A stretch of 64,000 nt of DNA from an uncultured Bdellovibrionales bacterium (GTDB lineage Bacteria; Patescibacteriota; Minisyncoccia; Moranbacterales; UBA1568): the NCBI GenBank assembly GCA_964488025.1, contig CAZATJ010000003.1, positions 4,294 to 68,293 on the forward strand. The letters run 5' to 3'. Position numbers and translations under genes: made by a program. Numbering within the stretch: position 1 is the stretch's first letter; the number at the start of each line of letters is the position of its first letter. Below the pieces are notes generated by a model, which made no database searches, was not told the DNA's origin, and was given only the letters and a program-made list of their open reading frames with translations. Positions 1 to 64,000 of the stretch are shown here, piece by piece.

Positions 1-1080
1 ACCGAGAAGGCGATGAATATCGAACCGGCCCACTACTTCCCTCGGGCGACGGCTCATATCAGTCAGATGATCAAACTGATTGAAGCGCTCATCGAAAGGG
101 GCCATGCCTATGAAAAAAATGGTAACATCTTTCTTGATGTCACTACCTTTCCCGATTATGGGAAACTTTCAGGAAATACGCTCACCAGTCTCCAGGTCGG
201 GGCTCGGCTCGAAGCACATCCGGACAAAAAGAATCCCTGGGACTTTGCCCTGTGGCTCAAGGCTCCAGCAGGACATCTTATGCATTGGCCATCGCCGTGG
301 AGTGAAGGCTATCCTGGTTGGCACATCGAGTGCAGCGCCATGAGCATGGAGTACCTGGGCGATACGTTCGATATTCATACCGGTGGTGAAGATAATATCT
401 TCCCCCATCATGAGGCTGAGATTATTCAGTCCGAAGGCGTCACCGGCAAGCCCTTCGTCCGCTATTGGATGCATACCCGCCACATGATGATCGATGGCGC
501 CAAGATGTCCAAATCCAAAAAAAATTTTTACATCCTAGAAGACCTCCTCGCTAAAGGCTACACCCCGATGGATTTTCGCACACTCCTCATCTCGGCTCAT
601 TATCGTTCCCAAATGAATTTTACCTGGGAATCCCTTGAGCAGGCGAAAAAAAATAAGGAAGTATTTTTCGCTCTCATGAACCGTCTCGTAACGATTCCGA
701 AAGAAGAGTTTGATTCGAATGGCTTTGACGGTACTGAAACGCTCGAGGAGATCCGCGAGGTCGTACAGGATGACTTGAATACTCCTCAGGCTCTTGCTCT
801 TGCGCTAGAACTGGTCAAAAAAATAAACACCCTTCTGGATAAGGGTGAAAAGATAAACATCATTGTTCTGAGGTCAACCCTTGAAAAAATATTTTTCCTT
901 TTCGGATTGGTGCCTGAAAATGTCATTATCCCTGATGAAATCGAAAGTCTAGCCAAGGCCCGGGAAGGGGCACGAGAAAACAAAGATTTTTCCGAATCTG
1001 ATCGTCTGCGCGATGAGATTGCCCGTCATGGCTACAAAGTCGAAGACACTGCCTCTGGCTATCGTCTGAAAAAACTCTAA
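1..1080 (+). CDS. cysS: Cysteinyl-tRNA synthetase, C-terminal part (5' end outside window)
   Basis: The translation has WHIECSAM, the KMSKS motif and the anticodon-binding region of class I CysRS. The reading frame is open back to base 1, so the gene is partial. Confidence 0.85.
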   Translation, partial: TEKAMNIEPAHYFPRATAHISQMIKLIEALIERGHAYEKNGNIFLDVTTFPDYGKLSGNTLTSLQVGARLEAHPDKKNPWDFALWLKAPAGHLMHWPSPWSEGYPGWHIECSAMSMEYLGDTFDIHTGGEDNIFPHHEAEIIQSEGVTGKPFVRYWMHTRHMMIDGAKMSKSKKNFYILEDLLAKGYTPMDFRTLLISAHYRSQMNFTWESLEQAKKNKEVFFALMNRLVTIPKEEFDSNGFDGTETLEEIREVVQDDLNTPQALALALELVKKINTLLDKGEKINIIVLRSTLEKIFFLFGLVPENVIIPDEIESLAKAREGARENKDFSESDRLRDEIARHGYKVEDTASGYRLKKL

Positions 1081-1126
1081 AAACTCCTGAGAAACTTACT
1101 GAGAAGCCAGGCTTCTTAGTAAAAAG

Positions 1127-1163
1127 GGCCGGATGTCGCGTGGACATCTCGGCCTCTTTGTTG
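1127..1163 (+). terminator. Rho-independent terminator after cysS
   Basis: ggccggatgtc..gacatctcggcc forms an 11-bp stem with one bulge, followed by tctttgttg. Confidence 0.55.
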
Positions 1164-1528
1164 CTGGCTCCCCTCAATGAGGGGAAGGCTCTTGGTAGCC
1201 TTCTTGGTAGCCTTCGGGCGCTCCAGAGAGGGCCACCATGCGTTCGTCTTCTTCGACGAGCGACTGGTTCAAACGAACCATCCTCAACTCGGGGAAGATG
1301 GCCTCTAGAAGGCTTTTCCAAAGGCTGGCTAAGTAATTTTTCCTCATTTTCTACTCCTCGGGGGTTGAAATCTCATTACTTATTTTACATTATACTCCTT
1401 TTTTACCGTTTTGTCAACCCAGTATTATTATCTGGTATTATTATCCACATATCCCCCGCGACTGCCGAAGCTGGCTCAGTTATCGTCCGCACGCTATAAT
1501 GCAGTATATTCAAATTTTTCGTACCCCC

Positions 1529-2884
1529 ATGGCTGGAAGTAAAACCGATCACTTGCGCGTTCCCCCACATAACCTGGAAGCCGAAGCCTCGGTCCTCGGG
1601 TCGCTTATGCTCGATAAGGACGCCATCATCAAGGTGGCTGATCTTTTGAAGGTGGGAGATTTTTATAAAAACGATCATAACTTCATCTACGAAACCATGC
1701 TCGCCCTCTACGAGGAGCGCGAACCAATCGATGTCCTTTCTTTGTCCAACAAGCTTGAAGAGAAAGGCCAACTTGAACGGGTTGGCGGATCAAGTTACTT
1801 GGCATCGCTCGTCAACACGGTACCCTCAGCCACCAACGTCGTGCATTACGCCAAGGTTGTTCAGAAAAAAACACTCCTGCGCCGCCTCATCGCCGCCGCA
1901 AGCGATATCGTCGAAATGGGCTATGATGAATCGGAGGATGTTCAGAAACTCCTCGACGAAGCGGAACAGAAAGTTTTTGCCGTTTCTCAAAAATATATCA
2001 AGCAGGACTTCGTCCCCATCAAATCCATCCTTGAGGTAGCCTTCAACCGTATCGATGAACTCCACAAGAGCGACCATGCTTTCCGTGGAGTCCAAACTTT
2101 TTATCCTGACCTCGATAATCTCTTGGCCGGCTTGCAGAAATCCGATCTGCTTATTTTAGCGGCTCGACCATCGGTCGGGAAAACCACCTTCGCTCTCGAT
2201 ATTGCTCGCCAGGTCGGCGTCCATGGCAAGGTTCCGGTCGGTATTTTTTCTCTCGAAATGGGATCGGATCAACTGGTAGATCGCATGATTGCCGCTCAAG
2301 CCGGAGTGGATTTGTGGCGCCTGCGTACCGGCAAGCTTTCCAGTGAAGGCCCGGACAATGACTTCGAAAAAATTTCCGATGCCATGGGCGTGCTGTCTGA
2401 GGCACCGATATTTATCGACGACAGCGGCTCGCTCAACATCATGGAGATGCGCACCATGGCCAGGCGTCTCCAGGCCGAACACAATCTCGGGCTCATCATC
2501 GTCGACTACCTCCAGCTCATGGAAGGACGTAGTTCCAAAGGCGACAACCGAGTACAAGAGATTTCGGAAATTTCCCGCGGATTGAAACAGCTCGCCCGCG
2601 AACTCAATATTCCCGTCATCGCCCTTTCTCAGTTGTCCCGTGCCGTCGAATCCCGCCCCGATCAGATTCCGAAGCTTTCCGACTTACGCGAATCCGGTTC
2701 TATCGAACAGGATGCTGACGTGGTCATGTTTCTCTATCGTGAAGATCGAGTGAAACCCGATACCCCGAATAAGAACATTGCTGACATTATCGTGGCCAAA
2801 CACCGTAACGGTCCGGTTGGTAAGATCTCGCTCTATTTTGAGGAAAACTCAACCACGTTCAAATCACTCGAAAAAGCCCACTAG
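1529..2884 (+). CDS. dnaB: Replicative DNA helicase DnaB
   Basis: The N-terminus reads VPPHNLEAEASVLGSLMLD. Walker A is GKT, Walker B is IIVDYLQLM, and a RecA-like C-terminus follows. The ATG at 1529 (MAGSK) is the preferred start; the ORF track begins at 1499. A TATAAT sits at 1494-1499. Confidence 0.9.
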   Translation: MAGSKTDHLRVPPHNLEAEASVLGSLMLDKDAIIKVADLLKVGDFYKNDHNFIYETMLALYEEREPIDVLSLSNKLEEKGQLERVGGSSYLASLVNTVPSATNVVHYAKVVQKKTLLRRLIAAASDIVEMGYDESEDVQKLLDEAEQKVFAVSQKYIKQDFVPIKSILEVAFNRIDELHKSDHAFRGVQTFYPDLDNLLAGLQKSDLLILAARPSVGKTTFALDIARQVGVHGKVPVGIFSLEMGSDQLVDRMIAAQAGVDLWRLRTGKLSSEGPDNDFEKISDAMGVLSEAPIFIDDSGSLNIMEMRTMARRLQAEHNLGLIIVDYLQLMEGRSSKGDNRVQEISEISRGLKQLARELNIPVIALSQLSRAVESRPDQIPKLSDLRESGSIEQDADVVMFLYREDRVKPDTPNKNIADIIVAKHRNGPVGKISLYFEENSTTFKSLEKAH

Positions 2885-2887
2885 ACT

Positions 2888-3484
2888 ATGCAGTATCCAA
2901 AAGCTTTTCAATCACTCATCGCGCACTTTTCAGCCTTGCCGTCAGTCGGACCCAAGATGGCGGAACGGATTGTTCTCTATCTGTTCAAGCAGGACGCGGA
3001 GAAGCTGCAAAGTTTTGCCGAAAGCCTGGAAGAACTTCCCCGACTGAAAAGCTGCACCCGCTGTTTCCATATCGCCGAAAGCGAGTTGTGCTACATCTGT
3101 GCCGACACGAGGCGTGACACCACGGCCCTCTGCGTGGTCGAGGAACCGCTTGATGTCATCGCTCTCGAACGGATCGGCATCTATTCCGGCTTGTACCATG
3201 TCTTAGGTGGACTGCTCGAAAGCGGGAAAAATGATAATAGCGGAAACCTGCGTATCAGTGAGCTTCTCGAGCGTGTCCGTAATGACAAAATCAAAGAGGT
3301 GATTCTCGCTACCAACCCGACCACCGAGGGCGATCTGACGGCTCTCTACCTCAAAAAGAAGCTTGAGCCTACTGGAGTCAAAATTACCCGTATTGGAAGA
3401 GGTTTGGCAACAGGCGGTGATATCGAATATGCCGACGAAATCACTCTCAGTGCTGCCTTGACAAATCGCAAGGAGCTGTTATAA
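2888..3484 (+). CDS. recR: Recombination protein RecR
   Basis: It has the C4 zinc finger CTRCFHIAESELCYIC and a Toprim domain. It is adjacent to dnaB. Confidence 0.88.
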   Translation: MQYPKAFQSLIAHFSALPSVGPKMAERIVLYLFKQDAEKLQSFAESLEELPRLKSCTRCFHIAESELCYICADTRRDTTALCVVEEPLDVIALERIGIYSGLYHVLGGLLESGKNDNSGNLRISELLERVRNDKIKEVILATNPTTEGDLTALYLKKKLEPTGVKITRIGRGLATGGDIEYADEITLSAALTNRKELL

Positions 3485-3522
3485 TAACAACATCCTCAAC
3501 ACCTCGATGAAGGGAGACGGAT

Positions 3523-3690
3523 ATGCCGGAGAAGCTCGGTATGATTCCCTACGAACCGCACATGGGGGCAGGTTTTGTTCCATACGATGCCATCGAGTGG
3601 CACATGGAGCAGCAGCAGTGGCTGGCAGCGGCTCCTGAACCTGTCAAGCAAAGTGAAGTCAAAGAAGCCCCTCCAGTTCAATCGGAGTAG
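3523..3690 (+). CDS. Candidate small protein (55 aa), unknown function
   Basis: A strong SD (AAGGGAGA) sits 7 nt upstream of the ATG. It translates as MPEKLGMIPYEPHMGAGFVPYDAIEWHMEQQQWLAAAPEPVKQSEVKEAPPVQSE. It is absent from the ORF track only because it falls under the size cutoff. Confidence 0.3.
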   Translation: MPEKLGMIPYEPHMGAGFVPYDAIEWHMEQQQWLAAAPEPVKQSEVKEAPPVQSE

Positions 3691-3751
3691 CTTCCGAACG
3701 CGAGGTTCCGAGACAATGTCCGGAACCTTTTTCATTTTCATGTAATCGAAC

Positions 3752-3780
3752 AAAAAAATCCGCTCTTCGGAGAGCGGATT
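3752..3780 (-). terminator. Rho-independent terminator after rplU
   Basis: atccgctc-ttcgga-gagcggat forms a hairpin. On the minus strand it is followed by a T-run (a 7-nt A-run on the plus strand). Confidence 0.6.
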
Positions 3781-3786
3781 TCGGAT

Positions 3787-4095
3787 TTAGGCGGAGATTT
3801 TGGTAATTTGTACTTCGGTATACGGCTGACGATGGCCGAAACGAACGAGATAACGCTTCTTCGGCTTGTGTTTGATACCTTTCACCTTATCGTGACGATC
3901 CTGGTCGATAACTTTTCCTTCGACGACAGCTTTTTCCAGCACTGGAGTGCCGACGTGAGCCACTTTGTCATCGCCAACAAAGAGCACTTCGAACTTCACC
4001 GTGCTATCGATTTCGGCTACCAGCTTTTCAATTTTCACCTTATCCCCTTCAGAAACTTTATACTGCTTTCCGCCAGTTCTGATAATCGCCAACAT
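3787..4095 (-). CDS. rplU: 50S ribosomal protein L21
   Basis: It translates as MLAIIRTGGKQYKV...HRQPYTEVQITKI, typical of bL21. Confidence 0.88.
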   Translation of the reverse strand: MLAIIRTGGKQYKVSEGDKVKIEKLVAEIDSTVKFEVLFVGDDKVAHVGTPVLEKAVVEGKVIDQDRHDKVKGIKHKPKKRYLVRFGHRQPYTEVQITKISA

Positions 4096-4198
4096 ACGCC
4101 AAAAGTGAGCCATTTATATACCTATCCACTGTACCGGATTTCTTAAGGATTGTCAATACGAACTGAATAACGCCACCATTTTCCTTATTTCATGAATT

Positions 4199-5965
4199 TT
4201 ATTCAAGAATCGCTTTGATACGCCGGACGCCAGCCGAGCTCGCCTCCTCTTTGATAATTTTGAATTTTCCAAAAGTGGCGATGTCGGCCGTGGTCTTGAC
4301 GTGTGGTCCGCCGCAGAGTTCCCGGGAATAGACTGTGCCATCGGGAGCCTGCACCTGGTAGACGGTCACTTTTTCCGGGTATTTTTCCCAAAAACTCCCC
4401 TCCACACCGGCTGCTTTGGCGGCTGACTTATCCATGATAACGGTATTGACTATCGCTTGCGCCGCTATGGCTTCGTTGACATAGTTTTCCACCCGATCAA
4501 GGATGTCACGAGACACCTTTTCCGGATAGGTGAAATCAAAGCGGGTACGCTCTTCGGTGATATTCGAACCAGCCTGATGCACATCGGGACCGAGCTCTTT
4601 GCGCAGACCCGCCAACATAAGATGCGTCGCTGTATGGTAAGCCGTCACTTTGGCACTGTGGTCAGCCAAGCCTCCCTTGAATTTTCCCGCGCTGGCGGTA
4701 CGAGAAAGGTCTTGATGTTTTTTGAACTCCTCTCGAAAGGCAACCTCATCAATCTTTACTCCTCGTTCCCCGGCCAGTTCTTGAGTCATCTCGAGTGGAA
4801 AGCCGTAGGTCGAAAAAAGATCGAAGGCATCTTTCCCGGTAAGAGTGCCGTTTTCCGTCCGACGTTCCAATTCCTTAAGTCCCTTGGCAAGCGTAGCGTG
4901 AAACTTCATTTCCTCTCTCCCCAACTCATCAAGAATCTTGTGAGCATTCTCCCTGACAGAATCGTATATGTTTTCGAATTTAGCGATATACCGTTTCGCA
5001 ATCTCGGCTATGATTGGTTGTTCATAACCCATCTTGTGAAATGCTCGGATGGCCCGACGGATCAGACGCCTCAGGATATATCCCTGATCGACATTCTTCG
5101 GAACGATACCATCGGCGATGATATGGGTGGCCGAGCGCAGATGATCAGCGATGATGCGAGCGGAACGTTCATCGTACTGTTCGACTCCAACGATAGTTTT
5201 CACCATAGCCAGCACATCAGCAAAAGCGTCGGTCTCATAGACGCTTTTCAGACCATTAAGGGTGACCGTCGTACGTTCCAGCCCCATGCCGGTATCGACG
5301 CACGGCATCGGCAGTTTTTGAAGCGTATCGGCGTCAATGCGGTTATACTGCATGAAGACGTTATTCCAAATTTCCATCCACTCCGTGGGATGAGTACCCT
5401 TGTTTCCCTGTGGTTCTCCAACCCCAACCCAATAGAAAATTTCCGTATCCGGTCCGCAGGGTCCGGTTGGTCCGGCGGCCCACCAGTTGTCTTCAGCCGG
5501 AAGATAAGCGATACGATCCTCCGGCATCCCGAGCATTCTCCAGATTTCAGCTGATTCCTCATCGCGCGGTGCATTTTTGTCACCAGCAAAAACCGTTACG
5601 GAAATCATTTCTGGTACGAGAGCCAGCCATTTCTGATCGGTAAGAAACTCCCACGACCAAGCAATTGATTCTTTCTTGAAATAATCGCCAAGCGACCAAT
5701 TCCCCAACATTTCAAAAAATGTCAGGTGCGTATCGTCACCCACCTCATCTATATCGCCAGTACGGACACACTTCTGTACATCGACGATACGTTTTCCCAT
5801 CGGATGAGGCCTCCCCAAAAGATAGGGCACGAGCGGCTGCATGCCGGCAGTATTAAAAAGCACAGAAGGATCATTTTCCGGTACGAGCGGGGCCGATGGA
5901 ATAATGACGTGTCCTTTCTTCTCGAAAAATTCCAGGTATTTTTTACGGATGTCGTTGGCGAGCAT
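4199..5965 (-). CDS. alaS: Alanyl-tRNA synthetase, short form with catalytic, tRNA-binding and editing domains and no C-terminal domain
   Basis: The class II AlaRS N-terminus reads FFEKKGHVIIPSAPLVPENDPSVLFNTAGMQ. The editing-site HxxxH is present as HTATHLM. Confidence 0.85.
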   Translation of the reverse strand: MLANDIRKKYLEFFEKKGHVIIPSAPLVPENDPSVLFNTAGMQPLVPYLLGRPHPMGKRIVDVQKCVRTGDIDEVGDDTHLTFFEMLGNWSLGDYFKKESIAWSWEFLTDQKWLALVPEMISVTVFAGDKNAPRDEESAEIWRMLGMPEDRIAYLPAEDNWWAAGPTGPCGPDTEIFYWVGVGEPQGNKGTHPTEWMEIWNNVFMQYNRIDADTLQKLPMPCVDTGMGLERTTVTLNGLKSVYETDAFADVLAMVKTIVGVEQYDERSARIIADHLRSATHIIADGIVPKNVDQGYILRRLIRRAIRAFHKMGYEQPIIAEIAKRYIAKFENIYDSVRENAHKILDELGREEMKFHATLAKGLKELERRTENGTLTGKDAFDLFSTYGFPLEMTQELAGERGVKIDEVAFREEFKKHQDLSRTASAGKFKGGLADHSAKVTAYHTATHLMLAGLRKELGPDVHQAGSNITEERTRFDFTYPEKVSRDILDRVENYVNEAIAAQAIVNTVIMDKSAAKAAGVEGSFWEKYPEKVTVYQVQAPDGTVYSRELCGGPHVKTTADIATFGKFKIIKEEASSAGVRRIKAILE

Positions 5966-5972
5966 AAAAAAC

Positions 5973-6239
5973 TTACAGTAAATTCATCCTCCGTTTCAAA
6001 CGTGCTATTTCTTCTGTGGCATCCAATATGCGATGTTTGCAGGTATTTCGAGAGATTTCCAGATCCGTTATTTCAGACTCCATCCGAACAATTTCCTTCT
6101 TCAATCGCGTTATTTTATCTATGATAACCTCTTGTTTTTTTTCAAACGATCGCTTCTCACCCTCAAAAGAAAATATCTCATTCTCAAGCTTGCGCCGTTC
6201 GCTGTTCGCGCTGGCCGCATTCTGACTGTTCGTGTCCAT
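5973..6239 (-). CDS. Small coiled-coil protein (88 aa), unknown function
   Basis: It shows a heptad-like charged pattern, EIVRMESEITDLEISRN, with no transmembrane segment. Confidence 0.4.
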   Translation of the reverse strand: MDTNSQNAASANSERRKLENEIFSFEGEKRSFEKKQEVIIDKITRLKKEIVRMESEITDLEISRNTCKHRILDATEEIARLKRRMNLL

Positions 6240-6330
6240 AATGATATTTATTGATTCTTTAGTGTCTGAGTATACCAGAAAATAGCCAAAAAATCAACTC
6301 TTCCGCGGTTTTTCTCGGTTAAGAAGATTA

Positions 6331-8202
6331 CTATTCCGCGCTTCCCGGTTCCTGAAGAACAGTCACCCGATTTCTAGAAGAAGGCACGGTCGATACGAAC
6401 CATTGCGGCTTGAAAATAATCTGAAGCTTCTTGATTTCCGGAAAAGAAAGCAGGGCATCATTCACCTCATCGCCATTTTTCCCCAAAAGGCCGTCAAGAA
6501 TTTTTTCCTTGTCGATGACGGATTCAGAGTCAACAACGGCGTGCACCCTGAACCGGACTTTCTTTCCCTCATAATCGGGGATGGCTTCACCGTAAGAGAG
6601 GGTCACGGCAGTCGGTCGAAACAGGACACCGTTGACCGTTTCTTCTCCCTTGGTGCGGATTTTTTCTCTGATGGATTCTTCCGAAAAGAGAAATCCTCGA
6701 ACTTTGAAAGTATTTTTGTATTCGAAGGAAGTGGCCGTCGTACCAGAAAGCGGCAAAGTGGCGCTTCCCAGAGAAGTAACGTCGATGTTTTCTTCCAACA
6801 CCCGTTCCCCAGCAGCAAGTTCTTGTTTCACGGAAGTCAGAAATGATTCCTTTGCCTTTTCTTTCGCCAACTCATTCGCTTTTTCCAAATCATCCTTAGA
6901 GATAACTTTGGAGTCGGTTCCGGTAGTGTCGCTGCCGCCAGACAAAGACTTATTTGATTGAGCGGAAAATTTTTCGTACTTCGAACTTCCCTTGAAACCA
7001 GGAATAGTGAAAGTCGTACCAGTAATATTGTATGCCGTTCCGGATTGGTCAGCGATCACCGATGCCTCAATAGCTCCTGGCTGGCCATCGGTCATGCCTG
7101 GAACCGTCACTCCTTCAATCAGGCGGAAAATTTTCCCTTCCGGAGATTCCAGTCGGGTTGTCGCTACCAAAGATTGCGGTTCGGTGCTGAATTTGTTATA
7201 TATCACGACTGTCCCGCGAGCCTTTTGTGCAGTTCCGAGAGACTCACCAGTAGCCTCCACTGAAAAAATCACTTCTTGCTCCCTTTCCGCCATTCGCATA
7301 GGAAGCATGTCATCCTCGGCCAACACGCCCTCAAAACGCCCCTCGAACTGGAGGTCTACACTCTGAGTCGTCTTGTAGGGAACAACATGAATCTCTGCGC
7401 TCGGCAAGAAAATAAACAAGAGCACTCCGATAAGTGACAGGAAGGAAACACTTCCCAAAAACAAGAATATCCCTCTAGCTTTTTTTGAGGTGACCGCAAT
7501 TTTCGGTGTTTCTTCCTTACGTTCCGTTTTCGGAGCTCTTTCTTGAAGTGAAGAATCTTTTTTCTCCGGAGAGAAAAAATTTTTCAACCGCTCTTCTCTG
7601 CCGCCCTGAACCAGTCCGCGATCCGGACGAGATGATTCTTCTGTACGGACAGATCCCTCCCGACGTATGACGGATTGGGTTGGCACACTTTTTGGCATCA
7701 GATTGGATGTATCACGTTTGGAATTGAGACTGGTCTGTTTCGGCGGAGAGGCGTTACGTACCCTCAGTATCTTTTCCGGACCCGCCGCGACCGAAGGGAC
7801 ATCCTGAGGACTTGAAGTGTAGAAATCATTACTTCCCAGTTCTTCGGACGTGTGGTTGCTTGGCGGTGTCTCCGGCTCAACTGACGTTACCACCGCTTCC
7901 TTTTCAACTGGCGCAACGAGTTCAAGATGCGATGTTTTACGGGAAAAGTCGTCGGTATAGCGCTCAGTGGCCAGCCCCACTTTTTGAGCGAGTGTTAATC
8001 CTGTTTCATCCTGAGTGACAATAATGACTTTTTTTCCTAATTTTTCCGCTTCCCGCTGGAACAGCTTCAGATTGATAATGCTCTGCAACACCAAAGAACG
8101 CTTAGGAAAAATGAAGTAGTTCTCCCCGACAGATGAACGGCGCAGGCGACCGATTACCGAAATAATCTCTTCGTCATTTTCTATATAAAATGTCTGGGGC
8201 AT
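6331..8202 (-). CDS. Hypothetical bitopic membrane protein with a cytoplasmic N-domain, an S/T/P/E-rich linker, one TM segment and a ~350-aa extracytoplasmic domain
   Basis: It has a single hydrophobic segment, IFLFLGSVSFLSLIGVLLFIFL, and a low-complexity linker. It lies immediately downstream of ftsA on the same strand. Confidence 0.5.
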   Translation of the reverse strand: MPQTFYIENDEEIISVIGRLRRSSVGENYFIFPKRSLVLQSIINLKLFQREAEKLGKKVIIVTQDETGLTLAQKVGLATERYTDDFSRKTSHLELVAPVEKEAVVTSVEPETPPSNHTSEELGSNDFYTSSPQDVPSVAAGPEKILRVRNASPPKQTSLNSKRDTSNLMPKSVPTQSVIRREGSVRTEESSRPDRGLVQGGREERLKNFFSPEKKDSSLQERAPKTERKEETPKIAVTSKKARGIFLFLGSVSFLSLIGVLLFIFLPSAEIHVVPYKTTQSVDLQFEGRFEGVLAEDDMLPMRMAEREQEVIFSVEATGESLGTAQKARGTVVIYNKFSTEPQSLVATTRLESPEGKIFRLIEGVTVPGMTDGQPGAIEASVIADQSGTAYNITGTTFTIPGFKGSSKYEKFSAQSNKSLSGGSDTTGTDSKVISKDDLEKANELAKEKAKESFLTSVKQELAAGERVLEENIDVTSLGSATLPLSGTTATSFEYKNTFKVRGFLFSEESIREKIRTKGEETVNGVLFRPTAVTLSYGEAIPDYEGKKVRFRVHAVVDSESVIDKEKILDGLLGKNGDEVNDALLSFPEIKKLQIIFKPQWFVSTVPSSRNRVTVLQEPGSAE

Positions 8203-8250
8203 AGGGTGGTATTACCAAGTGAAGTGGGCGAATAAAATCGGGAATACTGG

Positions 8251-9516
8251 TTATTTTTTTTCAGTTTTTTCCATGCTGCGGCGAAGGATGCTTGACAGCA
8301 TCTTTTCCTCCTCGAGAGAATCGATAAGCGCCAAATGAGCCAGGCCGATTGGTGTCATGTCCTGTGGATTATTGAGCTCTCCGGTCGTGTCAACAATACG
8401 TACCACGTCCCGAGGCTGTAAAAACGAAACCTGAGGTATTTTTGGGAAAGGAAAGGAGGACCATTCCTGAGAGAGAAGTGCCTGTTTGATGCCGGGGAGA
8501 GCCGACCCGCCACCACACAAAAAAATCCGTGGCGGCAAAAGATCCGTTTCTGCGAATTCCATAAGTGATAATTCCACCCCGCCAAGCCATATCCGGCAAT
8601 CATCGGCGAATAAGGCAGCGACCCGGGACATATCCTCATTTTTGAGCCGATTATTGGCATAATCGATTTTCATGCGCTCCGCCACATCAAAACTGAGTTG
8701 AAATTCCTGTGCTAGGCGTTTGGTAAAGGCTCTTCCTCCCAAGGCGAACATCTTTGTCCCTTCGAGTCCGCCATTACGCACGACAGCGATGTCGGTTGTT
8801 CCCCCACCGATGTCGATAAAAATAGCGCTGAAGTCAATCATGTCATCCACTTCGACGGATCGTGCGACCGCATAAGGCTCGGCGGCAATCGTCAGGAGAT
8901 CAAGTTCAAGTTCTTCGGCAATCGTTTCCAAAGCACCTAGATGGACGATTGGCGCATAGGCGTTGAACACGCTCATAGACACTTCTCTTCCCTGAAAATT
9001 AACGGGGTTAGCGACGGGATAGCCGTCAATACGGACATCGACGATAGCAGCGTTAATGAGTTTTACGTCGATATCATCTTTCCCCATTTCCCAGGAAATT
9101 TGCCTCTTGATTCGTTCGTAAGCTTTATCCTGAACCTTTTGGATAATCATCTTCAGTTCCGGAACACCGATATGCATAGCCGGATTAACGCGTTCATAGT
9201 GTACGGTAGTGGTCGTGCCCTTGACCAGTTCGCCGGCGATTCCGATGATACTTCTTTCGACATTTTTCACTCCAGCCTTCTCTTTAGCAAGAGCGATGGC
9301 CTGACGGGAAGATTCGATGACTCCATTAATATCGGAAACTGCTCCGCTTTGCATATTTCCTATTTTTTGAACCACTCTTCCCACGCCGATAACGACACCG
9401 CGATGTTCATTTTTTTCAATGCGAAAAATAAGCGCCTTGACAACTTCCGTGCCAATATCCAAAGCAAGCACCAAATCAGATTCTTGTTTCCAGGAAAAAT
9501 GAGAGAAGAGACCCAT
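8251..9516 (-). CDS. ftsA: Cell division protein FtsA (actin-like ATPase)
   Basis: It has the phosphate-1 motif LALDIGTEVVKALIF and the phosphate-2 motif IFIDIGGGTTDIAVV. These are actin/Hsp70-fold motifs. Confidence 0.85.
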   Translation of the reverse strand: MGLFSHFSWKQESDLVLALDIGTEVVKALIFRIEKNEHRGVVIGVGRVVQKIGNMQSGAVSDINGVIESSRQAIALAKEKAGVKNVERSIIGIAGELVKGTTTTVHYERVNPAMHIGVPELKMIIQKVQDKAYERIKRQISWEMGKDDIDVKLINAAIVDVRIDGYPVANPVNFQGREVSMSVFNAYAPIVHLGALETIAEELELDLLTIAAEPYAVARSVEVDDMIDFSAIFIDIGGGTTDIAVVRNGGLEGTKMFALGGRAFTKRLAQEFQLSFDVAERMKIDYANNRLKNEDMSRVAALFADDCRIWLGGVELSLMEFAETDLLPPRIFLCGGGSALPGIKQALLSQEWSSFPFPKIPQVSFLQPRDVVRIVDTTGELNNPQDMTPIGLAHLALIDSLEEEKMLSSILRRSMEKTEKK

Positions 9517-9571
9517 AGAACATTTTTGTTTTTTAACTGACGTCTTTTTTTATTATACACCCTCTTTCACT

Positions 9572-10612
9572 TCATGAGGGAAGCGATGAGAGGTGTTCTG
9601 GAGTGATAGCTCCAATCATGGCATCCACATCACTTTGAAACAAGAGCCCCGCGATTGCTCCGTAAAATCCGACAACGCTGCCGCTGTTTGCCATGCCATA
9701 GCGGAGCGCTTCCGGAAGGGTTTTCCCCATCAAATGCGCCGCAAAAAATCCCGACGTGAAGGCGTCACCAGCACCGGTGCTATCGACGACTTGGCTCCGC
9801 GTATGGATCGGACAAAACCAGTATGCTTCACCGTCATAGCCCCAGGAACCGCGCCTTCCATCAGTCATACCGATAATCTTCGCTCCAGCAGAATGAAGTT
9901 TTTCCAAAAGAAACAATTCGTCATTGAGCGATTCATCACTTGGTCTCGGGACAGATTGTGAGAGGAGTTCTATCGCCTCATCCTTATTGAGAAGGAGGAC
10001 GTCCACCGATGGCAGGGATTCAAGAACAAGTTTCGGATCATCTTTTATGTTGTGTTGACCGGGATTGAGAGCCAGAGAGAGTCCAAATTTTTTCTTCGCC
10101 TGCAAAAGGGTAGCGAGGTTCTTTTTCCAGTCTCCGTTTAAGGCACTCACAAAAAGCCAAGTGGCGGACGCCAGTTTCTTTTCCTCCACACAGAGGCGCT
10201 CATTGGCATCACGATTATGAAAAATGGTTCGCTCGCCACTTTGCGTAAGTACGATAATGGCGGAGAGGTCCGTTTTGGCATCATCGTAGCGAGTAAGGAG
10301 ACTCGTATCCACTCCTTCTTTTTTGAGCGAATCCGTAATGAAATTTCCCACTTCATCATTTCCAATACAACTGTAAGTCGCTACGCTCTTTCCGAAGCGC
10401 GCCAGTCCGACTGCCACGTTCCCCGCCACACCACCTAGTGCCTCAAAACGATCTTCGACGCGATATTTTCCTCCCAATTCGAAAGCAACTTTCTGCTTGG
10501 CGGTAATATCCTCCGGAGTATCGATTACTATTCCTTCGGCAGTTGGAAAAAAAATATCTTTCGATACGGAACCAACACAGATAACCTCAGGATTTTTTGT
10601 ACGAAACCACAT
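9572..10612 (-). CDS. PfkB-family carbohydrate/nucleoside kinase (ribokinase-like)
   Basis: It carries the PfkB signature DSTGAGDAFTSGF and a Gly-rich N-terminal motif. Confidence 0.75.
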   Translation of the reverse strand: MWFRTKNPEVICVGSVSKDIFFPTAEGIVIDTPEDITAKQKVAFELGGKYRVEDRFEALGGVAGNVAVGLARFGKSVATYSCIGNDEVGNFITDSLKKEGVDTSLLTRYDDAKTDLSAIIVLTQSGERTIFHNRDANERLCVEEKKLASATWLFVSALNGDWKKNLATLLQAKKKFGLSLALNPGQHNIKDDPKLVLESLPSVDVLLLNKDEAIELLSQSVPRPSDESLNDELFLLEKLHSAGAKIIGMTDGRRGSWGYDGEAYWFCPIHTRSQVVDSTGAGDAFTSGFFAAHLMGKTLPEALRYGMANSGSVVGFYGAIAGLLFQSDVDAMIGAITPEHLSSLPS

Positions 10613-10622
10613 AATCGAAAAA

Positions 10623-11903
10623 TTAATGAATCGCCGCGTATATCTCGAGAAGACGATTGTACTTGCTCAGGCGCTCTCCGCGAGAAAGCGATCCGGATTT
10701 GATGAATTCCGCTCCCGTACCGACAGCCAAATCAGCGATAAAATCATCCGTTGTTTCTCCGGAACGATGGGAAATCACGCGCTTCATAGCCTGGTCACGA
10801 GCCAGACGCATACAATCAAGCGTTTCAGAAACAGTACCGATCTGATTCGCCTTAATAAGTACGGCATTGCAAGATTTTTTTTCAATGGCTTTCATGAGAC
10901 GCTCCACGTTGGTGACCAAGAGGTCATCCCCGATAAGCATGAGTGGTCGTTTCCAGGCAGTCTCTTCTTTTTCCAATTTTTCCCTCATGGTCGCCCAACC
11001 ATCCCAGTCCTCTTCATGAAGGCCATCTTCAATGGAGACGACCGCATATTTTTCCATCCATTCGCGGTATACGTTGGTAAGACTTTCACGGGAAAGCATC
11101 ACACCTTCCGGCTTCAAAAGATATTGATCTTCTGTTTTGTCATAGAAAGAATCCGCGGCAACATCCAAACCGATAAAAATATGTTCACCGGTCCGGTAAC
11201 CCGCCAGAGTAATAGCCTGACCAATAAGCTCCAGCGCCTGAGCATGACTTTCTACTCGTGGAGCAAAACCGCCCTCATCGCCTACGGCCACCGTGAAGCC
11301 GTTCTGTTCAAGCAACTTCTGCAACGCATGAAAAACCTCGCTCCCGGCACGCAATTGTTCGGGGAACGTACTGATGCCAAAAGGAACAATCTTGAATTCC
11401 TGCACTGAAAGGCCGGAATCAGCATGCTTACCACCATTCACGATATTGAACATCGGAATGGGAAAATGATGAGCTACTCGTTCTGTTCCATACAAATGAG
11501 CAATGTGTTCGTAAAGTGGAATTTTTGCCGACAGCGCCGCTGCCCGACAGACAGCGAGTGAAACTCCAAGAATGGCATTGGCTCCGAGACGCGATTTGTT
11601 AGGCGTTCCATCGAGCGTCTTCATTTTTTCATCGAGTCCTTCCTGATCGCTTGCTTCCATGCCCCGGACCGCTTCGGCGATTTCAGTATTCACAAAACCA
11701 ACAGCGCGAAGTACGCCCATACCATGAAAACGTGAGGTATCATTATCTCTCAGTTCTATGGCTTCAAAGGCTCCCGTCGACTTGCCGGAGGGGACGCCGG
11801 CTTTAGCCACCGTACCATCATCCAGAGTGACTTTCACTTCTACGGTCGGTTCTCCCCTGGAATCAAGGATTTCTCTCCCCACCACCTCGGTGATACGCGC
11901 CAT
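10623..11903 (-). CDS. eno: Enolase
   Basis: It starts MARITEVVGREILDSRGEPTVEV, and the enolase signature SHRSGETED-like region (SHRSGETTDDF) is present. Confidence 0.9.
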   Translation of the reverse strand: MARITEVVGREILDSRGEPTVEVKVTLDDGTVAKAGVPSGKSTGAFEAIELRDNDTSRFHGMGVLRAVGFVNTEIAEAVRGMEASDQEGLDEKMKTLDGTPNKSRLGANAILGVSLAVCRAAALSAKIPLYEHIAHLYGTERVAHHFPIPMFNIVNGGKHADSGLSVQEFKIVPFGISTFPEQLRAGSEVFHALQKLLEQNGFTVAVGDEGGFAPRVESHAQALELIGQAITLAGYRTGEHIFIGLDVAADSFYDKTEDQYLLKPEGVMLSRESLTNVYREWMEKYAVVSIEDGLHEEDWDGWATMREKLEKEETAWKRPLMLIGDDLLVTNVERLMKAIEKKSCNAVLIKANQIGTVSETLDCMRLARDQAMKRVISHRSGETTDDFIADLAVGTGAEFIKSGSLSRGERLSKYNRLLEIYAAIH

Positions 11904-11959
11904 AATTATGAATTTCAATAAATAATTTCAATGATTTCGGAAGGTTCCTTTTCAGTATA

Positions 11960-13009
11960 TCATGCCTCCAGTGCGAGGAGTCCGGGAAGTGTTTTCCCGC
12001 TCAGGTATTCCAGCATCGCGCCACCACCAGAAGAAACAAAACTGATTTTTTCCAGGGAATTTGATTTTTCCAATACCGCAAGCGACTCTCCCCCGCCGAT
12101 AACAACATAGGCACCGCTATGAAGAATGGCGTGAAGGATTGCTTCCGTTCCGATATCATATGGTTTTTCTTCAAATTTCCCCATCGGTCCATTCCAAATG
12201 ATTGTTTTGGCCGTACCTATGAACTGAGTGTAATAAGCGATGGTCTGTGGGCCAATATCCAGGCGCGCCGAGGATTCAAAGTCCTTGGGAAGAAGCACTT
12301 GTTCAGGAAAAGAAAGATTTTGATCCAAAGCTTCGTTGGCAACCTTTCCCCCGACCAGGATAGCGTCATAATTTTTTGCCAATTCTTCAATAAGAGGGAG
12401 CTTCGTTTCAATTTTGGCACCGCCAATAATCGCGAGAGCAGGATGTTCGGGAAAAAGGCGTATCCGGTTTAATTCCGTCACCTCTTCAATGAGACGCAGA
12501 CCAGCATAGGCAGGAAGAATACGGGTAATAGCCTCCACGGAGGCATGGGCCCGATGACAGACACTGAAGGCTTCGTTAACATAAAGAGTGAATGGCGCCG
12601 CCAATCGTCGGGAAAAATGCTCATCATTGGCTTCTTCTTCCGGGTAAAAACGGACATTCTCAAGCAGAAGCACCTGATTGGGAGACATGTCGGCGAGAGC
12701 TTTTTCTACGACCTCGCCGATACAGTCGGGAACAAAGATAACTTTTTTCCCGAGAGAACGTTCCACGGAAGTCACGAGTCTTGCCACGGAATAGGTCTTA
12801 TCATATTTCCCTTCCGGACGACCGAAGTGGGTAAGAATCGCCACTCTGGCTCCAGGCGCCGAAGTGATAAGATCGACTGTTTTTTTCACGATATCCAAAC
12901 GGAAGTGTTCTTCTACGCCGGAGATATTGCTTTGTTCGATATTGAAATCGACCCGCAAGAGAATCCGCTGATTGTCGCAATGAGCCGCTTCAACGCTTCG
13001 GAGTGTCAT
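11960..13009 (-). CDS. pgk: Phosphoglycerate kinase (short form)
   Basis: It has RVDFNIE, ILTHFGRPEG and VLLLENVRFYPEEEAND, which are PGK signatures. Confidence 0.8.
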   Translation of the reverse strand: MTLRSVEAAHCDNQRILLRVDFNIEQSNISGVEEHFRLDIVKKTVDLITSAPGARVAILTHFGRPEGKYDKTYSVARLVTSVERSLGKKVIFVPDCIGEVVEKALADMSPNQVLLLENVRFYPEEEANDEHFSRRLAAPFTLYVNEAFSVCHRAHASVEAITRILPAYAGLRLIEEVTELNRIRLFPEHPALAIIGGAKIETKLPLIEELAKNYDAILVGGKVANEALDQNLSFPEQVLLPKDFESSARLDIGPQTIAYYTQFIGTAKTIIWNGPMGKFEEKPYDIGTEAILHAILHSGAYVVIGGGESLAVLEKSNSLEKISFVSSGGGAMLEYLSGKTLPGLLALEA

Positions 13010-13059
13010 AAGAATTTAAAAAATGAGTATAAATGAGAGTTTTCGGATAATGAACAGAA

Positions 13060-14169
13060 TCACTTCCCCATACCAAGAATGGCGACCATGAGTCCGATCA
13101 GCGCTGTCAGAGAGGTGAATATCCAGGCACGCATGACAATTTTCGGTTCCGGCCAACCCCGAGCCTCGAAGTGATGGTGAATGGGAGCGGCCAGAAAAAT
13201 TTTTCGACCAAAAAACTTCTTGCTCAACAGTTGAATGGCAACACTCCCGGATTCCAAAGAGTAGATGGCAACGATGATAAAAAGGGCAAACACGGAATTA
13301 GTAAGCATAGCCACCACCCCGAGAGTCGTTCCAAGCGCTATAGCACCAGTATCCCCCATAAAAAATCGGGCTGGATAAATATTGAACCACAGAAAAGCCA
13401 GAAGCGCTCCAGCCAATGCCGCGCAAAAAGCAGCTAAGTCCATCTTGTTCTGCACAAAAGAAATAAGGGAAAAGGCACTGAAGGCGATAAGCAAGACCCC
13501 ACCATTTAAGCCGTCGAGGCCATCCGTTTCATTGGAGGATATGGCGGAAAACAAAATAACAGAAATAAACAGAGGGATATACCAGAATCCAATGGTAAAA
13601 TCGCCAATGGCCGGAATATGAATAACGTCCCATCCGAGCTTTCCGTAAAACCACCAGGCACCGAGACCAGCGATAGCGAACAGCCACCAGAAACGAAACG
13701 CGAAGCGCATCCCACCACCCTTGTTGGTGCCGCATCCTCGAACACTCATGTAGTCGTCAAAGAGTCCCAAGATTCCGGCTGTCACCAGAGCAAAAAGTGG
13801 AAGCCAGACCTGAGAACGCTTGAAAAAATCAAGGCGGGCGATAAAATTCGTATTGGTCCATTCGGCGATAAAAGGGAAGACATAATGGGAAAGAAGAACC
13901 AAAATGAGCACCGAAAACCAAATGATGACACCACCCATAGTCGGTGTACCAGCCTTTCCGGCATGAAGCTTGTTGACGAAAGTCAGCTGTTCACCATTAA
14001 CCGATTTTTCTTTGATCTTGATGCTGAACTTGTATCGATACAGGAGATATGTCCACAACGGAGTCAGACAGAAAGCGATCAGAAATGCCAAAAGACCAGT
14101 TGAGAGCACCTTGAGAACATTCAAAATATGCGGGATATTCTGTATCTGAGCTATTTGGATGGTTTCCAT
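13060..14169 (-). CDS. mraY: Phospho-N-acetylmuramoyl-pentapeptide transferase MraY
   Basis: It is a polytopic membrane protein with the DGLDGL motif, FMGDTGAIALG and the MraY-specific PIHHHFE motif. Confidence 0.75.
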   Translation of the reverse strand: METIQIAQIQNIPHILNVLKVLSTGLLAFLIAFCLTPLWTYLLYRYKFSIKIKEKSVNGEQLTFVNKLHAGKAGTPTMGGVIIWFSVLILVLLSHYVFPFIAEWTNTNFIARLDFFKRSQVWLPLFALVTAGILGLFDDYMSVRGCGTNKGGGMRFAFRFWWLFAIAGLGAWWFYGKLGWDVIHIPAIGDFTIGFWYIPLFISVILFSAISSNETDGLDGLNGGVLLIAFSAFSLISFVQNKMDLAAFCAALAGALLAFLWFNIYPARFFMGDTGAIALGTTLGVVAMLTNSVFALFIIVAIYSLESGSVAIQLLSKKFFGRKIFLAAPIHHHFEARGWPEPKIVMRAWIFTSLTALIGLMVAILGMGK

Positions 14170-14187
14170 AGAAAGATATGAAACTGA

Positions 14188-15219
14188 TTATTTCCAATCA
14201 AAGGCTTGAAAACTCCAATCAAACATGGATCGGATACTCTGCCAACGGGATTGGTCATCAAGTACGACTGCCACTACCTTGTGATTTGCCGTGTAATCGG
14301 TTGCGACGGCAAGGAGCGAATACCCCGCAAGCGGAGTAAAGCCGGTCTTGGTGCCGAGAAGATTCGGAAACTGACCCAGCAACTGATCGGTGTTGAAAAT
14401 TTCGTGAGTATACTGACCATCCGAAGAAGTGATAAACTGTTTTTCGAGGCGCATAATCTCCCAAATCTCCGGAAAAGAAAGGGCGTGCACCGCGATTTTC
14501 GCCATATCGGTCGCTGAAGAATAACATTCGTGTTCCAAACCATCCGGTTCGAGTCCGGAGGGAGTGCAGAAGTGTGAATTTTTAAGACCGAGTTCTTGGG
14601 CGCGCTGATTCATTATTTTGGCAAACCCTCCCTGAGTCAGACCGATATGCTTCCCGAGGGCAATGGCGGCATCGTTGGCACTGTTCATAAGAGCTGCCTT
14701 GAGAAGGTTGCGTGCCGTCAGTTTTTCTCCTGGTTTAAGTCGTACGCCATTACAAAATCCGGAACGAGGACAACCCACGCGAGAACCTTCGGAATACACT
14801 GCTTCTTCATCAACCTCTACTAATTCTTCCAAATCACGAATCCGCTCCATGACAATGGTTGCGGTGAACAGCTTGGTCAGTGATGCCACTTGCCGCCGTT
14901 CATCAGCATTCCTCTCATAGAGTATCTTGCCGGATTCAACATCCATGATGACGGAAGCATGTGCTGAAACGATAGTCAGGCGCGGAGAATACTCTTTCAG
15001 CTCCGGATGAAAACCGGTCGCCAATTCCCGACTTTCGGAAACAAGCGGTTCGACCGGTACGCTTATTTTTTGTTCCCTTTGGTCTGGAATACTTGCGTTA
15101 CTCCCCTCCTGCCAAAAATTAAGGAAGTTTTTCCCATGAGCGACCAGGGAAGACCCTTTCTCTCCCACGCTCAAAAAGAGGGCTCCGGCAAGGATGATAA
15201 GAAAGAGAAAAAATCGCAT
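14188..15219 (-). CDS. D-alanyl-D-alanine carboxypeptidase (S11, PBP5-like)
   Basis: It has an N-terminal signal/TM segment and the SxxK active site in VASLTKLFTA. Confidence 0.75.
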   Translation of the reverse strand: MRFFLFLIILAGALFLSVGEKGSSLVAHGKNFLNFWQEGSNASIPDQREQKISVPVEPLVSESRELATGFHPELKEYSPRLTIVSAHASVIMDVESGKILYERNADERRQVASLTKLFTATIVMERIRDLEELVEVDEEAVYSEGSRVGCPRSGFCNGVRLKPGEKLTARNLLKAALMNSANDAAIALGKHIGLTQGGFAKIMNQRAQELGLKNSHFCTPSGLEPDGLEHECYSSATDMAKIAVHALSFPEIWEIMRLEKQFITSSDGQYTHEIFNTDQLLGQFPNLLGTKTGFTPLAGYSLLAVATDYTANHKVVAVVLDDQSRWQSIRSMFDWSFQAFDWK

Positions 15220-15223
15220 AGTA

Positions 15224-15817
15224 TCAGTAGGTATCTGTTTTTATGTCTTCTTCTTCGGATATGACCGGCTCTGCCTCGAGAATCATGTGAAGACGCTCGT
15301 CATGAGAAAGCGTCTCATGATCGGGAAGTTCCGTTATTTTCGAAATCCCCAACACCTGAAGAAAACGAAGTGTGGGACGATACAGATAGCCGCGATGATC
15401 ACTTGGGTTCCCTTCTCGCGAAATAAGATCACGTAAAAGGAGGTTTCGTAAAGTAAAGCTGCAGTTCACTCCGCGAATGGCATCGATTTCTACCCGGGAA
15501 ACGGGAGCTCGATAAGCAATAATGGCCAGTACCTCAAGTGCTGCCTTGCTCATATTTTCCTGAAGCGTGCTTTTGGTCAAGGTTTCCACAAACGAGGCGT
15601 TGACCGGTTTCGTAGCCAAAACTATGGTTTTTTCATCCCGTATCAGCATAAGGCCATTCCCTGGATCGTTTTCATACTTTTCAGAAAGGCTCTCGAGCAT
15701 CGGGAGAATTTCTTTTTCGGTCGTTCCAAGAACCTTCACGAGACGATGAATCGCAATCGGTTCTCCACTGACAAAAAGAATGGACTCGAGAGCTGAAAGA
15801 AGTCTGTCGTCAGGCAT
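15224..15817 (-). CDS. scpB: Segregation and condensation protein B
   Basis: The ScpB N-terminus reads LESILFVSGEPIAIHRL. Confidence 0.8.
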   Translation of the reverse strand: MPDDRLLSALESILFVSGEPIAIHRLVKVLGTTEKEILPMLESLSEKYENDPGNGLMLIRDEKTIVLATKPVNASFVETLTKSTLQENMSKAALEVLAIIAYRAPVSRVEIDAIRGVNCSFTLRNLLLRDLISREGNPSDHRGYLYRPTLRFLQVLGISKITELPDHETLSHDERLHMILEAEPVISEEEDIKTDTY

Positions 15818-15821
15818 AGTG

Positions 15822-16526
15822 TTATATCAACCGTTTAATGCGGATATTACTGAAAAATTCCTTCTGCTCGACATGAATGAAACGCTGTTTGATAAGTTCC
15901 AACATGGCAAGAAAAGAAACAATTACTTCCACTCGATCACGCGCCGTGCCGATAATCTCCGCGAAAGAAGACTCAGCTCTTTCCGACAACGACCGCTGTA
16001 GCGCCGTGATTTTTTCTTCCAGAGTGATAATAGAAGCGATTTCTCTCTCCGGAAGGATTTCAAAAATAGGAATGTCACCCAAAACATCCAAAAAATGTGC
16101 ACGGAGCACCTCCCGAGTGATATCTTTTGGTGGATAAAAGACCACCTGCATACCCGAGAAACTTTCACGAGTGAAAGATCCTCGCGCGCGGAGAAAGAGC
16201 GTACCGAGCTTCTGTGAAGCCTCGCGAAAAAGCCGATACGCTTTCAGGCGATACTCGAGATCTTCCATCGCCTCTTCCTCTTCATCGCTAAAATCAAGCA
16301 CCGGAAGAAGCGCGCGGGATTTTATGAGAATCAGGCGTGCCGCGATAGAGAGGAATGCCGCGAGATTCTCAAGCGATATGGATTCCTCATTCCGGATATG
16401 AACCAGATACTGATCAGCCACTTGCGCCAGACTCACCTGGGTAATATCCAATTTTTCCTTTTCAATAAGCGAAAGAAGGAGATCAAGCGGTCCCTCAAAT
16501 TTCTCCAAACGAAAGTGATAGGCCAT
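15822..16526 (-). CDS. scpA: Segregation and condensation protein A (kleisin)
   Basis: It has the FEGPLDLLLSLIEKEK motif. The start is chosen at MAYHFRLEK, whereas the ORF track extends to 16640. Confidence 0.78.
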   Translation of the reverse strand: MAYHFRLEKFEGPLDLLLSLIEKEKLDITQVSLAQVADQYLVHIRNEESISLENLAAFLSIAARLILIKSRALLPVLDFSDEEEEAMEDLEYRLKAYRLFREASQKLGTLFLRARGSFTRESFSGMQVVFYPPKDITREVLRAHFLDVLGDIPIFEILPEREIASIITLEEKITALQRSLSERAESSFAEIIGTARDRVEVIVSFLAMLELIKQRFIHVEQKEFFSNIRIKRLI

Positions 16527-16608
16527 AACAAAAGAGGAAATGGTTTTTATACCCATCTCCTCCTTAAAATAACATTTTTTCCACCTTTTACCAAGTACTG
16601 AATTTTCA

Positions 16609-17802
16609 TCAGGAAGCCTCACGAAAGCCGTCTCTTTCACTCATCGTGTCGCGCAAGAAACATGTTTCCAAAAGAGAGAGTGCTAGCACCAATGATACGG
16701 CAAAAAAGACGCTCCAAAGAGGGAAGAAAAGGAACAAGAGAAGAGAGAGTACTGCTGCCGCGATATTGGCCAGTGGCCTGGCAGTACGGAAAAAAGCGAT
16801 AACATTCATATCATTACCATCAATCTGTTTGTAAAAGTAGGCATCCCGAAGAATCTCGATCCCAGCGATACCGACACGGGTCAGAAAGAGTACAGCTCCC
16901 CAGAGGACAACACTTCCCGACCCGAGGAATGGCAGGAGCGCGGTAGACACCGCGGCAATAGCGATGCTTCCGATAAGCATTTCTTTTTCACCAAAATAAC
17001 GATCGGCCAATACCCCGAGCGGATACTGAAGCATCACAAATGGCAAAAGCATGACTGTGAAAATGATGCCGATGTCGTCCCAAGAAAAATCGAGGGAACG
17101 GAGATAGAGCGGCGTATAGACGATCATCATCGCATAAAAAAACTCCATGGCGAAGGAAACATTATAAATACGAAAGAGGTTTCTTTCGCGGAGCATCTTT
17201 TTGAAAGTAGATCCGAATCTGAGTTTTTCCTGAAACACTTGATTATCCATCCGGAAACCAAGAAGGGAAATAATGAAGACGATGGTATAGCCGATGACGA
17301 GCATCAGAAAAATCCCCCCATAACCGAAAGAATCGAGTGTTTTGAGGGAGAGAAAGGGAGCAGCAAGCAACCCGGCATTCATGATGGTCAGATAGAGCCC
17401 ACGGATAGAGCCAGAAACCTTGTCTTGGGAGAAACTCTCAAGGAGTATATCGAGCGCCACCCAAGTAACGTTAGTCGCGATAATGAGAACGAGTGCCGCA
17501 CCGATAGAGACCGAAAACGAAGAAACTGAGGCCAGTACGGCGGCAGCACAAATACTGACGCCAAGCGAAAGATAGAGCGCGTGCGCCCTGCCGATGAGAC
17601 GGATAAGGGGCTGAAGGAAAAAAAGACCGACAAATACTCCGCTATACGCCACCAAATAAAATATTCCGACGCTCTCATTTGCCGAAACATCAGAAAAATA
17701 GGTCGACAAGATGTAAATAAAAAAAGCGTCCAAGAAACCGATGAGGAAAGAGACGATACTGACCAGACGGATCTTTTGCTTGTTGAAATTTTCTTTATGC
17801 AT
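16609..17802 (-). CDS. MFS transporter
   Basis: It has about 12 predicted TM helices and a GRxxD-like loop, LIGRAHA. Confidence 0.7.
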   Translation of the reverse strand: MHKENFNKQKIRLVSIVSFLIGFLDAFFIYILSTYFSDVSANESVGIFYLVAYSGVFVGLFFLQPLIRLIGRAHALYLSLGVSICAAAVLASVSSFSVSIGAALVLIIATNVTWVALDILLESFSQDKVSGSIRGLYLTIMNAGLLAAPFLSLKTLDSFGYGGIFLMLVIGYTIVFIISLLGFRMDNQVFQEKLRFGSTFKKMLRERNLFRIYNVSFAMEFFYAMMIVYTPLYLRSLDFSWDDIGIIFTVMLLPFVMLQYPLGVLADRYFGEKEMLIGSIAIAAVSTALLPFLGSGSVVLWGAVLFLTRVGIAGIEILRDAYFYKQIDGNDMNVIAFFRTARPLANIAAAVLSLLLFLFFPLWSVFFAVSLVLALSLLETCFLRDTMSERDGFREAS

Positions 17803-17860
17803 GTTTTTTGTTTTTCTCCATTCGTATTATGCCACAACGGAAACAGAATGAACAGCGTTC

Positions 17861-18265
17861 TTACTTGAGACAACTCGGAATGTAGCCACGTTTTTCAGCA
17901 TCTTCTTTGGACGTGAAACAGACCCTGTTTTCCGACTTAATCCGTTTGGCAACGGCACACGTCGACAGATGGTATTTGTTCGAATTCTTACTTCCAACAA
18001 AAACACAGTCGCGACTACTCTCTTTCGCCACTACCCGCTCGACAGGAGCTGTCTTTATCGGTGACTGAGCGCTTTCGGAGTTTCCCGATTCTAAGGTATT
18101 CTCCACCGGAACCGGTGGCAAGGTGAGTACCAAAGATCTTTCTTGTGTAGTACGCCCCTGAAGTAACCCGGCCTCAAAACAAAGAATGCCAACAAGAACG
18201 ATTCCGACCAATACCAGGAGCCGTTCTTTCTCTTCATCGAGCCACTTTTTGATACTTTCCTTCAT
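17861..18265 (-). CDS. Membrane-anchored protein with a C-terminal Ada-N-like metal-binding domain
   Basis: It has one TM segment, LVLVGIVLVGILCF. The C-terminus reads KYHLSTC...NRVCFTSKEDAEKRGYIPSC, which aligns to the Ada Zn-binding pattern IYCRPSC...NVRFFDSAAEAEAAGFRPCKRC. The start is chosen at MKESIKKW. Confidence 0.5.
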   Translation of the reverse strand: MKESIKKWLDEEKERLLVLVGIVLVGILCFEAGLLQGRTTQERSLVLTLPPVPVENTLESGNSESAQSPIKTAPVERVVAKESSRDCVFVGSKNSNKYHLSTCAVAKRIKSENRVCFTSKEDAEKRGYIPSCLK

Positions 18266-18285
18266 GAGATTCAATCGTATCCCCA

Positions 18286-18314
18286 GTTGACAAAACTGAC
18301 AGCTGTGATATACT
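18286..18314 (+). promoter_or_regulatory. Sigma70-like promoter for rpmA
   Basis: TTGACA (18286-18291), a 17-nt spacer and TATACT (18309-18314). Confidence 0.55.
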
Positions 18315-18364
18315 CCCTCTACAGTATATCGCAATTTTCCTAATGTGTAAGCTCCTATACGGTT

Positions 18365-18661
18365 ATGGCAACCAGAAAAGCAGGTGGATCAACCGCCCTC
18401 GGCCGTGATTCCATTTCTAAACGTCTCGGCGTCAAGATTTTCGGCAATCAGGCAGTTTCCGTCGGTAACATCATTATTCGCCAGCGTGGCACCCAATTCC
18501 ACCCAGGAAAGAACGTGAAGCAGGGCGAGGATGATACGCTCTTCTCAATGGTGAATGGTTTCGTGGAGTTTCAAGCTCGCAAGGTCAAGGATTTTACCGG
18601 CAAGATTGTTTCGCGGACATTCGTGAACGTCACCTCGGAAAAAAAGAAGGAACAGAACTAG
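18365..18661 (+). CDS. rpmA: 50S ribosomal protein L27
   Basis: It translates as [24 protein letters not shown]...[16 protein letters not shown]. Confidence 0.9.
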
Positions 18662-18682
18662 CTTTTTTCGAAACACTCTAAA

Positions 18683-18714
18683 AACACCCCAAACTTGTTG
18701 AAGGGTGTTTTTTG
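18683..18714. terminator. Hairpin plus T-run between the convergent genes rpmA and pyrG
   Basis: aacaccc-13 nt loop-gggtgtt, followed by tttttg. Confidence 0.5.
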
Positions 18715-18725
18715 TTACTTGTTTT

Positions 18726-20363
18726 CTATCTTTTTTTCTTGCACGCTTCAAGGAAGGCGACGAAGAGCGGGTGCGGATGAAGCAGAGAAGATTGGAACTC
18801 CGGGTGGAACTGCGTAGCCAGAAAGAAAGGGTGCTGTTCTTTTGGAAGTTCGGCGATTTCCATCAGGATACCATCAGGAGAAGTCGCCGAAAAAATCATC
18901 CCAGCCTCCCTGAGCCGTTCGACATACTCAGGGTTTACTTCGTATCGATGGCGATGGCGCTCTAGGATATTTGTTATCCCATAGGCTTTGGCGGCCAGTG
19001 TTTTCGGTACGATTCTTGCCGCATAATGACCGAGACGCATAGTAGCACCGTAATTCTTCTTTCGAAGATTCTCTTTCTGCTCCGGCATGATATCGACTAC
19101 CGGATAAGGGGTCTTCTGATTAACTTCAGTGGTATGGGCCTCGGTCAGCCCGACGACATGACGGGCGTATTCGATAACGGCCAGCTGCATTCCATAGCAT
19201 AGTCCGAAATAAGGAATCTTATTTTTACGACAAAATTCTATAGCATTAATTTTCCCCTCTATTCCACGGCTACCGAACCCGCCTGGGATCAGGATGCCGT
19301 CGTATTTTTTCAGTATTTTCAAATGTTTGGCACTCCCTTCGAAATCCGTACTGTCAATCCAGGTGAGTTCCGCCCTACGCCCCACCGCGCAGGCTGCGGC
19401 TTTCAGCGCTTCGATAACGCTGATGTAAGCATCAGAAAGAACAAAATCCCCCGTTTTGAAGTATTTTCCGACAATACCGATCTTCACCGTTTTCTTGGCT
19501 GCCCTGATTCGGCGGACTTGTTTCTCCCAAGATCCCAATCCTATGGCTTTTTTCGTCTTGAGACTGAGTTTTTGGAGAAGAATATCACCCAAATGATCCT
19601 TTTCAAAATTCACCGGAACATCGTAAATGCTCTCTACGTCCGGAGCGCTGATGACATCTTCTCGGTGAACATTGCAGAAAACAGCAATCTTTTCCTTGCG
19701 TTTCTCATCGAGCGGCCGATCAGCTCGAGCAATGATGATATCTGGCTGAATACCTGTCCCGTTGAGCGTGCGCACGGCATGCTGGGTCGGTTTGGTCTTC
19801 ATTTCTCCGACTTTGGAGGGTGTGGGGATATAGCTCACGATAGCCGTGATGACATCTTCCGGATTTTCGATCTTGAGCATGCGGATAGCTTCCAAAAAAA
19901 GAATATTTTCATATTCCCCGACGGTGCCCCCGATTTCGATGATAGCGATATCGGCATCGGCCCGAAGAACAGCTCGTTTGATCCGACTGATTACTTCCAA
20001 CGGAATATGAGGCACCACCTGGACACAGCGACCCGCATATTCGAGATTGCGTTCCTTTTCAATGACCGTCTTATAGACCAGTCCGGTCGTCATATAATTA
20101 TCCCGGGTGAGTTCAATATTCAGGAATCGCTCATAATTTCCCATGTCCTGGTCGGTCTCATAGCCGTCTTTCAGAACGAACACCTCTCCATGCTCTGTTG
20201 GGTTCATGGTTCCGGCATCAACATTGATATAGGGATCGATCTTGAGGGCCGTGACTTTGAAACCTCTCGACTGCAGAATTTTTCCAATTGACGAAGTGGC
20301 AATACCCTTACCAACACCGCTCATCACCCCACCAACCACAAAAATATATTTTGTCTGCCTCAT
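18726..20363 (-). CDS. pyrG: CTP synthase
   Basis: It has KYIFVVGGVMSGVGKG and a glutamine amidotransferase C-domain (GLCYGMQ). Confidence 0.9.
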   Translation of the reverse strand: MRQTKYIFVVGGVMSGVGKGIATSSIGKILQSRGFKVTALKIDPYINVDAGTMNPTEHGEVFVLKDGYETDQDMGNYERFLNIELTRDNYMTTGLVYKTVIEKERNLEYAGRCVQVVPHIPLEVISRIKRAVLRADADIAIIEIGGTVGEYENILFLEAIRMLKIENPEDVITAIVSYIPTPSKVGEMKTKPTQHAVRTLNGTGIQPDIIIARADRPLDEKRKEKIAVFCNVHREDVISAPDVESIYDVPVNFEKDHLGDILLQKLSLKTKKAIGLGSWEKQVRRIRAAKKTVKIGIVGKYFKTGDFVLSDAYISVIEALKAAACAVGRRAELTWIDSTDFEGSAKHLKILKKYDGILIPGGFGSRGIEGKINAIEFCRKNKIPYFGLCYGMQLAVIEYARHVVGLTEAHTTEVNQKTPYPVVDIMPEQKENLRKKNYGATMRLGHYAARIVPKTLAAKAYGITNILERHRHRYEVNPEYVERLREAGMIFSATSPDGILMEIAELPKEQHPFFLATQFHPEFQSSLLHPHPLFVAFLEACKKKR

Positions 20364-20406
20364 TTTTTGTTTCGTCATAACTTCATCAATAGATGGTTTA
20401 CAGAGA

Positions 20407-20445
20407 AAGAGCCGCTACCAGTGGTGATTGGAGGGCGGCTCTTTG
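20407..20445 (-). terminator. Rho-independent terminator after rplI
   Basis: A gagccgc...gcggctc hairpin, followed on the minus strand by TTTCTCTGT. Confidence 0.45.
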
Positions 20446-20464
20446 AAAGTTACTCGTCTTCGAA

Positions 20465-20905
20465 CTATTCCGCTTCTATCACAAGCTCGAAAGAAGCCTT
20501 CACGCCATGACCGAAGTCAGCCAAAAGGGGAAATGTTCCCACTTCTTTGAACGCTTTTTCAAGCACGAGCACATGCTTATCCACCTTGATTCCCAGAGCT
20601 TCTAGGGCAGCGACGACTTCTTCACGTCCCACAGAACCGAAAAGTTTTCCCTTTTCAGACTTGCTTTTGATTACCACTTTCTTGCCGGAAAGTGCTGTCG
20701 CTGTCGCGCGACTTTCTTCAACAGCCTGCGTCGCTTCCTCCTTGTGTTTCGCTACGAACCGTTCCGCCTGTTTCAGCGCACCTGGCGTCGCCAAATCAGC
20801 CAATCCCTCCGGGAGGAGATAATTAAATCCGTACCCATCCTTCACTTCCTTGATGTCCAGAGCTTTTCCCAGACCCCTCACATCTTCCAAAAGAATCACT
20901 TTCAT
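20465..20905 (-). CDS. rplI: 50S ribosomal protein L9
   Basis: It starts MKVILLEDVRGLGKALDIKEVKDGYGFNYLLP. Confidence 0.88.
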   Translation of the reverse strand: MKVILLEDVRGLGKALDIKEVKDGYGFNYLLPEGLADLATPGALKQAERFVAKHKEEATQAVEESRATATALSGKKVVIKSKSEKGKLFGSVGREEVVAALEALGIKVDKHVLVLEKAFKEVGTFPLLADFGHGVKASFELVIEAE

Positions 20906-21078
20906 ATCTCGCACATATACCTATTACTCATGCGAGTGTAGCCCATTCGCAGTTTTTTGGCAAGCGACAGCTTGAGCGATATTTTTTTAAAAAAATGATC
21001 TGAAAATATCCAACATTGATTGTTCGGGAGTCATTTTTTGTGTTATAATAATAATGAAAATTCAGAATAAAATTAAAA

Positions 21079-22965
21079 ATGCTCCCCATAAAAAACTATC
21101 AGGGTTTATTAGTCTTCGAAAGAAAGGATAAGGTGCATCTTTTTTGGCGTTCGACCGAAAAATCCGTTCCCGGTATTTTTTCCGTGGAAAGCAACGATGG
21201 TAAGAAGTTCAAAAAACACGCTTCTTTCACGGCCCTCTTCCGTGCCGATGGCACCAAAACAATTCTCGGCAATGCTCCAGCTCTCCGCGCCAGTACTCTC
21301 GGTACCAAAACAGTTCTTTTTTTTATCGACAACAACAATCAGGGAGTCCTCGCCACCATACGACGAGGCGATTCATGGGATATCGCGGCTGAAATACCCC
21401 TGTTCCGCAGCCCGACTGTTTTCGTCAAGCTCCCAGCTAAGGCTGGGAAAAAGCCTGTTGTTATCGCTTTTTCTGCCCGTAACAGCAAGACAATCTTTCA
21501 GGCTCATGCTTCCGACATACTGAAACATTTCCGAGATGTCGGAGATGTCCTCGAAGCGAAACGGGGCGCCTTCGATACTTCCACCCTCCTTCCGCTCTCT
21601 GCCGAAGTCATTCCTCAGGGGATACTACTTGTTTATTCAGCCAAAAATCCAGCTGGAAAATTAACAGTCGGAGCCGCTCTTTTTGATCGGGAGCATCCCA
21701 AAAAACTTCTCTGGCGGAGCGAAAGAGCTCTTTGGGAGGCGCCAGTGAAAACATCATCGGATACTACTGTACTCGGCGGCGTTTCCATCGGAAAATACTT
21801 TTTCATCTACATTCAGTCTCGAGGGAAACCCATCGAATGTTTCCCTATCGCCCGTTACTGGGAAACGATTGCCAAAAATGAGCCAAATAAGCTCGTACTG
21901 CCCCGACGCAAGAAGGGTATACGCATACCACTCGAGCGCTCCCTGGCAAATCCGGTTCTGGAACCCATCACTAAAAATTCCTGGGAGGCGTTCGCCACGT
22001 TCAATCCGGCCGCCCTATGCCTCGATGATCGGGTACACCTTCTCTATCGTGCCCAAGGGTATGATGGACTTTCTGTCCTGGGGTATGCTTCGAGCTCCGA
22101 TGGCATCCACATCGATGAGAGGCACAGTCATCCAGCATTTATTTCTTCCCGCCCCTTCGACATCAAAGAATCCACAGCCCGTAAGAGCGCTCATCCTTAT
22201 GTTTCCGGAGGCGGTACTAGCGGCTGTGAAGATCCTCGCCTCGTAGCGATTGACGGCTCCATATATCTCATCTATATCGCCTTTGACGGAAACAACCCAC
22301 CCGGTGTCGCCCTCTCCTATATCTCGAAAGCGAACTTTCTCGCAAAACACTGGAAATGGTCTCAACCAAGACTCATTTCACAACCCCGGCAAATTCAAAA
22401 AAACTGGGTATTGTTCCCAGAAAAAATAAACGGCAAGTATGCCATACTTCACGGCTTGAGCCCGAAAATACGAATCGAATACGTCGATGATCCGAAAAAA
22501 CTCGGTCATGGAAATCATGTCGAAAGCCTCTCTTCCCACGGTGGAGGCGGCTATATCGAATCAAAACGCCTCAATGCCTGGGATAACATTGTCCGAGGTG
22601 TCGGGGCTCCACCGCTCAAAACAAAGTATGGCTGGCTTATCTTCTATCACGGCATGGATATGCGTGATCCGGGAAAATACAAGGTCGGCGCCATGCTTCT
22701 TGACCTTGAACACCCGGAAAACATTCTCTACCGCGCCGTAGAGCCGGTACTCGAACCGGAAACGGATTATGAAAACAACGGACATAAACGGGGCGTCATC
22801 TATGTCTGCGGCGCCGTAATCAAAGGGAAGAAACTTCTCGTCTACTATGGTGCCGCCGATCGCACCTCAGCTGTCGCTTCGTCCGATCTTGAGACGTTCT
22901 TGCAAGACCTCCTCAAAAACAAAACACCCGTTCTCCAAAAAATGAACGTCACCAAGAAATCTTAA
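21079..22965 (+). CDS. Two-domain protein with a divergent N-terminal domain and a C-terminal GH130-family (PF04041-like) beta-propeller domain
   Basis: The C-domain has NPVLEPI..WEA.ATFNPAAL..D.RVHLLYRA, GCEDPRLV and YYGAAD. These are hallmarks of glycoside hydrolase family 130 / mannoside phosphorylase-like proteins. Confidence 0.65.
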   Translation: MLPIKNYQGLLVFERKDKVHLFWRSTEKSVPGIFSVESNDGKKFKKHASFTALFRADGTKTILGNAPALRASTLGTKTVLFFIDNNNQGVLATIRRGDSWDIAAEIPLFRSPTVFVKLPAKAGKKPVVIAFSARNSKTIFQAHASDILKHFRDVGDVLEAKRGAFDTSTLLPLSAEVIPQGILLVYSAKNPAGKLTVGAALFDREHPKKLLWRSERALWEAPVKTSSDTTVLGGVSIGKYFFIYIQSRGKPIECFPIARYWETIAKNEPNKLVLPRRKKGIRIPLERSLANPVLEPITKNSWEAFATFNPAALCLDDRVHLLYRAQGYDGLSVLGYASSSDGIHIDERHSHPAFISSRPFDIKESTARKSAHPYVSGGGTSGCEDPRLVAIDGSIYLIYIAFDGNNPPGVALSYISKANFLAKHWKWSQPRLISQPRQIQKNWVLFPEKINGKYAILHGLSPKIRIEYVDDPKKLGHGNHVESLSSHGGGGYIESKRLNAWDNIVRGVGAPPLKTKYGWLIFYHGMDMRDPGKYKVGAMLLDLEHPENILYRAVEPVLEPETDYENNGHKRGVIYVCGAVIKGKKLLVYYGAADRTSAVASSDLETFLQDLLKNKTPVLQKMNVTKKS

Positions 22966-22975
22966 TCATCACCCT

Positions 22976-24901
22976 ATGTCTTTTTTCAAGCGATCATTCG
23001 AAAATCCGATACTCGTCCCTCAGAGTGACCTGCCCTGGGAACTTGATGGCGCCTTTAATGGCTGTCCTATCCGCGAAAAAGGCAAGACTCGACTCTTTTA
23101 TCGAGCCCAATCCCTGCCGCTGCTTCATGAGGATGGTCCATGGCTTTCCATCTCTTCTATCGGTCAAACAGAAAGCCAAGACGGTATCCATTTCAAGCAG
23201 CACCGACCCTTTATCGAGCCAGAACTGCCGTGGGAACGTTTCGGGTGCGAAGATCCGCGCATTACCAAGTGCGACGGTAAATACTACCTTTTCTACACGG
23301 CACTTTCTGAATTTCCTTTCCGTGCCGAAGGTATTTCCGTGGGTCTCGCCATCACTAAAGACTTCAAACGCGTAGAAAAACATCACATCACACCTTTCAA
23401 TGCTAAGGCCATGACACTTTTCCCTGAACGCATCAATGGAAAACTCTGGGCCATCCTTTCTGCCAACACTGACCGACCGCCCTCCACGATCGCACTCGCA
23501 TCGTTCGATCAAGAATCCGATCTCTGGGATACGGAACGTTGGCATACCTGGTATAAAAATCTTGAAAAACACGGTCTCGAACTGAGCCGAAACGATGAAG
23601 ATCACGTCGAAATCGGGGCACCGCCTATCAAAACAAAAGAAGGCTGGCTCCTGCTCTATTCCTATATTCAGAAATACCACTCGCCGAATCCCATTTTTAC
23701 CGTCGAGGCGATATTGCTCGCGCTCGATAATCCGAAAAAAATCATCGCTCGCACCAGTGCTCCACTTCTCGTTCCGGAGGAAGAATACGAATACTATGGC
23801 AAAGTAAAAGATATCGTGTTTCCGAGTGGCGCGGTCGTCCGCGGCGACACTATCTTTCTCTACTACGGCGCAGCTGATACTACCACATGCGTGGCAACAG
23901 GCAGCCTGAAAAAACTCCTCGAATCTATGCTGGAGAAGAAGGACCAGCGCCCCACCTTCAGCCGTTATCGAAAAAACCCCATTCTCGAACCTATTGCAAA
24001 ACACGATTGGGAAGCCAAAGGGGTCTTTAATCCTGCTGCCGTCGATGTCGACGGAAAAGTTCATATCCTGTATCGCGCCGTTTCAGAAGATGATACCTCG
24101 GTGTTCGGTTATGCCGAAAGCAAGAATGGTTTCAAAATTTCAAAACGACTCCCGGATCCGGTCTATATGCCACGAGCTCCCTTCGAACAGAAACAGGCTC
24201 CGGGAAATTCCGGGGTCGAAGATCCCCGACTGACCCGTTTCGGTGACACCTACTACATGCTCTATACGGCCGTCGATGCAGTCACACCTCCACGGGTAGC
24301 CCTCACGACTATTTCGGCTAATGATTTTCTGGCTGGACAGTTTAATGCGTTTAGTCCGCCAGTGCTCATCTCCCAACCCAATATTGATGATAAAGACGCC
24401 TGCCTTTTCCCTGAAAAAATCGGTGGGAAATATGTCATTCTCCACCGTATCCAACCCGCTATCGATATCAATTTCCTTGATAGTCTCGATTATCTCGATG
24501 GACAAACCGAATTTCTGACTCATCAGCCTTTCATTTTCCCGCGTCGCGGGATGTGGGACAGTCGAAAAATAGGTATCAACACTATCCCTCTGCGAACTGC
24601 CAAAGGCTGGCTTATCCTGTACCACGGCGTTTCAGAATACGACGGCCACTATCGTATCGGGGCCCTCCTTCTTGATTTGGAACACCCGGAACGGGTCATT
24701 GGCCGTAGCCGTTATCCCATTTTCAGCCCCGAAACGGATTATGAACGTGTCGGCGTCGTACCCAATGTCGTTTTTCCTTGCGGCGCCATCGTACGAAAAA
24801 GAAAGCTCATCACCTATTACGGCGGAGCTGATCGCGTCATCGGTGTTGCCAGCATTGATTTACCAAAACTCTTGAAGACACTGCTTGCTGACGGAGTATA
24901 G
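22976..24901 (+). CDS. Protein with two tandem GH130-family domains, paralogous to the upstream gene
   Basis: Both halves carry NPIL.P...WE...FN, GCEDPRIT / GVEDPRLT and YYG(A/G)AD. Confidence 0.65.
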   Translation: MSFFKRSFENPILVPQSDLPWELDGAFNGCPIREKGKTRLFYRAQSLPLLHEDGPWLSISSIGQTESQDGIHFKQHRPFIEPELPWERFGCEDPRITKCDGKYYLFYTALSEFPFRAEGISVGLAITKDFKRVEKHHITPFNAKAMTLFPERINGKLWAILSANTDRPPSTIALASFDQESDLWDTERWHTWYKNLEKHGLELSRNDEDHVEIGAPPIKTKEGWLLLYSYIQKYHSPNPIFTVEAILLALDNPKKIIARTSAPLLVPEEEYEYYGKVKDIVFPSGAVVRGDTIFLYYGAADTTTCVATGSLKKLLESMLEKKDQRPTFSRYRKNPILEPIAKHDWEAKGVFNPAAVDVDGKVHILYRAVSEDDTSVFGYAESKNGFKISKRLPDPVYMPRAPFEQKQAPGNSGVEDPRLTRFGDTYYMLYTAVDAVTPPRVALTTISANDFLAGQFNAFSPPVLISQPNIDDKDACLFPEKIGGKYVILHRIQPAIDINFLDSLDYLDGQTEFLTHQPFIFPRRGMWDSRKIGINTIPLRTAKGWLILYHGVSEYDGHYRIGALLLDLEHPERVIGRSRYPIFSPETDYERVGVVPNVVFPCGAIVRKRKLITYYGGADRVIGVASIDLPKLLKTLLADGV

Positions 24902-24916
24902 AAAAGACTAAAACAG

Positions 24917-24950
24917 TAAAAGAGGCCCCACTTCAAGGGACCTCTTTTTT
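24917..24950 (+). terminator. Rho-independent terminator after the GH130 pair
   Basis: agaggcccc...gggacctct hairpin followed by tttttt. Confidence 0.55.
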
Positions 24951-25046
24951 GGTGGACCACATCCTACTCAGTTGGAACTGTATTATAGCAGAACTCTCGG
25001 CTTGGCAGGAACTCGGCATGGCTATTGAGCAGGCTCAGCCAACGCA
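24951..25046. repeat. Repeat R1 (~95 bp), copy 1 of 2
   Basis: It is about 78-80% identical to 25991-26087 by hand alignment. It lies immediately 3' of the minus-strand gene 25047-25508. Confidence 0.7.
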
Positions 25047-25508
25047 TTAAACTAAAGATAGGTCGCCACTGATGATCTGAGGATGCATTCCAAGAATCTC
25101 TTGTTTGTAGGACAGCTCAGACGATACTGGATTTAAAATATAGATCTTCTTCTTCAAATAGAAAGCGACTCCGATTTCAATCAAAGTATTACCACCGACA
25201 TAACCGTTAATACCTCTTTTTTCGTGGTTGACGACCAAAATTCCATCACACCAGTCAATTTTTTCATAATGATCATTAATAGCCCCTTCTTTCATATTCC
25301 AAATCTTGTGTCCTACTGGAAACGCATCAATACCACCATTCTGTTCAATGTATTGACCGAAATAAACTTTCTTGCCACCCCCAAATTCTTTCGGTACTTC
25401 GAGAGCAAGTTCTGGAATTTTGACTTCGTGACCTTGTTTTACTAGTTCGTCTCTAGCTGATTCCATTTCTTTATAAAATCCAATGCTACCGCAAATTGTT
25501 ATTTTCAT
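25047..25508 (-). CDS. Nucleoside 2-deoxyribosyltransferase-like (Rossmann-like) protein
   Basis: It starts MKITICGSI and later reads DGILVV...GGNTLIEIGVAFYLKKKIYIL. This matches the pattern of the NDT/DNPH1-like fold. The family assignment is tentative. Confidence 0.45.
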   Translation of the reverse strand: MKITICGSIGFYKEMESARDELVKQGHEVKIPELALEVPKEFGGGKKVYFGQYIEQNGGIDAFPVGHKIWNMKEGAINDHYEKIDWCDGILVVNHEKRGINGYVGGNTLIEIGVAFYLKKKIYILNPVSSELSYKQEILGMHPQIISGDLSLV

Positions 25509-25510
25509 AA

Positions 25511-25972
25511 TTAAATAATTTTAAGTTCTTTCAACCACTCATACCAAACCGGCTCAAGCCCAGGCGATTTCTCCCAATCATCGTGGCTGATATCTCCACG
25601 AACATACTCCTCAGTTTTGACTGCGAGTAGTAATAAATCATCTTTTTTACAAAAAATCGCCTGCTTTGTTTCGTCATTACTTCTTTTTACCTCGCCAAAG
25701 ACTTCAATCTGATAGATTTTCCAATAGTGCCAACTTCCACCTTCGCGCCTACAAATGTTTTCTTTTCGTCCCTCAGTTAAAAGTTTTATATTCTGTGCCT
25801 CCAGTCCGACCTCCTCCTCTAACTCTCTTTTTGCTGATTCTTCAAAAGAATTATCTCCATCAATATGGCCAGCTGGTGGCGCAAAACCAAATGGCGGTTT
25901 TTTCCTTTCTATAAGCAATAAACTACCCTCTCTCCAAACTAACATTCCTACACTGGTATGATCACATTTCAT
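25511..25972 (-). CDS. NUDIX hydrolase
   Basis: The Nudix box is GHIDGDNSFEESAKRELEEEVGL. Confidence 0.8.
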   Translation of the reverse strand: MKCDHTSVGMLVWREGSLLLIERKKPPFGFAPPAGHIDGDNSFEESAKRELEEEVGLEAQNIKLLTEGRKENICRREGGSWHYWKIYQIEVFGEVKRSNDETKQAIFCKKDDLLLLAVKTEEYVRGDISHDDWEKSPGLEPVWYEWLKELKII

Positions 25973-25990
25973 AAGGAGACTTGATAATTT

Positions 25991-26087
25991 TGTGGACTAC
26001 CTCCTACTCAATTGGAACTCTATCATAGCAGAACTGCGGGATTGGCAGGAATTGGGGATGGCTATAGAACAGGCTCGGGCAGGGTAG
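25991..26087. repeat. Repeat R2 (~95 bp), copy 2 of 2
   Basis: It is an imperfect direct repeat of R1. It lies immediately 3' of the minus-strand gene 26110-26916. Confidence 0.7.
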
Positions 26088-26109
26088 CTTTCCTACTTCC
26101 TCTACCATT

Positions 26110-26916
26110 TCAAACTCCTTTTTCATCATCAGTTTTTAGGTCCTCCTTAGCCTCCTCAACATAGTCTGCCAATTTCTTTTTCCATTTCTGTCTTGCTAAA
26201 TCATACTGAGATGGTAGATAACTTTGGTTGCTATCTTTCCTTTGTTCCGGTCGATCTAAATACACACGACGATTCTGAGTATCAAGATAGATATCGGTAT
26301 CCCCTTTCAATATTCTTGTGTTCGGTCCGGCGAGCACTACGGGTTCGAATCCTAAAACTTTTTGACAAATTTCACTGAGAAGTTTAACGGATTCCTTATA
26401 CTTTTTAAACCAAATATCTTGGCCACCAAAAATGACTGCATCGATAGAATTGTCAGCAGAAAGCTCTTTGAGTTCATTTATTCGTTTAGATAAATCTCTC
26501 CGGAACCGATCTTGATATTTACCAGAAATGGCTTTAGGATCTTGATGGCTTAAAAAAGAGATTTGTTTCTCTGTATCTCTCTGTGTTCCCACTAATATTA
26601 CACCCGTACAGTCAATGTAGTTCTGCGAAAATTTATCTTTATCATCACAACCTGAAATGATATAGGTCTTTTTATCTGGACTCACCATTGTGTCTCTGGA
26701 GCTTTCTGGAAGCCAAAAGAAATCTACGTTCTCCCCTCGATTCATGATACGCAGCATTGCTTCTGTGGATTGACTATCTCTATCGTAAGAATCAACAATA
26801 GAAGCCATAATAGGTCGAACACCCTCGGCAAGATGTTCATTGTGGAGAGGGTTTATTTCTTTTGCTTTTTCTCCTTCTGGTTTCTTTTTCCCTGCTTCAG
26901 AAAAGACTTCAAACAT
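26110..26916 (-). CDS. Hypothetical protein (268 aa), no recognisable family
   Basis: It is a long ORF that fills the interval. No motifs were recognised. Confidence 0.4.
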   Translation of the reverse strand: MFEVFSEAGKKKPEGEKAKEINPLHNEHLAEGVRPIMASIVDSYDRDSQSTEAMLRIMNRGENVDFFWLPESSRDTMVSPDKKTYIISGCDDKDKFSQNYIDCTGVILVGTQRDTEKQISFLSHQDPKAISGKYQDRFRRDLSKRINELKELSADNSIDAVIFGGQDIWFKKYKESVKLLSEICQKVLGFEPVVLAGPNTRILKGDTDIYLDTQNRRVYLDRPEQRKDSNQSYLPSQYDLARQKWKKKLADYVEEAKEDLKTDDEKGV

Positions 26917-26940
26917 AATAAATTTGATATATTACTTTTG

Positions 26941-26972
26941 TGGACCTGGGGAGAATCGAACTCCCGACTCAG
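26941..26972 (-). pseudogene. tRNA 3'-half-like fragment (T-arm plus acceptor 3' strand)
   Basis: The minus strand reads CTGAGTC-GGGAG-TTCGATT-CTCCC-CAGGTCC-A. It is complementary to the 5' half at 27105-27138. Confidence 0.5.
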
Positions 26973-27002
26973 TCCCGCACCTTTGGATCTTTATAAAATT
27001 TG

Positions 27003-27073
27003 TGGACTTACCGGGAATCGAACCCGGAACTCAGCAATGCGAATGCTGCGTGATACCATTTTACTATAAGCCC
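27003..27073 (-). tRNA. tRNA-Ala (anticodon CGC), 71 nt, CCA not encoded
   Basis: Folded by hand. The acceptor GGGCTTA/TAAGTCC includes a G3:U70 pair. The anticodon stem is CAGCA/TGCTG with loop TTCGCAT. The T-arm is CCGGG-TTCGATT-CCCGG. Confidence 0.8.
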
Positions 27074-27104
27074 AAATACAGACCGAAGATTCAAAGGTGC
27101 GGGA

Positions 27105-27138
27105 CGAATGCTGCGTAATACCACTTTACTACAGGCCC
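27105..27138 (-). pseudogene. tRNA 5'-half-like fragment (acceptor 5' strand, D-arm and anticodon 5' stem)
   Basis: The minus strand reads GGGCCTG-TA-GTAA-AGTGGTA-TTAC-G-CAGCA-TTCG. It pairs with the 3' fragment at 26941-26972, including a G3:U70 pair. Confidence 0.5.
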
Positions 27139-27146
27139 TCAAAAAA

Positions 27147-28136
27147 TCACTTCTCGCGATAGGAGGTTCTCAACTTCATTTCCCTTTCAAACCGCTCCAT
27201 AGAAAGCTCGATGAGTCTGGTGAGAAGTTCCGCATAAGAAAGTCCGCTCGCCTCCCACAGCTTGGGGTACATGCTGATAGTGGTGAATCCTGGCAGGGTA
27301 TTGATCTCATTGACGAGAATCTCTCCGTTTTCCTTCAGGAAAAAATCAACTCGACCCAGACCCTCACAAGAGAGAACTCGGAATGTCTGACGGGCGATTT
27401 CTCGTATCCGTTCTGCCGTTTCTTCAGGGAGTCTGGCTGGTATTTCAATATCCGCACCATCCTGGTCAAGATATTTGGCCTCGTAGGAGTAAAAGCCTTT
27501 TTTCGGCACCACTTCACCGAGAATAGAGGCTTGCGGATTCTCGTTTCCAAGAACAGCACACTCTATTTCCCGCCCGATGATACCTTCCTCCACCAGAACC
27601 TTTGTATCATACAAAAAGGCATCTTTCAAGGATTTTTCATACTCTTCGGCATTCTCCACCCGGTGTACGCCCACCGACGAACCAGCATTAGCTGGTTTCA
27701 CGAAGCACGGGATGCTGATATTTCTCACAATCTCATCGAAACCCGGCACGGACTTCTTGGTCACCGTCAAAAATTTCGCCACCGGTATTCCGGCATCCCG
27801 AAGCAGACGCTTCATGACGTCTTTATCCATCCCGACAGCCGACCCAAGCACCCCCGCTCCGACAAACGGAATACCGGCCAGTTTGAGCACCCCCTGCACG
27901 GTGCCATCTTCGCCGAAACCGCCATGCAGTACCGGAAAGACGATATCCACCGCCTGACGTAATTCCACTATGCTTTTCTCCGTCAAAAACCCTTCCCCCT
28001 CTTTATCGAGAGGAAGAAGTACGGATTCAAATTTCTCTGGATCCAGGTTGGCGATGACGTTCTTTGCGGACTCAAGCGATACCTCATGTTCGGTCGATTT
28101 TCCGCCAAAAAGGATTCCCACTCTCAGCTTTTTCAT
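27147..28136 (-). CDS. ddl: D-alanine--D-alanine ligase
   Basis: The ATP-grasp N-terminus reads MKKLRVGILFGGKSTEHEVSLESAKNV. Confidence 0.88.
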   Translation of the reverse strand: MKKLRVGILFGGKSTEHEVSLESAKNVIANLDPEKFESVLLPLDKEGEGFLTEKSIVELRQAVDIVFPVLHGGFGEDGTVQGVLKLAGIPFVGAGVLGSAVGMDKDVMKRLLRDAGIPVAKFLTVTKKSVPGFDEIVRNISIPCFVKPANAGSSVGVHRVENAEEYEKSLKDAFLYDTKVLVEEGIIGREIECAVLGNENPQASILGEVVPKKGFYSYEAKYLDQDGADIEIPARLPEETAERIREIARQTFRVLSCEGLGRVDFFLKENGEILVNEINTLPGFTTISMYPKLWEASGLSYAELLTRLIELSMERFEREMKLRTSYREK

Positions 28137-28155
28137 AGACGTAATCAGTTACGTA

Positions 28156-28623
28156 CTACAACTCATGCATCTCCTCGACATGGTTTTCTAACACCGAGTC
28201 ACCATCGCCAAACAAAAACTTCGTCCGAAATTTCTTACCGACCAAAAAAACTGGCAGCCAGTGGATATCATCTGGCCACATCTCATCATAGGGAATGGCA
28301 TCGGTCGTGAACCACTGCGGTCGCATTTCTTCGGTTTCGCTCGGTTCGCCCGTCCAGGTATCCACCCGAAAAACATGCACCTCTAAAACCTCCTCTGGCC
28401 TGGATTGAAAAACAAACTCATGGATACCAACTTTTTCCATTTCCATGATCTCGACACCACATTCCTCCTGCATCTCTCGCTTGGCCGCTTCTTCAATCGT
28501 TTCTCCAGCTTCCACTTTCCCGCCAAATCCATTCCACCGTCCCGCTCCGAAGCCTCGCTTTTTCATACCAAGCAGAATCTTCCCTTCATTCAAAACCAAG
28601 CAGAGTGTCAGTATTTTTCTCAT
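28156..28623 (-). CDS. NUDIX hydrolase
   Basis: The Nudix box is GGKVEAGETIEEAAKREMQEECGVE. Confidence 0.8.
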   Translation of the reverse strand: MRKILTLCLVLNEGKILLGMKKRGFGAGRWNGFGGKVEAGETIEEAAKREMQEECGVEIMEMEKVGIHEFVFQSRPEEVLEVHVFRVDTWTGEPSETEEMRPQWFTTDAIPYDEMWPDDIHWLPVFLVGKKFRTKFLFGDGDSVLENHVEEMHEL

Positions 28624-28858
28624 ATTTTATAGCGCATACAAGCCTTTTTTAACTGATCCTATTGTACCATAGAATAACTTCGTGCTATATTGGTGATACG
28701 GGGCTGGGGGATTCTGAGAGGACGCTGGTATTCGCTTGAATACCACAATTACACAACAACGTTCTGTAACCTTTCTCCTCCTCCCCTTCTCCCTTTTTGC
28801 GCAATGCGCACCCACACTGGCCTTTGGTTCCCACCAAGGCCTTTTACATTTTTTCGAC

Positions 28859-30046
28859 CTATTTTTGTTTCGCCAGTAACTCTTCGACCTTGTCTCTCAA
28901 ACCAAAAGTGCCCGTAATGAAGTTCTTACCCCGGAGACCGAGCTGAACTTCCCGAATCCGTCGAATGAGCTCTTCTCGAGGAAATACCTCTTGAGTACCT
29001 TGAATATCCGGGGCATTCTGAAGTGCCGAGCAGAGCTCATCAAAAGATTGCGCGAGCGATATCTTGAGTTTGACGGCATCGAATGAATCCGGAGTTTTTT
29101 CTTGCCTCGCCGGCTGCTGTGCCCCGCGTCCGAAGAGTCTCTGAGCGATTGAACCGAATCGCCCCTTCACTCCGCGGCTGGATAGTTTTTTATAGATCGA
29201 ACCCGACAGATCTTCTTCTATCTGGCGATATCCATGCTCATAGTGCTTCTCCCAGTCAGCCACAACAGCAACCTCACCAGTGGCGCTCCATTTGTATCCT
29301 TTGTCAATCCGGGTATTCCTGGTGATGAGATGCCGCTCTTTCTGACTCTCAAGAAAGGCCTTACCTTTCATCTCTGTTATCCCCGTATAATGGCCTTTAA
29401 GGTACGAGGGGGCATCGGCCCGATTAAATACATCATACGGCCAGAGTTTCCGATCCGACCAAGTGTCTCCCATTTTGCCAGTATTGCACATTTTCCCATT
29501 CACCGAGCCCCCTGTGCCATCGGTAATAAGTTCTCCGGCAAGGTGTCGCGCAGCATCCAGCACAAATTTCCGCTCTCTCCCTGCTTTTGAATCTTGCGTC
29601 GAAACAGCAGCCCAAGCATGGCCGAATCTCTCGTTATTCTTGTAAGCAATATTGGAGCCGAATTGGACCCGCGTTCCTTGAGGAAAGATTCCCGTATCAA
29701 TCAATTTTTCAATGATGAGCGACGCGAGCAGTGCCTGCTGTCGACACACTCCCTTACCACCACTCTTATGGAGATAATTAGTAAGCGCAGCCTTATTTGT
29801 ATCCACCCGACCATCTAAGGCGTCCTCATTCAAAGAGCCTTTTTCATAGTCATCAACCCAATTCAAATCGTAGGGCATTGCCGTTTTGACAGCCTCAAAA
29901 ACCTCATCAATGAGCAACTCAACCGACGGACGACGGTCAATCTCCAGACTATTAATATACTGCTTCAGCTCGACGAACGAGACTGGTTTCTTTCGCTCAG
30001 ACTGATTTTCTTTGGTTGCCTGTACTGGAGGATCATTCTCATACAT
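28859..30046 (-). CDS. Transglutaminase-like (papain-fold) cysteine peptidase domain protein
   Basis: It has a Cys in GKGVCRQQALLASLII, a His about 42 aa later in GHAWAAV and an Asp about 18 aa after that in FVLDAARH. This is the canonical Cys-His-Asp spacing of transglutaminase-like cores. There is no signal peptide. Confidence 0.55.
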   Translation of the reverse strand: MYENDPPVQATKENQSERKKPVSFVELKQYINSLEIDRRPSVELLIDEVFEAVKTAMPYDLNWVDDYEKGSLNEDALDGRVDTNKAALTNYLHKSGGKGVCRQQALLASLIIEKLIDTGIFPQGTRVQFGSNIAYKNNERFGHAWAAVSTQDSKAGRERKFVLDAARHLAGELITDGTGGSVNGKMCNTGKMGDTWSDRKLWPYDVFNRADAPSYLKGHYTGITEMKGKAFLESQKERHLITRNTRIDKGYKWSATGEVAVVADWEKHYEHGYRQIEEDLSGSIYKKLSSRGVKGRFGSIAQRLFGRGAQQPARQEKTPDSFDAVKLKISLAQSFDELCSALQNAPDIQGTQEVFPREELIRRIREVQLGLRGKNFITGTFGLRDKVEELLAKQK

Positions 30047-30107
30047 AGCCCAAATTATTAAAGTTGATTGATGAGTTTCGCAAAAGAGAGAAGTTTCTGG
30101 AGCATAG

Positions 30108-30380
30108 CTATTCTATTGAAATAATCTGGATACCCAGCCTGTCCACCTCTTCTTTTGAATTAAAGGTGTAAATATCTTCCAGCTTGAAACGACTAACTTC
30201 GGTCACCTGTTTCACAATTTCCCTTCCGGTATACTCTTTCTTTTCTTTATCCCATTCACGTAAAACGAGGGTATCGCCCTCGGCCACCTCAAAATCATTG
30301 AGGCGGAGCTCGTACTTTTTCTTACCAGAGACCACCTGATCAAAATACTCTGACCACAATTTTTTCTCAATCCGCGCCAT
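30108..30380 (-). CDS. DUF3850 / ASCH-like (PUA-fold) domain protein
   Basis: It reads KKYELRLNDFEVAEGDTLVLREWD...YTGREI. This matches the DUF3850 pattern K.HELKI.P.YF..V..G.K.FE.R.ND..F.VGD.L.L.EWD...YTGR. Confidence 0.6.
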   Translation of the reverse strand: MARIEKKLWSEYFDQVVSGKKKYELRLNDFEVAEGDTLVLREWDKEKKEYTGREIVKQVTEVSRFKLEDIYTFNSKEEVDRLGIQIISIE

Positions 30381-30382
30381 AG

Positions 30383-30856
30383 TTATATCTTTACCCCGAA
30401 CTTTTCAATCATCTTCAACTGATCTTTGAATGCTGAGTGGAGAGGCTTGGGTAATTTTGTCAAAGGAAACCAGGAAAGCTCTTCCATTTTTTCCGGTTCA
30501 CCGATATGCACTTTTTTCGGATTCACTTGCGCCACAAAGAGAAAGGCCACCCAGTGCGTCTCCGTATCACCGTTCATTCGAAGCACGTTACGCACCCCGC
30601 AAAACTGCAATTTCTTCGGCTTCACACAGTATTCCTCTTCTATTTCACGAACTACCGTCTGTTCTGGTGTCTCACCAAATTCCATCGATCCTGACCCAGT
30701 ATCCCACCGACCAATCTCATCACGGCAATTTTTACTGCGCTTGTGCATAAGCAAATTCCCCTGCCCATCATGACAAAAAAATACACAGGTCACCCCGATA
30801 AAATCCACACCTTTCTTCAGATCGAACGTTTTTTTCATACCTATGCTCCATGGCAC
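30383..30856 (-). CDS. NUDIX hydrolase
   Basis: The Nudix box is GSGSMEFGETPEQTVVREIEEEYCV. Confidence 0.78.
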   Translation of the reverse strand: MPWSIGMKKTFDLKKGVDFIGVTCVFFCHDGQGNLLMHKRSKNCRDEIGRWDTGSGSMEFGETPEQTVVREIEEEYCVKPKKLQFCGVRNVLRMNGDTETHWVAFLFVAQVNPKKVHIGEPEKMEELSWFPLTKLPKPLHSAFKDQLKMIEKFGVKI

Positions 30857-30934
30857 TTCTTATACTTCTTACCCGAACCATCACAGCACCAAAAGATATT
30901 GGTGCTGGACTCCGCTTACGATTCCGCTCCTTAT

Positions 30935-33622
30935 CTAACTCTTTCCATGGCAATGTTTGTACTTCATTTTCGAACCATCGGGTTTCGTCGCTCCGCACGG
31001 GCAAGGGTCGTTGCGACCGGTCACTTCTTCGTTGACAATAGGAGTCTGCTTAGGGGCTTCACCCGCTTGGACGCTGCCTCCCCCAGCCTGAGCCTCGCCC
31101 TTGAGCGTCGCAAACTGCTCGATATCTTCGCTGGCACCACGAAATTGCATCTCGCGCGGTTTTTCTTCTGCCAACGCACCATTATTATTTTTCTGTTCGA
31201 CTTTCAAAATCGTCATAAGATACGTCTTCCGCACCGTATCCATGAGTCCGAGAAACAAATCAAAAGCCTCACGCTTGTACTCAATAAGCGGATCGCGCTG
31301 GCCGTAACCCCGCAGCCCGATGCCCTGACGCAGGTAGTCAATCTCATCCAAATGATTCATCCACAGGGTATCGAGCGAACGCAGGTATAGCGATTTTTGA
31401 ATGGCATTCCACGTGTCTTCCCCAATGACTGACTCTTTCTGATTGTAGACTTTCTTCGCCTCACCGAGCAGATACTCAAGTATCAGCCCGCGCTTCTCAA
31501 TCTCATCCTTGGAACGATCATCACGGATGGCCTCAAGTTTTTTGAGCGCGTCCTTCTCATTCAAGCTGGAAAACATGGCATTGGCCTCATTCACGATCTC
31601 TTGTACATTCCACTCGCCCTCTTCCACGGCAGTGTGAAACCCGATAACATGATCAAGCTCTTCGGAAATAAGGTGGAGGGTTTCGTTTTCAAAGCTCCCC
31701 ATTTCAAGAACGGCGCGGCGCTTACGATACACCACCTCGCGCTGTTTGTTCATGACATCGTCATAGTCGAGGACGTGTTTGCGAATATCAAAGTTGAAAC
31801 CCTCAATCTTCGACTGAGCGCTTTCGATAGTCTTGGAAATGATAGCATTCTGAATCGGCTCATTATCCGGCAATCCCAAAGTGGTCATCATACTCTTCAT
31901 CTTCTCCCCACCAAAACGACGCATCAGTTCGTCTTCAAGCGACACAAAAAACTGCGACGCTCCGGGGTCACCCTGCCGACCGGCGCGCCCACGAAGCTGA
32001 TTGTCAATACGGCGCGCCTCATGCCGTTCGGTTCCGATGATGAGCAGTCCGCCGACTTCCCGCACTCCGATCCCCAGTTTGATGTCAGTCCCGCGACCGG
32101 CCATGTTGGTGGCAATCGTAATCGAGCCCTTCTGCCCGGCATTGGCGATAATATGAGCTTCCCGTTCGTGATTCTTGGCATTGAGCACCTCGTGGAGAAT
32201 ACCCTCTTGTTGCAAGAGCGTGCTCAGGTACTCTGATTTTTCAATAGCCACCGTACCGATAAGAGCCGGCTGTCCGGTCGCATGAATCTCTTTGACATGC
32301 TCCACGATAGCGTGAAATTTTGCTTCTTCGGTCTTATAGATGATATCCGGCAAATCCTTCCGAGTCATCGGACGATTGGTCGGGATCTCCAAAACGTCCA
32401 ACTTGTACACCTTGGCCAATTCCTCAGCCGACGTGGTAGCGGTTCCGGTCATACCGGCCAATTTTTCATAGAGTCGAAAATAATTCTGGAAGGTGATGGT
32501 GGCCAGTGTCCGGCTCTCGCGCTGCACCGTCACCCCTTCTTTAGCCTCGATGGCTTGATGCAGTCCTTCACTATAGCGCCGTCCCGGCATAATACGACCC
32601 GTAAAATCATCAACGATAATCACCTGATCATCTTTCACCACGTAATCACGATCCAATTTGAAAATAATATGTGCCTTGAGTGATTGTTCCAAGTGGTGGA
32701 CATATTGCACGTTGCCGGAAGCATAGATGTTTTCCATCCCCAAAAGCCGCTCCACGTTATTCATACCCTCATCGGTGAGCGTTACCGCTTTCATCTTCTC
32801 ATCCACGGCATAATCCTTCTCCGGCTGAAGCAGCGGAACAATTTTAGCAAAACGCTCATAGAGTTTGGTCGACTCACTGTCCGGGGCCGAAATGATGAGC
32901 GGGGTACGCGCCTCATCGATCAAAATCGAGTCTACTTCATCGACGATGGCAAAATGCAGTTTGCGCTGAGTCATATCTTCGAGAGAGGTGACCATATTGT
33001 CACGCAGATAGTCGAACCCGAACTCGTTGTTGGTCCCGTAGGTGATGTCGGAAGCATAGGCTTCCCGGCGCGTCAGAGAGACCAGATTCTCCATCTCCAC
33101 GGTCGTTTCGTCATGATCCTCGACGTTGGATGTATAACGATAGGAGACTCCTTGACCGACAATACAGGCCGTCGTGAGGCCAAGTGCCTCATAGACTCTC
33201 CCCATCCAATTACAATCACGCTTGGCGAGATAATCATTGACCGTCACTACGTGGACGCCCTTGCCAGTCAAAGCATTGAGATAAATAGGGAGCGTCGAGG
33301 TCAGAGTCTTTCCTTCACCGGTTTTCATTTCGGCAATTTTCCCATGATGAAGCGCGATACCGCCCAAAAGCTGTACGTCATAATGCCGTTCGCCAATGAC
33401 CCGCTTGGCGACTTCTCGCACGACCGCATAGGCCTCCGGAAGGAGGTCGTCAAGCGTCTCACCAGCAACCAGACGTTTTTTAAAATCTTCCGTCTTCCCC
33501 TTTAGATCGTCGGAAGAGAGGTTCTGAAGTGCCGACTCGAAAGAATTAATCTTTTCTACCAGCGGATGGAACCTTTTTACCTCGCGCTCATTGGAACCAA
33601 AAAGTTTTTCGAGAAAAGACAT
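30935..33622 (-). CDS. secA: Preprotein translocase ATPase SecA
   Basis: It has GKIAEMKTGEGKTLTSTLP in the DEAD-like motor. The C-terminal zinc-binding tail reads CPCGATKPDGSKMKYKHCHG. Confidence 0.92.
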   Translation of the reverse strand: MSFLEKLFGSNEREVKRFHPLVEKINSFESALQNLSSDDLKGKTEDFKKRLVAGETLDDLLPEAYAVVREVAKRVIGERHYDVQLLGGIALHHGKIAEMKTGEGKTLTSTLPIYLNALTGKGVHVVTVNDYLAKRDCNWMGRVYEALGLTTACIVGQGVSYRYTSNVEDHDETTVEMENLVSLTRREAYASDITYGTNNEFGFDYLRDNMVTSLEDMTQRKLHFAIVDEVDSILIDEARTPLIISAPDSESTKLYERFAKIVPLLQPEKDYAVDEKMKAVTLTDEGMNNVERLLGMENIYASGNVQYVHHLEQSLKAHIIFKLDRDYVVKDDQVIIVDDFTGRIMPGRRYSEGLHQAIEAKEGVTVQRESRTLATITFQNYFRLYEKLAGMTGTATTSAEELAKVYKLDVLEIPTNRPMTRKDLPDIIYKTEEAKFHAIVEHVKEIHATGQPALIGTVAIEKSEYLSTLLQQEGILHEVLNAKNHEREAHIIANAGQKGSITIATNMAGRGTDIKLGIGVREVGGLLIIGTERHEARRIDNQLRGRAGRQGDPGASQFFVSLEDELMRRFGGEKMKSMMTTLGLPDNEPIQNAIISKTIESAQSKIEGFNFDIRKHVLDYDDVMNKQREVVYRKRRAVLEMGSFENETLHLISEELDHVIGFHTAVEEGEWNVQEIVNEANAMFSSLNEKDALKKLEAIRDDRSKDEIEKRGLILEYLLGEAKKVYNQKESVIGEDTWNAIQKSLYLRSLDTLWMNHLDEIDYLRQGIGLRGYGQRDPLIEYKREAFDLFLGLMDTVRKTYLMTILKVEQKNNNGALAEEKPREMQFRGASEDIEQFATLKGEAQAGGGSVQAGEAPKQTPIVNEEVTGRNDPCPCGATKPDGSKMKYKHCHGKS

Positions 33623-33798
33623 ACGAATCAGGTATTAGTCCGCCAGCTGGCGGATGAGGGGTTAGGGGTGAGCGTGAGAAAACGAGACAGAAAAAATCCC
33701 GCCACACAGTCAAGAACCATTTCATTGTAGCAAAAAATGAAGACTCCGTCAAAAAGAAAATCCCGTTACGATAACAGGATTTTCCGCTATTATAAGCC

Positions 33799-34149
33799 TT
33801 AAAACCGAGCTGATTCATCAACGACCAACTTTTTTTTGATAGAACGATTGCCACGGAGTTTCAGATCGCGGTTCTTATTTTTCTTCTTGTCGACTTGAAC
33901 TTCTAATTCATCAATCGCGATATCCGTCGAACCCTCAATACTTTCAGTCGTTTCTTCCGCCCGATACAGGTTATGCGGCGTTTTGACCATGATTTCTACG
34001 CGAAATTTCCCCTGCTTATTCTGGTCGATTTCTATAGAAAACTCACTCACTGGATCCACTAATTTTTCCACACGCATCAGGCGTTTTGAAACATATTCTC
34101 TCGTACGATCATCGATTTCCACTCCCTTGAATAAGAATCGCATATTCAT
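33799..34149 (-). CDS. hpf: Ribosome hibernation promoting factor / RaiA family
   Basis: It starts MNMRFLFKGVEIDDRTREYVSKRL and has the S30AE-family fold signature. Confidence 0.75.
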   Translation of the reverse strand: MNMRFLFKGVEIDDRTREYVSKRLMRVEKLVDPVSEFSIEIDQNKQGKFRVEIMVKTPHNLYRAEETTESIEGSTDIAIDELEVQVDKKKNKNRDLKLRGNRSIKKKLVVDESARF

Positions 34150-34198
34150 AGCATTGTCTGTGATTACGGAATTATACTGAAAGTATAGCACAAACCGA

Positions 34199-34402
34199 TT
34201 ACAGCCCGTAGGCGGTTGAAAAAGTACTCAAAAAAAATGGAACGGCAAAAACGAGGCCGATAAGCGGTAAAACAAACATCACTATCGTCCCGATCATCGT
34301 CCACAAGAAGTATTTCCGTGTCTTCTCCGCGGACTGATAGATCTGTTCCAGCTTCTCGTCCTGCGCCTGCAGTTTTTGTAAGAGTTCCGTATCCATATTC
34401 AT
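34199..34402 (-). CDS. Small membrane protein (67 aa), unknown function
   Basis: It has one TM helix, LWTMIGTIVMFVLPLIGLVFAVPFFL. Confidence 0.4.
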   Translation of the reverse strand: MNMDTELLQKLQAQDEKLEQIYQSAEKTRKYFLWTMIGTIVMFVLPLIGLVFAVPFFLSTFSTAYGL

Positions 34403-34464
34403 CAGTATAGCACGAGAAAAACAACGAGTATTCCCAGATTTTACCCGCTTCGATTCGAATCGAA

Positions 34465-35391
34465 CTAAAATCCTACGAACTGCACTTCTTCCTGCAGGCG
34501 TATATGAAATTCATCCCGTACCCGTGTCTTAATCAAGCTTGCCAGAGTAATAATGTCTGCGGCCGTCGCTTCACCGGTATTCAAAAGATAATTCGGATGC
34601 ATCAGGCTCACCTGAGCTCCTCCGATTTTTTTGCCTCGCAACCCAGCATGATCGATAAGCCAGCCAGCCGGCAACTTACCATCTCTTGAAGGATTCCCCG
34701 TATCCTTTTCAAATTCTTTTAACAAGTGTTCATCGGTAACAACCGGATTCATAAAGAACGACCCGGCACACAAGGCGCTCTGCGGGTGCTTGGCCTCACG
34801 CGTCGCCACCGTTTCTTTGATAATACGATCAATATCCTCTTTCTCCCCGGGCTGCAGCCGTATTTCTGCCGAAACGATAACTATCTTCGGATTTTTCTTA
34901 AAGAAACTGCTCCGATACTCAAAGGCGCATTGCGACTGACTGTATTCGGAAACCATACCAGAATGAGGGTCAAGTACCTTGACCGATACGACGTACTGGC
35001 CAATTTCCGTACCGAACGCCCCAGCATTGCCGCGAACGGCACCTCCGAACGATCCAGGTATGCCAGCCAATTTCTCGATCCCCTGAAGCGAAGCATCTTT
35101 GGCAGCCAAAACCACATCAAAAAGCGGCACTCCTGCCCCAGCAATAATTTTTTCACCCACCACCTTTATGCCGCCACCATTCATACGGACGACTATCCCT
35201 GAAAATCCCTTATCAGAAAACAAAACGTTGCTCCCTCCGCCGAGCACGTGGAGCGAGAGACCATTCTTTTCAGCGTATTCGAAAATTTCTGCCAATTCCA
35301 GGGCTCCGGAAGCTTCAGCATAGTACCGCGCCACCCCACCGATTCGAAAGGTTGAGAGTGGAGCCAGAGGAACATTTTCTCGAAGAAACAT
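34465..35391 (-). CDS. murB: UDP-N-acetylenolpyruvoylglucosamine reductase
   Basis: The FAD-binding N-terminus reads PLSTFRIGGVARYY...VLGGGSNVLFSD. Confidence 0.85.
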   Translation of the reverse strand: MFLRENVPLAPLSTFRIGGVARYYAEASGALELAEIFEYAEKNGLSLHVLGGGSNVLFSDKGFSGIVVRMNGGGIKVVGEKIIAGAGVPLFDVVLAAKDASLQGIEKLAGIPGSFGGAVRGNAGAFGTEIGQYVVSVKVLDPHSGMVSEYSQSQCAFEYRSSFFKKNPKIVIVSAEIRLQPGEKEDIDRIIKETVATREAKHPQSALCAGSFFMNPVVTDEHLLKEFEKDTGNPSRDGKLPAGWLIDHAGLRGKKIGGAQVSLMHPNYLLNTGEATAADIITLASLIKTRVRDEFHIRLQEEVQFVGF

Positions 35392-35412
35392 ATTTTTGTA
35401 TTTCTTTTCTTA

Positions 35413-36828
35413 TCACTTCACATGGGCGAGGGCGTGCGATATTTCCCACACATTCCCCGCTCCCAAAGTAATAATAACATCTTGCCGGCCCATTGTTTTT
35501 TTAATATCGGCGATCAGATTTCCGATGTCGGAAACATACTCCGCCTTCCCAGGAAAAAAGCGATTAATAAGATCTGTCATATCACCGGATGAAACTCCGC
35601 CTTGTTCTTCACGGGCGCTCCCATAGATATCGAGAACCATCACCCGGTCAGCGTCATCGAAGCTCTGGGCAAAATCGGTAAGAAAGGCCTTTGTCCGTGT
35701 AAACGTATGAGGATGAAAAATAACGGAAAGTTTTTTTTCAGGGTAAAGGTCTCGGAAAGCACGTAGCGTGGCGCGAATCTCTTCTGGATGATGAGCATAA
35801 TCATCATAGAGAAGCGCCCCGTGGCGCTCACCAATATACTCGAAACGCCGCTCTGTTCCAGAGAAACGCTCGAACGCTCCCGGAATCCGGTCATTATCCT
35901 GTTTTAAAACGCTAAGAAGAGCAAAGACGGCCGTGGCATTGAGCGCGTTATGGACACCGGCTAATTTCAGCCGAAAAGAAGCAACTTTCTGCCCCTGATG
36001 CAATACAGAAAAAGACTGTCGAAACACTTCTTTTTCAGCAATGAAGCCCATCTTTTCAGGAGTATAGTCAACTACCTGAAAGTCCGCCTCCGAAAGTGTT
36101 CCGTAAGAAACTTTCCGACAACGAGCATGCGCGGCGACTCGTCCGACACTGGCGGAGTCGGCACAGTACACTAAAACACCATGGGCCGGAATACGGGCCA
36201 CAAATTCAGAAAAAACTTGCTCGTAGCTCTCCCTGTCCGGAAAGAAATCAGGGTGATCCCAATCGACGCTCGTCAGAATGACTGCAAATGGATCATAATG
36301 AACCAATTTGTTCTGGTACTCGTCCGCTTCGATGACCAGATAATCACCCGCACCGGAAAGGGCGCTGCCGCTCCAATTCATAATGCGACTCCCCACGATA
36401 GCCGAAGGATCTTTCCCTAGGTACCGGAGCGTATCGGCCAAAAGCGCACTCGTCGTCGTTTTGCCATGGGTTCCGCAGACCGCCAGGGTCAGCTTCTCTT
36501 TCGTCAATGCTCCCAAAGCCTCCGGGTAGCTCAATACAGGAATCTGACCTTCCAAAGCGGCGGCGAGTTCTTGATTCTTTTCCTGAGTATAGGCGGTCGA
36601 ATAAATAATCAGATCAGCATCAGCGGGAATGTTTTTCGGACTGAAGGACTCATTCACCGTGATACCAAGTTTCTTTAAGATAGCATCAGTAAAAAAAACT
36701 TCAGCGCTGTCAGAACCGGTCACCCGCACCCCGAGATGAAGTAAAAGTTCAGAGAGAGCGGTCATTCCCGCTCCCTTGATGCCAATCATATGAACCCGCT
36801 TGAAACGTGTCAGGTGTTCAGAAAACAT
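35413..36828 (-). CDS. murC: UDP-N-acetylmuramate--L-alanine ligase
   Basis: It reads IHMIGIKGAGMTALSELL and has a Mur ligase central domain. Confidence 0.85.
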   Translation of the reverse strand: MFSEHLTRFKRVHMIGIKGAGMTALSELLLHLGVRVTGSDSAEVFFTDAILKKLGITVNESFSPKNIPADADLIIYSTAYTQEKNQELAAALEGQIPVLSYPEALGALTKEKLTLAVCGTHGKTTTSALLADTLRYLGKDPSAIVGSRIMNWSGSALSGAGDYLVIEADEYQNKLVHYDPFAVILTSVDWDHPDFFPDRESYEQVFSEFVARIPAHGVLVYCADSASVGRVAAHARCRKVSYGTLSEADFQVVDYTPEKMGFIAEKEVFRQSFSVLHQGQKVASFRLKLAGVHNALNATAVFALLSVLKQDNDRIPGAFERFSGTERRFEYIGERHGALLYDDYAHHPEEIRATLRAFRDLYPEKKLSVIFHPHTFTRTKAFLTDFAQSFDDADRVMVLDIYGSAREEQGGVSSGDMTDLINRFFPGKAEYVSDIGNLIADIKKTMGRQDVIITLGAGNVWEISHALAHVK

Positions 36829-36837
36829 AAATATTTC

Positions 36838-37959
36838 TTAATGCCCGATAAGAGTACGTACACCGGTAGCGATGGCAGTAGAGGCATCAGGATGGTAGAA
36901 CTGCCTTATTCTCTCCCCCATAGCCGCTCGAAGCTCGGTGTCTCGCATCAACTCGATAATTTTCTGCAAAAGAATATGTTCTCCAAGATTCGGTTCTTCA
37001 AGTACGAGAGCTCCACCGATTTTCGCTATATCGTAGGCATTCATCCGCTGCTCATCATTCGCCGCGCTTGGAAGCGGCACAAGAATGACAGCCTTCTTAG
37101 TGGCTGCCAATTCAGAAATAGAATTGGCACCGGCGCGTGACAAAACTAAGGAAGAAAGCGCTAACACATCCGCCAGCTCGTCGACCGGGAAAAAATCACG
37201 CACCACATATCCGCCTCCCGGAACATCCAGACCATATTCTTTCTGTATGTTAGCGATAGCCTCATAATTCTCGTGACCCGTCTGATGAATCACTTGGATA
37301 CCGGCCTTGATCAGCTCTGGCAAAATATGGAGCAGCGATTCGTTGAGAAAAGTGGCCCCCTGACTTCCTCCCAAAACAGCCAGTATTGGCCTGTCTGACG
37401 TCAGTCCGAAGCGCTCAGCCGCACGTACGGCATCACCTCCTAAAATTTCCTCTCGAACAGGGTTGCCTGTCAACGCCGTTTTGCTTTCCGGAAAGTACTT
37501 CCGGGCGGACGGATAAGCGATGGCAATACGGGTGGCGAAACTGGAAAGAAACCGGTTGGCTCTGCCAGCCACAGCATCGGAATCATGAATCACGATCGGG
37601 ATACGATACAGAAAAGCGGCCAACACTACCGGTACCGAAGCCGAACCGCCTTTGGCAAAAACGGCGTCTGGCATGAAAATAAATAACTTCCACAAGGACT
37701 GGATGAACCCGATAGGCACTTTGAAAGGGTCGATAAAATTCTTCAGGGAAAAGTACCGACGAAACTTCCCTGTGAGGACATACTGAGCATCGATTCCTTC
37801 GGCGGCCATGGCTTCGCTCTCAAAGTGCCCTTTAGATCCGATAAAAAGAAACTCGACTCCTTCAGGAAACTGCTTTCGCAGGGCACGTGCAACAGCAATG
37901 AGAGGGAATGTGTGTCCACCGGAGACACCCCCGGAAAGTACAATACGAGGAATAGACAT
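36838..37959 (-). CDS. murG: Undecaprenyldiphospho-muramoylpentapeptide beta-N-acetylglucosaminyltransferase MurG
   Basis: It reads LSGGVSGGHTFPLIAVARAL and has the GT28 fold. Confidence 0.85.
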   Translation of the reverse strand: MSIPRIVLSGGVSGGHTFPLIAVARALRKQFPEGVEFLFIGSKGHFESEAMAAEGIDAQYVLTGKFRRYFSLKNFIDPFKVPIGFIQSLWKLFIFMPDAVFAKGGSASVPVVLAAFLYRIPIVIHDSDAVAGRANRFLSSFATRIAIAYPSARKYFPESKTALTGNPVREEILGGDAVRAAERFGLTSDRPILAVLGGSQGATFLNESLLHILPELIKAGIQVIHQTGHENYEAIANIQKEYGLDVPGGGYVVRDFFPVDELADVLALSSLVLSRAGANSISELAATKKAVILVPLPSAANDEQRMNAYDIAKIGGALVLEEPNLGEHILLQKIIELMRDTELRAAMGERIRQFYHPDASTAIATGVRTLIGH

Positions 37960-38043
37960 AGTAAGGATAAGGGGTAAGTGATACAGGATAGGAAGAGAAA
38001 AATCTTTACATCTCTTATCAATTATCCAGCATCAGACATTATT

Positions 38044-39189
38044 TTACCCTTTTAGTGTAGAATGTTTGGAAATATTAAGCAATATTCCCATAGCCGCCAA
38101 GAGCACTGCCAGAGAGGTACCCCCATAACTAATGAAAGGAAGCGGGATACCCGTAAGCGGAATGAGCCCGGTGATGGCAGAAATGTTGATGAATGCCTGA
38201 AGTACCACCCATGAAACGATACCGATAGCCAGCAGACGGCCGAACTCATCAGGAGCTCCCAACGCGATACGGACTCCCCTCCATGCCAAAAAGAGAAATA
38301 ATCCGACCACGATTACTGTTCCCATCAAACCGAGTTCTTCTCCTAAAATGGCGAAAACAGAGTCCGTAACCGGCTCTGGAAGATAATTGAATTTCTGGCG
38401 ACTTTGCCCTAAACCGACCCCAAAAATTCCTCCCGAACCGATAGCCAAAAGTGCCTGAGTCATCTGATATCCGAAGCCCAAAGGATCGTGATCCGGATTC
38501 ATAAAGACAAGAAAACGCTGCATGCGGTAGGGAGCTACCTTTATCAAGATAAAGAGAAAAAGAAATCCGCCGGCAAACAACGAAAAAATATGCATGATGT
38601 TAGCACCAGAAGCGAAAAAAATAGCAAGCGAGATGAGAAAAATAAGGCCCAGCGTTCCAGTATCCGGCTGCTTGATAATGAGAAAGCCTACCACCGAAAG
38701 CAGTGCTAAAAACGGAACCAATCCCTCATAAAAATCCGAAGTTTTCTTTTGACCTCTGCCCGAAAGCCACGCCGAAAGATAGAGAATTATAGAGAACTTC
38801 ATCACTTCCGAGGGCTGGAAAGAAAGTGGTCCGAGTTCAACCCAGCGCGCTGCCCCGTAGACCGTCGTCCCGAAACCAGGAATAAACACCAAAATAAGGA
38901 GGATAAGAGCGAGGATAAAAATAGGAACCACGAAACGCTGCCACACCCTGTAGTGAATTCTCTGAAAGATGTACAGAAGAACCAGTCCGACACCAAGCCC
39001 GAGCAACTGCTGTTTCAAAAAATAGTAGTCGTCACCAAAACGCACTCTACCGTAGACTACTCCGGCGGAAGCAATCGTAATCAGTCCGATGCCGAGCAAA
39101 GTCAGTAGAACGAAAAAAAGGGAACGATCAAAGGTGAGTTTCTGTAGTTTCATTTTTCTTTGTTGATGTTTTTTGCCGCCATTTCTCAA
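38044..39189 (-). CDS. ftsW: SEDS-family peptidoglycan glycosyltransferase (FtsW/RodA)
   Basis: It is polytopic and reads FQPSEVMKFSIILYLSAWL. It sits in the murG-murC-murB cluster. The start may be the downstream MKLQKL. Confidence 0.8.
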   Translation of the reverse strand: MRNGGKKHQQRKMKLQKLTFDRSLFFVLLTLLGIGLITIASAGVVYGRVRFGDDYYFLKQQLLGLGVGLVLLYIFQRIHYRVWQRFVVPIFILALILLILVFIPGFGTTVYGAARWVELGPLSFQPSEVMKFSIILYLSAWLSGRGQKKTSDFYEGLVPFLALLSVVGFLIIKQPDTGTLGLIFLISLAIFFASGANIMHIFSLFAGGFLFLFILIKVAPYRMQRFLVFMNPDHDPLGFGYQMTQALLAIGSGGIFGVGLGQSRQKFNYLPEPVTDSVFAILGEELGLMGTVIVVGLFLFLAWRGVRIALGAPDEFGRLLAIGIVSWVVLQAFINISAITGLIPLTGIPLPFISYGGTSLAVLLAAMGILLNISKHSTLKG

Positions 39190-39805
39190 TCTCTCCGTGA
39201 TGTCCAGAGAGAAGTACCTCTGGAACGCTCATTCCCTGCCAAACTTCGGGTTTGGTGTACTGGGGATGCTCGAGCGTGCCTAAAACCGAATGCGATTCCG
39301 TTTCGGCGCTCTCCGGATTACCGAGTACACCGGACACTAACCGTGAAACCGCGTCAACGACAACCATAGCTGGAAGTTCACCTCCCGTCAGAACAAACTC
39401 ACCAATGGAAAGCTCTTCGTCAATCAGGTGAAGGGCGACACGCTCATCAACACCCTCATAACGCCCGCACAACAAAATCAGACGATCATAGCCAGCCAAA
39501 CGTTTCACGTCTTCTTGAGAAAGAATTTTCCCTTTGGCAGAAAAGAGAATGATCCGCGTGCTCACGTTGGGCACCAGCGATTTCACATGCTCAAGCGCTT
39601 CGGTAATCGGCTCGACTTTGAGTACCATTCCAGCTCCACCACCATAGGGCGTGTCATCGACCGTCTTGTGCTTGTCGTGAGCAAAGTCGCGCAACTGGTG
39701 GGTATGAATCGTTATCAGAGCTTTCTCTTGCGCCCGCTTCAGTATGGATACATCAAAATAAGAAGAAAAGCTTTCCGGAAAAAGGGATATGATATCAAAA
39801 CGCAT
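39128..39805 (-). CDS. trmD: tRNA (guanine37-N1)-methyltransferase
   Basis: It starts MRFDIISLFPESF and has DDTPYGGGAGMVLK (the SPOUT knot). Confidence 0.85.
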   Translation of the reverse strand: MRFDIISLFPESFSSYFDVSILKRAQEKALITIHTHQLRDFAHDKHKTVDDTPYGGGAGMVLKVEPITEALEHVKSLVPNVSTRIILFSAKGKILSQEDVKRLAGYDRLILLCGRYEGVDERVALHLIDEELSIGEFVLTGGELPAMVVVDAVSRLVSGVLGNPESAETESHSVLGTLEHPQYTKPEVWQGMSVPEVLLSGHHGEIEKWRQKTSTKKNETTETHL

Positions 39806-39960
39806 ACGGGAAGAATAAAAGATGATGGATAAGCGATAAAAGACGGAATTTTTCTCCATCAATTATCATGTATCACATTTTCATTGTAGCACAGCCTATT
39901 TTTCCTTTACAAAAAAGAAAAGACCACAAGAACGATGTCTCATGGTCAAAAATCATCCGA

Positions 39961-40695
39961 TCACCCTCGGGTTGGGCGTGCCTGCAGCATAGACTTAGCT
40001 GCCAGAGAAGACTCTTGAAGGAGTGAATCTGGATTTTGTCGAAAGCCGACGTACACCCCCAGAAGCGACTCATGATCGGCTTTCGGAACGAGCCCCGCTT
40101 CCCTCCAGGACTGGTAGAACACCACCACCGCGTCGGTGGTTTCTTCAACTTGCCGTTGCCCGTAGAAATGAATTGGGAAGAAAAGCTTGGCCCGCTCTTC
40201 CGCTCCAGTGGTCGATAAGACCACTGAGAGAATCCGGCCACCGGAGACAAGGTGATTCCCCTTGTAGGGCGGCTCAGGACGATCTTCGATGGAACCGACC
40301 AACCGCTTCACGCCAGGGTGGGTAAAAAGTCGGCACTCCTCCAAATCACACCGATATTTCTTCTTATTTTCCGCCGTAACGAAATAGACGATGGCGATCT
40401 CGAGAAACACGAGCCCCCCGAGCATCCAGACCCGCTCCGGCCATTGGAAGATGAAAAAAATCGGCGTAATAAGTACGGTGTTCACTGAAAGGAGCACGGA
40501 TACCCGAAGGATACTTCGGGATGGAGAACTTGCTGCCAGCACCAGTGGCCTGAGAAAATTCTCGCTTCCCCGAAATTCTTCGTGGATATCAGTGATCTCA
40601 AAGCTAGGCAATCCGCTCATGTCCCATGTCCGCCAAAAGAGGAACAGGGTAAAAAGGACGAAAAACAGCAACAGCGCCGTCTCAGTTTCATTCAT
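39961..40695 (-). CDS. Hypothetical polytopic membrane protein
   Basis: It has several hydrophobic helices and no recognised family. Confidence 0.4.
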   Translation of the reverse strand: MNETETALLLFFVLFTLFLFWRTWDMSGLPSFEITDIHEEFRGSENFLRPLVLAASSPSRSILRVSVLLSVNTVLITPIFFIFQWPERVWMLGGLVFLEIAIVYFVTAENKKKYRCDLEECRLFTHPGVKRLVGSIEDRPEPPYKGNHLVSGGRILSVVLSTTGAEERAKLFFPIHFYGQRQVEETTDAVVVFYQSWREAGLVPKADHESLLGVYVGFRQNPDSLLQESSLAAKSMLQARPTRG

Positions 40696-40867
40696 CGATC
40701 TTTCTCCTTGCGCCGGGGCGCATTTGGTCACAATTCAATTGGTAAAGAAAGTTTCACCGCCAAACAAAAAGGCAGTAGTGAAGGGGTATCGAAAACACAT
40801 GCAGGATACCCCTTGGCTACTGCCTCGAAGCGCCGTGGGAGGGACTTCGAAACAGACATCTCTCTTC

Positions 40868-42238
40868 TTACTCGACTTTGCTCAAAATAGTATTCCTGTT
40901 AAGGACAAATTCTTTCTGTTCCTTGGATCCGTCACTTTTGATGATCATCACCGAAACAGGCACATCATTCAGTCCTGGCTGCTTTTCTACTTTCAAATCA
41001 TACCATGTCCGTTCAATATCTTTCGGAAGAGTATAACGCCATGTCACCGTCTTTTCGGTTCCAAGTGGAACATGAACCAGCGCCCCGAAATACCTCTTGT
41101 TCAAAAACTCACCGAAAACCGGTTTAGTCGCGGTGTTCGTCTCTTCCAAAAGAAAACTCCCCTTCGGAACATAGACCCGAAGGAATGTCTGGTAGTCCTT
41201 GGTAAACCAGTCTTTTTGTTTCGCAGTATGTTTATAGGTCACCGCGAGCGTCGCCTCCGGGATTTCTTTTGAAAGATCGACCGTATAAGCATAGGAACGC
41301 CTCATGAAATAATCGCTTTTAAAAGAGTTCAGATTGGCATCGACTAGGAGCAGATAGTCATCCTTCCAGTCGCCGTCAAGCCGCCCATCCCAACCAGAGG
41401 CAACCACATCAGCCTGTAAAGATTCATTCTTGAACAGAAGCTGCACATCCTTCCTGTGAAGGTCATCAAGGACGACTTTAAAGAGCTCATACTTCTTGGG
41501 GATGGAAAGCGTTTTGACTCGCTGTAAAATTTCCAATCCGAGAATACCCATGACCGACTTACGTTCACCGAATTCGATATTCTGTTTCAGATAGCCCTGC
41601 TCGACCTGGTATTCCAAATCGAGAATGGCATTGTCCTCGCCATAGGTTCCTGGATATCCTTCCAGTTCCACCGGCCCAGTTATCCGTAAAAATGAAGTGA
41701 GTACATTGGTCGTGATAGCAACAATGCCATCAAATTTTTCCTCTCCCTTTCCCATGTGATAGAACTCCTCGGCCCACTTGGCGTTTTCTGAAAAATCCGG
41801 GGAATAGTTGGAATCCCGCAATTTCCAGGAAGGGATATTGAGCGTTTCTTTCATCGGGTACGGCGGAGCGATAGTATCAGGAATGCGCCCATCAAAATTA
41901 CCGGTATCATGAACGGCAAAATGAGTAATGCTCCCGTCTCGGATTTTCAGGATCCCGAATGACCCAATAAATCCCCCTCCGGGTCGCAATTCCAGATTAT
42001 TCTGAAAGAGAATGAGGAATATTTTTTCCTGACCGTCGGTATCAAGAAGCGAATCAGCCAGAGAAATAACCGTGCCGAGATCGGTCTTCATTTCCTGTTT
42101 CACCGGCAACAATCCAAGAAGACGCTTGAGGCTCTCCAGGCCATTGGTCCGCACTTCCCAAAAAACAAACCAACCAGTAAGAAAAACAACGGATACTGTG
42201 ATGAAGGCGAACCAAAATTTCTTCGATAGCTGTTTCAT
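40868..42238 (-). CDS. DUF4012 domain protein (membrane-anchored)
   Basis: It has an N-terminal TM segment and LELRPGGGFIGSFG, the hallmark RPGGGF motif of DUF4012. Confidence 0.65.
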   Translation of the reverse strand: MKQLSKKFWFAFITVSVVFLTGWFVFWEVRTNGLESLKRLLGLLPVKQEMKTDLGTVISLADSLLDTDGQEKIFLILFQNNLELRPGGGFIGSFGILKIRDGSITHFAVHDTGNFDGRIPDTIAPPYPMKETLNIPSWKLRDSNYSPDFSENAKWAEEFYHMGKGEEKFDGIVAITTNVLTSFLRITGPVELEGYPGTYGEDNAILDLEYQVEQGYLKQNIEFGERKSVMGILGLEILQRVKTLSIPKKYELFKVVLDDLHRKDVQLLFKNESLQADVVASGWDGRLDGDWKDDYLLLVDANLNSFKSDYFMRRSYAYTVDLSKEIPEATLAVTYKHTAKQKDWFTKDYQTFLRVYVPKGSFLLEETNTATKPVFGEFLNKRYFGALVHVPLGTEKTVTWRYTLPKDIERTWYDLKVEKQPGLNDVPVSVMIIKSDGSKEQKEFVLNRNTILSKVE

Positions 42239-42301
42239 GATGATTGCAAAATGGATTATTACCAAACGAAGCGAGGCGAGTAAAATCAGGTTAAGTGCCC
42301 G

Positions 42302-43342
42302 TTATTTTCCCCCGGACAAAAGCTCATTCAGGCGCCGTTTGTATTCTTCGATAGTTGGTTCACCGGACTTGATTGATGCAGGCGGTACCGACGGTTCCGC
42401 TGCCACCGATTCCAGCAAAGGAGGAGCAATTTGTACTTCCTCAAATTCGAAGGGAAGGTTTTCCACGTCCATGCCAGGAAGCATCTTCTCGCTCTGTGAC
42501 GAAGCGACCGGAAGGTTCACCGGTGCCTGGGCCTTGGTAATCGGCGCGAGAATTTCCTCCCGGATCTGCTGTTCCTCATGCGATGATTCGAAAGACAACG
42601 CTTTCGGACGGGTGGGCACAAATTTCCCCGGGTCGATGTACGGAACGGCAGCACCGACAGCAAAATCCTGGTACGGTTTTCCTGTCATTTCGGTTTCTGA
42701 GGAGGCAATCCTCAGTGGAACGGCACGAAGCTGTTTTTTCCGAAAGAAAAAAGGCGTCACCGAAAGAAACAAGAAAAAAAGAACAGTCGCTCCGAAGGCG
42801 CTTCCGAGACTCGTGGCAGCATACCAGAGAGGCTGAGAAAGGGCCGGCTTGATGATGGTCTCATCCACGACGCGAAGATCGATATCGGTTTTTATATTAT
42901 AGTAGAATCCCGCCACAGAAAAAAGCGTCTTCACGGTCGCCTCAGCCAGACGTTTCGATTTTTCTTTGGTATCTTGTCGTGCCACCACGATAAGTACGCC
43001 GCTCTTCTCACTCCGCTTTACCGTCACAACCTCATTCCAGAGCGCCTTGCGCTTATCCTGTGAATAACCCTCGAAATCATCATCAATCAGATCATTTTCC
43101 GAAAGCATCCGCTCATAGAATGAAAGATTGCTCGTCAATTCTGCAAAATTTTCCACAACCTGATCCGTAGCCGCACTCTGAGATTTTGCGATTGTCAGCA
43201 CCCGCACTTCCGCTTCATAAATACGAAAACTATCAAGCCAAAATAAAAAAGATGCCAAAGTCACAAAAAAAAGCGTCACAAAAAAAGAGCGCCGCCAGGC
43301 CGCATAAGGAGACAGGAGATTATTTACTCCGCGAAGACGCAT
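42302..43342 (-). CDS. Wzz/CapA-like polysaccharide chain-length determinant family protein
   Basis: It has two TM helices flanking a soluble domain of about 150 aa, and a C-terminal Pro/Glu-rich tail. The start choice is uncertain; the ORF track extends to 43426. Confidence 0.5.
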   Translation of the reverse strand: MRLRGVNNLLSPYAAWRRSFFVTLFFVTLASFLFWLDSFRIYEAEVRVLTIAKSQSAATDQVVENFAELTSNLSFYERMLSENDLIDDDFEGYSQDKRKALWNEVVTVKRSEKSGVLIVVARQDTKEKSKRLAEATVKTLFSVAGFYYNIKTDIDLRVVDETIIKPALSQPLWYAATSLGSAFGATVLFFLFLSVTPFFFRKKQLRAVPLRIASSETEMTGKPYQDFAVGAAVPYIDPGKFVPTRPKALSFESSHEEQQIREEILAPITKAQAPVNLPVASSQSEKMLPGMDVENLPFEFEEVQIAPPLLESVAAEPSVPPASIKSGEPTIEEYKRRLNELLSGGK

Positions 43343-44483
43343 AGTGTTCTTTATAATTGTGTTCCATGGCATCCCGATAAACATCGAGTGTTTTCTTGGC
43401 AACTGCGTCCCAGCCGTAGTGTTCACTCACACGCTCCTGTGCCACCTTGCCAAGCGCTGCCACTTCGTCGCCACGATTGATAAAATAAGCCAGCTCTTTC
43501 TTCAAACCATCAACATCCTTTACCGGAAAATAGGCACCCGTGTTGCTTACCGCTTCCCGATGCGGTTCGATGTCACTCACGAGCGGCATGAGTCCGTGTC
43601 CCATAGCCTCAAGAAGCGCCAGTGACAACCCTTCGTTTTCCGAGGGCTGTACATAAAGATAGGCGTGCGAATAGAGGGTTTCCATAGCCTTTCCTATCTG
43701 TTCCCCAACCAGAAGAATATTGGGGCGGCCTTCGGCCAAGTGCCTCAAGAATTTTTCATACTCCTCAGTATTGGCATGGGTACCTACGATTACCAGCTTG
43801 AAATTATTGGGAATCCTGTTGGTATCCTCGAGATCCCTAAATGCCTTAATAAGATAGTGCGTCCCTTTGTGCGGAACCAGACGATGCACAGCCAAAAGAT
43901 AGCGCTTCGAACGAAGACCAAATTGATTGAGCGCTGCCGTATCTTCCTCAAAGGCCACTTCGGCACCGCTCGGAATAAACGTGACATCGCGCCCATACGC
44001 CTCTTTAACGTAATCGACCAGCGTCTCGCTTGAGACAATCGTCCGTTCCGGAACACGACAGGTGATGTACTCGGCCACATGGAGAAAAGCTCTCGCCAGT
44101 ACTCCCCACTTCTGGTGAAAGTAGTCACGACTATGAAAGGTCGCTATGACATGTGCTTTCGGTTTGAGAAGGCGCGGAATGACTGAGAGTAGGCTCGGGC
44201 CGATCGACTGGAAATGAATGATGTCGTATGAAACGAAAAGAGCGTGCACCGTCGCGGACAGCGTGTGCGTGATGGCATCGAGATGTTTGGTATTGATGCT
44301 CGGAACATGCACGAGCTTGACACCGTCAAATTCATGGAGAGTCGCGCTCGTATAGTGTGAACGGACATACACGGTCACGTCGTGTCCCTGAGCCGCCAGC
44401 CGAGTCGCCAGTTTTTCGACGTGCTTCTCAACGCCACCAGAAACAGCAGGAATGCCTTTTTGTCCGATGAAAGCAATTCTCAT
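43320..44483 (-). CDS. Glycosyltransferase family 4
   Basis: The N-terminus reads MRIAFIGQKGIP..GGVEKHV, and an EX7E motif is present (EGLSLALLEAMGHG). Confidence 0.8.
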   Translation of the reverse strand: MRIAFIGQKGIPAVSGGVEKHVEKLATRLAAQGHDVTVYVRSHYTSATLHEFDGVKLVHVPSINTKHLDAITHTLSATVHALFVSYDIIHFQSIGPSLLSVIPRLLKPKAHVIATFHSRDYFHQKWGVLARAFLHVAEYITCRVPERTIVSSETLVDYVKEAYGRDVTFIPSGAEVAFEEDTAALNQFGLRSKRYLLAVHRLVPHKGTHYLIKAFRDLEDTNRIPNNFKLVIVGTHANTEEYEKFLRHLAEGRPNILLVGEQIGKAMETLYSHAYLYVQPSENEGLSLALLEAMGHGLMPLVSDIEPHREAVSNTGAYFPVKDVDGLKKELAYFINRGDEVAALGKVAQERVSEHYGWDAVAKKTLDVYRDAMEHNYKEHYASSRSK

Positions 44484-44525
44484 AACTGCGTATGATTAAG
44501 GCTCAAGAAAGATCCGCCTCTCTAT

Positions 44526-45482
44526 TTAGAAACCACGCAGTATAGGGGAGGTGCCAGCAATGCTGTTTCCTTCGATACGGTTATCATTCACTCCGGTCCC
44601 CAGGATAATTCCGCCAAAAGATTTCTGTCCGGCGACGGTACGAGCCACACGGGCGATACCATACCGGCCGTTGCCAATAAGATCAGCCTTTTTCAAGCCG
44701 AAATTTCCAGCAATGCCGTAGGCATTCACTTCGACGCCTTCGCGTTTGTTGTTTCGTATACTATTCGATTTGGTCCAGACGGAAGCCTGATCCAAAATGA
44801 CTTTCATCCCGCTTCCGGTATTATCGTTGATGCGATTCCCCTCAAGCCATGCTTCCATGCCGGCCGCAAAATCGATACCGTCGCTCCTGTTATGATGAAT
44901 ATTACTGTTGATGATAACGATATCGCGCTTTTCGGAAAAAATACCTGAACGCGCACTTTTCGAAATCTCGACGTCGTCGATCAGCGCCCGATGCTTCTTA
45001 TCACGTGGTGCGGAATCGATATGGATACCATCGCGACCGCTCTCTTTGATTTTCACTTTGTAAATTTTTGCCTTGGCATTTTCGAGAATGCGCACGCCGT
45101 GACGTCCGCCCTGAATCGTGAGAAAATTCAGCTCCGTCTGATGCTTCATGGTGACAGTGGGCTGATCCTCATTATCTGCCTTGATGACGACATCGCCCAT
45201 ATCTTTTTTCTTTCCAAAAAGCTTCACGCCTTTCGGCAGAGTGATATTCTCCTTGTAAGTACCCTTACTAATATGGACATCAGTACCCTCTTTGGCATTT
45301 TTCAAAGCCTTGGAAATACTGTGATAGGGATGATTCGTGGTTCCCTCTTCGGAACCGTGAGCATTTTTGTCAACATAAATCTGCTTACTGCCACCAAAAA
45401 CAATCACCGGTACCGCAATCAGTACAGCGAATGAAAAACCGAGAATTACCTCTTTAGAGAGCCAAAAATTTCGAGATGACAT
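44526..45482 (-). CDS. Right-handed parallel beta-helix repeat protein (DUF1565/pectate-lyase-like), membrane-anchored or secreted
   Basis: It has an N-terminal TM/signal segment, an N-cap that reads YVDKNAHGSEEGTTNHPYHSISKAL..A..GTDVHISKGTY, and repeated G/N-rich beta-helix rungs. Confidence 0.6.
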   Translation of the reverse strand: MSSRNFWLSKEVILGFSFAVLIAVPVIVFGGSKQIYVDKNAHGSEEGTTNHPYHSISKALKNAKEGTDVHISKGTYKENITLPKGVKLFGKKKDMGDVVIKADNEDQPTVTMKHQTELNFLTIQGGRHGVRILENAKAKIYKVKIKESGRDGIHIDSAPRDKKHRALIDDVEISKSARSGIFSEKRDIVIINSNIHHNRSDGIDFAAGMEAWLEGNRINDNTGSGMKVILDQASVWTKSNSIRNNKREGVEVNAYGIAGNFGLKKADLIGNGRYGIARVARTVAGQKSFGGIILGTGVNDNRIEGNSIAGTSPILRGF

Positions 45483-45556
45483 GCCTGGTAAAAGATGAAT
45501 TTTTAGACCTTTTATCCTAGCAAACTTTGTGATCTTTGTCAAGAGGTCAATTTTCC

Positions 45557-45585
45557 GCTAGAATAGAGTTGTTCAAGCCTTTTTT
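45557..45585 (+). promoter_or_regulatory. Sigma70-like promoter upstream of the acetyl-CoA synthetase gene
   Basis: TTGTCA, a 17-nt spacer and TAGAAT, in a divergent intergenic region. Confidence 0.4.
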
Positions 45586-45649
45586 ACAGGATTTTCTGGA
45601 AAAAATTTTTCGTTTTTCCGTCCAGGAAAGATTCACTCCTGACTGAGGC

Positions 45650-47785
45650 TTGATTAAAACCAATATATTCTACAAATTTATGCACCTTGAGTCTCTTTTT
45701 TCTCCTCATTCCATTGCTGTCATCGGAGCCTCGACCAAGCCCGGAAGTGTCGGTAATAGTCTCACGGAAAATCTCCTCTCCTACGGATACGCAGGAAAAA
45801 TATATCCCGTCAACCCGAAAACCGAAACTCTCTTCAACCTCCGTTGCTACAAAAACATCGGCGACATCAAAGATGAGGTTGACCTCGCCATCATCATCAT
45901 TCCCGCCCTTGCTGTACCAGAGGCCCTGCGCGATGCTGGAAAAAAAGGCGTGCGAGCCGCTATCATTATCTCTTCTGGATTTAAGGAAACCGGCGAAACT
46001 GGAAAAAAACTTGAAAATGAAATCACTGATATAGCCAAACATTTTGACATCGCCCTTCTCGGTCCCAACTGTCTCGGATTCCTTCATCCAAAAATCGGAC
46101 TCAACGCCTCCTTTGCCAAGGGTATGCCCGAACCGGGAAATATCGCTTTCTTCTCGCAAAGCGGCGCGCTCTGTACCGCGCTCCTCGATCTCACCGCCGG
46201 AAATCTCGGCTTCTCGTCTTTCGTGAGCGATGGAAACAAGAGTGTCTTGGGAGAAAATGAGCTACTTCGTCACTTCGCTTCCGACAAGGAGACGGCTGTC
46301 ATCGGTTTTTATACCGAAGGTATAAGCGACGCCGAAAAAATAATCGAGACCGGAAAAGCTATTCTCTCGCGACCCGAACCAAAACCGGTGATCGCTCTCA
46401 AATCAGGTACGACTGTGGCCGGCACCCAGGCATCGAGTTCCCATACCGGAGCGCTCGCCGGAAGTGATGCTGCTTATCAGGCGCTTTTCAAACAGGCTCG
46501 CATCATTCGAGCGCATGATTTGGAAGCCCTTTCCGACCTACTCTCTGTTTTCTCTCAAAATCCCCTCCCGCAAGGAAAAAATATCGGTATCGTCACCAAT
46601 GCCGGTGGCTTGGGAGTGCTCGCCACCGATGCTGCCGTACGGCACGGCCTGAACATCGCCGAACTTTCCCCAGAAACCAAGGAAAAGCTCCAGAGTCTGC
46701 CGGCAGCGGCTGGACATAACAACCCAGTCGATGTCTTGGGTGACGCCCTTGCTGACCGCTACCACTTGGCCATCGAAGCCCTCGCCACCGATCGCAAAGT
46801 TGACATGCTCCTCGTCATTGTCACTCCGCAAACCATGACTGAGGCCAAAAAAACAGCGGAAGTCATTGCCGATGCCAAGAACCACTCTGGTAAACCGGTC
46901 GTGGCCGTTTTTTCCGGCAAAGCCGCTTTTGAGGAGGGATTTTCGGTACTGAAAAAAAACCAGGTCGCTACCCTCGCTTACCCAGAAGCAGGCGCTAAAG
47001 CCTTATCTGCGCTGGCAAAAGTGGCAAACTGGCGAGCAAATCAATTGGCCACCCCTTTTATTTTTGATGACATCAATCAGGAAGATGCTAAAAAAATCAT
47101 CGAGAAAGTGAAAAAAGAGAAACGAATCACCCTGTATGAAACGGAGGTCTGGGACATTCTTTCGGCCTACGGTTTCCGGTTTTTAAACAGTCTCACAGCA
47201 TCAAGTAAAGAAGAAGCTGCTGAAAAGGCAAAGTTTTTTACCGGTCCCATGGCTCTCAAAATCATCTCACCCGATATCACTCACAAATCCGATGCCGGCG
47301 GAGTGCTCTTAAACGTGCTCCCTAGAGAAGCTAGTGAAAAATACACCGAGCTATTGAAACGTGTTCATGAAAAAGTGCCCTCAGCGCGCTTGGAAGGAGC
47401 GCTGATGGTAGAGATGGCACCTCAGGGTGGTCGAGAAATCATCCTCGGTATGAAGCATGAACCAGGATTAGGCAGGCTCATCATGGCCGGCTTAGGTGGC
47501 ATCTTTGTGGAAACCTTCAAGGACGTTTCCTTCCGTTTCTGTCCCCTGACCGAAGAAGATGCGGAGGAGATGATTGGGGAACTAAAAAGTCTTCCGCTCC
47601 TAGCAGGGACGCGCGGTCAAGATGGTATCGACCTCGATGCCCTCGTGGCCACTATCGGCCGACTCTCACTGGTTATTCGTGACTTTCCAGAAATCGAGGA
47701 ACTCGATATCAATCCGCTTCTCTGTTTCAAAAATGGTCCCTCTTTTCGCGTTCTCGATGCCCGAATCAGCCTGAAAAAAGAATAG
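45650..47785 (+). CDS. ADP-forming acetyl-CoA synthetase (fused alpha/beta; acetate--CoA ligase [ADP-forming])
   Basis: It has the CoA-binding N-terminus IAVIGASTKPGSVG, a succinyl-CoA-synthetase-like flavodoxin domain and an ATP-grasp C-domain. The start is possibly at 45680 (MHLESLF). Confidence 0.8.
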   Translation: MIKTNIFYKFMHLESLFSPHSIAVIGASTKPGSVGNSLTENLLSYGYAGKIYPVNPKTETLFNLRCYKNIGDIKDEVDLAIIIIPALAVPEALRDAGKKGVRAAIIISSGFKETGETGKKLENEITDIAKHFDIALLGPNCLGFLHPKIGLNASFAKGMPEPGNIAFFSQSGALCTALLDLTAGNLGFSSFVSDGNKSVLGENELLRHFASDKETAVIGFYTEGISDAEKIIETGKAILSRPEPKPVIALKSGTTVAGTQASSSHTGALAGSDAAYQALFKQARIIRAHDLEALSDLLSVFSQNPLPQGKNIGIVTNAGGLGVLATDAAVRHGLNIAELSPETKEKLQSLPAAAGHNNPVDVLGDALADRYHLAIEALATDRKVDMLLVIVTPQTMTEAKKTAEVIADAKNHSGKPVVAVFSGKAAFEEGFSVLKKNQVATLAYPEAGAKALSALAKVANWRANQLATPFIFDDINQEDAKKIIEKVKKEKRITLYETEVWDILSAYGFRFLNSLTASSKEEAAEKAKFFTGPMALKIISPDITHKSDAGGVLLNVLPREASEKYTELLKRVHEKVPSARLEGALMVEMAPQGGREIILGMKHEPGLGRLIMAGLGGIFVETFKDVSFRFCPLTEEDAEEMIGELKSLPLLAGTRGQDGIDLDALVATIGRLSLVIRDFPEIEELDINPLLCFKNGPSFRVLDARISLKKE

Positions 47786-47844
47786 GAGAATTAAAAAAAA
47801 CAGCCGACCGAAGTTTCGGTGGCTGGCAGTGAGATGGTCTTCGG

Positions 47845-48333
47845 TTAAGCGATCATGGGGGTTGACCACGAAAAATCGAAGTTGGGTTTTGGCCGAGGCC
47901 GGGTCAACCGCTTCTGATGCAAAATGACCCACTCGTCAACCACCTTCAGGAACTCTTCCGGCGTATCAGCTGAGGTGTAGAAGAAATTCGGACTGTCGCC
48001 GTCCCACATGGCCGCCGACCAACATTCGACCTTGAAGGTCGCCCCCTCCAGGTCCTTTTCCTTCCATTCGATCAGGAAGGCCGTGCACTTGGCCAGATAC
48101 GGACCAGTGTCACTGCTTCGCATTGGTCGAAAAGAATTCGCCAGGAGCTGCTTCAGCCCGCGAAGCTTCTGCTGCCCTTCCTTCGTCTTCGGCCGATCAA
48201 AGGCCATCTCGACTTGGATATTCTTCCACTCGCCCCCCTTCTTCGGGAGAAGAACGGTGGAGTCATCCGCCCAAACGACATGACTGATAAGAACGGCTAG
48301 AAAAACGGCCACAAACCTGCTGATCTGCTTCAT
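47845..48333 (-). CDS. Secreted hypothetical protein
   Basis: The signal peptide is MKQISRFVAVFLAVLISHVVWA. Confidence 0.45.
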   Translation of the reverse strand: MKQISRFVAVFLAVLISHVVWADDSTVLLPKKGGEWKNIQVEMAFDRPKTKEGQQKLRGLKQLLANSFRPMRSSDTGPYLAKCTAFLIEWKEKDLEGATFKVECWSAAMWDGDSPNFFYTSADTPEEFLKVVDEWVILHQKRLTRPRPKPNFDFSWSTPMIA

Positions 48334-48401
48334 GTTCCCCTCCTCAGGGTGTTGGTGAATGAAAATGTTAAACAACAAACCAAAAATTCAGGGCAATGAT
48401 T

Positions 48402-49403
48402 TTACACCCTGTTCCATTTTATGAACTTAGCAATGTTCATATCAAACCATGGACGATGAGCCACCGGCTCATGCGCGTATTTTTCTTTCAGATAGGCATA
48501 GGTCTTTTCAAGACCGACCTCGAGACTCGTCATCGGATAAAATCCGAATTCTTCACTCGCGCGGCTAATATCGAGTACAATCTTCTGCACGTCGAACGGA
48601 CGCTTTTCCAAACGCCTGATTTTCGGTATCGACTGAGTAGTCTTTGATAACATCAGCACCAATTCAAAAAGCGCCACACCTCGACCGCTTCCTACGTTGT
48701 ACGTCGAGTTGGTATGTATCTGTTCGAAATTCTCCGCCATGAAACCGGTCACGTCTTTCACGTACACATAATCACGCACGGTATTGCCGTAAACATCGAG
48801 CGCTTCATGCTTCATCATACGCTTCATGAAAACCGGAATCGCCCCCTGAATACCATCGGGATTCTGGCGTTCGCCGTACGGATTGGCAATGCGGTAGATG
48901 ACGAACGGGAGCCCGTACTGGCGGCGATAGAAATGCAGGTGTTCTTCGATGGACAGCTTGGTTACCGCATACGGCGACACCGGCCGTGGCTGAGCGGTCT
49001 CATCGACGATTTCTTCCAGGGCGTTACCATAGACAGCGCCCCCAGAAGACGGGTAGATCACTTTTTTCACGCCGTGTTTCACGCACAAATCGAGAAGCCT
49101 GAGCGTCCCTTCCAGATTGAAACGGATTTCAGTATGAGGATCATTGGCCGTCGAGGCCGGCGTACTGAGCGACACGAAATGAAAAACGTAATCACTCCCC
49201 TTGACGGCTCGAGACAGGTGCCATTTATTGAGAAAATTTCCCTTATAGAATTCGATCTTCCCCTTCAAATGGTTCAGGTTCTTGATACGTCCTTTGCGAA
49301 AACGATCAAACACGCGTACTTCATAGCCGCGTGCGAGTAAATCATCTACCAGGTGACTGCCCAAAAAACCGTCACCACCGACTACCAGGCACTTCTTGCC
49401 CAT
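48402..49403 (-). CDS. NAD-dependent epimerase/dehydratase (extended SDR)
   Basis: It has KKCLVVGGDGFLGSHLVDDLLARGYEV and a YxxxK active site. Confidence 0.8.
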   Translation of the reverse strand: MGKKCLVVGGDGFLGSHLVDDLLARGYEVRVFDRFRKGRIKNLNHLKGKIEFYKGNFLNKWHLSRAVKGSDYVFHFVSLSTPASTANDPHTEIRFNLEGTLRLLDLCVKHGVKKVIYPSSGGAVYGNALEEIVDETAQPRPVSPYAVTKLSIEEHLHFYRRQYGLPFVIYRIANPYGERQNPDGIQGAIPVFMKRMMKHEALDVYGNTVRDYVYVKDVTGFMAENFEQIHTNSTYNVGSGRGVALFELVLMLSKTTQSIPKIRRLEKRPFDVQKIVLDISRASEEFGFYPMTSLEVGLEKTYAYLKEKYAHEPVAHRPWFDMNIAKFIKWNRV

Positions 49404-49473
49404 AAAAAATAGACCCATTACTGTTAACGAGCCATAGTACATTATTTCTTTCGTTTTGTCAACCCCGCACCTT

Positions 49474-49725
49474 TTAGTCTTGAATGACTCGTTTTTTTAG
49501 CTCTGATAAGCCTTTCCCATGATTTTTTAGTTTCGCTTCCCTGTTTTTTGCCAGTGCTAAAGAGGAATAAGCCTCGTAGTACACGAGTTCCCAAGGCATA
49601 TATTTTTTGGTATGAAATGATTTTCCCTCATTATGCTGAGAGAGTCTCTTCCTTAAATCATTTGTATGACCAATATAAAACTGACTAAGTTCCTTCGTAC
49701 TTCGAAGCAAATAAAGATAATACAT
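49474..49725 (-). CDS. GIY-YIG nuclease domain protein (small, YhbQ-like)
   Basis: It reads MYYLYLLRSTKELSQFYIGHTNDLRKRLSQHN. The start is chosen at MYYLY; the ORF-track N-terminus overlaps the neighbouring gene. Confidence 0.6.
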   Translation of the reverse strand: MYYLYLLRSTKELSQFYIGHTNDLRKRLSQHNEGKSFHTKKYMPWELVYYEAYSSLALAKNREAKLKNHGKGLSELKKRVIQD

Positions 49726-49744
49726 AAGACTAAAAGGTGCGGGG

Positions 49745-50977
49745 TCAAACCCTTTTTCTATTTTGTATGAGGGAGGAATAAAGACCGAGAAGTTCCTTGA
49801 GGTACCTATTCTGATCAAGATCCAAAACACTTTTTCGAGCATTTTCTTGAAGTTCCGGAAGAGAAGTATTTTCCAAAGCGCGAATTTTCTCCGCCAAATC
49901 ATGGGCATCACCGGGGATAAAAAGAAAACCATTATAGCCGTCCCGTATCCGTTCCGGTAGGCTTCCGATTCGAGCGGCGATAACTGGCGTTCCGGAGGCG
50001 AGGGTTTCGAGAAGCGCATACGGAGTATTCTCGTACCACTCCGATGGCACCACTACGGCTCGCGCCTGCGCCAAAAGCTTCTGCAGATTGTCACCATATA
50101 TCGGACCAAGAAACTTCACCTTATCCTCAAGTTGTAATTCTTTTGCCAACGTTCGCAATCGCTCTTCTTCCGGGCCGAAGCCGACGATCGAGAGCGTCTC
50201 ATCATTATGGAGTTCGGTAAAAGAACGAATCAGGGTGGCGATTCCCTTTTCATAAGAAAGACGGCCGAAATACAAAAAATTCTTACCGGTTTTTTCCAGA
50301 ACCGGCAGCGAAAGATCAGGTAGTGGAAAAAGTGGTTGTGGCAAAAGTCGGATGGAATAGGAAAAGCCCAGCCGCCTATAGGTATCGATGAGAAACTGAC
50401 TGAGACCGATATAGACGTTTACCTTGCCATAAGTGCCCAAAGCTGCGTGCAGCCACTGTTCCAAAACACAAACGAGACTCTTCCCGAAAGAATCCTTGAC
50501 ACAGCGATCAATAAGACAGCGTAAGCCTGAGGAATGCTCCCAAACCTTCCCCCGAACAAACAAATTGTAGTTTGGTGAAATGAGCTTATAATCGCAGAGC
50601 GTCATCACCATCGGAACGTCATGTTTCTTGAGCGCCCAGATAATCGATGGCGAAAGCTGATGATAGGTGACAAAAAGGTGTGCCACGTCGGGCTTAAATT
50701 CCGCGATGAGCGCTTCCAATTTTTGCTTGGCAGTGAAGTTCCAGATGATATTTTGCGCCACTTTCAGTTTTTGCCACAGTGTCAGGTGAGTCGCTGCTTC
50801 ATAATCTACTTGCTCGACAAAATATTTGCTCCACTCGGTGGGTTCATTTTTGGGATGATGCATCGAAAAAAAGGCCACCTCGTGACCCTGCTCGCGCAAG
50901 AGCTTAGCCGTATCGAAATAAAGGCGCTGCGGACCGGCATATTGACGATGAAACTTGTCGATGAGGAGAATGCGCAT
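49745..50977 (-). CDS. Glycosyltransferase family 4
   Basis: It starts MRILLIDKF..AGPQRL, and the C-terminal EX7E reads ENTPYALLETLASG. Confidence 0.8.
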   Translation of the reverse strand: MRILLIDKFHRQYAGPQRLYFDTAKLLREQGHEVAFFSMHHPKNEPTEWSKYFVEQVDYEAATHLTLWQKLKVAQNIIWNFTAKQKLEALIAEFKPDVAHLFVTYHQLSPSIIWALKKHDVPMVMTLCDYKLISPNYNLFVRGKVWEHSSGLRCLIDRCVKDSFGKSLVCVLEQWLHAALGTYGKVNVYIGLSQFLIDTYRRLGFSYSIRLLPQPLFPLPDLSLPVLEKTGKNFLYFGRLSYEKGIATLIRSFTELHNDETLSIVGFGPEEERLRTLAKELQLEDKVKFLGPIYGDNLQKLLAQARAVVVPSEWYENTPYALLETLASGTPVIAARIGSLPERIRDGYNGFLFIPGDAHDLAEKIRALENTSLPELQENARKSVLDLDQNRYLKELLGLYSSLIQNRKRV

Positions 50978-51034
50978 TTTTTGACTTTTTGGCTTAATAA
51001 TGGCATTATACAGAAAAGTATTCCTCTTCGCAAT

Positions 51035-51694
51035 ATGGTTTCACTCATCGAAAAAATAGCCTACTCTATTTCGGCCAAGAGTCGCGCCAAGAAATTTTCC
51101 CAATTCCTGACCCTGACCACTCCTACGGCCGAAGAAACTATCGTCGATGTCGGCGTCAACACTACTGAATATTCAGCCACCGATAACTATTTGGAAAAAT
51201 TTTATCCCCACCCGGAAAAAATTACCGCTGTTGGTCTGGGCGACCTCACCGCTTTCAAAGAGCGCTACCCTCTGGTAACCGCCATCGAAGGCGACGGACG
51301 GACTCTTCCTTTCGTCGACAACGCCTTCGCTATCGCCTATTCCAATGCCGTCATCGAACATGTCGGCAACCATGATGATCAGCGCCGCTTCCTGTCCGAA
51401 CTCTATCGTGTCAGTTCTCGAGGCTACCTCACCACCCCCAACCGCCTGTTTCCCATCGAACTGCACACTCGAATTCCTCTTTTACATCTGCTCCTCTCCA
51501 AAAAAAACTTCGATACCGTTGCCACAAAAATCGGCAAAGGTTGGGCGGCCGGAGACTACATGACACTTCTTTCTGAGAGGGAGCTCCGAAGTCTCCTTTC
51601 CGAAGCCGGAATGTCACGCTATACCCTTGTTAAAAACCGCTTCTGGGGATTCCCGATGACCTTCACCATTCTCTGGCAGAAGACAAGCGAGTAA
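51035..51694 (+). CDS. Class I SAM-dependent methyltransferase
   Basis: Motif I reads IVDVGVN and a Methyltransf_11-like region reads DNAFAIAYSNAVIEHV. The start is chosen at MVSLIEK. The upstream part of the ORF-track entry overlaps the minus-strand GT4 gene. Confidence 0.6.
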   Translation: MVSLIEKIAYSISAKSRAKKFSQFLTLTTPTAEETIVDVGVNTTEYSATDNYLEKFYPHPEKITAVGLGDLTAFKERYPLVTAIEGDGRTLPFVDNAFAIAYSNAVIEHVGNHDDQRRFLSELYRVSSRGYLTTPNRLFPIELHTRIPLLHLLLSKKNFDTVATKIGKGWAAGDYMTLLSERELRSLLSEAGMSRYTLVKNRFWGFPMTFTILWQKTSE

Positions 51695-51717
51695 TACACC
51701 TTCTAGAATCATAAGGC

Positions 51718-53103
51718 ATGAACCACCAAACGACCCTCAATCCGCTTCACGAGCCCATCCTTTGGGTTTTCTTGATTGCCGTGACCGCCTTCACTGCCGT
51801 TGCCAGCTTTCTTCTTCACCTTTCTCTTTTTCTTCCACTTCTTCTCGTCGGTGGTATTCTCGCCCTCATTCTCCTCTTTCGGGATCCGATACTCCTCCTC
51901 TTCGGACTCATCATCGTGCGCATGTCGCTTGATTATTCATCACAGTATTTCAGCATCACCCTGTATGACATCACTCTCTCTCTTTCCCAATTTTTGGGTG
52001 TCGGCATCGCCCTGCTTGGTCTTATGCTTCTCATTCTGAAACGGAAACAATTGGCTACCTTTCCTCTTATCATCCCCTTCCTTATCATCTTCCTCTGGGG
52101 CAGCATGACCCTGTTTTATTCCCTCTCCACAAAAGCAACCCTCCAGGAACTGCTCCGAGTCTTCGACCTGTTCGCTCTCGGCTTTCTCGCCTATGTCACT
52201 ATACGAACCACCAAAGACTTCAGACATCTGCTCCAAACCTTCTTCATAGCCAGCGTTCTGCCGGTCGCCTTCGGTCTCTATCAGTTCGTATCCCATATCG
52301 GACTCCAGGATGAAAATGTTTCCGTACTCCGCATCTTTGGCACTTTCAGTCATCCTAACGTCTACAGCCTCTTTCTTTTTTCCGTGATCGTCTTCGGATT
52401 TCTCTATCTGATACTTTTTGGAGAAAGCGGCACGAAACGCCTGATGGTACTAATCATTCTCGGCGCACTCTCCGCCATGCTCGTTCTCACTTTCGCCCGA
52501 GTAGCCTGGATCGCGTTGTTTCTTTTCATCTTCCTGGTGGCACTCTTCCGCTATCGCCTCCTCCTCTTCCCACTCATCCTCTTTCCCTTCGTCCTCTTCG
52601 TTTTCTCGACAAACTTTCAGGAACGCGTTCATGAAAGCTTCCGCTCCGATCCGGACAGCTCCCTGGTCTGGCGACAGACGCTCTGGCAAGATGTCACCCG
52701 CTATTCCATCCAGGAAGGACGCCTTCCCTTCGGATCCGGCATGGATACCTTTCCCAAAGTCTCCGAGAGTCTCCGTGGCACGAATCATGGCCCCAACGAT
52801 CCACATAATGATTTCGTGAAATTCTTCGTCGAGGGCGGAGTGGTCGGAATCACTGCCTTCATTCTCTACCTCTTTTCCCTGGGCTATCTCCTCATTCAGA
52901 AATACCGTGAAAGTCAAAAAGGGAGCGCGCTCAAAATCGCTTTCGGTATCATGTTCATCTTCTTTCTCACTCTCGAACTCTCCGCCCTGACCGATAACAT
53001 CTTCAAAAACACGCCGGTCCAGTGGCTCTTCTTCACCGCCTTCGGCGCTCTCCTAGCGCTTTCGGAAACAAAGCAAAAATTTTCCGAAAAAATCACTTCT
53101 TGA
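51718..53103 (+). CDS. O-antigen ligase / Wzy-like polymerase family membrane protein
   Basis: It has more than 10 TM helices. The periplasmic loop reads NHGPNDPHNDFVKFFVEGGVVG (Wzy_C-like). Confidence 0.65.
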   Translation: MNHQTTLNPLHEPILWVFLIAVTAFTAVASFLLHLSLFLPLLLVGGILALILLFRDPILLLFGLIIVRMSLDYSSQYFSITLYDITLSLSQFLGVGIALLGLMLLILKRKQLATFPLIIPFLIIFLWGSMTLFYSLSTKATLQELLRVFDLFALGFLAYVTIRTTKDFRHLLQTFFIASVLPVAFGLYQFVSHIGLQDENVSVLRIFGTFSHPNVYSLFLFSVIVFGFLYLILFGESGTKRLMVLIILGALSAMLVLTFARVAWIALFLFIFLVALFRYRLLLFPLILFPFVLFVFSTNFQERVHESFRSDPDSSLVWRQTLWQDVTRYSIQEGRLPFGSGMDTFPKVSESLRGTNHGPNDPHNDFVKFFVEGGVVGITAFILYLFSLGYLLIQKYRESQKGSALKIAFGIMFIFFLTLELSALTDNIFKNTPVQWLFFTAFGALLALSETKQKFSEKITS

Positions 53104-53205
53104 GTAAAAAAAGAAGGGCTCCGAAACGTTGCTTACGCATTATTTCGAAACCCTTGTGCTGGAACCGCGTCACGCTGGACGCGAGTCCCTGCCGGCCTGG
53201 CCGAC

Positions 53206-53814
53206 TTACTTCTTGGTGGCGAGCGCCGTACGCGTCGCCTGGTCGAGCTTGACCACCGTCGAGCCGTCGAAGCACCAGCCCGTCATGGGACTGCCATTGA
53301 CGTTCTTGGTGGACCACGCCGCCGGATGTCCAGACCAGACGCGCTGGCCGTCCGGCAAGACGCCGACCCAGGTCACGACGCGGCAGCGCTCTTCGCCCTT
53401 CTGGAAGGTCATCGTCACCGCGCCGTCAGCGAGCTTGCCGCTCGCCTTGGCCTTGTCGACCGTGATGGCCATGAGCTCTTCGCTCATTTCGCCCCAGTCA
53501 CGACCGAGGCCCATGGCGTAGATGGTCGTGCCGGCGGGCAACGTGTACAGACTGACTTGCTTCTTCGTCGGCGCATCTTGCGCCTTCTTCATGGGCTTCA
53601 TGCCCTTCAAGTCGGTGAACGAGACGCCGATGACGCCGGTCAGGGTGACGGTGTAGGCATTGTCCTTGACAGCGGATGCCGTCAAGCCGATGCCACCGCC
53701 GCCAGCCGGGTCGTACCCTGCAACACCGGACAGCGGGTCCGCGGCCATGACGGCTGCGGAGACGGAGATGATCGCCAGAGCGATCAGGCTTTTGGGAACG
53801 AACTTCGTCTTCAT
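53206..53814 (-). CDS. Secreted hypothetical protein (high-GC segment)
   Basis: The signal peptide is MKTKFVPKSLIALAIISVSAAVMA. GC is about 60-65%. Confidence 0.5.
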   Translation of the reverse strand: MKTKFVPKSLIALAIISVSAAVMAADPLSGVAGYDPAGGGGIGLTASAVKDNAYTVTLTGVIGVSFTDLKGMKPMKKAQDAPTKKQVSLYTLPAGTTIYAMGLGRDWGEMSEELMAITVDKAKASGKLADGAVTMTFQKGEERCRVVTWVGVLPDGQRVWSGHPAAWSTKNVNGSPMTGWCFDGSTVVKLDQATRTALATKK

Positions 53815-54036
53815 ATCGTGCTCCTTCGCACAGTGGTTGGGTGATGAGATGTGCCTGACACATCGACCCAACCGAGGTTGGATGTTCAGGCACATTTCAA
53901 ACCTTGTCGGTCGGTATCTCTTGCAAGACACCATCTGGACTCATCACTATACACCCATTTCCATTTTCTGTCAAGATGTCACTTTTTGCTCTATAAAGCC
54001 AATATTTCCTCTATCTTGCATCTGAAAATATGGCTG

Positions 54037-54822
54037 TTAGTGCCAGTAGGCCTTGGGCACTCGAATGGTCAAAAACCGACCACCCGTATCTCCGAACCAG
54101 TCAGACATCCAGGCCTCGCAGTTGTTGGCCGGGTTGTCGCTTCGGTTCTTCCGGCTCTCTGGGTTCTGGCACTCCGGATCGAAACCCGTATAGCCGTCAC
54201 CCATACCCCGCCACCAGTCGAGACCGATCTGCAGCCTGGCCGCTCCGGAGATCCTGACCTCCATTTCGACCAGGTAGCGCGCTCCCGGCTTGTTATCCAA
54301 CCGTGGATCGCTCCAGTTGTGAAAAAGCCGCCGGGCAATTTTTCCGGGGTCGACGTTATACGCCGCCTCTTCATAATCGTAGACCAGCTCGCTCTCACCG
54401 GTACCGTCCGTCTCGCCGAACCACTGTTCGACGTCCCGACCATTTCTGGTAAGTGTCCTCGGAAAGATGCCACCACTCCCGACGCCGTCCGTCCCCTTGC
54501 CGTCAAAGGTGATGGTCTGCACCAGCTTCGGAGCAGACGTGCCCACCTGCTCGTAGACCTTCCACGAACGGATAGAGACCTTGGATTCTCCTACAGCACA
54601 GGACAAGGCATTTGCCACGGTGATGTGACTGATGACCGTATGGAAATACGGTGGCGGCGTTGCTCTGCCTGGATGATGGTGCTCTCCCTTCCAGATGGCG
54701 CCTTGCGGAACCAGAGGCAAAGTGTTCACCAATGTCCCTGGCGGACAGACCTGCGTCACGGGGTTGGCCCACAGTGACGCAGTGCACAAGAGCCAAGCTA
54801 TGGCTATCAACAACCTTGTCAT
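54037..54822 (-). CDS. Secreted hypothetical protein (high-GC segment)
   Basis: The signal peptide is MTRLLIAIAWLLCTASLWA. The start is chosen at that Met. Confidence 0.5.
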   Translation of the reverse strand: MTRLLIAIAWLLCTASLWANPVTQVCPPGTLVNTLPLVPQGAIWKGEHHHPGRATPPPYFHTVISHITVANALSCAVGESKVSIRSWKVYEQVGTSAPKLVQTITFDGKGTDGVGSGGIFPRTLTRNGRDVEQWFGETDGTGESELVYDYEEAAYNVDPGKIARRLFHNWSDPRLDNKPGARYLVEMEVRISGAARLQIGLDWWRGMGDGYTGFDPECQNPESRKNRSDNPANNCEAWMSDWFGDTGGRFLTIRVPKAYWH

Positions 54823-54847
54823 TGTGAACCTCCTTCTGCGGTTGAGA

Positions 54848-55306
54848 TCAGCAGCCAGAAGACTGCAGGTTTTTGATGATGAGCTCGCCGTCGACCCCTT
54901 GCAGGCCGATGCGAACCACGACGTCCGACATGTTGGGCGGAAAGATCCATTCCCGCTTGATAGCACGGAATTCATCCGTCGGACCGGCACGCCAGTCGGA
55001 TGCCCACTTCTGGGACCCGCCGGCCATCATCTCGTAGTCGAAATGGACGCCGTGGTAGGACTTGCTCCCACCCTTGACGCCCATCGCCTTGTACTCGGCC
55101 GAAAGCGTGAACTTCTTGCCGGCACAGTTCTGAGGAACCAGGCGCAGACCCGGGAATTCATCACCCCCAGACGCACCGGTGATGGTGTAGGTGTCGCCGT
55201 CCTTCTTGACAGCGCCTTCCGTCTGCCACGCATCGGCAGCGAAAGCGCTCGCCGCAGCGAAGAAAAGGGGGAAAAGAGCGAATGCTGGAAAAGAGGCGGT
55301 TCTCAT
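54848..55306 (-). CDS. Secreted hypothetical protein (high-GC segment)
   Basis: The signal peptide is MRTASFPAFALFPLFFAAASAFA. Confidence 0.5.
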   Translation of the reverse strand: MRTASFPAFALFPLFFAAASAFAADAWQTEGAVKKDGDTYTITGASGGDEFPGLRLVPQNCAGKKFTLSAEYKAMGVKGGSKSYHGVHFDYEMMAGGSQKWASDWRAGPTDEFRAIKREWIFPPNMSDVVVRIGLQGVDGELIIKNLQSSGC

Positions 55307-55436
55307 GTGAAACTCCTGTTGGTAAGGGGCTGGGAATCATTTCGTCCGCACGTCGCGAACCGTACAGTATAGCAAAAAATAGGTATTTTGTCAAGCCGAG
55401 TAAACACATTTCTGCTCTTAAAAAATCGTGTAAAAA

Positions 55437-55476
55437 AGATCAAGGGCAGGTCGTTCGGATGAACTTCCTGCCCTGT
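55437..55476 (-). terminator. Rho-independent terminator after the LysM gene
   Basis: On the minus strand, gggcagg...cctgccc is followed by ttgatcttttttacacgatttttt. Confidence 0.5.
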
Positions 55477-55600
55477 GATTGCGAATGATGTCGCTGACTT
55501 CCTTCTCTCTTTGAACCGGTACGTCACCGCGTGCTCCTGTATTGCTACAGTGCATGTTGGCGCATACCCTTTTTATAGTCTCATAAGAGAGCGTGTTCAG

Positions 55601-57133
55601 TCAGTCGATCGCAACGCCCAGAGCTTCAAGGCTCCGGATCATCGCGTTCCACCGTTCTTCCTGCACATGGAGCTTGTAGTGCCGCCCAGCGCCGTAGGTG
55701 AGCGTCGCTCCGAGGGTGTTGCCGATATCGGCGAAGTGGGGCCCTGCTCCCAGCCCCCACACCTTATTGACAGTCCGGAGACCGACATAGGCATGACCAG
55801 AAGTAGGATTAGGCGCCGTTTTGTTGGCACCGACTTCCACGAAAGGCTGCAGTTTGGCTGCCAGACCTTGGTTGCCCAAGTTCTTCGACAAGAACACTCG
55901 CCCGCCGACGCCCAGGATGTACTTCGTATCCGGAATCGTCGATGCATCAAGTGCTTTGCCTTCCCAGCTGTGCGACTTCGTTTGTGAGAACGGGTCGCAA
56001 AAGCTGGCCCAAAGCTGCCATTCGGGAACCCACTTCTCGCCATCCTTTTCACGGGAGGCGTCAGTGTAGCTCGCCGATGCACACCACAGGCTCGTGTACC
56101 GTTTTTGCTGGTACTGGCCGCTTGCGTCATGACCCCGCTCCCACAGGCCACCGATCATGGGAAACTTGATCCCCACGTCACGACGGTTGTTGAAGCTGAA
56201 CTTCTGAGCGAGGCCAAAGGCAGCCGTCTCACCGCTGTAGCGATACCCATCGGGGGTACCACCATTCCAAAGGCTAAACGATCCGCCACCGCCGAGCGCG
56301 TAGCGTCCCCAGTCGTAATACTTGATGACCGGGTAGCCCGCCCCTTCGCCGCCGGCATAGCGCACGTCTTTGTCACCACCGATGAAGAAGCCTAAGTCCC
56401 AATCATAGTCGCGGGCGACCTGTTCGGCCTCCTGCTCTTGCAGTGGAACAACAGGCTCCTCCGGTCGAACCATTGTCGGAACGAGTTCCGGTTCCGGTAC
56501 TTTCGAAACCGTTACCGGAGGCGGAGCAATCACCACCTTGGTGAAGGTCGAGGGATTGCCACAGCGACGCGGATCAGCAAGGAAGATTCCTCCGCCCAAG
56601 TCGTATGTGTCCATGACTTCCGGCTGCCCACCTTCTTCAGGAGAACAAATCGGCTTGTCATGAATGTGCACCACCTTACCGGTCTTGCTCTGGTACAGCA
56701 TTTCATTGAAGATCTGCCTTCCCACAAGCTCCTTGCTTGTCGCCTTCTCGCCAAGGACAACCTTCTCCTTCGCCACCGCCTTTTGTTCCGGCGAGAGCGT
56801 CGTCAATAGGTCGATTCCTTGGAGCGTCCGTGCCAGATTGTGTTCCGGATTGAACGGAGCCACACCAAGCGTGATGCACGCCTGTGACACAGCAGGTTGA
56901 GATGATCTCTTCATGGCGACGTCACGACCCGGGAACCGGATCGTTTGGCCGACCGTAATGAGGTTGCAGTTGGCAAGACCGTTGTAGGAGCAAAGCCCCT
57001 TCCAGTCGTAGCCTGCCTGCTTCGCGATCGTGCCGAGCGTCTCGCCCGACACGACCTTATGAGCCGCTTCTCCGGCCCACGCACCACTCGCCCCGAAGAG
57101 CAAAGCGGTGGCGAGTAGCCACTTCTTGTTCAT
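55601..57133 (-). CDS. Secreted LysM domain protein with a Gly/Trp/Tyr-rich C-terminal domain (high-GC segment)
   Basis: The signal peptide is MNKKWLLATALLFGASGAWA. The LysM domain reads HKVVSGETLGTIAKQAGY...LITVGQTIRFP. Confidence 0.6.
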   Translation of the reverse strand: MNKKWLLATALLFGASGAWAGEAAHKVVSGETLGTIAKQAGYDWKGLCSYNGLANCNLITVGQTIRFPGRDVAMKRSSQPAVSQACITLGVAPFNPEHNLARTLQGIDLLTTLSPEQKAVAKEKVVLGEKATSKELVGRQIFNEMLYQSKTGKVVHIHDKPICSPEEGGQPEVMDTYDLGGGIFLADPRRCGNPSTFTKVVIAPPPVTVSKVPEPELVPTMVRPEEPVVPLQEQEAEQVARDYDWDLGFFIGGDKDVRYAGGEGAGYPVIKYYDWGRYALGGGGSFSLWNGGTPDGYRYSGETAAFGLAQKFSFNNRRDVGIKFPMIGGLWERGHDASGQYQQKRYTSLWCASASYTDASREKDGEKWVPEWQLWASFCDPFSQTKSHSWEGKALDASTIPDTKYILGVGGRVFLSKNLGNQGLAAKLQPFVEVGANKTAPNPTSGHAYVGLRTVNKVWGLGAGPHFADIGNTLGATLTYGAGRHYKLHVQEERWNAMIRSLEALGVAID

Positions 57134-57151
57134 GATGATCCTTCCATAGGT

Positions 57152-58291
57152 TTAGGGTGAGCTGCTCGGAAGCAGCCCGGTGTGGACTACTTCTTTCTGC
57201 ATAGCACCTTTCTCCTTGGTGCGGAACGACAAACGCTCTTTCAGAAGATCGAGCGCTTCCCACAATGCCTTCACGCGTGGCACGATCGCTTCGCCGATTT
57301 CCCAACCGGACTTGCGTCCGTCGAAATCGAGATCGAAGGAAACATTTCTCGAGGACGAATCCCCGAGATACTGCTCCAGATCGCTCTTCAGCGAGTTGTA
57401 CCCGCGCAAGTACCGACCCAGGGCTGCATTGGCCTCGGGTGCCGAGTACTGCCGTTCCCCGAAGGGCCCGACGTACAGGTCTTCACCGGTACTCGCCAGT
57501 GCGACACCGACCGAAATCGCCGTGCCAATCACCGAAGGGATGGCAATGGTCAGACCTCGCTCGGCAATGCGTTCGCCTTGGGTGACCTGGCGCAAATCGC
57601 CCACGACTTGCGGACGGAGCGCCAGCGGGTGGATGGAATAGACCCGGCCATCGCTTTGCAGCGACGCCTTGGAAAAATCCGCCCGAATACCGGAGAGGAG
57701 CCGTTCCCCTGCCCCAGTATCTTTCACTTCGTGAGCACGAGCCTCGGAAGGAAATGTCTGCAGAAACGCTGCATCCACTATCCCAAGGCAATTCTTGCTC
57801 GGTGGCAGCCTGAGTAGATCGCCGGAGACGGTGAGAAGCTTGGTGTACGCGCCCGAAGACACGTACACGTTCACTGGCTCACCGGCCGGCACCACCAGGT
57901 CAGACATGACCACAGTAAGCACCGGAGAGGTCAAGGGGTTTTTCATGATGGCAGGAAAGAATCGCTTCTCTCCGGTGCGCTTGTTCATCACAAACGCTTG
58001 CCACACATAGCGCGGGTAGTGTTCCTGAGTGCGAGCTTCCTCGCCCTCCACGAACCATCCCAGCGCATCCCCGATCCACTCCGGTGGGATCCGTACCTGA
58101 ACCACCGTCGCTTTGGTCAGCGACCGAGTGTCAACACCTTGGAGCGCGAGCGCTTTCCAGTGTTGCGGTACTTCACACACCTGTTCACCGGTAATCTTGC
58201 CCGAGGGCAGTTCATCGCCGGTGAACCGAACATTTGTGGCACACCCCGAGAGGAGTGCCAGCACGATCGCGAACAAAACGCGATAACTCAT
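57152..58291 (-). CDS. Lipoprotein, hypothetical (high-GC segment)
   Basis: The lipobox is LALLSGC. Confidence 0.5.
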   Translation of the reverse strand: MSYRVLFAIVLALLSGCATNVRFTGDELPSGKITGEQVCEVPQHWKALALQGVDTRSLTKATVVQVRIPPEWIGDALGWFVEGEEARTQEHYPRYVWQAFVMNKRTGEKRFFPAIMKNPLTSPVLTVVMSDLVVPAGEPVNVYVSSGAYTKLLTVSGDLLRLPPSKNCLGIVDAAFLQTFPSEARAHEVKDTGAGERLLSGIRADFSKASLQSDGRVYSIHPLALRPQVVGDLRQVTQGERIAERGLTIAIPSVIGTAISVGVALASTGEDLYVGPFGERQYSAPEANAALGRYLRGYNSLKSDLEQYLGDSSSRNVSFDLDFDGRKSGWEIGEAIVPRVKALWEALDLLKERLSFRTKEKGAMQKEVVHTGLLPSSSP

Positions 58292-58337
58292 GTCGCTCTC
58301 CTGGGTTGGGTTGCATTTCCTCTATCCGACGGACAGA

Positions 58338-58365
58338 GGCACTAAACTAACTAAACTAACTGAAC
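58338..58365. repeat. Short tandem repeat (aactaaact x ~3) at the right edge of the high-GC segment
   Basis: Visible as cactaaactaactaaactaactgaac. Confidence 0.5.
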
Positions 58366-58488
58366 ACAAATTGGTAAAGATCAAAAACGAAACAATCCTA
58401 GGAAGAAAGCAGTGATGACGATAACGCCGCACCGCTCTCTTCCTAAGAACCCAGCACCAAAACTCTGGTGCTGGGTGACACGAACAAG

Positions 58489-59154
58489 TTACACCAACAT
58501 CTCATTCAAAGGGACTTCGTCATCTCTCGAAGCATACCGGGGACTCGATTCGAATTTGACGACGATAAAGAAGGCTGAGAGAAACACTCCGGCCAAAAAA
58601 GCAGCAAAGGTTACTTTCAGCATCTTGGAAAAGTCGGGATTTTCGGAAAGAATTGGTCCGGAAAGAATGCGGATCTCCACGCTCTTCTCATCACCGCCAC
58701 GGAACAGGGTATTCTTCTCGGTCAGCACGATGGCAATGCCATCCATGACACGAGCAATATCGCGTTCGCGATCGCCTTTAACCGTGACACTCAAGATACC
58801 AAGCTCAAGGTTATTTTCTACGGCGACCATCTTTTTCCAGGCAATCAGACGCCGTCCCTTATCAAAGGGTAGAAATTCTTTGTTGACCTTGCCGGTTTCT
58901 ACCAGCGCATCAACGAAACGCTCACTATAGAGCGCTTCACCCAAAACCTTCCCCAGGTACTCAGAAGATTTGAACTGAGTATAGAAGTCCTGATTGGTAG
59001 CATTCGTCTGGACAACCAAAAAGTCCATCTTGGTCTGGAAGGGCCTCTCCGTCATAATAAGACCGAAGAATCCCAAGGCGCCAAAAAGGAGACCCCAAAT
59101 AATAAGGGTTCCAATCTTCGACCGCAACAACACGAACAGATACTGATTTCCCAT
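58489..59154 (-). CDS. Wzz/YveK-like chain-length determinant N-domain protein
   Basis: It has two TM helices flanking a periplasmic domain and a Wzz-like N-terminus reading LLRSKIGTLIIWGLLFGALGF. Confidence 0.5.
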   Translation of the reverse strand: MGNQYLFVLLRSKIGTLIIWGLLFGALGFFGLIMTERPFQTKMDFLVVQTNATNQDFYTQFKSSEYLGKVLGEALYSERFVDALVETGKVNKEFLPFDKGRRLIAWKKMVAVENNLELGILSVTVKGDRERDIARVMDGIAIVLTEKNTLFRGGDEKSVEIRILSGPILSENPDFSKMLKVTFAAFLAGVFLSAFFIVVKFESSPRYASRDDEVPLNEMLV

Positions 59155-59363
59155 AGGTGTACACACAATTTATAGACCTTGCATACTACCAAAAAATGAG
59201 AGAAATGTCAACCCCCTGACTCCGGTGTTTGATTTTTCCCCTATGAAAGGGAAAAAATGACGTTCCTTACCCGTCCCGTATCGTGAGTCGACGATGAAAA
59301 CCAGAGGGGCTTTCCAAATCAAAAACCCCTCACAGGGAGGGGTCCTTTGAAGCAATTTCTTCT

Positions 59364-60512
59364 CTAAAAAATCCGGCTAATCTTGTCGAGGATTTGAAAC
59401 TGGGAAAAATCACGGATGGTCACAAAAAGCATGAGGAGGAGGAGCAAAATGAATCCGATCTGATGGATCATTCCTTCTACCCGATGACTGACCGGACTGC
59501 CCTTTAGTTTTTCGATCAGGATAAAAAGAATACGTCCCCCATCAAGAGCTGGAATAGGCAGGATATTTATGATTCCAAGGTTAATCGAAAGCAACGCGGC
59601 AAACTGGAGAAGATATGGCAACCCGAGATCACTCATCTGTTTCGTCAAGTAAACAATACCCACCGGACCCGTCACATCAAGCGCTATTTTCTCAGTACTC
59701 CAAAGAGAGGCAATCATATTACCGAAAGCTCCAAAAATCGCCACGGTAATATTATAGGTGGCCAACCCTCCTTCATAGATGGCCTCATACCAGGGGTATG
59801 ACACCACGGCCGTTTCCGAAAAAGAAATCCCCAGCGACCCTTCGTTTGCCGGATACTCCTTGCGCGGCGTCCCCAAGAGGGAAAACTTCTCACCAAAACG
59901 ATCGACACCGATGACGATTTCCTGTCCTTTGTGACCGGAAATTTCTTGGGAAACCTGTTCCAGAGTTGTGATTTTGACCCCGTTGATGGAAAGAATGGCA
60001 TCCCCCATTCTGAGTCCCATGGTTTCGGCCGGAGTCCCCTTGACGATGCTCAATATCTGAATTTTGGCATTTTCATACTTTCCATGTTCACTGGGGTCAA
60101 TCGGCTGAGGCAGCCCCAACATGAAAACGATTGAGATAAGAAACCAGGCAAAAAGAAAATTCATAAACACCCCAGCTGCCAAAACCTTGATGCGTACCCA
60201 GGCGGATTTCCCCCCGAAACTCGTCGGATCACTCGTATCATGACCATCCTCACCGGCAATCTTCACAAATCCTCCAAGTGGAATCCAGTTGAGCGAATAG
60301 ACGGTTCGGCTGCTTGGCACCTCCTGGTTCCCCCAGACGATTCGATATTTTCCTGTAGCCTCATCTTGCACGAAGCCGACCAGTCTTGGAGGAAAGCCGA
60401 AACCGAATTCGTCTACCCGAATGCCATTTCTTCTGGCAACAAGAAAATGCCCCAATTCATGAACAAATACCAATAGTCCGAGAAGAACGACAAAAATCAG
60501 GATAGTCATCAT
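59364..60512 (-). CDS. rseP: RIP metalloprotease RseP (site-2 protease)
   Basis: It has HELGHFLVAR (HExxH), a PDZ domain and the LDGG motif (LDGGRILF). Confidence 0.85.
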   Translation of the reverse strand: MMTILIFVVLLGLLVFVHELGHFLVARRNGIRVDEFGFGFPPRLVGFVQDEATGKYRIVWGNQEVPSSRTVYSLNWIPLGGFVKIAGEDGHDTSDPTSFGGKSAWVRIKVLAAGVFMNFLFAWFLISIVFMLGLPQPIDPSEHGKYENAKIQILSIVKGTPAETMGLRMGDAILSINGVKITTLEQVSQEISGHKGQEIVIGVDRFGEKFSLLGTPRKEYPANEGSLGISFSETAVVSYPWYEAIYEGGLATYNITVAIFGAFGNMIASLWSTEKIALDVTGPVGIVYLTKQMSDLGLPYLLQFAALLSINLGIINILPIPALDGGRILFILIEKLKGSPVSHRVEGMIHQIGFILLLLLMLFVTIRDFSQFQILDKISRIF

Positions 60513-60607
60513 AAAAAAATAAGTTTTTAGTTATTAGTCTATAGCCCCTAGCAGAATCCTTTACAATACCAATTTCTTCCTAACAACTCACTCCTAACGA
60601 CTAAAGG

Positions 60608-61165
60608 CTAGACAGTCAGTATTTCTTCCTCTTTTTTCTTGCGCGAAACTTCCAATCTCTGATTATATTCATCCACTACTTTCTGCAGCTCGTCTTTTCC
60701 GGAGAACTTATCATCCTCCGAAATTTCACCGGCTTTCTCAAATTCCTGAATGTCCTTCCAGATCTCCTCCCTAATATTTCGCACGGCGATACGCGCTTCC
60801 TCGGCACGCTGATTCAGTGCTTTGACGAGATTCTTACGGGTTTCCTCAGTGAGCGCCGGCAAAGTAATCCGTAATGCTACCCCATCGTTACCCGGATTCA
60901 ATCCCAAATCTGCTTCACGGATAGCCGCCTCAATCAATACCAAACTCCCCTTATCCCAGGGTGAAATGAGAATTTGTCGCGCCTCTGGGATACTGATGCT
61001 GGCAATCTGGCGAAGCGGTGTCCGCGTACCATAATAATCCACCATGAGATTCTCCACCAGTCCCGGGTGCGCGCGACCGGTCCGAATCTTGGCTGCCTCA
61101 TCGGAAAAATGGGCAACCGCATTTTCAAAACTCTGTTTCTTTTCTTCGATAACTTCCTTGATCAT
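60608..61165 (-). CDS. frr: Ribosome recycling factor
   Basis: It reads KIRTGRAHPGLVENLMVDYYGTRTPLRQIASISIPEARQ. Confidence 0.88.
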   Translation of the reverse strand: MIKEVIEEKKQSFENAVAHFSDEAAKIRTGRAHPGLVENLMVDYYGTRTPLRQIASISIPEARQILISPWDKGSLVLIEAAIREADLGLNPGNDGVALRITLPALTEETRKNLVKALNQRAEEARIAVRNIREEIWKDIQEFEKAGEISEDDKFSGKDELQKVVDEYNQRLEVSRKKKEEEILTV

Positions 61166-61193
61166 AGGTATGTTATTAGATTTCTTTCAATAT

Positions 61194-62354
61194 TTACAGT
61201 TTGCGGAGAGCCATATATATGACAGAGGGGTCTTCTGGATCGTAAGCGAGCAGAGAAACACTCCGATCAATAAACAGATCAATAACCGACCAGGTATCAC
61301 CACCATTTTTTGATTTATAGAAAGCAGAGCCGGCAGCGAAGGCGATTTCATTGGAATCATGAGGGCTGACTACGACCGCCCGAACAGGAAACTTTTCGGC
61401 ACTCTCGATGATGTTGATTTTCGCCCAATTTTTTCCGAAATCATTACTACGGTAAAGACCACCATTTCTACTTCCGTATACCCTCCCAGAAACATTCGGA
61501 TCGGCGGTGAGGGAAAGGAGGGAGCTTGGCATCGTTTTCTCCTGTTCCACCTTCTGTTCCTCGGGCGTCAAAGCTACAGAGAGCGTTCCTGAACTGCTTT
61601 TCTCCTGCTGTTTCACCACTTCCCAATCAATCCACTTCAAACCACCATCGGAAGAGTAATATACTTTGGTATTGAAACTGAATGCGTAAAGAGAAAGGGG
61701 TCTGACGGCATCGAAAACAATATCGGTAATCGGGCCATCCAGAGTTCCTCCAATATTCTTCCATGTTTCGCCGCTATCCGTACTCTTGACCACCGTTCCG
61801 GCACTGGTTCCGGCAAAAATGACGTTCATATCACGCGGATGCTGCGCCAAGGTAGTGACTGTCACCCCTTCTCCTGGTTCCGTATAGACGACGTGCCATT
61901 CATCGCCTCCGTTATCGGTCCGGAAAATTTTACCAAACTTGCCGATTGTTCCCGAAGCGAACATGCGCTCATCGGGACGATTCTTATCGAGGATAAAACT
62001 ATAGATTTTCTTCGGCGGAAAGACGATTTGCTGCCAATATTCTCCACCGTCAGTTGTCTTGAAGATACCATGATCTACCGTTCCGACATAAATGGTATTG
62101 TGATCCGTCGGATGAAAGGAAAGCGCTAAAACATCGGCCTTGGTGATAACCTGCTTCTCGTCGACCCGGGACTGTACGGAAAACACTTGTCCGCCATCAA
62201 GGCTCTTCCAAATACTTCCTGGCTGCACTTTCTGATTGAACGCATTGGCTTCCTCGCTTTCCCCATCCGATGCGGGGGTTCCGCCCGGAAGTCTCACCGT
62301 ACACCCGGATAAAGTCAGGGCAAAAATTGCTAGAACCAAGTATTTTTTTATCAT
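61194..62354 (-). CDS. Lipoprotein with BNR/Asp-box (Ycf48/sialidase-like) beta-propeller repeats
   Basis: The lipobox is LTLSGC. Repeated S.DGG..W motifs are present (TTDGGEYW, TDNGGDEW, STDSGETW, SSDGGLKW, SKNGGDTW). Confidence 0.6.
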   Translation of the reverse strand: MIKKYLVLAIFALTLSGCTVRLPGGTPASDGESEEANAFNQKVQPGSIWKSLDGGQVFSVQSRVDEKQVITKADVLALSFHPTDHNTIYVGTVDHGIFKTTDGGEYWQQIVFPPKKIYSFILDKNRPDERMFASGTIGKFGKIFRTDNGGDEWHVVYTEPGEGVTVTTLAQHPRDMNVIFAGTSAGTVVKSTDSGETWKNIGGTLDGPITDIVFDAVRPLSLYAFSFNTKVYYSSDGGLKWIDWEVVKQQEKSSSGTLSVALTPEEQKVEQEKTMPSSLLSLTADPNVSGRVYGSRNGGLYRSNDFGKNWAKINIIESAEKFPVRAVVVSPHDSNEIAFAAGSAFYKSKNGGDTWSVIDLFIDRSVSLLAYDPEDPSVIYMALRKL

Positions 62355-62440
62355 ATTTGTGTGTAATTTCTTTGCTTAGTATAGCAGAAAAAGTGGCACA
62401 GGAAAAGAAAAAACCATCAAAAAAACGATAAAAACCCACA

Positions 62441-62468
62441 AAATAGGTGGGTTTTCATTCTCTTTGGT
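62441..62468 (-). terminator. Rho-independent terminator downstream of tRNA-Lys
   Basis: aaacccac...gtgggttt hairpin. On the minus strand it is followed by tttttatcgttttttt. Confidence 0.5.
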
Positions 62469-62570
62469 GGGTGCGGGGGGAATCCTCCTCGCTCCGACTC
62501 GGAGCCTGGGCGCTACACACAGAAAGCTTCGTACACTCGCTTTCTACTCGCGCCCTTCGATTCCTTAGGG

Positions 62571-62643
62571 TGGGTGCGGGGGGAATCGAACCCTCGACCG
62601 TTGGCTTAAAAGGCCACTGCTCTACCGACTGAGCTACGCACCC
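62571..62643 (-). tRNA. tRNA-Lys (anticodon UUU)
   Basis: Folded by hand. The acceptor is GGGTGCG/CGCACCC. The D-arm is GCTC-AGTCGGTA-GAGC. The anticodon loop is CTTTTAA. The T-loop is TTCGATT. Confidence 0.8.
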
Positions 62644-62717
62644 ATTTTTCAATCAACAGACAACATTAAACAGTTAACAGGAAAATGAGAGAAAAATCAA
62701 GCTACGAAGAGAATTCT

Positions 62718-64000
62718 TTATTTTCTGTTATTTATTGATTGCTCATTGCTTTTTGTCTTAATGACCTCTTTTCCGACAAACGGTCGCAATACTTCCGGCA
62801 CCACCACGCTTCCGTCCGCCTGCTGGTAGTTCTCAAGAATGGCAATAAAGATGCGCGGGCTGGGGAGAGCGGTGTTGTTGATCATGTAGACGTGTTTCTT
62901 CTCACCGGTCTTGGCGTCCTTATACTTCACATTGAGGCGCCGGGATTGCCAATCAAGGAAGCTCGAGGCCGAGCCGGTTTCGCCATAACGGTTCATACCC
63001 GGCATCCAAGCCTCCAAATCAAAGGCGCGATACTTTCCAGCGCTCATGTCGCCACTGCAAATCTGAATCTTACGATATGACAGTCCAAGCTCCCGGTGCA
63101 TTTCCTCGGAAATGGCGATCATTTCATCCTGCATCGTGTTAGCCACTTCGATATCAGCCGGAACCAACACTACTTGTTCCACCTTCATGAACTCATGAAC
63201 CCGATACATGCCCTTGGTATCCTTGCCGTAACTCCCGATTTCGCTCCGATAACACTGGCTGTATCCAGCCAGACGCAGCGGCAAATCCTTTTCTTCGAGT
63301 ACCTCATCAGCATGATAGGCCAAGAGCGATGGTTCAGCTGTTCCAACGAGAAATTTTGACTCTTTGGAAGTACTCCCATCGACTTCCTTGTCCGAAGTCG
63401 CGACCTGATAGATCTCATCGATACCACCATCATACTCCGCCCCCCTAAAATAGCCACTCCCAAAAAGCGGAAAGCTCTTCACTAAAGTCGGCGGAATCAT
63501 CGGTGTATAACCCTTGGATATCAATTTCTGGATAGCGTAGAACATCAGCCCCATAACGAGAAGCGTTCCTTCATTTTTCAAGTAGTATCCACGATACCCA
63601 GAAACCTTGGTTCCTCGTTCCAGATCGAGGATATCGAGCATCTTGCCAAGTTCGATATGAGTTCGTGGCTCAAAATCAAATGATCGAATCTCACCGCACT
63701 TCTCGATCTCAACATTTTCCGCGTCACTTTTCCCCCGGGGTGTATCAGGAGAAATGATATTGGGCACCTGTGCCATCAGTACATCAAATTCCTGTTTCAC
63801 CGAAGAGAAACGTGGCTCAAGTTCGTCTATCTTTTCCTTTATCTCCTTGCCCTTCCCGATGATTTCCGTCCGCTCTTCATCGGTCTTGACCTCTTTGATC
63901 AGGTCATTAATATCGTTCTTGAGCGATTTCAACTCTTCGAGTTCCTGAAGCAGCGTCACTCGTTCAGTATCTTTAGTGAGCAAAACATCGATGTCAAGCG
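62718..64000 (-). CDS. serS: Seryl-tRNA synthetase (N-terminus beyond window end)
   Basis: It has an N-terminal coiled-coil arm followed by class II motifs, with motif 2-like FRSEIG.. and GLSYRKIQICSGDMSAGKYRAFDLEAWMPG. The frame stays open to base 64000. Confidence 0.85.
   Translation of the reverse strand, partial: LDIDVLLTKDTERVTLLQELEELKSLKNDINDLIKEVKTDEERTEIIGKGKEIKEKIDELEPRFSSVKQEFDVLMAQVPNIISPDTPRGKSDAENVEIEKCGEIRSFDFEPRTHIELGKMLDILDLERGTKVSGYRGYYLKNEGTLLVMGLMFYAIQKLISKGYTPMIPPTLVKSFPLFGSGYFRGAEYDGGIDEIYQVATSDKEVDGSTSKESKFLVGTAEPSLLAYHADEVLEEKDLPLRLAGYSQCYRSEIGSYGKDTKGMYRVHEFMKVEQVVLVPADIEVANTMQDEMIAISEEMHRELGLSYRKIQICSGDMSAGKYRAFDLEAWMPGMNRYGETGSASSFLDWQSRRLNVKYKDAKTGEKKHVYMINNTALPSPRIFIAILENYQQADGSVVVPEVLRPFVGKEVIKTKSNEQSINNRK

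Follow-up and report, generated by a model that had tools for sequence, protein, structure and literature searches.

Between ORFs for GH130 and Ddl, in the 64-kb stretch of DNA that we call the window and whose numbering is used throughout, lies an array of small genes from a Moranbacteria-like member of the Patescibacteria. The island has a GC content of 0.38–0.42 against 0.49–0.50 in its flanks, and it carries two modules. The first, at a GC content of about 0.38, holds a NUDIX hydrolase recognized by Pfam (25511–25972, minus strand) and a 153-aa ORF (25047–25508, minus strand); the second holds a 268-aa ORF (26110–26916, minus strand) that matches no family. A preliminary description of this DNA had called the first pair NUDIX and NDT-like. 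The NUDIX half of that assignment stands, but the 153-aa ORF matches Nuc_deoxyrib_tr (nucleoside 2-deoxyribosyltransferase) only weakly, at E 0.025, short of the Pfam cut-off, and Pfam, NCBIfam and PADLOC gave nothing usable for either it or the 268-aa ORF.

Each module is trailed on its 3′ side by a copy of the same repeat, in the layout originally described and borne out by the ORF list: R1 follows the NUDIX and 153-aa pair, R2 follows the 268-aa ORF. The two imperfect direct repeats of about 95 bp, first put at 78–80% identity, are real; a repeat search of the window aligned them without gaps as 94-nt units (24948–25041 and 25988–26081) with 82% identity. An nhmmer profile of the unit found no copies in the 64-kb window beyond these two. 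The spacing is tight. The start codon of the NUDIX gene forms the left flank of R2, 19 nt away, and 22 nt separate the ATG of the 268-aa ORF from the 3′ end of the outer of two tRNA-Ala genes described below, so that the module genes begin 19–22 nt from the next core, the hexamer at which each repeat begins.

That hexamer is shared with the tRNA. The sequence GTCCACMAA occurs five times in the window against 0.94 expected, a number reached in none of 100 shuffles, and four of the five copies (24949, 25989, 26937 and 26999) are those that had been noticed around the repeats and the tRNA genes. The fifth, at 53306, lies within an unrelated coding region and has no R-like continuation. Just past R1, directly after GGTCCACCA, a terminator scan picked out a rho-independent hairpin with a 12-bp stem (24918–24948, minus strand), which also serves the convergent GH130 gene. 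It is the only minus-strand terminator predicted in 24700–27300 and probably began as the trailer and terminator of the tRNA-Ala gene, since displaced to the distal end of the array.

The tRNA end of the array holds one gene within another. A complete tRNA-Ala(CGC) lies at 27002–27073 on the minus strand (ARAGORN; Rfam tRNA, 60.9 bits), within an insert of some 130 nt that splits an outer tRNA-Ala(CGC) between positions 35 and 41. The 3′ half of the outer gene, positions 41–73, is at 26941–26972 (minus strand; repeat D4) and is identical to the tRNA-Ala of L001, one of a set of contigs from related genomes that we refer to by such labels; the 5′ half, positions 1–35, is at 27105–27138 (minus strand; repeat D5) and was placed by alignment to the same L001 gene, which is intact (828–901). 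A 20-bp inverted repeat edges the insertion (26972–26991 and 27086–27105), and the interrupted region folds at −80.1 kcal/mol (z −5.95). The 3′ fragment had been taken for an attachment-site duplicate, which it is not: it is one half of the interrupted gene. Its last letters are GTCCA-C, the core that borders the innermost module.

Gene content at this locus varies among strains, and it varies exactly at the R units, with modules always accompanied by repeats. In all strain contigs the NUDIX and 153-aa pair sits between two R units. A further module, for a methyltransferase, begins in L002 exactly at window position 24948, while in L001 a 4.5-kb restriction-modification/DUF4238 island replaces the 268-aa ORF. 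The module variation is thus bounded by R units, and the early view that each unit pairs with the module on its plus-strand right, in a series of additions that differs between strains, has held up. The R copy in L002 is a mosaic, which shows that modules are also reshuffled by homologous exchange within R and that part of the module differences is homologous in origin, not site-specific; exchange between R copies would likewise gain or lose modules.

A repeat that encodes protein

The R unit is protein-coding on the plus strand. Its reading frame is open in both copies and is kept in five strain variants, which show one 3-nt indel and synonymous substitutions. Across 33 distinct copies, here called stubs, pairwise differences at codon positions 1, 2 and 3 number 2380, 2003 and 3212. 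Both window copies encode the conserved tail VDYxLLNWNxIIAELxxWQELG..., which is predicted to be helical. R1 (24952–25050, plus strand; delimited by the ORF list, repeat D1 and the C-termini of proteins P0001 and P0002) consists of the core GTGGAC (24952–24957) with TTG before it, then 31 codons (VDHILLSWNCIIAELSAWQELGMAIEQAQPTH) that are the last of a recombinase gene described below, then a stop codon, which shares nucleotides with that of the convergent 153-aa ORF. R2 (25992–26087, plus strand; repeat D1, ORF list and matches to the recombinase tail) has the core at 25992–25997, followed by VDYLLLNWNSIIAELRDWQELGMAIEQARAG and a stop.

Seen as coding sequence, several earlier impressions of the unit change. 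The internal sub-repeats are present, as GCAGAACTC.. and GCAGGAACTC.., but they amount to no more than two E-L codon pairs in the peptide, and the unit's other allelic type lacks them. An attC-like cassette site had also been proposed, with a bulged hairpin as the thing to look for; when the two copies were folded, the minus strands scored z −0.18 and −1.88 and the plus strands +0.41 and +1.10, none of them significant, and the structures of the copies did not match. A repeat search found no inverted repeat within the unit. Nor is R a tRNA pseudogene. Rfam at permissive thresholds and ARAGORN returned nothing in R, whose overlap with tRNA is confined to GTCCAC(C/A)A(A), 6–9 nt, the rest being unalignable; the likeness apparent to the eye comes down to GTCCAC and the loosely matching motif AAT(C/T)G(G)AAC, the latter of which we read as half-site mimicry rather than descent.

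The recombinase family behind the repeat

Four variants of the 32-aa R peptide were concatenated as the query. Against 5.8 billion sequences this retrieved P0001 (E 1.6e-6) and P0002, both with the R peptide at the C-terminus. Of the 73 members of the P0001 family, one is named 'site-specific DNA recombinase' and the longer ones contain PF13408 Zn_ribbon_recom. All 73 are 303 aa or shorter, so no intact, unfragmented recombinase turned up in the closest subfamily. Fuller genes are found in related contigs: that of L016, after repair of its one frameshift, has a Resolvase N-terminal domain (3.8e-34) with the serine motif YTRVSSDEQ and a zinc ribbon, that of L028 has Resolvase, Recombinase and zinc ribbon domains, and that of L057 carries an in-frame stop. 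A Resolvase catalytic domain together with a zinc ribbon places the enzyme among the large serine recombinases (LSRs).

The link to the window runs through the tail. A tail profile matched R1 at E 1.5e-17, with the proviso that R sequences, R1 among them, are part of the profile. With the repaired L016 LSR as query, tblastn over the whole 64-kb window matched R2 (aa 488–516, E 0.012) and R1 (aa 489–516, E 0.12) and nothing else, the LSR body being absent. These alignments identify R as a homologue of the C-terminal tail of the LSR gene. The earlier statement that the window holds no integrase is right insofar as there is no intact gene, but the repeat itself is a piece of an integrase gene.

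In the relatives the LSR gene has two alternative ends, as judged from the translated family members. In 19 of the P0001 family, ...KSxLVD continues into the native WN..EL..W tail; in at least 38, it continues into the translation of an antisense tRNA (PRGIEP... and PSGFEPLTSALQMRRSTN are examples). In related contigs, the fusion to antisense tRNA comes right after the codons L-V-D (TTG GTG GAC), and GTGGAC is the reverse complement of tRNA-Ala positions 69–74 (G69, U70, C71, C72, A73, C74). Two gene ends that part exactly after L-V-D put the crossover site within the recombinase gene, and the GTCCAC shared by the units and the tRNA, singled out from the start, is the crossover region. What is exchanged on integration is the last ~31 codons, a predicted terminal helix after a linker.

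Copies of the unit are widespread. We found about 45 stubs in contigs of Moranbacteria and other Patescibacteria, frequently two or three to an array; wherever the unit occurs in other genomes, it either is a stub or closes a recombinase gene. It accompanies modules and is not a dispersed REP element. In all ~45 stubs, homology begins exactly at GTGGAC, and the left flanks (terminator hairpins, gene starts or recombinase coding sequence) are mutually unrelated; the aligned homology thus breaks exactly at the core. At many other distal stubs a terminator hairpin lies 10–15 nt from the core. The first 27 nt of the stubs are near-invariant, synonymous sites included.

One contig, L015, preserves what its junctions identify as a complete attL...attR pair. 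Its recombinase remnant runs into TTGGTGGAC|CCGAGGGGAATCGAACC, a tRNA-Ala(TGC) at 10323–10396 on the minus strand, and the matching stub, TGGTGGAC|TATATCC..., lies 7.7 kb from this recombinase–tRNA junction. The L011 recombinase is 96% identical to that of L015 and has the native tail, as do those of L013, L016 and L028; L015 is the tRNA-fused form. An IMG/VR search for an autonomous element yielded only L056, a second, decayed attR.

Probable insertion scars at a tRNA gene

Taken together, these observations suggest, with a probability that we put at roughly 85%, that R1 and R2 are attL scars of elements whose LSR has its attP inside its own gene, and that the scars mark the borders of two small modules imported into their Patescibacterial host. 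The attP would lie at the L-V-D codons (TTG GTG GAC), about 31 codons upstream of the LSR stop, and recombination with the 3′ end of tRNA-Ala would cut the recombinase gene in two. The attR would then be the gene body joined to antisense tRNA. The attL, our R unit, would be the last ~31 codons, left at the distal end of the insert and joined to what had been the sequence downstream of the tRNA; those codons would double as the P′ half-site. Two such events would be stacked at one tRNA-Ala, the younger module (R2 and the 268-aa ORF) having displaced the older (R1, NUDIX and the 153-aa ORF) away from the tRNA, and the old tRNA terminator lying farther out still. The idea of serial site-specific insertion at the tRNA-Ala 3′ end, proposed at the outset with attL/attR-type duplications, was largely right, except that some 85 nt of each unit are LSR codons and not tRNA.

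Crossover probably falls within GGAC, with attP and the tRNA identical over only 6–9 nt, and the first 27 nt of R are a putative recombinase-binding half-site. A motif, AATTGGAAC, ends at +27 in R and its apparent counterpart, AATCGAAC, at +22 in the tRNA, so that P- and B-type half-sites would carry a similar outer motif with the 5-bp attP/attB offset described for LSRs (PMC3783163). We also considered dyad symmetry about the core of attP. It is weak, found by eye, centred 3–4 nt to the right of GTGGAC and in conflict with the junctions, and we set it aside. The window junctions have no P-arm remnant beside the tRNA; only L001 offers a doubtful one.

Neither a recombinase body nor an attR junction nor a recombination directionality factor (RDF) is present in the 64-kb window, and the insertion event is thus inferred from the scars and from relatives. 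Recombinase-less arrays elsewhere (L025, L032, L036 and others) likewise lack the body. The bodies were presumably lost later or were never part of the R1 and R2 modules. Candidate routes to such modules are deletion with streamlining, an excision that starts from an inner attL and spares the modules farther out, and mobilization of recombinase-less cassettes in trans. A simple history of integration followed by decay does not predict junctions 19–22 nt from gene starts.

Plain decay is nonetheless an explanation to which we give somewhat less than even odds. Here the split recombinase gene would have been deleted from a full element of R, cargo and recombinase, streamlining would have stripped non-functional DNA up to the tRNA, and the units would be functionless, persisting through recency or overlap with gene ends. 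In its favour, the recombinase remnants beside tRNAs are N-terminally truncated to many lengths between 95 and 303 aa (about 180 aa in L015, about 100 aa in L013, from aa 216 onward in L058), and the distal stubs L021-4379, L037-579 and L044 have stops or frameshifts. The 3′ flank of the L001 tRNA-Ala also resembles a P arm at about 17 of 24 nt in our own alignment. Yet decay would need about 1.5 kb to be lost repeatedly and independently, each time ending 3–35 nt from the start of a cargo gene. It explains neither why cargo and tRNA are uniformly co-oriented nor why the first 27 nt of the stubs hardly vary, synonymous sites included.

Integron-like cassettes, run by an LSR acting in trans, are a further explanation, which we regard as unlikely. 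This would refine the attL-scar explanation rather than contradict it. The mobile unit would be a core, R and one or more co-oriented genes; it would circularize and enter the tRNA-Ala 3′ end, the analogue of attI, with R as its sole specific half-site, the analogue of attC. Expression would come from read-through of the tRNA promoter, with the old tRNA terminator closing the array. Gene starts fall 3–35 nt from the next core in 12 or more independent cassettes, and in the window, L025 and L032 the ATG is 7–22 nt from the tRNA end. Every cargo gene of the recombinase-less arrays shares the orientation of the tRNA, the single minus-strand terminator of our array comes after R1, and arrays of two or three stubs without a recombinase body occur in L036, L035, L037, L041, L043/46 and L051. 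The left arms of the sites are unconserved, which fits but also means that any [x-core-tRNA] would need to act as a target. Against the idea, known LSRs require both half-sites and strict attP × attB pairing (PMC3783163). We saw no cassette in circular form, no empty site and no active recombinase. Moreover, in L015, the sole complete integrated element, genes point both ways and part of the recombinase survives; L047 and L055 place a terminator right after the tRNA despite a nearby stub; and short spacers between genes are usual in genomes this compact. In its fullest form, and just as tentatively, the idea becomes a serine-recombinase counterpart of the integron in Patescibacteria: recombinase-less cassettes of one or two genes, stacked at a tRNA-Ala 3′ end, expressed from the tRNA promoter and carrying only the P′ half-site; gain or loss of cassettes as elements excise from alternative attL stubs; and, on integration, replacement of the C-terminal helix by a tRNA-antisense peptide as an inbuilt switch of activity or directionality.

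Very improbable, in our estimate, is a free-standing small protein of 31–33 aa duplicated with its neighbours, its likeness to the tRNA end a coincidence. R1 and R2 are intact ORFs with GTG or TTG starts, the peptide is conserved and predicted helical, and an AGGAGA precedes the R2 start by 12 nt. However, longer recombinase ORFs end in this peptide, and homology stops exactly at the supposed start codon in all copies. The unrelated sequence upstream is often a terminator hairpin, leaving no space for a promoter or ribosome-binding site; some copies have ACG or GCG as first codon and several are decayed. A classical attC hairpin or a REP/MITE-like intergenic repeat would suit an array in which one repeat trails each module beside a fixed site, but with folds that are insignificant and differ between copies, no inverted repeat, no tyrosine integrase, just two copies per 64 kb and a unit that is coding sequence, we consider it next to impossible.

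Relation to known mobile systems

The integrase IntP of myxophage Mx8 has its attP within the integrase ORF and targets a tRNA, and integration alters the 3′ end of the gene; the integrase of the fusellovirus SSV1, with its attachment site in the ORF and a tRNA as target, is split by integration (PMC4383910, PMC6070905). The R family is like both in its intragenic crossover and tRNA target. Those enzymes, however, are tyrosine recombinases, whereas the R family has the Resolvase domain and zinc ribbon of an LSR, exchanges only its last ~31 codons and leaves coding stubs that pile up as arrays. If the attL-scar explanation holds, this is an LSR lineage that combines an attP in its own gene with a tRNA 3′-end target, a combination described, among the examples we found, only for the tyrosine integrases of Mx8 and SSV1. 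In the literature searched we found no description of an LSR with intragenic attP or of such stubs.

Among LSRs, phiC31, Bxb1, A118/LI and SPbeta resemble the R family in domain architecture, short att sites and little identity between attP and attB. In these classical examples attP lies beside the int gene and is not known to lie within it, and the target is usually a protein-coding gene. The phage phiRSM reportedly integrates and excises by a resolvase-like serine recombinase (Askora et al. 2011). Its target is said to be a tRNA gene. For genome engineering, the R family may offer naturally tRNA-targeting enzymes together with a defined, putative P′ half-site of about 27 bp.

In tRNA islands such as Islander arrays and the tycheposons of Prochlorococcus, a new insert displaces older ones outward and content varies among strains (10.1101/2020.12.28.424599, PMC4383910). 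The R locus shares with them serial insertion at the same tRNA and the retention of remnants and cargo. Their direct repeat is a displaced tRNA fragment, whereas R is recombinase coding sequence with 6–9 nt of tRNA; their integrases are mostly tyrosine recombinases, whereas each R module consists of one or two genes and lacks an integrase. An Islander-type tDNA island was rejected on this account, since it should leave a tRNA 3′ fragment of tens of nt and R shares only the core and its few neighbours. Hypervariable tRNA-linked islands of Patescibacteria may accordingly be read by a simple rule: a coding stub of about 90 nt that starts at GTGGAC marks an insertion border, in integrase-less islands too.

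If recombinase-less modules are indeed mobilized as cassettes, the result would be integron-like gene capture built on a different recombinase family, and a route of gene flow for organisms with tiny, streamlined genomes. Integron arrays and the R locus are alike in having co-oriented cassettes, apparently promoterless by a consensus scan only, each with one 3′ site and set beside a fixed site. Integrons have the attC hairpin and the tyrosine recombinase IntI, and the R locus has neither; its fixed site is the 3′ end of a tRNA, and its conserved site is a piece of a recombinase gene.

Two repeats in a low-GC island

The preliminary description had seen two repeats here sharing an octamer with nearby tRNA ends, and so it proved. 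A repeat scan of the window gave one 94-nt direct repeat, R1 (24948-25041) and R2 (25988-26081), at 82% identity. GTCCACMAA occurs five times in the window against 0.94 expected, and four of the five copies lie inside 2.1 kb: R1 and R2 each end in one, a third is the 3' end of a complete tRNA-Ala (27002-27073, minus strand) and the fourth belongs to a tRNA-like 3' piece. The fifth, GTCCACCAA at 53306-53314, sits within GC-rich coding sequence and is not followed by anything R-like; we judged it a chance match. A profile search with the R unit found no third copy in the 64-kb window. GC content is 0.38-0.42 over 25000-27000 and 0.49-0.50 on either flank. The minus strand there carries three genes: a 268-aa ORF, for which family searches gave no match; a NUDIX hydrolase; and a 153-aa ORF whose sole family match, nucleoside deoxyribosyltransferase, was below threshold. 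Two neighbouring GH130-family genes (628 and 641 aa; 21079-24901, plus strand), paralogous and with domains duplicated within each, gave rise, in that scan, to repeat families D2, D6-D8, D10 and others.

The repeat as recombinase coding sequence

The reading we favour, at a probability of about 0.85, is that the R repeat is an attL scar built of recombinase coding sequence. An attC-type cassette site had also been proposed. We reject it: folding of R1 and R2 on both strands gave no consistent gain over shuffled sequence (z -0.18, -1.88, +0.41 and +1.10). The repeat scan found no inverted repeat inside the unit.

Both units are open on the plus strand, R1 reading VDHILLSWNCIIAELSAWQELGMAIEQAQPTH (24952-25050) and R2 VDYLLLNWNSIIAELRDWQELGMAIEQARAG (25992-26087). 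Contigs from other samples with the same cargo proteins hold further R variants, which differ by a single 3-nt indel and by numerous synonymous substitutions and all keep the frame; among 33 distinct stubs, our term for an R-like unit in any contig, pairwise differences at codon positions 1, 2 and 3 number 2380, 2003 and 3212. A protein search with the concatenated R peptides returned P0001 (E 1.6e-6) and P0002, which end in the R peptide and whose upstream sequence looked recombinase-like. The P0001 family has 73 members, one of them named a site-specific recombinase, with a recombinase zinc-ribbon domain in the longer ones. Contig L016 holds a whole gene with one frameshift (2152-3748), its resolvase domain containing YTRVSSDEQ; the repaired protein matches Pfam Resolvase (3.8e-34) and Zn_ribbon_recom. 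Another contig, L028, has a 557-codon open frame with Resolvase, Recombinase and Zn-ribbon domains, the recombinase starting about 499 codons ahead of the crossover. In tblastn against the window, the repaired L016 protein matches R2 and R1 only, through residues 488-516 of 522, so R comprises the final ~31 codons of a gene for a large serine recombinase (LSR); the same search found no recombinase body in the 64-kb window. When a 303-aa family member is modelled with AlphaFold, the tail is predicted, at modest confidence, to form a terminal helix (282-302), preceded by a linker of low confidence (277-282). That 303-aa protein is the longest of the 73, none of which is full-length. Several independent family ORFs share an internal Met start (MITxEE..., MYGKAI..., MREDGSY...), and a stop interrupts the reading frame of L057, as a frameshift does that of L016. 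Assemblies seem to contain few intact genes of this LSR family.

Beyond a conserved ...GFGTAKLG...KSxLVD, the family's C-termini split into two classes. Nineteen members have a native tail (..WN..I..EL..W..L..); at least 38 end in translations of antisense tRNA genes, for example PRGIEPLSPACKAGALPLSYGP and PSGFEPLTSALQMRRSTN. In contig L015 a recombinase remnant reads ...AAATCCGATTTGGTGGAC|CCGAGGGGAATCGAACCCC... at the junction, with a tRNA-Ala(TGC) on the opposite strand (10323-10396, ARAGORN), and a 96%-identical gene in L011 has the native tail, ...GATTTGGTGGAC|TACATCCTACTCAATTGG... The tail missing from L015 turned up 7.7 kb away, as ...GTATCTGGTGGAC|TATATCCTACTCAATTGG..., and the interval contains cargo genes plus one of the excisionase type (HTH_17). 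On its sequence, L015 is a complete attL...attR arrangement, that of a recombinase whose predicted attP lies within its own gene. The reverse complement of tRNA-Ala G69-U70-C71-C72-A73-C74 is GTGGAC; hence the octamer corresponds to the crossover region.

In the 33 distinct stubs the opening 27 nt (GTGGACTACNTCCTACTCAATTGGAAC) are almost invariant, synonymous positions included, and the rest is variable; we infer that these 27 nt are the P' half-site, an arm of attP within R. The stub's outer motif, AATTGGAAC, ends at +27 and a similar tRNA T-arm motif, AATCGAAC, at +22, in agreement with what is described for LSRs, where the zinc-ribbon motif lies 5 bp further inward on attB than on attP (PMC3783163). 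Positions 1-2 of GTGGAC differ in a few stubs (ATGGAC, GCGGAC, ACGGAC), so crossover is probably within GGAC. The LSR of L028 (1-1730; Saccharibacteria MAG contig CAZUID010000042.1) is 24% identical to the L016 enzyme, and its tail, joined at GTGGAC, matches a Moranbacteria stub (L013) over the 54 nt that can be read before the contig ends. This match suggests that the recombination reaction itself swaps tails between recombinase lineages.

Stubs in other genomes and the history of the island

Two pattern scans, of representative genomes and JGI metagenomes, gave 39 loci, most with a stub. A search for further copies of the unit had been suggested, and such copies do exist: homology begins precisely at GTGGAC in ~45 stubs. 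Organism-named stubs in the genome collection come mostly from Moranbacteria/Moraniibacteriota MAGs and otherwise from MAGs whose label is Patescibacteria, Saccharibacteria or 'uncultured Bdellovibrionales'; the contigs from metagenomes are not named by organism. The left flank is of four kinds: recombinase coding sequence, where the gene is unsplit (L011, L013, L016, L028, L045); a terminator hairpin 10-15 nt off (R1 and ~12 others), in keeping with the original tRNA trailer; the start codon of an opposite-strand gene 3-35 nt off (R2 and ~12 others, including housekeeping queA in L012); and a tRNA 3' fragment (L039). Stubs are arrayed in twos or threes in L036, L035, L037, L041, L043/46 and L051, and the order stub, small cargo, tRNA-Ala(CGC), with no recombinase, is seen in L025 and L032.

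Some loci have features of their own. In L012/L031 (3917-4228; Moraniibacteriota GCA_040006815.1) the stub is 4 nt from the queA start codon, in a CTP synthase-L9 neighbourhood as in the window, and its ORF reads through to 96 aa; no tRNA-Ala was found near it, and the anchor tRNA seems lost or moved. In L047 (3960-4074) and L055 (6208-6320) the tRNA-Ala(CGC) has its own terminator directly 3', with the stub 1-2.5 kb away, a layout at odds with a simple stub-cargo-tRNA order. A tRNA-Arg(TCT) immediately follows the recombinase tail or stub in L001 (5341-5413), L029 (1750-1822) and L045 (237-309), in the last with recombinase coding sequence still attached; one type of element seems to carry this tRNA as its first cargo.

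The minus-strand order in the window is the 5' half of an outer tRNA-Ala, an insertion with a complete tRNA-Ala, the outer 3' half (ending GTCCAC), the 268-aa ORF, R2 (antisense), NUDIX, the 153-aa ORF and R1, which in antisense ends GGTCCACCA and is followed by a terminator. In the LSR model R1, NUDIX and the 153-aa ORF would be the earlier arrival, R1 abutting the old CCA-plus-terminator trailer of the tRNA, and R2 with the 268-aa ORF would have come later, between tRNA and NUDIX. Strain contigs support such modularity. The window and contigs L002 and L004 run collinear to exactly 24948, after which the two contigs continue with a methyltransferase module; in L001 the NUDIX module lies between R1 and a different R variant, beyond which come the tRNA-Arg(TCT), a 4.5-kb DUF4238/restriction-modification island and an intact tRNA-Ala. 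The DUF4238 cargo (L011) and the tRNA-Arg (L045) are each found still joined to recombinase coding sequence. Serial insertion, as first suggested, was right in outline, with homologous exchange within R also moving modules, since the R copy beside the 153-aa ORF in L002 is a mosaic (R2-like left half, R1-like right half) and L006 has a third combination.

The window modules have no recombinase remnant, all their genes are co-oriented with the tRNA, and their gene starts lie 19-22 nt from the next core (3-35 nt elsewhere). On sequence comparison, three non-exclusive routes to this state are possible. The split recombinase may have been lost and the module then streamlined; remnants are N-terminally truncated to every length from ~95 to 303 aa, and some stubs are decayed. 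Secondly, excision from an inner attL may leave outer modules behind, and use of an outer attL let elements gain them, consistent with the tail of the divergent L028 enzyme. Thirdly, true recombinase-less cassettes, an integron analogue, may be moved in trans.

Known relatives and a nested tRNA-Ala

phiRSM, with a resolvase-like recombinase, is reported to target a tRNA gene and would be an exception among serine integrases. A 2014 account knew of no serine integrase with a tRNA target (PMC4383910). Mx8 IntP and SSV-type integrases have ORFs that span attP and target tRNAs, but both are tyrosine recombinases (PMC4383910; PMC6070905), whereas the R-unit family, likewise with attP in its own gene and a tRNA target, is an LSR. 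Serial integration at tRNAs leaves remnants in tandem islands and tycheposons (10.1101/2020.12.28.424599; PMC4383910). Neither an LSR with intragenic attP nor these coding stubs were described in the literature our search turned up, which is not proof of absence.

What had been called a tRNA 3' fragment is part of the outer tRNA-Ala(CGC) (26941-27138, minus strand), interrupted by ~130 nt between positions 35 and 41 and uninterrupted in L001 (828-901). A second tRNA-Ala(CGC), complete, lies within the insertion, between the arms of a 20-bp inverted repeat (26972-26991 / 27086-27105), and the 207-nt region has a predicted tRNA-in-a-stem fold (-80.1 kcal/mol, z -5.95). An assembly artefact is unlikely, because the same nested structure is present in the independently assembled contigs L002, L003, L007 and L008. 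The insertion may be a small inverted-repeat element with the anticodon loop as its target, supplying a tRNA in place of the one it interrupts.

Follow-up and report, generated by a model that had tools for sequence, protein, structure and literature searches.

The interval at 24,951-30,856 of the window (the whole 64-kb stretch of DNA analysed here) is probably a mosaic, in which inherited genes for sanitation and salvage of the nucleotide pool stand next to small cassettes gathered by ordinary tRNA-targeted accretion. The stretch is chromosomal DNA of Candidatus Moranbacteria, a tiny-genome CPR lineage whose name its SecA homologues carry, and all ORFs of the interval are present on the minus strand at the positions stated for them. 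We compared it with seven Moranbacteria relatives (SecA 90-78% identical), using 10 kb of flank from each; in the relatives, the conserved flanks of the interval are mur-hpf-secA and rplI-pyrG. The earlier note had regarded 24.9-30.9 kb as a variable island and not a core operon, which proved true of one part and untrue of the other. An MTH1-like NUDIX gene and tRNA-Ala(CGC) are inherited in all seven relatives, a NUDIX/DUF3850 pair in the three closest and ddl in two, and this part is syntenic; a gene for a 395-aa protein and the entire segment beyond the 3' end of tRNA-Ala are variable. That segment holds genes for a 268-aa, a NUDIX and an NDT-like protein and also the GH130 pair, previously placed outside the island. 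Among the family calls, those of three NUDIX hydrolases, the DUF3850/ASCH protein and ddl are supported by Pfam or NCBIfam profiles, the NDT-like one is probable although below the Pfam cut-off, and the transglutaminase-like one did not hold (see below). The three NUDIX ORFs fall within 5.4 kb and are the sole ones that an HMM of 16 NUDIX sequences detected among the 345 ORFs of the window.

Inherited genes downstream of secA

The inherited neighbourhood downstream of secA would be made up of genes for small nucleotide-sanitising or nucleotide-recycling enzymes, with ddl and tRNA-Ala(CGC) coming after the NUDIX and DUF3850 genes. Its first member is a MutT-like NUDIX hydrolase, NUDIX157 (30383-30856, minus strand; PF00293, E 7.7e-18), with an intact REx2EE motif and with MutT, NUDX1, NUDT15 and NUDT18 types as its nearest solved relatives. 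The ORF encodes 157 aa from a GTG; orthologues and gene calls, including those of same-strain contigs, point to a protein of 151 aa starting at an ATG at 30838. Orthologues 81-89% identical lie directly after secA in three relatives (L085, L170 and L086). The gene for a 90-aa DUF3850/ASCH (PUA-like) protein (30108-30380, minus strand; PF12961, E 3.5e-17; PF04266, E 4e-8) starts 2 nt downstream, and the two genes are tightly coupled. The pair is syntenic in the three closest relatives and the DUF3850 gene is also found in a fourth (90-aa orthologues 63-80% identical in L085, L170, L086 and L087). Modified cytidine in salvage is a target of ASCH proteins (PMC6972931), and the DUF3850 protein is likely to bind or process a modified nucleoside or nucleotide. 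It resembles the YqfB-type ASCH amidohydrolases, which are N4-acetylcytidine deacetylases, in being a small single-domain ASCH/PUA-like protein (about 90-100 aa), in its nucleoside-salvage context, and in its motif G19-K-K21-K-Y-E24-L-R26, which retains two residues of the YqfB segment G-x-K-x-x-T-x-R, Lys and Arg. However, the Thr24 nucleophile of YqfB is a Glu here (K-x-x-E-x-R, the DUF3850 signature), the protein belongs to PF12961, outside the YqfB branch, and its gene is coupled to a NUDIX gene.

The 395-aa protein (28859-30046, minus strand), a near-orphan, occupies a variable slot (slot A): its gene is absent from all seven relatives, where HD/YfbR-like and other genes fill the position, and has a host-like GC3 of 0.495. 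No profile or fold supports its description as transglutaminase-like; it has no Pfam match even at E<=10 and none in NCBIfam, PADLOC, PHROG or PDB, and its AF2 model (pLDDT 43) is unusable. What is left of that description is a set of residues, Cys101, His143 and Asp164, invariant in three homologues, and a search of 5.8 billion clusters returned only two other homologues. One of these two has a genomic context, among unrelated genes, and the trio of DUF3850, NUDIX and transglutaminase-like genes whose co-occurrence had been proposed as a check is not recurrent. The claim that nearly every small ORF, ddl excepted, is nucleotide-related stands for five of the eight protein genes; the 395-aa and 268-aa proteins fall outside this theme.

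A core gene of the region encodes a 155-aa MTH1/NUDT1-like protein, NUDIX155 (28156-28623, minus strand; PF00293, E 1.6e-18), with syntenic orthologues, 68-81% identical, in all seven relatives. Residues 3-155, practically the full length, match the NUDT1 structures of zebrafish, human, mouse and dog (E 5e-52 to 1e-47), and the protein contains the canonical NUDIX box GKVEAGETIEEAAKREMQEECG and keeps the RWNGFGG and MWPDD motifs. It is a predicted pyrophosphohydrolase for purine (d)NTPs that are oxidised or modified, and would hydrolyse these or other aberrant ones to monophosphates; the other two NUDIX proteins are closest to the MutT, NUDX1 and NUDT15 types. MTH1 and similar sanitising enzymes are a requirement of salvage (PMC12887539). 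Unlike MTH1, NUDIX155 is a bacterial (CPR) protein, and its gene has a conserved structured non-coding element upstream (28676-28812, minus strand). MTH1 and mutT genes are not known to have such an RNA upstream. The element is 82-84% identical to its counterparts in L085 and L171, above the adjacent coding DNA, and a covariance model built from four copies recovered three more syntenic ones, in L172, L086 and L173 (E 3e-7 to 3e-5). In the model, 94% of cells are paired and 11 of the 22 pairs show compensatory changes, a result reached by none of 500 shuffles; a search of Rfam returned no family at E<=1. The element is a candidate cis-regulatory RNA or leader. The housekeeping gene ddl, for D-alanine--D-alanine ligase (27147-28136, minus strand; NF002525, E 2.3e-138, above the cut-off), is syntenic in L085 (76%) and L171 (61%).

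The tRNA-Ala nest and the cassettes at its 3' end

The tRNA-Ala nest noticed earlier is indeed unusual: an intact tRNA-Ala(CGC) gene sits inside the halves of a disrupted older copy. The inner gene (27002-27073, minus strand; ARAGORN and Rfam, 60.9 bits) is found at the same position in all seven relatives and is flanked by 20-nt inverted repeats (27086-27105 and 26972-26991, 95% complementary). The outer 5' half (27105-27138, minus strand), broken in the anticodon loop, is 88% identical to the 5' half of the intact tRNA and identical at 34 of 34 positions to the plain tRNA-Ala of L087. The outer 3' half (26930-26972, minus strand), which ends in CAGGTCCAC, is 72% identical to the inner 3' half and 91-94% to the 3' portions of the tRNAs in L086, L170 and L087; a weak tmRNA/tRNA-like Rfam match covers 26938-26976. 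The half-copies may have an origin other than integration scars.

The DNA 3' of tRNA-Ala differs in every relative. Elements with near-identical ends occupy this position in L170 and L171, starting right after the tRNA CCA and continuing with genes for a serine recombinase, a tyrosine integrase and a DUF5659 protein, and the 3' end of tRNA-Ala would be a site-specific integration site. Since the window contains no integrase, we infer integration from the relatives and from the repeats. Two small, low-GC cassettes appear to have been added here in tandem, each closed by a repeat that finishes like the tRNA 3' end, with GTCCAC and then an A-run. The description of the cassettes as repeat-delimited is borne out by a 94-nt direct repeat present twice, at 25988-26081 (D1b) and 24948-25041 (D1a), the copies being 82% identical.

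Cassette 1 carries the gene for the 268-aa protein (26110-26916, minus strand), which is absent from all seven relatives, and is closed by D1b (minus strand), which ends in GTAGTCCAC followed by AAAA, like the tRNA 3' end, and is 81% identical to a repeat of L173. The protein belongs to an uncharacterised family of 716 representatives (E<=1e-3), in which S88, K95, C103, S120, H124, G164, G165 and P192 are invariant. Its AF2 model is confident (pLDDT 92) and it has no PDB match; weak BFVD matches, among them a 'CheD chemotaxis protein' (E 7.6e-3), and a match of one family member to N_Asn_amidohyd (0.0035) tentatively suggest a CheD/NTAN1-like amidohydrolase fold. The earlier note passed over this ORF, and a search for a nucleotide-related signature in its protein found none.

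Cassette 2 carries two genes. The first encodes the MutT-like NUDIX153 (153 aa; 25511-25972, minus strand; PF00293, E 1.9e-15), whose nearest solved relatives are of the 8-oxo-dGTPase and NUDX1 types and which is 85% identical to a 141-aa NUDIX protein of L173 and 84% to a 155-aa one of L184. The second, starting 2 nt downstream, encodes a 153-aa protein (25047-25508, minus strand) that is a probable member of the NDT superfamily on sequence grounds. Its own match to PF05014 is below the cut-off (E 0.025; 15.2 bits against 28.8). Indirect support comes from a 47%-identical paralogue with the same weak match, from a viral relative that matches PF05014 at 7.6e-6, and from BLASTP similarity (E 2e-8) to a neighbouring protein of L184 that is a bona fide PF05014 member. 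It has an invariant Glu111 in TLIEIG, and in a non-significant hhalign comparison only E111 and its surroundings align to the catalytic ELG motif of DNPH1 and NDT sequences. The cassette is closed by D1a (minus strand), which ends in GTGGTCCAC followed by CAAAAAA and which neither folds significantly (z -0.22) nor covaries; an intrinsic terminator hairpin of 12 bp (24918-24948, minus strand) lies between the array and the convergent GH130 gene.

Evidence that cassette 2 moves comes from L173, with which it shares a block of 1055 bp, including D1a, that begins inside the 3' end of the L173 tRNA-Ala, finishes with the same repeat and is 89.5% identical, versus 72.7% for secA. The NDT-like proteins of the two are 97% identical, which is weaker evidence of recent transfer than it appears because the protein varies little wherever it occurs (of 657 homologues, the top 120 clusters are at >=78% identity, all unnamed or named Patescibacteria). 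GC3 is 0.31-0.33 in the three cassette genes (0.31 for the 268-aa gene, 0.33 for NUDIX153) against 0.50-0.58 in the neighbours, and cassette GC holds at about 0.37-0.39 in hosts of different GC. The NUDIX and NDT-like cassette was found in four separate genomic contexts; in L174 and L175 the two genes overlap, and in L184-L186 they follow a bona fide PF05014 gene and tRNA-Leu.

Like known tRNA-linked genomic islets, the variable DNA begins at a tRNA 3' end, its closing repeats copy the tRNA 3' terminus, its composition is atypical, its content is unlike in every relative, and elements with a tyrosine integrase and a serine recombinase occupy the same site in two relatives. Unlike those islets, it comes with no integrase in the window; its cassettes, stacked in tandem, are tiny, with one or two genes in about 1 kb; the core shared at their junctions is short (about 6-10 nt); and the tRNA lies nested in a disrupted older copy. 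Promoterless-looking cassettes of one or two genes in the same orientation, with a repeat of about 94 nt after each, also recall integron arrays; however, the repeat lacks an attC-like fold, IntI is absent here and a tRNA gene serves as the anchor of the array.

Phage, defence and core-operon explanations

The whole set of small genes could instead be auxiliary nucleotide-metabolism cargo left by a decayed prophage or integrative element, and not host housekeeping, which we consider unlikely. All three NUDIX proteins and the DUF3850 protein (phrog_986 and phrog_1812) match PHROG families, IMG/VR contigs carry distant NDT-like relatives (29-31% identity), and the tRNA half-copies, the tRNA-linked repeats, the low GC of the cassettes and the integrase elements of L170 and L171 would all fit a remnant. 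However, GC3 is host-like on the side of the tRNA towards secA, and NUDIX155 is syntenic down to relatives whose SecA is only 78% identical; the window holds no structural, replication or recombinase genes, and the NDT-like, 268-aa and 395-aa proteins, used as tblastn queries against 50,697 GenBank phage records, gave no match. Only for the two cassettes (25.0-26.9 kb) does a remnant fit, and there it converges with the mosaic explanation.

A hotspot of anti-phage defence or counter-defence, whose NUDIX, NDT-like, ASCH and Cys-His proteins would detect or degrade nucleotides of phages or of immune signalling, is less probable still. The tRNA-adjacent slot turns over fast among relatives, a HEPN_AbiV-domain gene follows the tRNA immediately in L086, a zeta toxin lies near the NDT-like gene in L174, and phages commonly carry the DUF3850 and NUDIX families (PHROG matches; a preprint). 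With PADLOC, all three NUDIX proteins give a match to candidate PDC-S07 (E 5.4e-16, 5.9e-7 and 8.3e-4), but this is a single NUDIX-type model with the core MTH1-like gene as its top match, which fits generic NUDIX similarity. PADLOC returned nothing for the NDT-like, DUF3850, 395-aa and 268-aa proteins (a single JAB match, E 0.026), nor for ten variable proteins of the relatives, the HEPN_AbiV protein included; no sensor/effector architecture, nuclease, TIR, SIR2 or cyclase is present, and the strongest nucleotide signatures belong to inherited, non-variable genes. That the stretch is a defence island, as the earlier note had entertained, is not supported, and its alternative, housecleaning of modified bases, fares better.

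A plain core operon downstream of secA, with the differences among relatives put down to assembly or annotation noise, agrees with the gene order, which is identical in contigs of the same strain recovered from four samples (over 13.8 kb, L081 shows 99.98% identity), and with the synteny of several genes in relatives, but is very improbable, being contradicted by four of the eight protein genes having no counterpart at the locus in the seven relatives (the sole exception, the L173 cassette, is more similar than core genes), by the strong composition break and by intact mobile elements at the same site in two relatives.

A putative sanitation pathway

On the mosaic reading, cassette 2 could encode two successive steps: the NUDIX enzyme would turn a (modified) (d)NTP into the (d)NMP, and the NDT/DNPH1-like enzyme would cut the N-glycosidic bond to give a free base and (deoxy)ribose-5-phosphate, so that an unwanted nucleotide would be permanently removed and its parts recycled. 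CPR bacteria generally lack de novo nucleotide synthesis, and such genes may serve a salvage-dependent lifestyle. In Z-genome phages, a dNTP pyrophosphatase gene adjoins, or is fused with, that of an NDT-family dNMP N-glycosidase (DutZ or MazZ with DmtZ; PMC12884076). As in those pairs, and in keeping with DNPH1/Rcl, a pyrophosphohydrolase gene here adjoins an NDT-superfamily-like one, the pairing recurs in several genomes and the pair is mobile; unlike in them, the pyrophosphatase is a NUDIX and not of Dut or MazG type, the NDT-like protein forms a separate, Pfam-less family (locally about 40% identical to one PF05014 member), and the hosts are cellular CPR genomes rather than phages. The relatives stock the same neighbourhood with more housecleaning genes, namely HD/YfbR-like, MazG, extra NUDIX and NDT-like ones: YfbR-like/HD genes are found in L085, L170 and L086, MazG with two NDT-like paralogues in L172, and three NUDIX genes with a DUF7768 gene in L087.

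Gene order and family assignments

The genes of the interval follow secA (30935-33622) in transcription order and lie one behind the other on the reverse strand: a NUDIX gene (NUDIX157, 30383-30856), a 90-aa DUF3850/ASCH gene (30108-30380), a 395-aa ORF (28859-30046), a second NUDIX gene (NUDIX155, 28156-28623), ddl (27147-28136), tRNA-Ala(CGC) (27002-27073), a 268-aa ORF (26110-26916), a third NUDIX gene (NUDIX153, 25511-25972) and a 153-aa NDT-like ORF (25047-25508), with a terminator (24918-24948) facing the convergent GH130 pair. The earlier note had described the interval as rich in small nucleotide-metabolising proteins, an observation that was largely right as to gene content: the three NUDIX proteins, the DUF3850/ASCH protein and Ddl are backed by Pfam, and Ddl also by NCBIfam. 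The PF00293 scores of the NUDIX proteins are 57.5, 67.4 and 65.2 bits (gathering cut-off 21.1), and the catalytic core REx2EE is present in all three translations (REMQEE, RELEEE and REIEEE), the fully canonical NUDIX box being found in NUDIX155 only. Across the 64-kb window, matches to an HMM built from 16 NUDIX sequences were limited to these three ORFs, and thus their clustering is real. The best matches of Ddl in a search of genome contigs were 54-59% identical and spread across many phyla.

In a PDB sequence search, residues 3-155 of NUDIX155 aligned with residues 8-159 of zebrafish NUDT1 (5otn; E 5.2e-52); 26 NUDT1 sequences matched at E<=1.5e-47, with the next family appearing first at 3.7e-10, and the match to bacterial MutT (E 2.7e-7) was far weaker than that to vertebrate MTH1/NUDT1 (5e-52). 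NUDIX155 carries N31 within RWNGFGG, and W116, D118 and D119 within MWPDD; we take these two segments to hold the base-recognition residues of MTH1 (Asn33, Trp117, Asp119 and Asp120 in the human numbering). Judged by sequence, NUDIX155 is a member of the MTH1/NUDT1 subfamily, an end-to-end relative of animal MTH1 in a CPR bacterium, and the locus holds in it a close relative of a human drug target. The closest solved relatives of NUDIX157 and NUDIX153 are of the MutT, NUDX1, NUDT15 and 8-oxo-dGTPase types. An ADP-ribose pyrophosphatase activity of the NUDIX genes is not favoured, as the best solved relatives are of the MutT, MTH1, NUDX1 and NUDT15 types.

The 90-aa protein scores 62.8 bits against PF12961 (DUF3850; cut-off 22.9) and 34.3 bits against PF04266 (ASCH; cut-off 21.2). 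ASCH proteins deacetylate ac4C during salvage, and in the ac4C-amidohydrolase YqfB catalysis depends on a Thr-Lys-Glu triad, with Thr24 as the nucleophile and Arg26 forming the oxyanion hole (PMC6972931). When aligned by hand with YqfB on the Gly residue, the 90-aa protein shows the motif G19-K-K21-K-Y-E24-L-R26, in which the Lys and the Arg are kept but the position of the Thr nucleophile is occupied by Glu; an enzyme of the YqfB type was rejected on this ground.

Placement of the 153-aa protein was less direct, because its match to PF05014 (15.2 bits, E 0.025) does not reach the gathering cut-off of 28.8, and neither sequence nor profile searches of the PDB returned a match. However, BLASTP aligned it with a bona fide PF05014 protein of 129 aa, encoded beside an NDT-like gene in another genome (L184; E 2e-8, 40% over 58 aa); a paralogue in one Moranbacteria relative (L172-147, 47% identical) has an equally weak PF05014 match that covers a near-complete domain (positions 3-96 of 117), and a distant viral relative (L183) matches PF05014 at E 7.6e-6. 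Because of these three matches, the protein is probably NDT-superfamily-like (PF05014, which includes DNPH1/Rcl). E111, within TLIEIG, is invariant across its family; when hhalign was run against DNPH1 (YELG) and Lactobacillus leichmannii NDT (MELG), nothing aligned except the segment around E111, which fell on their catalytic Glu motif at non-significant probabilities of 1% or less. We detected 657 homologues, of which the best 120 clusters are at least 78% identical, and within those 120 every named member comes from Patescibacteria. This large, highly conserved family, with hundreds of clusters, is without a Pfam domain or entry and has never been characterised. The NDT-like, 268-aa and 395-aa proteins found no match by tblastn in GenBank phages.

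The two remaining ORFs belong to no Pfam family. The 395-aa protein has two other homologues only, in 5.8 billion clusters; none of the three sequences matches Pfam at E<=10, the protein itself has no profile match at any threshold, and PDB searches by sequence and by alignment profile were empty. The transglutaminase-like assignment (PF01841) made in the earlier note had behind it only Cys101, His143 and Asp164, invariant in these three sequences, and with negative profile searches it was not upheld. In an AlphaFold2 model from the three-sequence alignment (pLDDT 43, too poor for a fold search), C101 is placed close to the beginning of helix 98-117, and H143 in a strand. The family of the 268-aa protein comprises about 716 representatives, with Cys103 and His124 invariant; its model is confident (pLDDT 92), although Foldseek against the PDB gave nothing at E<=0.001 and its alignment profile nothing useful there. 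Its weak BFVD matches include giant-virus proteins, of which one bears the name CheD; these, and the match of one family member to N-terminal asparagine amidohydrolase, tentatively point to a CheD/NTAN1-like amidohydrolase. The 268-aa protein is not a nucleotide enzyme.

Inherited and variable parts of the locus

SecA homologues place the organism in Candidatus Moranbacteria, with graded relatives. Seven of these, with SecA identities of 90, 89, 87, 85, 83, 81 and 78%, were compared in proteins and DNA; synteny was taken from SecA homologues and exact-protein look-ups, as a metagenome-contig search with SecA returned, among the matches listed, only distant SecA genes (62% or less). The upstream flank (mur genes, hpf and secA) is kept in all seven, and the downstream flank (rplI-pyrG) in all four loci that reach so far (L085, L086, L087 and L172). 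Between the flanks, the MTH1-like gene (28156-28623) is kept in 7/7 relatives at 68-81% protein identity, and tRNA-Ala(CGC), also in 7/7, always lies directly behind it or behind ddl. The NUDIX157 and DUF3850 pair is found in the three closest relatives, DUF3850 in a fourth as well, and ddl is shared with two of the seven.

Two slots differ in content. Between DUF3850 and NUDIX155 the window has the 395-aa orphan, whereas relatives have HD/YfbR-like proteins, MazG, NDT-like paralogues, extra NUDIX proteins or unknowns. The DNA 3' of tRNA-Ala is different in every genome: His_Phos_1 and GH130 genes in L085, an HEPN_AbiV gene and others in L086, an MFS transporter in L087, QueA in L172, a NUDIX gene with a 153-aa protein in L173, and, in L170 (15953-18882) and L171 (17660-20524), one and the same element with a tyrosine integrase, a large serine recombinase and DUF5659. 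Its two copies have near-identical ends and begin directly after the CCA of tRNA-Ala; the recombinase ORF as called overlaps the tRNA gene, which has the opposite orientation. Directly behind secA, relatives have other small proteins of nucleotide type: in L087 (12712-13119) a DUF7768 protein, in which an alignment shows an NDT-like V-L-A-E-I motif, and in L172 (13056-15026) MazG, two NDT-like paralogues in tandem and a protein with a tRNA_bind domain. Contigs of the same strain, taken from four samples, match the window exactly, and therefore the arrangement is fixed within the population.

The view of 24951-30856 as a variable island was thus half right: the tRNA-linked cargo is variable, but the sanitation genes are inherited. 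Its boundaries need shifting, because the variable zone extends from the tRNA to rplI and takes in the GH130 pair, which had been placed outside. Of the relatives only the closest, L085, shares that pair of large double-GH130 genes (21079-24901, forward strand); the pair is absent from the interval of L086, L087 and L172, the other relatives reaching rplI. As a feature of the genome the locus is ordinary: a flexible region anchored on a tRNA, in this case in a new lineage and with an uncharacterised gene pair. Whether a gene is inherited or cargo is better judged by synteny among relatives than by domain content. Elsewhere in the window, 53000-58000 has a GC content of 0.55-0.59, against about 0.48 in the rest, with no rRNA or other Rfam match there.

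Cassettes at tRNA-Ala: probable housecleaning and the defence reading

GC3 is 0.31-0.33 in the three genes between 25.0 and 26.9 kb but 0.50-0.58 in every gene around them. A 94-nt direct repeat lies behind the 268-aa gene (D1b, 25988-26081) and again behind the NDT-like gene (D1a, 24948-25041), and GTCCAC followed by an A-run terminates the tRNA, a copy of the tRNA 3' half, D1b and D1a alike. The block formed by NUDIX153, the NDT-like gene and the repeat is 89.5% identical to its counterpart in L173 over 1055 bp, against 72.7% for the secA DNA; in L173 the block starts inside the 3' end of tRNA-Ala itself. Cassette GC stays at about 0.37-0.39 across hosts of differing GC, and the cassettes are missing from 6/7 relatives. 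Adjacency to a tRNA 3' end, direct repeats copying that end, and atypical composition with variable presence, as expected of a tRNA-linked island, are all found here. No integrase or recombinase is encoded in the window; L170 and L171 have both at this site. Two mini-cassettes have probably accreted in tandem at a tRNA-Ala integration site, the first with the 268-aa gene and D1b, the second with NUDIX153, the NDT-like gene and D1a.

Other origins of the repeats were considered. D1 was rejected as a tRNA pseudogene, its tRNA likeness being confined to the last 10 nt or so. An attC-like or structured RNA element was also rejected, because D1 has no significant fold (z -0.22) and no covariation (the RNAalifold covariation term was positive, with one compensatory pair). 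An integron cassette array, with neither attC-like sites nor an integrase (IntI), was dismissed.

The second cassette is probably a widespread mobile two-gene module. In L174 and L175 the NUDIX and NDT-like genes overlap, the upstream gene being NUDIX at E 1.2e-4; in L184-L186 the pair comes after a PF05014 gene and tRNA-Leu, and in L176 and L177 the NDT-like gene stands alone. We infer the substrates and a two-step pathway: the NUDIX enzyme would convert an NTP to the NMP, which the NDT-like enzyme would then split into base and sugar phosphate. Z-genome phages carry a gene for a dNTP pyrophosphatase that adjoins, or is fused to, the gene for an NDT-family dNMP N-glycosidase (PMC12884076), a direct precedent for such a route. 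The pair is a simple target for work in vitro.

The earlier note had also suggested a link to phage defence. In PADLOC-DB 2.0 the three NUDIX proteins match PDC-S07 only, a single-protein NUDIX candidate, and the best match is that of the core MTH1-like gene; PADLOC found nothing else in the interval and nothing among 10 variable proteins of the relatives. The defence reading is unsupported, as this likeness is generic to NUDIX proteins and no defence architecture is recognisable. What recurs over the eight genomes is NTP pyrophosphatases (NUDIX, MazG), HD/YfbR-like proteins, which we take to be dNMP nucleotidases, NDT-like proteins and ASCH/PUA proteins: a classic housecleaning set. A cluster of domains with a flavour of defence (NUDIX, ASCH, NDT) can be plain housecleaning.

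De novo nucleotide synthesis is missing from many CPR bacteria, and such enzymes would therefore be valuable to them. CPR/Patescibacteria are thought to depend on scavenged nucleotides, and salvage brings damaged or modified ones into the pool. Oxidised, alkylated and modified nucleosides are admitted to the dNTP pool by salvage, with MTH1-type sanitising enzymes as a safeguard (PMC12887539). The locus points to a dedicated and in part exchangeable set of pool-sanitising enzymes that Moranbacteria maintain beside secA. We consider it improbable that the NUDIX and NDT-like pair is a Patescibacteria-specific mobile module which irreversibly destroys one non-canonical (d)NTP and spreads as tRNA-gene-targeting mini-cassettes, with a role that may go beyond housekeeping and with the RNA motif and nested tRNA described below as possible new RNA biology. 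If it were so, the module might keep out phages with modified nucleotides, or shield an episymbiont against the damaged or modified nucleotides that it scavenges from the host.

A candidate RNA motif and a nested tRNA

A structured non-coding element of 137 nt (28676-28812, reverse strand), recognised by conservation and compensatory changes, is more conserved than the genes around it. It is present in 7/8 genomes at the same place, upstream of NUDIX155 or of a preceding 100-aa gene (L085 14238-14377, L171 13181-13314, L170 14654-14797, L172 15055-15198, L086 14086-14210 and L173 13848-13996). Its 5' strand, rich in G, is paired with a C-rich 3' strand, and two hairpins lie between them; compensatory changes were found in 11/22 pairs, in an alignment fitted to a covariance model, and no Rfam family matched at E<=1. 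We regard the element as a candidate for a new cis-regulatory RNA or leader; on the improbable reading given above, it could be a previously undescribed riboswitch-like RNA controlling the MTH1-type sanitiser. It is followed by a conserved AATATAGCA, possibly a -10 box.

At tRNA-Ala(CGC), the intact gene lies between 20-nt inverted repeats and interrupts a second, older tRNA-Ala in its anticodon-loop region (26930-27138, reverse strand). Both halves of the outer tRNA survive, with acceptor pairing and G3:U70, and its 5' half is identical (34/34) to the plain tRNA of L087. The whole nested architecture recurs in L085 (16217-16618), and its 5' part alone in L170 (about 15990-16110) and L171 (about 17575-17745); tRNA-Ala is plain in L086, L087, L172 and L173. 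In the nests of L085, L170 and L171 the arm sequences differ yet stay complementary, and extra palindromic inserts occur in the D-loop. The nest may be an insertion scar or a functional RNA; together with the 137-nt motif it offers a cheap lead into the RNA biology of an uncultured phylum. L085 carries an additional copy of the 3' half downstream.

Follow-up and report, generated by a model that had tools for sequence, protein, structure and literature searches.

An intact tRNA-Ala gene between inverted repeats inside a second tRNA-Ala gene suggests disruption of tRNA genes by a small element

Insertions other than introns occur in the rRNA genes of CPR bacteria; they occupy the tops of stem-loops, and a GIY-YIG protein is encoded by some of them (PMC11270868). 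Like the IVS of bacterial 23S rRNA, they replace the top of a stem-loop, have inverted-repeat ends that form a long stem of a kind suitable for RNase III, are neither group I nor group II introns and occur sporadically, in a lineage-specific manner. REP/REPIN-RAYT systems consist of a dispersed hairpin-forming repeat and a vertically inherited, single-copy HUH Y1 (IS200/IS605-like) gene that is flanked by inverted copies of the repeat. Fragments of tRNA genes that derive from integration (the classes of Williams 2002; PMC9897764; the Caldiarchaeum tRNA-Thr, PMC3293823) are partial copies beside a complete one, with the anticodon loop as target and with function preserved by the tRNA sequence of the new element. 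The split tRNAs of Nanoarchaeum equitans and Caldivirga have their break in the anticodon region and, beyond it, a complementary, GC-rich helix of at least 12-14 nt. Amplification of tRNA segments with a tandem product is driven by the phage GIY-YIG protein SegB (PMC13096335). Group I introns are common in Patescibacteria tRNAs and are known in the anticodon loop; nested tRNAs are not described there (PMC13011429), nor did we find nested tRNA cassettes described in the literature on nested, split or fragmentary tRNA genes.

A locus resembling each of these systems in part was analyzed in a stretch of DNA of 64 kb, the whole of which is called the window here. On its minus strand, at 26941-27138, a complete tRNA-Ala(CGC) separates the 5' part of a second tRNA-Ala from its 3' part. 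In function, IVS and CPR rRNA insertions come closest to the locus; the features listed above for them are all shared by it, and its repeat ends form a stem of 20-23 bp. Excision of an IVS by RNase III, with no ligation, leaves a fragmented host RNA that still works. Unlike the IVS, its host is a tRNA whose anticodon is destroyed and whose fragments are useless, and it nests recursively; because such fragments cannot work, the insertion carries a full replacement gene. Partial copies beside a complete one, the anticodon-loop target and the preserved function are held in common with integration-derived fragments. An integrase island, however, has complete and partial copies at opposite ends, an integrase and a conservative crossover, whereas here the complete copy is internal, the insert of ~134 bp has no integrase, the junctions are non-conservative and the repeats are inverted rather than direct. 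Classical tRNA-targeted integration thus explains the displaced fragments but not why the complete copy is internal, why the ends are inverted and why the joints are non-conservative. As in REP/REPIN-RAYT systems, inverted copies of a short, dispersed, hairpin-forming repeat flank a single-copy nuclease gene; in contrast to them, the nuclease is a GIY-YIG (SLX1/UPF0213-like) protein and not an HUH Y1 transposase, the copy number appears low, one cargo is a tRNA, and mobility is something that we infer. With the archaeal split tRNAs the locus shares the break in the anticodon region and the helix beyond it, but it has no bulge-helix-bulge, part of the tRNA is missing, the halves lie adjacent around a complete tRNA, the arrangement is not conserved in relatives, and the host is a bacterium with no known splicing endonuclease. 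As with SegB, duplication of a segment holding a full tRNA gene goes along with a GIY-YIG nuclease (PMC13096335); SegB is a larger phage homing endonuclease, whereas the protein in the window is an 82-aa chromosomal one, linked to the tRNA by a shared repeat only, and the product is nested. The insert has terminal inverted repeats like those of a MITE or TIR transposon, but the tRNA site has no target-site duplication and has lost 5 nt instead.

The features of the nest and of a second cassette that is bounded by the same repeat are listed in Table 1.

Table 1. Features of the nested tRNA-Ala locus and of the GIY-YIG cassette, in window positions
Feature	Position	Strand	Remarks
ddl (D-alanine--D-alanine ligase)	27147..28136	-	directly upstream of the nest; synteny anchor for orthologous loci
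Outer (resident) tRNA-Ala(CGC), 5' part, nt 1-33	27106..27138	-	GGGCCTG acceptor strand, intact D arm, 5' anticodon-stem strand
Left inverted-repeat arm	27086..27105	-	GTCCCGCACCTTTGAATCTT; belongs to the window's 18-nt repeat family
Inner intact tRNA-Ala(CGC), 71 nt	27003..27073	-	ARAGORN (27002/3-27073); Rfam RF00005, 60.9 bits, full length
Right inverted-repeat arm	26972..26991	-	AAGATCCAAAGGTGCGGGAC
Outer tRNA-Ala, 3' part, nt 42-73	26941..26971	-	variable loop, T arm GGGAG/CTCCC, CAGGTCC, A73
Second repeat-bounded cassette	49455..49750	-	arms 49461-49481 and 49723-49743 (CCCGCACCTTTTAGTCTT), 21-nt inverted repeat
82-aa GIY-YIG nuclease ORF	49722..49477	-	Pfam GIY-YIG, 2.5e-15

The original prediction had described an intact tRNA-Ala(CGC) inside a second tRNA-Ala, and every element was recovered at its position, the inner tRNA being called by both ARAGORN and Rfam. 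The inner gene is the working tRNA; it has G3:U70 and A73 and does not encode CCA. The outer 5' part (GGGCCTGTAGTAAAGTGGTATTACGCAGCATTC(G), 27138-27105, minus strand) begins 8 nt past the ddl stop, exactly where an uninterrupted tRNA starts in the closest relative, and G35 at 27105 can be assigned either to the outer tRNA or to the repeat. It forms a direct repeat (D2, 88% identity) with the inner 5' half and matched tRNA-Ala 5' halves in BLAST. The outer 3' part ((C)TGAGTCGGGAGTTCGATTCTCCCCAGGTCCA, 26972-26941) is likewise a direct repeat of the inner copy (D1, 72% identity), and its BLAST match to the 3' half of the closest relative was 96%. Inner and outer acceptor stems are both perfectly paired and both contain G3:U70, so the complementarity predicted for the outer strands, GGGCCTG/CAGGTCC, was borne out. 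The same was true of the perfect 14-bp inverted repeat, GTCCCGCACCTTTG at 27105-27092 and its exact complement CAAAGGTGCGGGAC at 26985-26972, which extends over the arms of Table 1 to 20 nt with one mismatch (95% complementarity). This pair cannot be put down to chance: the window has no other perfect inverted repeat of at least 14 nt within 150 nt, and 30 shuffles produced none. Short spacers separate the inner tRNA from each arm. The insert measures 134 bp, with the left junction within TTCG (nt 32-35) and the right junction at nt 41. As far as the DNA is concerned, the alternative description of the locus, in which the anticodon region of a tRNA holds a large insertion, is correct. Nucleotides 36-40 (CATTG) are absent from the outer gene, and only 3 bp (CAG/CUG) of its anticodon stem are left. 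The outer gene was thus not merely divided into two halves. The same 198 nt were found letter for letter in three independent ENA assemblies (L007, L008 and L009), and the nest is thus not an assembly artifact.

In our reading the locus is probably a resident tRNA-Ala(CGC) broken by a repeat-bounded cassette that carried a replacement tRNA, with the outer halves as relics and the repeat as a clamp or processing stem. Related loci were compared. L001, whose Ddl is 85% identical, is the closest relative; there the tRNA-Ala(CGC) at this place after ddl is uninterrupted and its acceptor stem is the same, and L006 also has a plain, uninterrupted tRNA-Ala(CGC). Most other relatives have orphan tRNA-Ala 5' halves only, one to three of them being stacked at each of L002/L003/L030, L012, L018, L025/L034, L027 and L037. 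The stacked halves end at nt 33 (in one class at nt 31) and are followed by a conserved flank and then by a new tRNA. The flank is TT(C/T)ACCCCG(C/T)ACC or CGCGCCCYGTTAGAC, and the junction motif conserved in the Patescibacteria stacks is CCC(C)GYACC. At L002/L003/L030, relatives at 76%, the first element after ddl is a tRNA-Ala 5' part broken after nt 31 and followed by CGCGCCCCGTTAGAC; the second layer is a 5' half broken after nt 33, then TTTACCCCGTACCAAAA and an intact tRNA-Ala(CGC). The right arm is decayed there and the 3' half is absent. At L012, L018, L037 (Moraniibacteriota), L025/L034 (Doudnabacteria) and L027, which has two stacked 5' halves, the half ends at U33 and is followed by TT(C/T)ACCCCG(C/T)ACC, an 8-20-nt spacer and the next tRNA. 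L022 repeats the window in its two-sided layout, its left arm (TCCCGCACCTTT) and its right junction; it has two 3' halves, and in both the tRNA sequence starts again at nt 41. Its outer acceptor stem differs in sequence and is perfectly paired with G3:U70, and its outer T and D stems have one mismatch each. Both outer halves were kept only in the window and at L022, and the right-hand junction is represented by three examples. Where the 3' half is missing, the right side may have been resolved by homologous recombination between the 3' halves of cargo and resident.

When the tRNA-Ala variants were distinguished by their D arms and labelled A to D, each flank was found to keep to its own partner. 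Flank type 1 (ACCCCGYACC...) always precedes a type-D tRNA with the junction at nt 33, and flank type 2 (CGCGCCCYGTTAGAC) always precedes a type-B tRNA with the junction at nt 31. The order of nesting is A / flank2-B / flank1-D at L002 and A / flank1-D / flank2-B' at L012. Two cassette types nested in opposite orders argue for recurrent insertion and against one inherited old structure. Fixed junctions together with a swapped order are predicted by site-directed insertion of discrete cassettes, but not by random tandem decay or by an ancient nest. Breaks were also found outside tRNA-Ala. At L265 a break at ...TGTCG in a tRNA-Ser(CGA) leads into TCCCGCACCAAAA and a new tRNA-Ser; at L025 the 5' part of a broken tRNA-Gly comes before ...CACCCCGCACCTT and an intact tRNA-Gly. 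Judged from these comparisons, the junction motif is independent of tRNA identity, since it occurs at tRNA-Ala and tRNA-Ser breaks and adjoins the broken tRNA-Gly. Pattern scans of contigs from metagenomes and from species-representative genomes yielded true loci in 5/16 and 3/15 cases, respectively, and the remainder were chance matches.

Several further arrangements were seen at these loci. On the minus strand of L025, at ~1886-2110, the tRNA-Gly(GCC) 5' part, a hairpin and CACCCCGCACCTT lie ~100 nt upstream of the intact tRNA-Gly, and an orphan right-arm motif, AAAAAGGTGCGGGGTG, follows tRNA-Arg(CCU) at ~4700-4790. At L022 (2850-3040) an intact tRNA-Arg(CCU) is nested in a second tRNA-Arg that is broken in the D loop and has a decayed outer T arm; a different, GC-rich and imperfect inverted repeat (..CGCCTGAC / GTCAGGCG..) lies on both sides of this nest. 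The outermost tRNA-Ala layer of L018 (reverse complement, ~7930-8240) is reduced to nt 1-9 plus nt 57-73 and joined to the insert via another inverted repeat (CCTGCCCGC / GCGGGCAGG). At L002 a 16-nt hairpin lies within the D loop of the outermost fragment.

The arms of the nest belong to a repeat family. The 18-nt repeat CCCGCACCTTTnAnTCTT has four copies in the window (at most one mismatch) against 0.01 expected, and these form two inverted pairs. In other Patescibacteria the core motif of the repeat stands at the junctions of broken tRNA-Ala and tRNA-Ser genes and beside a broken tRNA-Gly. The second pair bounds the GIY-YIG cassette (Table 1), whose ORF has its ATG directly beside one arm and its TAA stop within the other. 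The nearest solved structures were SLX1 and UPF0213, as weak matches (E = 7e-4 to 1e-2). The cassette arms are predicted to form a 23-bp closing stem (z = -5.6). Orthologues with 73-75% identity have kept both the repeat and the synteny glycosyltransferase-GIY-YIG-epimerase, and their repeat shows one compensatory change of T:A to C:G (AGTCTT/AAGACT to AGCCTT/AAGGCT); a homologue with 53% identity is without the repeat. In three genomes the gene keeps its syntenic position, so it has not itself moved recently. TTGA is found on both sides of the cassette and can be read as a target duplication or as an extension of the helix. No GIY-YIG homologues were found near the nests in the other related loci examined. 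The nest suggests disruption of a tRNA gene by a small element, and the GIY-YIG link through the repeat family is promising but unproven; if true, it would connect a repeat family with a small GIY-YIG nuclease in genomes whose rRNA genes are already known to contain odd insertions. The downstream arm of the cassette was also seen to run into the TTGACA-17-TAnnAT promoter of the next gene.

The repeat arms share 6 bp with the acceptor stem of the tRNA-Lys of the window. The arms were also considered as the acceptor strands of another tRNA (GCGGGAC/GTCCCGC-ACCA), and this was rejected because no such stem was present in any tRNA of the loci examined. As a separate observation at 62466-62644 (minus strand), tRNA-Lys(UUU) (62644-62568) is followed by 83 nt rich in hairpins, then by 19 nt (GATTCCCCCCGCACCCACC, 62484-62466) that exactly repeat its T-loop-to-3' end, and then by a terminator, and its 3' end contains the repeat core CCCCGCACC.

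The resident tRNA-Ala was opened in its anticodon loop, and the 134-bp insert contains a complete replacement tRNA-Ala(CGC); the same is seen at fixed positions in several lineages and for at least two tRNA identities. For the course of events the following can be proposed. Cassettes would be captured repeatedly at double-strand breaks in the anticodon loops of cognate tRNA genes. The left joint would fall within TTCG/TCG, which is common to CGN anticodon loops and the repeat end, and the right joint at YNGA. Joints at such short shared sequences suggest microhomology-mediated joining, which would account for the 5-nt loss and for the missing target duplication. Each arriving cassette would disable the previous copy, and Russian-doll stacks of tRNA fragments would result. 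Hypothetically, the GIY-YIG protein could be the breaking or mobilizing enzyme. Ala-CGC and Ser-CGA are C34 isoacceptors, which U34 tRNAs cover by wobble, so their transient loss would presumably be tolerable. Tentatively, and with considerably less confidence than in the disruption of the single gene, the nests can be placed in a Patescibacteria class of hairpin-bounded cassettes, REPIN/RAYT-like with an SLX1-like GIY-YIG, that serially replace C34 isoacceptor genes (Ala-CGC, Ser-CGA). Elements of this kind would be captured at the tops of tRNA stem-loops and would escape counter-selection by carrying a full copy of the tRNA they destroy. If true, this would be a compact route by which a selfish or semi-domesticated element enters an RNA gene without a ribozyme, by means of a spare gene copy. 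It would also account for the orphan tRNA halves that confuse annotation at Patescibacteria tRNA loci.

The role of the repeat was considered at the RNA level, where all statements are thermodynamic predictions. Folding of 26941-27138, which had been suggested with the original prediction, gave a nested structure for the 198-nt RNA (-79.4 kcal/mol, z = -6.5). The predicted probability of the inner acceptor stem was 0.95 and that of the outer acceptor stem 0.99. When both arms were shuffled, the value for the inner stem dropped to 0.05-0.88; a plausible role of the repeat is thus to hold the relic halves to each other and to shield the working pre-tRNA. In the transcript, a helix of ~23 bp would pair the relic halves; the inner pre-tRNA would fold freely, and RNase P and RNase Z would mature it. 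RNase III classically acts on helices of 20-23 bp, and the repeat helix is plausible as a site for it. A repeat arm as promoter of the inner tRNA was ruled out, as no -10 element was present at a workable spacing and a consensus scan gave nothing relevant.

The ORFs flanking the nest include no recombinase or integrase gene, and the cassette was not encountered in free or un-nested form. Scans of IMG/VR with arm and junction patterns returned only chance matches in coding DNA or terminators, and a phage attP or viral origin was rejected on these grounds. These results bear on the best surviving alternative, in which the arms are attL and attR of a larger element integrated by a classical integrase and afterwards reduced to its tRNA. 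Integration into tRNA genes is common, the arms joined in a circle would form a palindromic att-like site, and the tRNA-Lys of the window has a displaced T-loop-to-3'-end fragment; displaced 5' fragments beside a recombinase-bearing insert are documented in archaea (PMC3293823; PMC9897764). We nevertheless regard such a footprint as rather unlikely, because the event was non-conservative, with 5 nt lost and no overlap common to both junctions, the complete copy is internal and not terminal, the spacers are at most 20 nt in all eight lineages, and neither an integrase in the flanking ORFs nor a phage attP was found.

A LAGLIDADG endonuclease was rejected as driver, as one was found near tRNA-Ala nests only at L027 and none in the region of the window. 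The family concerned, LAGLIDADG_3 (~330 aa), is widespread in CPR (304 matches). In all five contexts read (L027, reverse complement 2553-3697; L265, 1464-2691; L266/L267; L268/L270) the gene is preceded by a type-II tRNA 5' fragment (acceptor strand plus D arm) and followed by a complete tRNA-Ser(CGA). This suggests a homing-endonuclease gene that inserted in the D loop and either carried a full tRNA along or retained one.

No decoding tRNA can come from the outer halves, which we take for a relic of recent date, although their intact stems could reflect selection rather than recent insertion. As an alternative, the halves and the helix would form a non-decoding, two-piece tRNA-like RNA, arising when the inner tRNA is cut out by RNase P and RNase Z and charged by AlaRS via G3:U70 for a non-ribosomal role, perhaps, in view of ddl, the synthesis of cell-wall peptides. 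All retained outer stems are perfect in the window, the outer acceptor stem is predicted with near certainty (see above), G3:U70 and A73 are found both there and at L022 despite different acceptor sequences, and the locus adjoins ddl. Yet most lineages with a retained 5' half lack its 3' counterpart, the locus of the closest relative contains a normal tRNA, the outer T and D stems of L022 are mismatched, and the adjacency to ddl is not conserved at L037, L022 and L025. We give this possibility little credence.

A decayed tandem array of three tRNA-Ala copies, with an inverted repeat that is fortuitous or was selected later, would explain why inner and outer halves are paralogous (88% and 72% identity) and why relatives have stacks of fragments. 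It had been named in the original prediction, as a decaying tandem pair, as the plainer alternative. The repeat, however, is unique in the window at its stringency and yet a conserved member of a repeat family, independent events share their fixed break positions, and each flank stays with its own tRNA variant. Tandem decay is therefore very improbable.

Even less can be said for a functional split or intervened tRNA, in which the helix would unite the halves and the insert would be excised, leaving a ligated or non-covalent second tRNA-Ala. The complementary acceptor strands with G3:U70, the intact D and T arms, the strong helix and the same two-sided layout at L022 are all consistent with it, and the original prediction had drawn the comparison with the split or permuted tRNAs of Nanoarchaeum and their leader/trailer helix. 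In intron mode ARAGORN called the inner tRNA alone and not the outer halves. Three different direct joins of the halves gave no tRNA, whereas a join with CATTG restored by hand was called as tRNA-Ala(CGC). A bulge-helix-bulge (3-nt bulges 4 bp apart) was absent from the exon junctions by folding and by inspection: the junction fold is a continuous helix with one 1-nt bulge, which is not this motif, and the alternative pairing has a 6-nt bulge on a single strand. For group I introns, Rfam gave no match even with the threshold relaxed to E <= 1, neither for the window nor for seven related loci; a relic of such an intron was rejected on this ground and because the insert is 134 nt as against at least 184 nt and the exons are incomplete. 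With nt 36-40 missing, a 7-nt anticodon loop cannot be rebuilt. Since there is in addition no bulge-helix-bulge and no group I signal, the outer gene cannot give a decoding tRNA via any known excision. We know of no tRNA splicing endonuclease pathway in bacteria. Comparison of the homologous locus, also suggested at the outset, went against a split tRNA as well, with the gene uninterrupted at L001 and L006 and the outer 3' half lost from most other relatives, and we regard this reading as extremely unlikely. Disruption of the resident gene, if true, would represent a bacterial DNA-level path to split-looking tRNA genes and would bear on the debate about the origin of archaeal split tRNAs. tRNA finders call the inner gene only, and such genomes need fragment-aware annotation.

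An invertible DNA switch, in which an invertase flips the tRNA and likewise the GIY-YIG gene, is hardly credible: 20-nt inverted repeats do flank both cargos, but there is no invertase gene, a single orientation occurs in the three assemblies and all orthologues, and the compensatory change is equally compatible with a paired stem.

The best matches of Ddl were to Candidatus Moranbacteria/Moraniibacteriota and other Patescibacteria, and the neighborhood contains several NUDIX genes, ASCH and small ORFs. By gene content and protein similarity the host fits an ultrasmall CPR/Patescibacteria bacterium. Neighboring ORFs of 268, 395 and 153 aa had no Pfam match. Elsewhere in the window, a GC-rich block at 52001-58000 (0.55-0.58, against ~0.47 in the rest of the window) gave no detection of rRNA or other Rfam families. 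NUDIX hydrolase genes are unusually numerous around ddl and the tRNA locus, with at least three in 5 kb (25511-30856), and this arrangement is kept in relatives.
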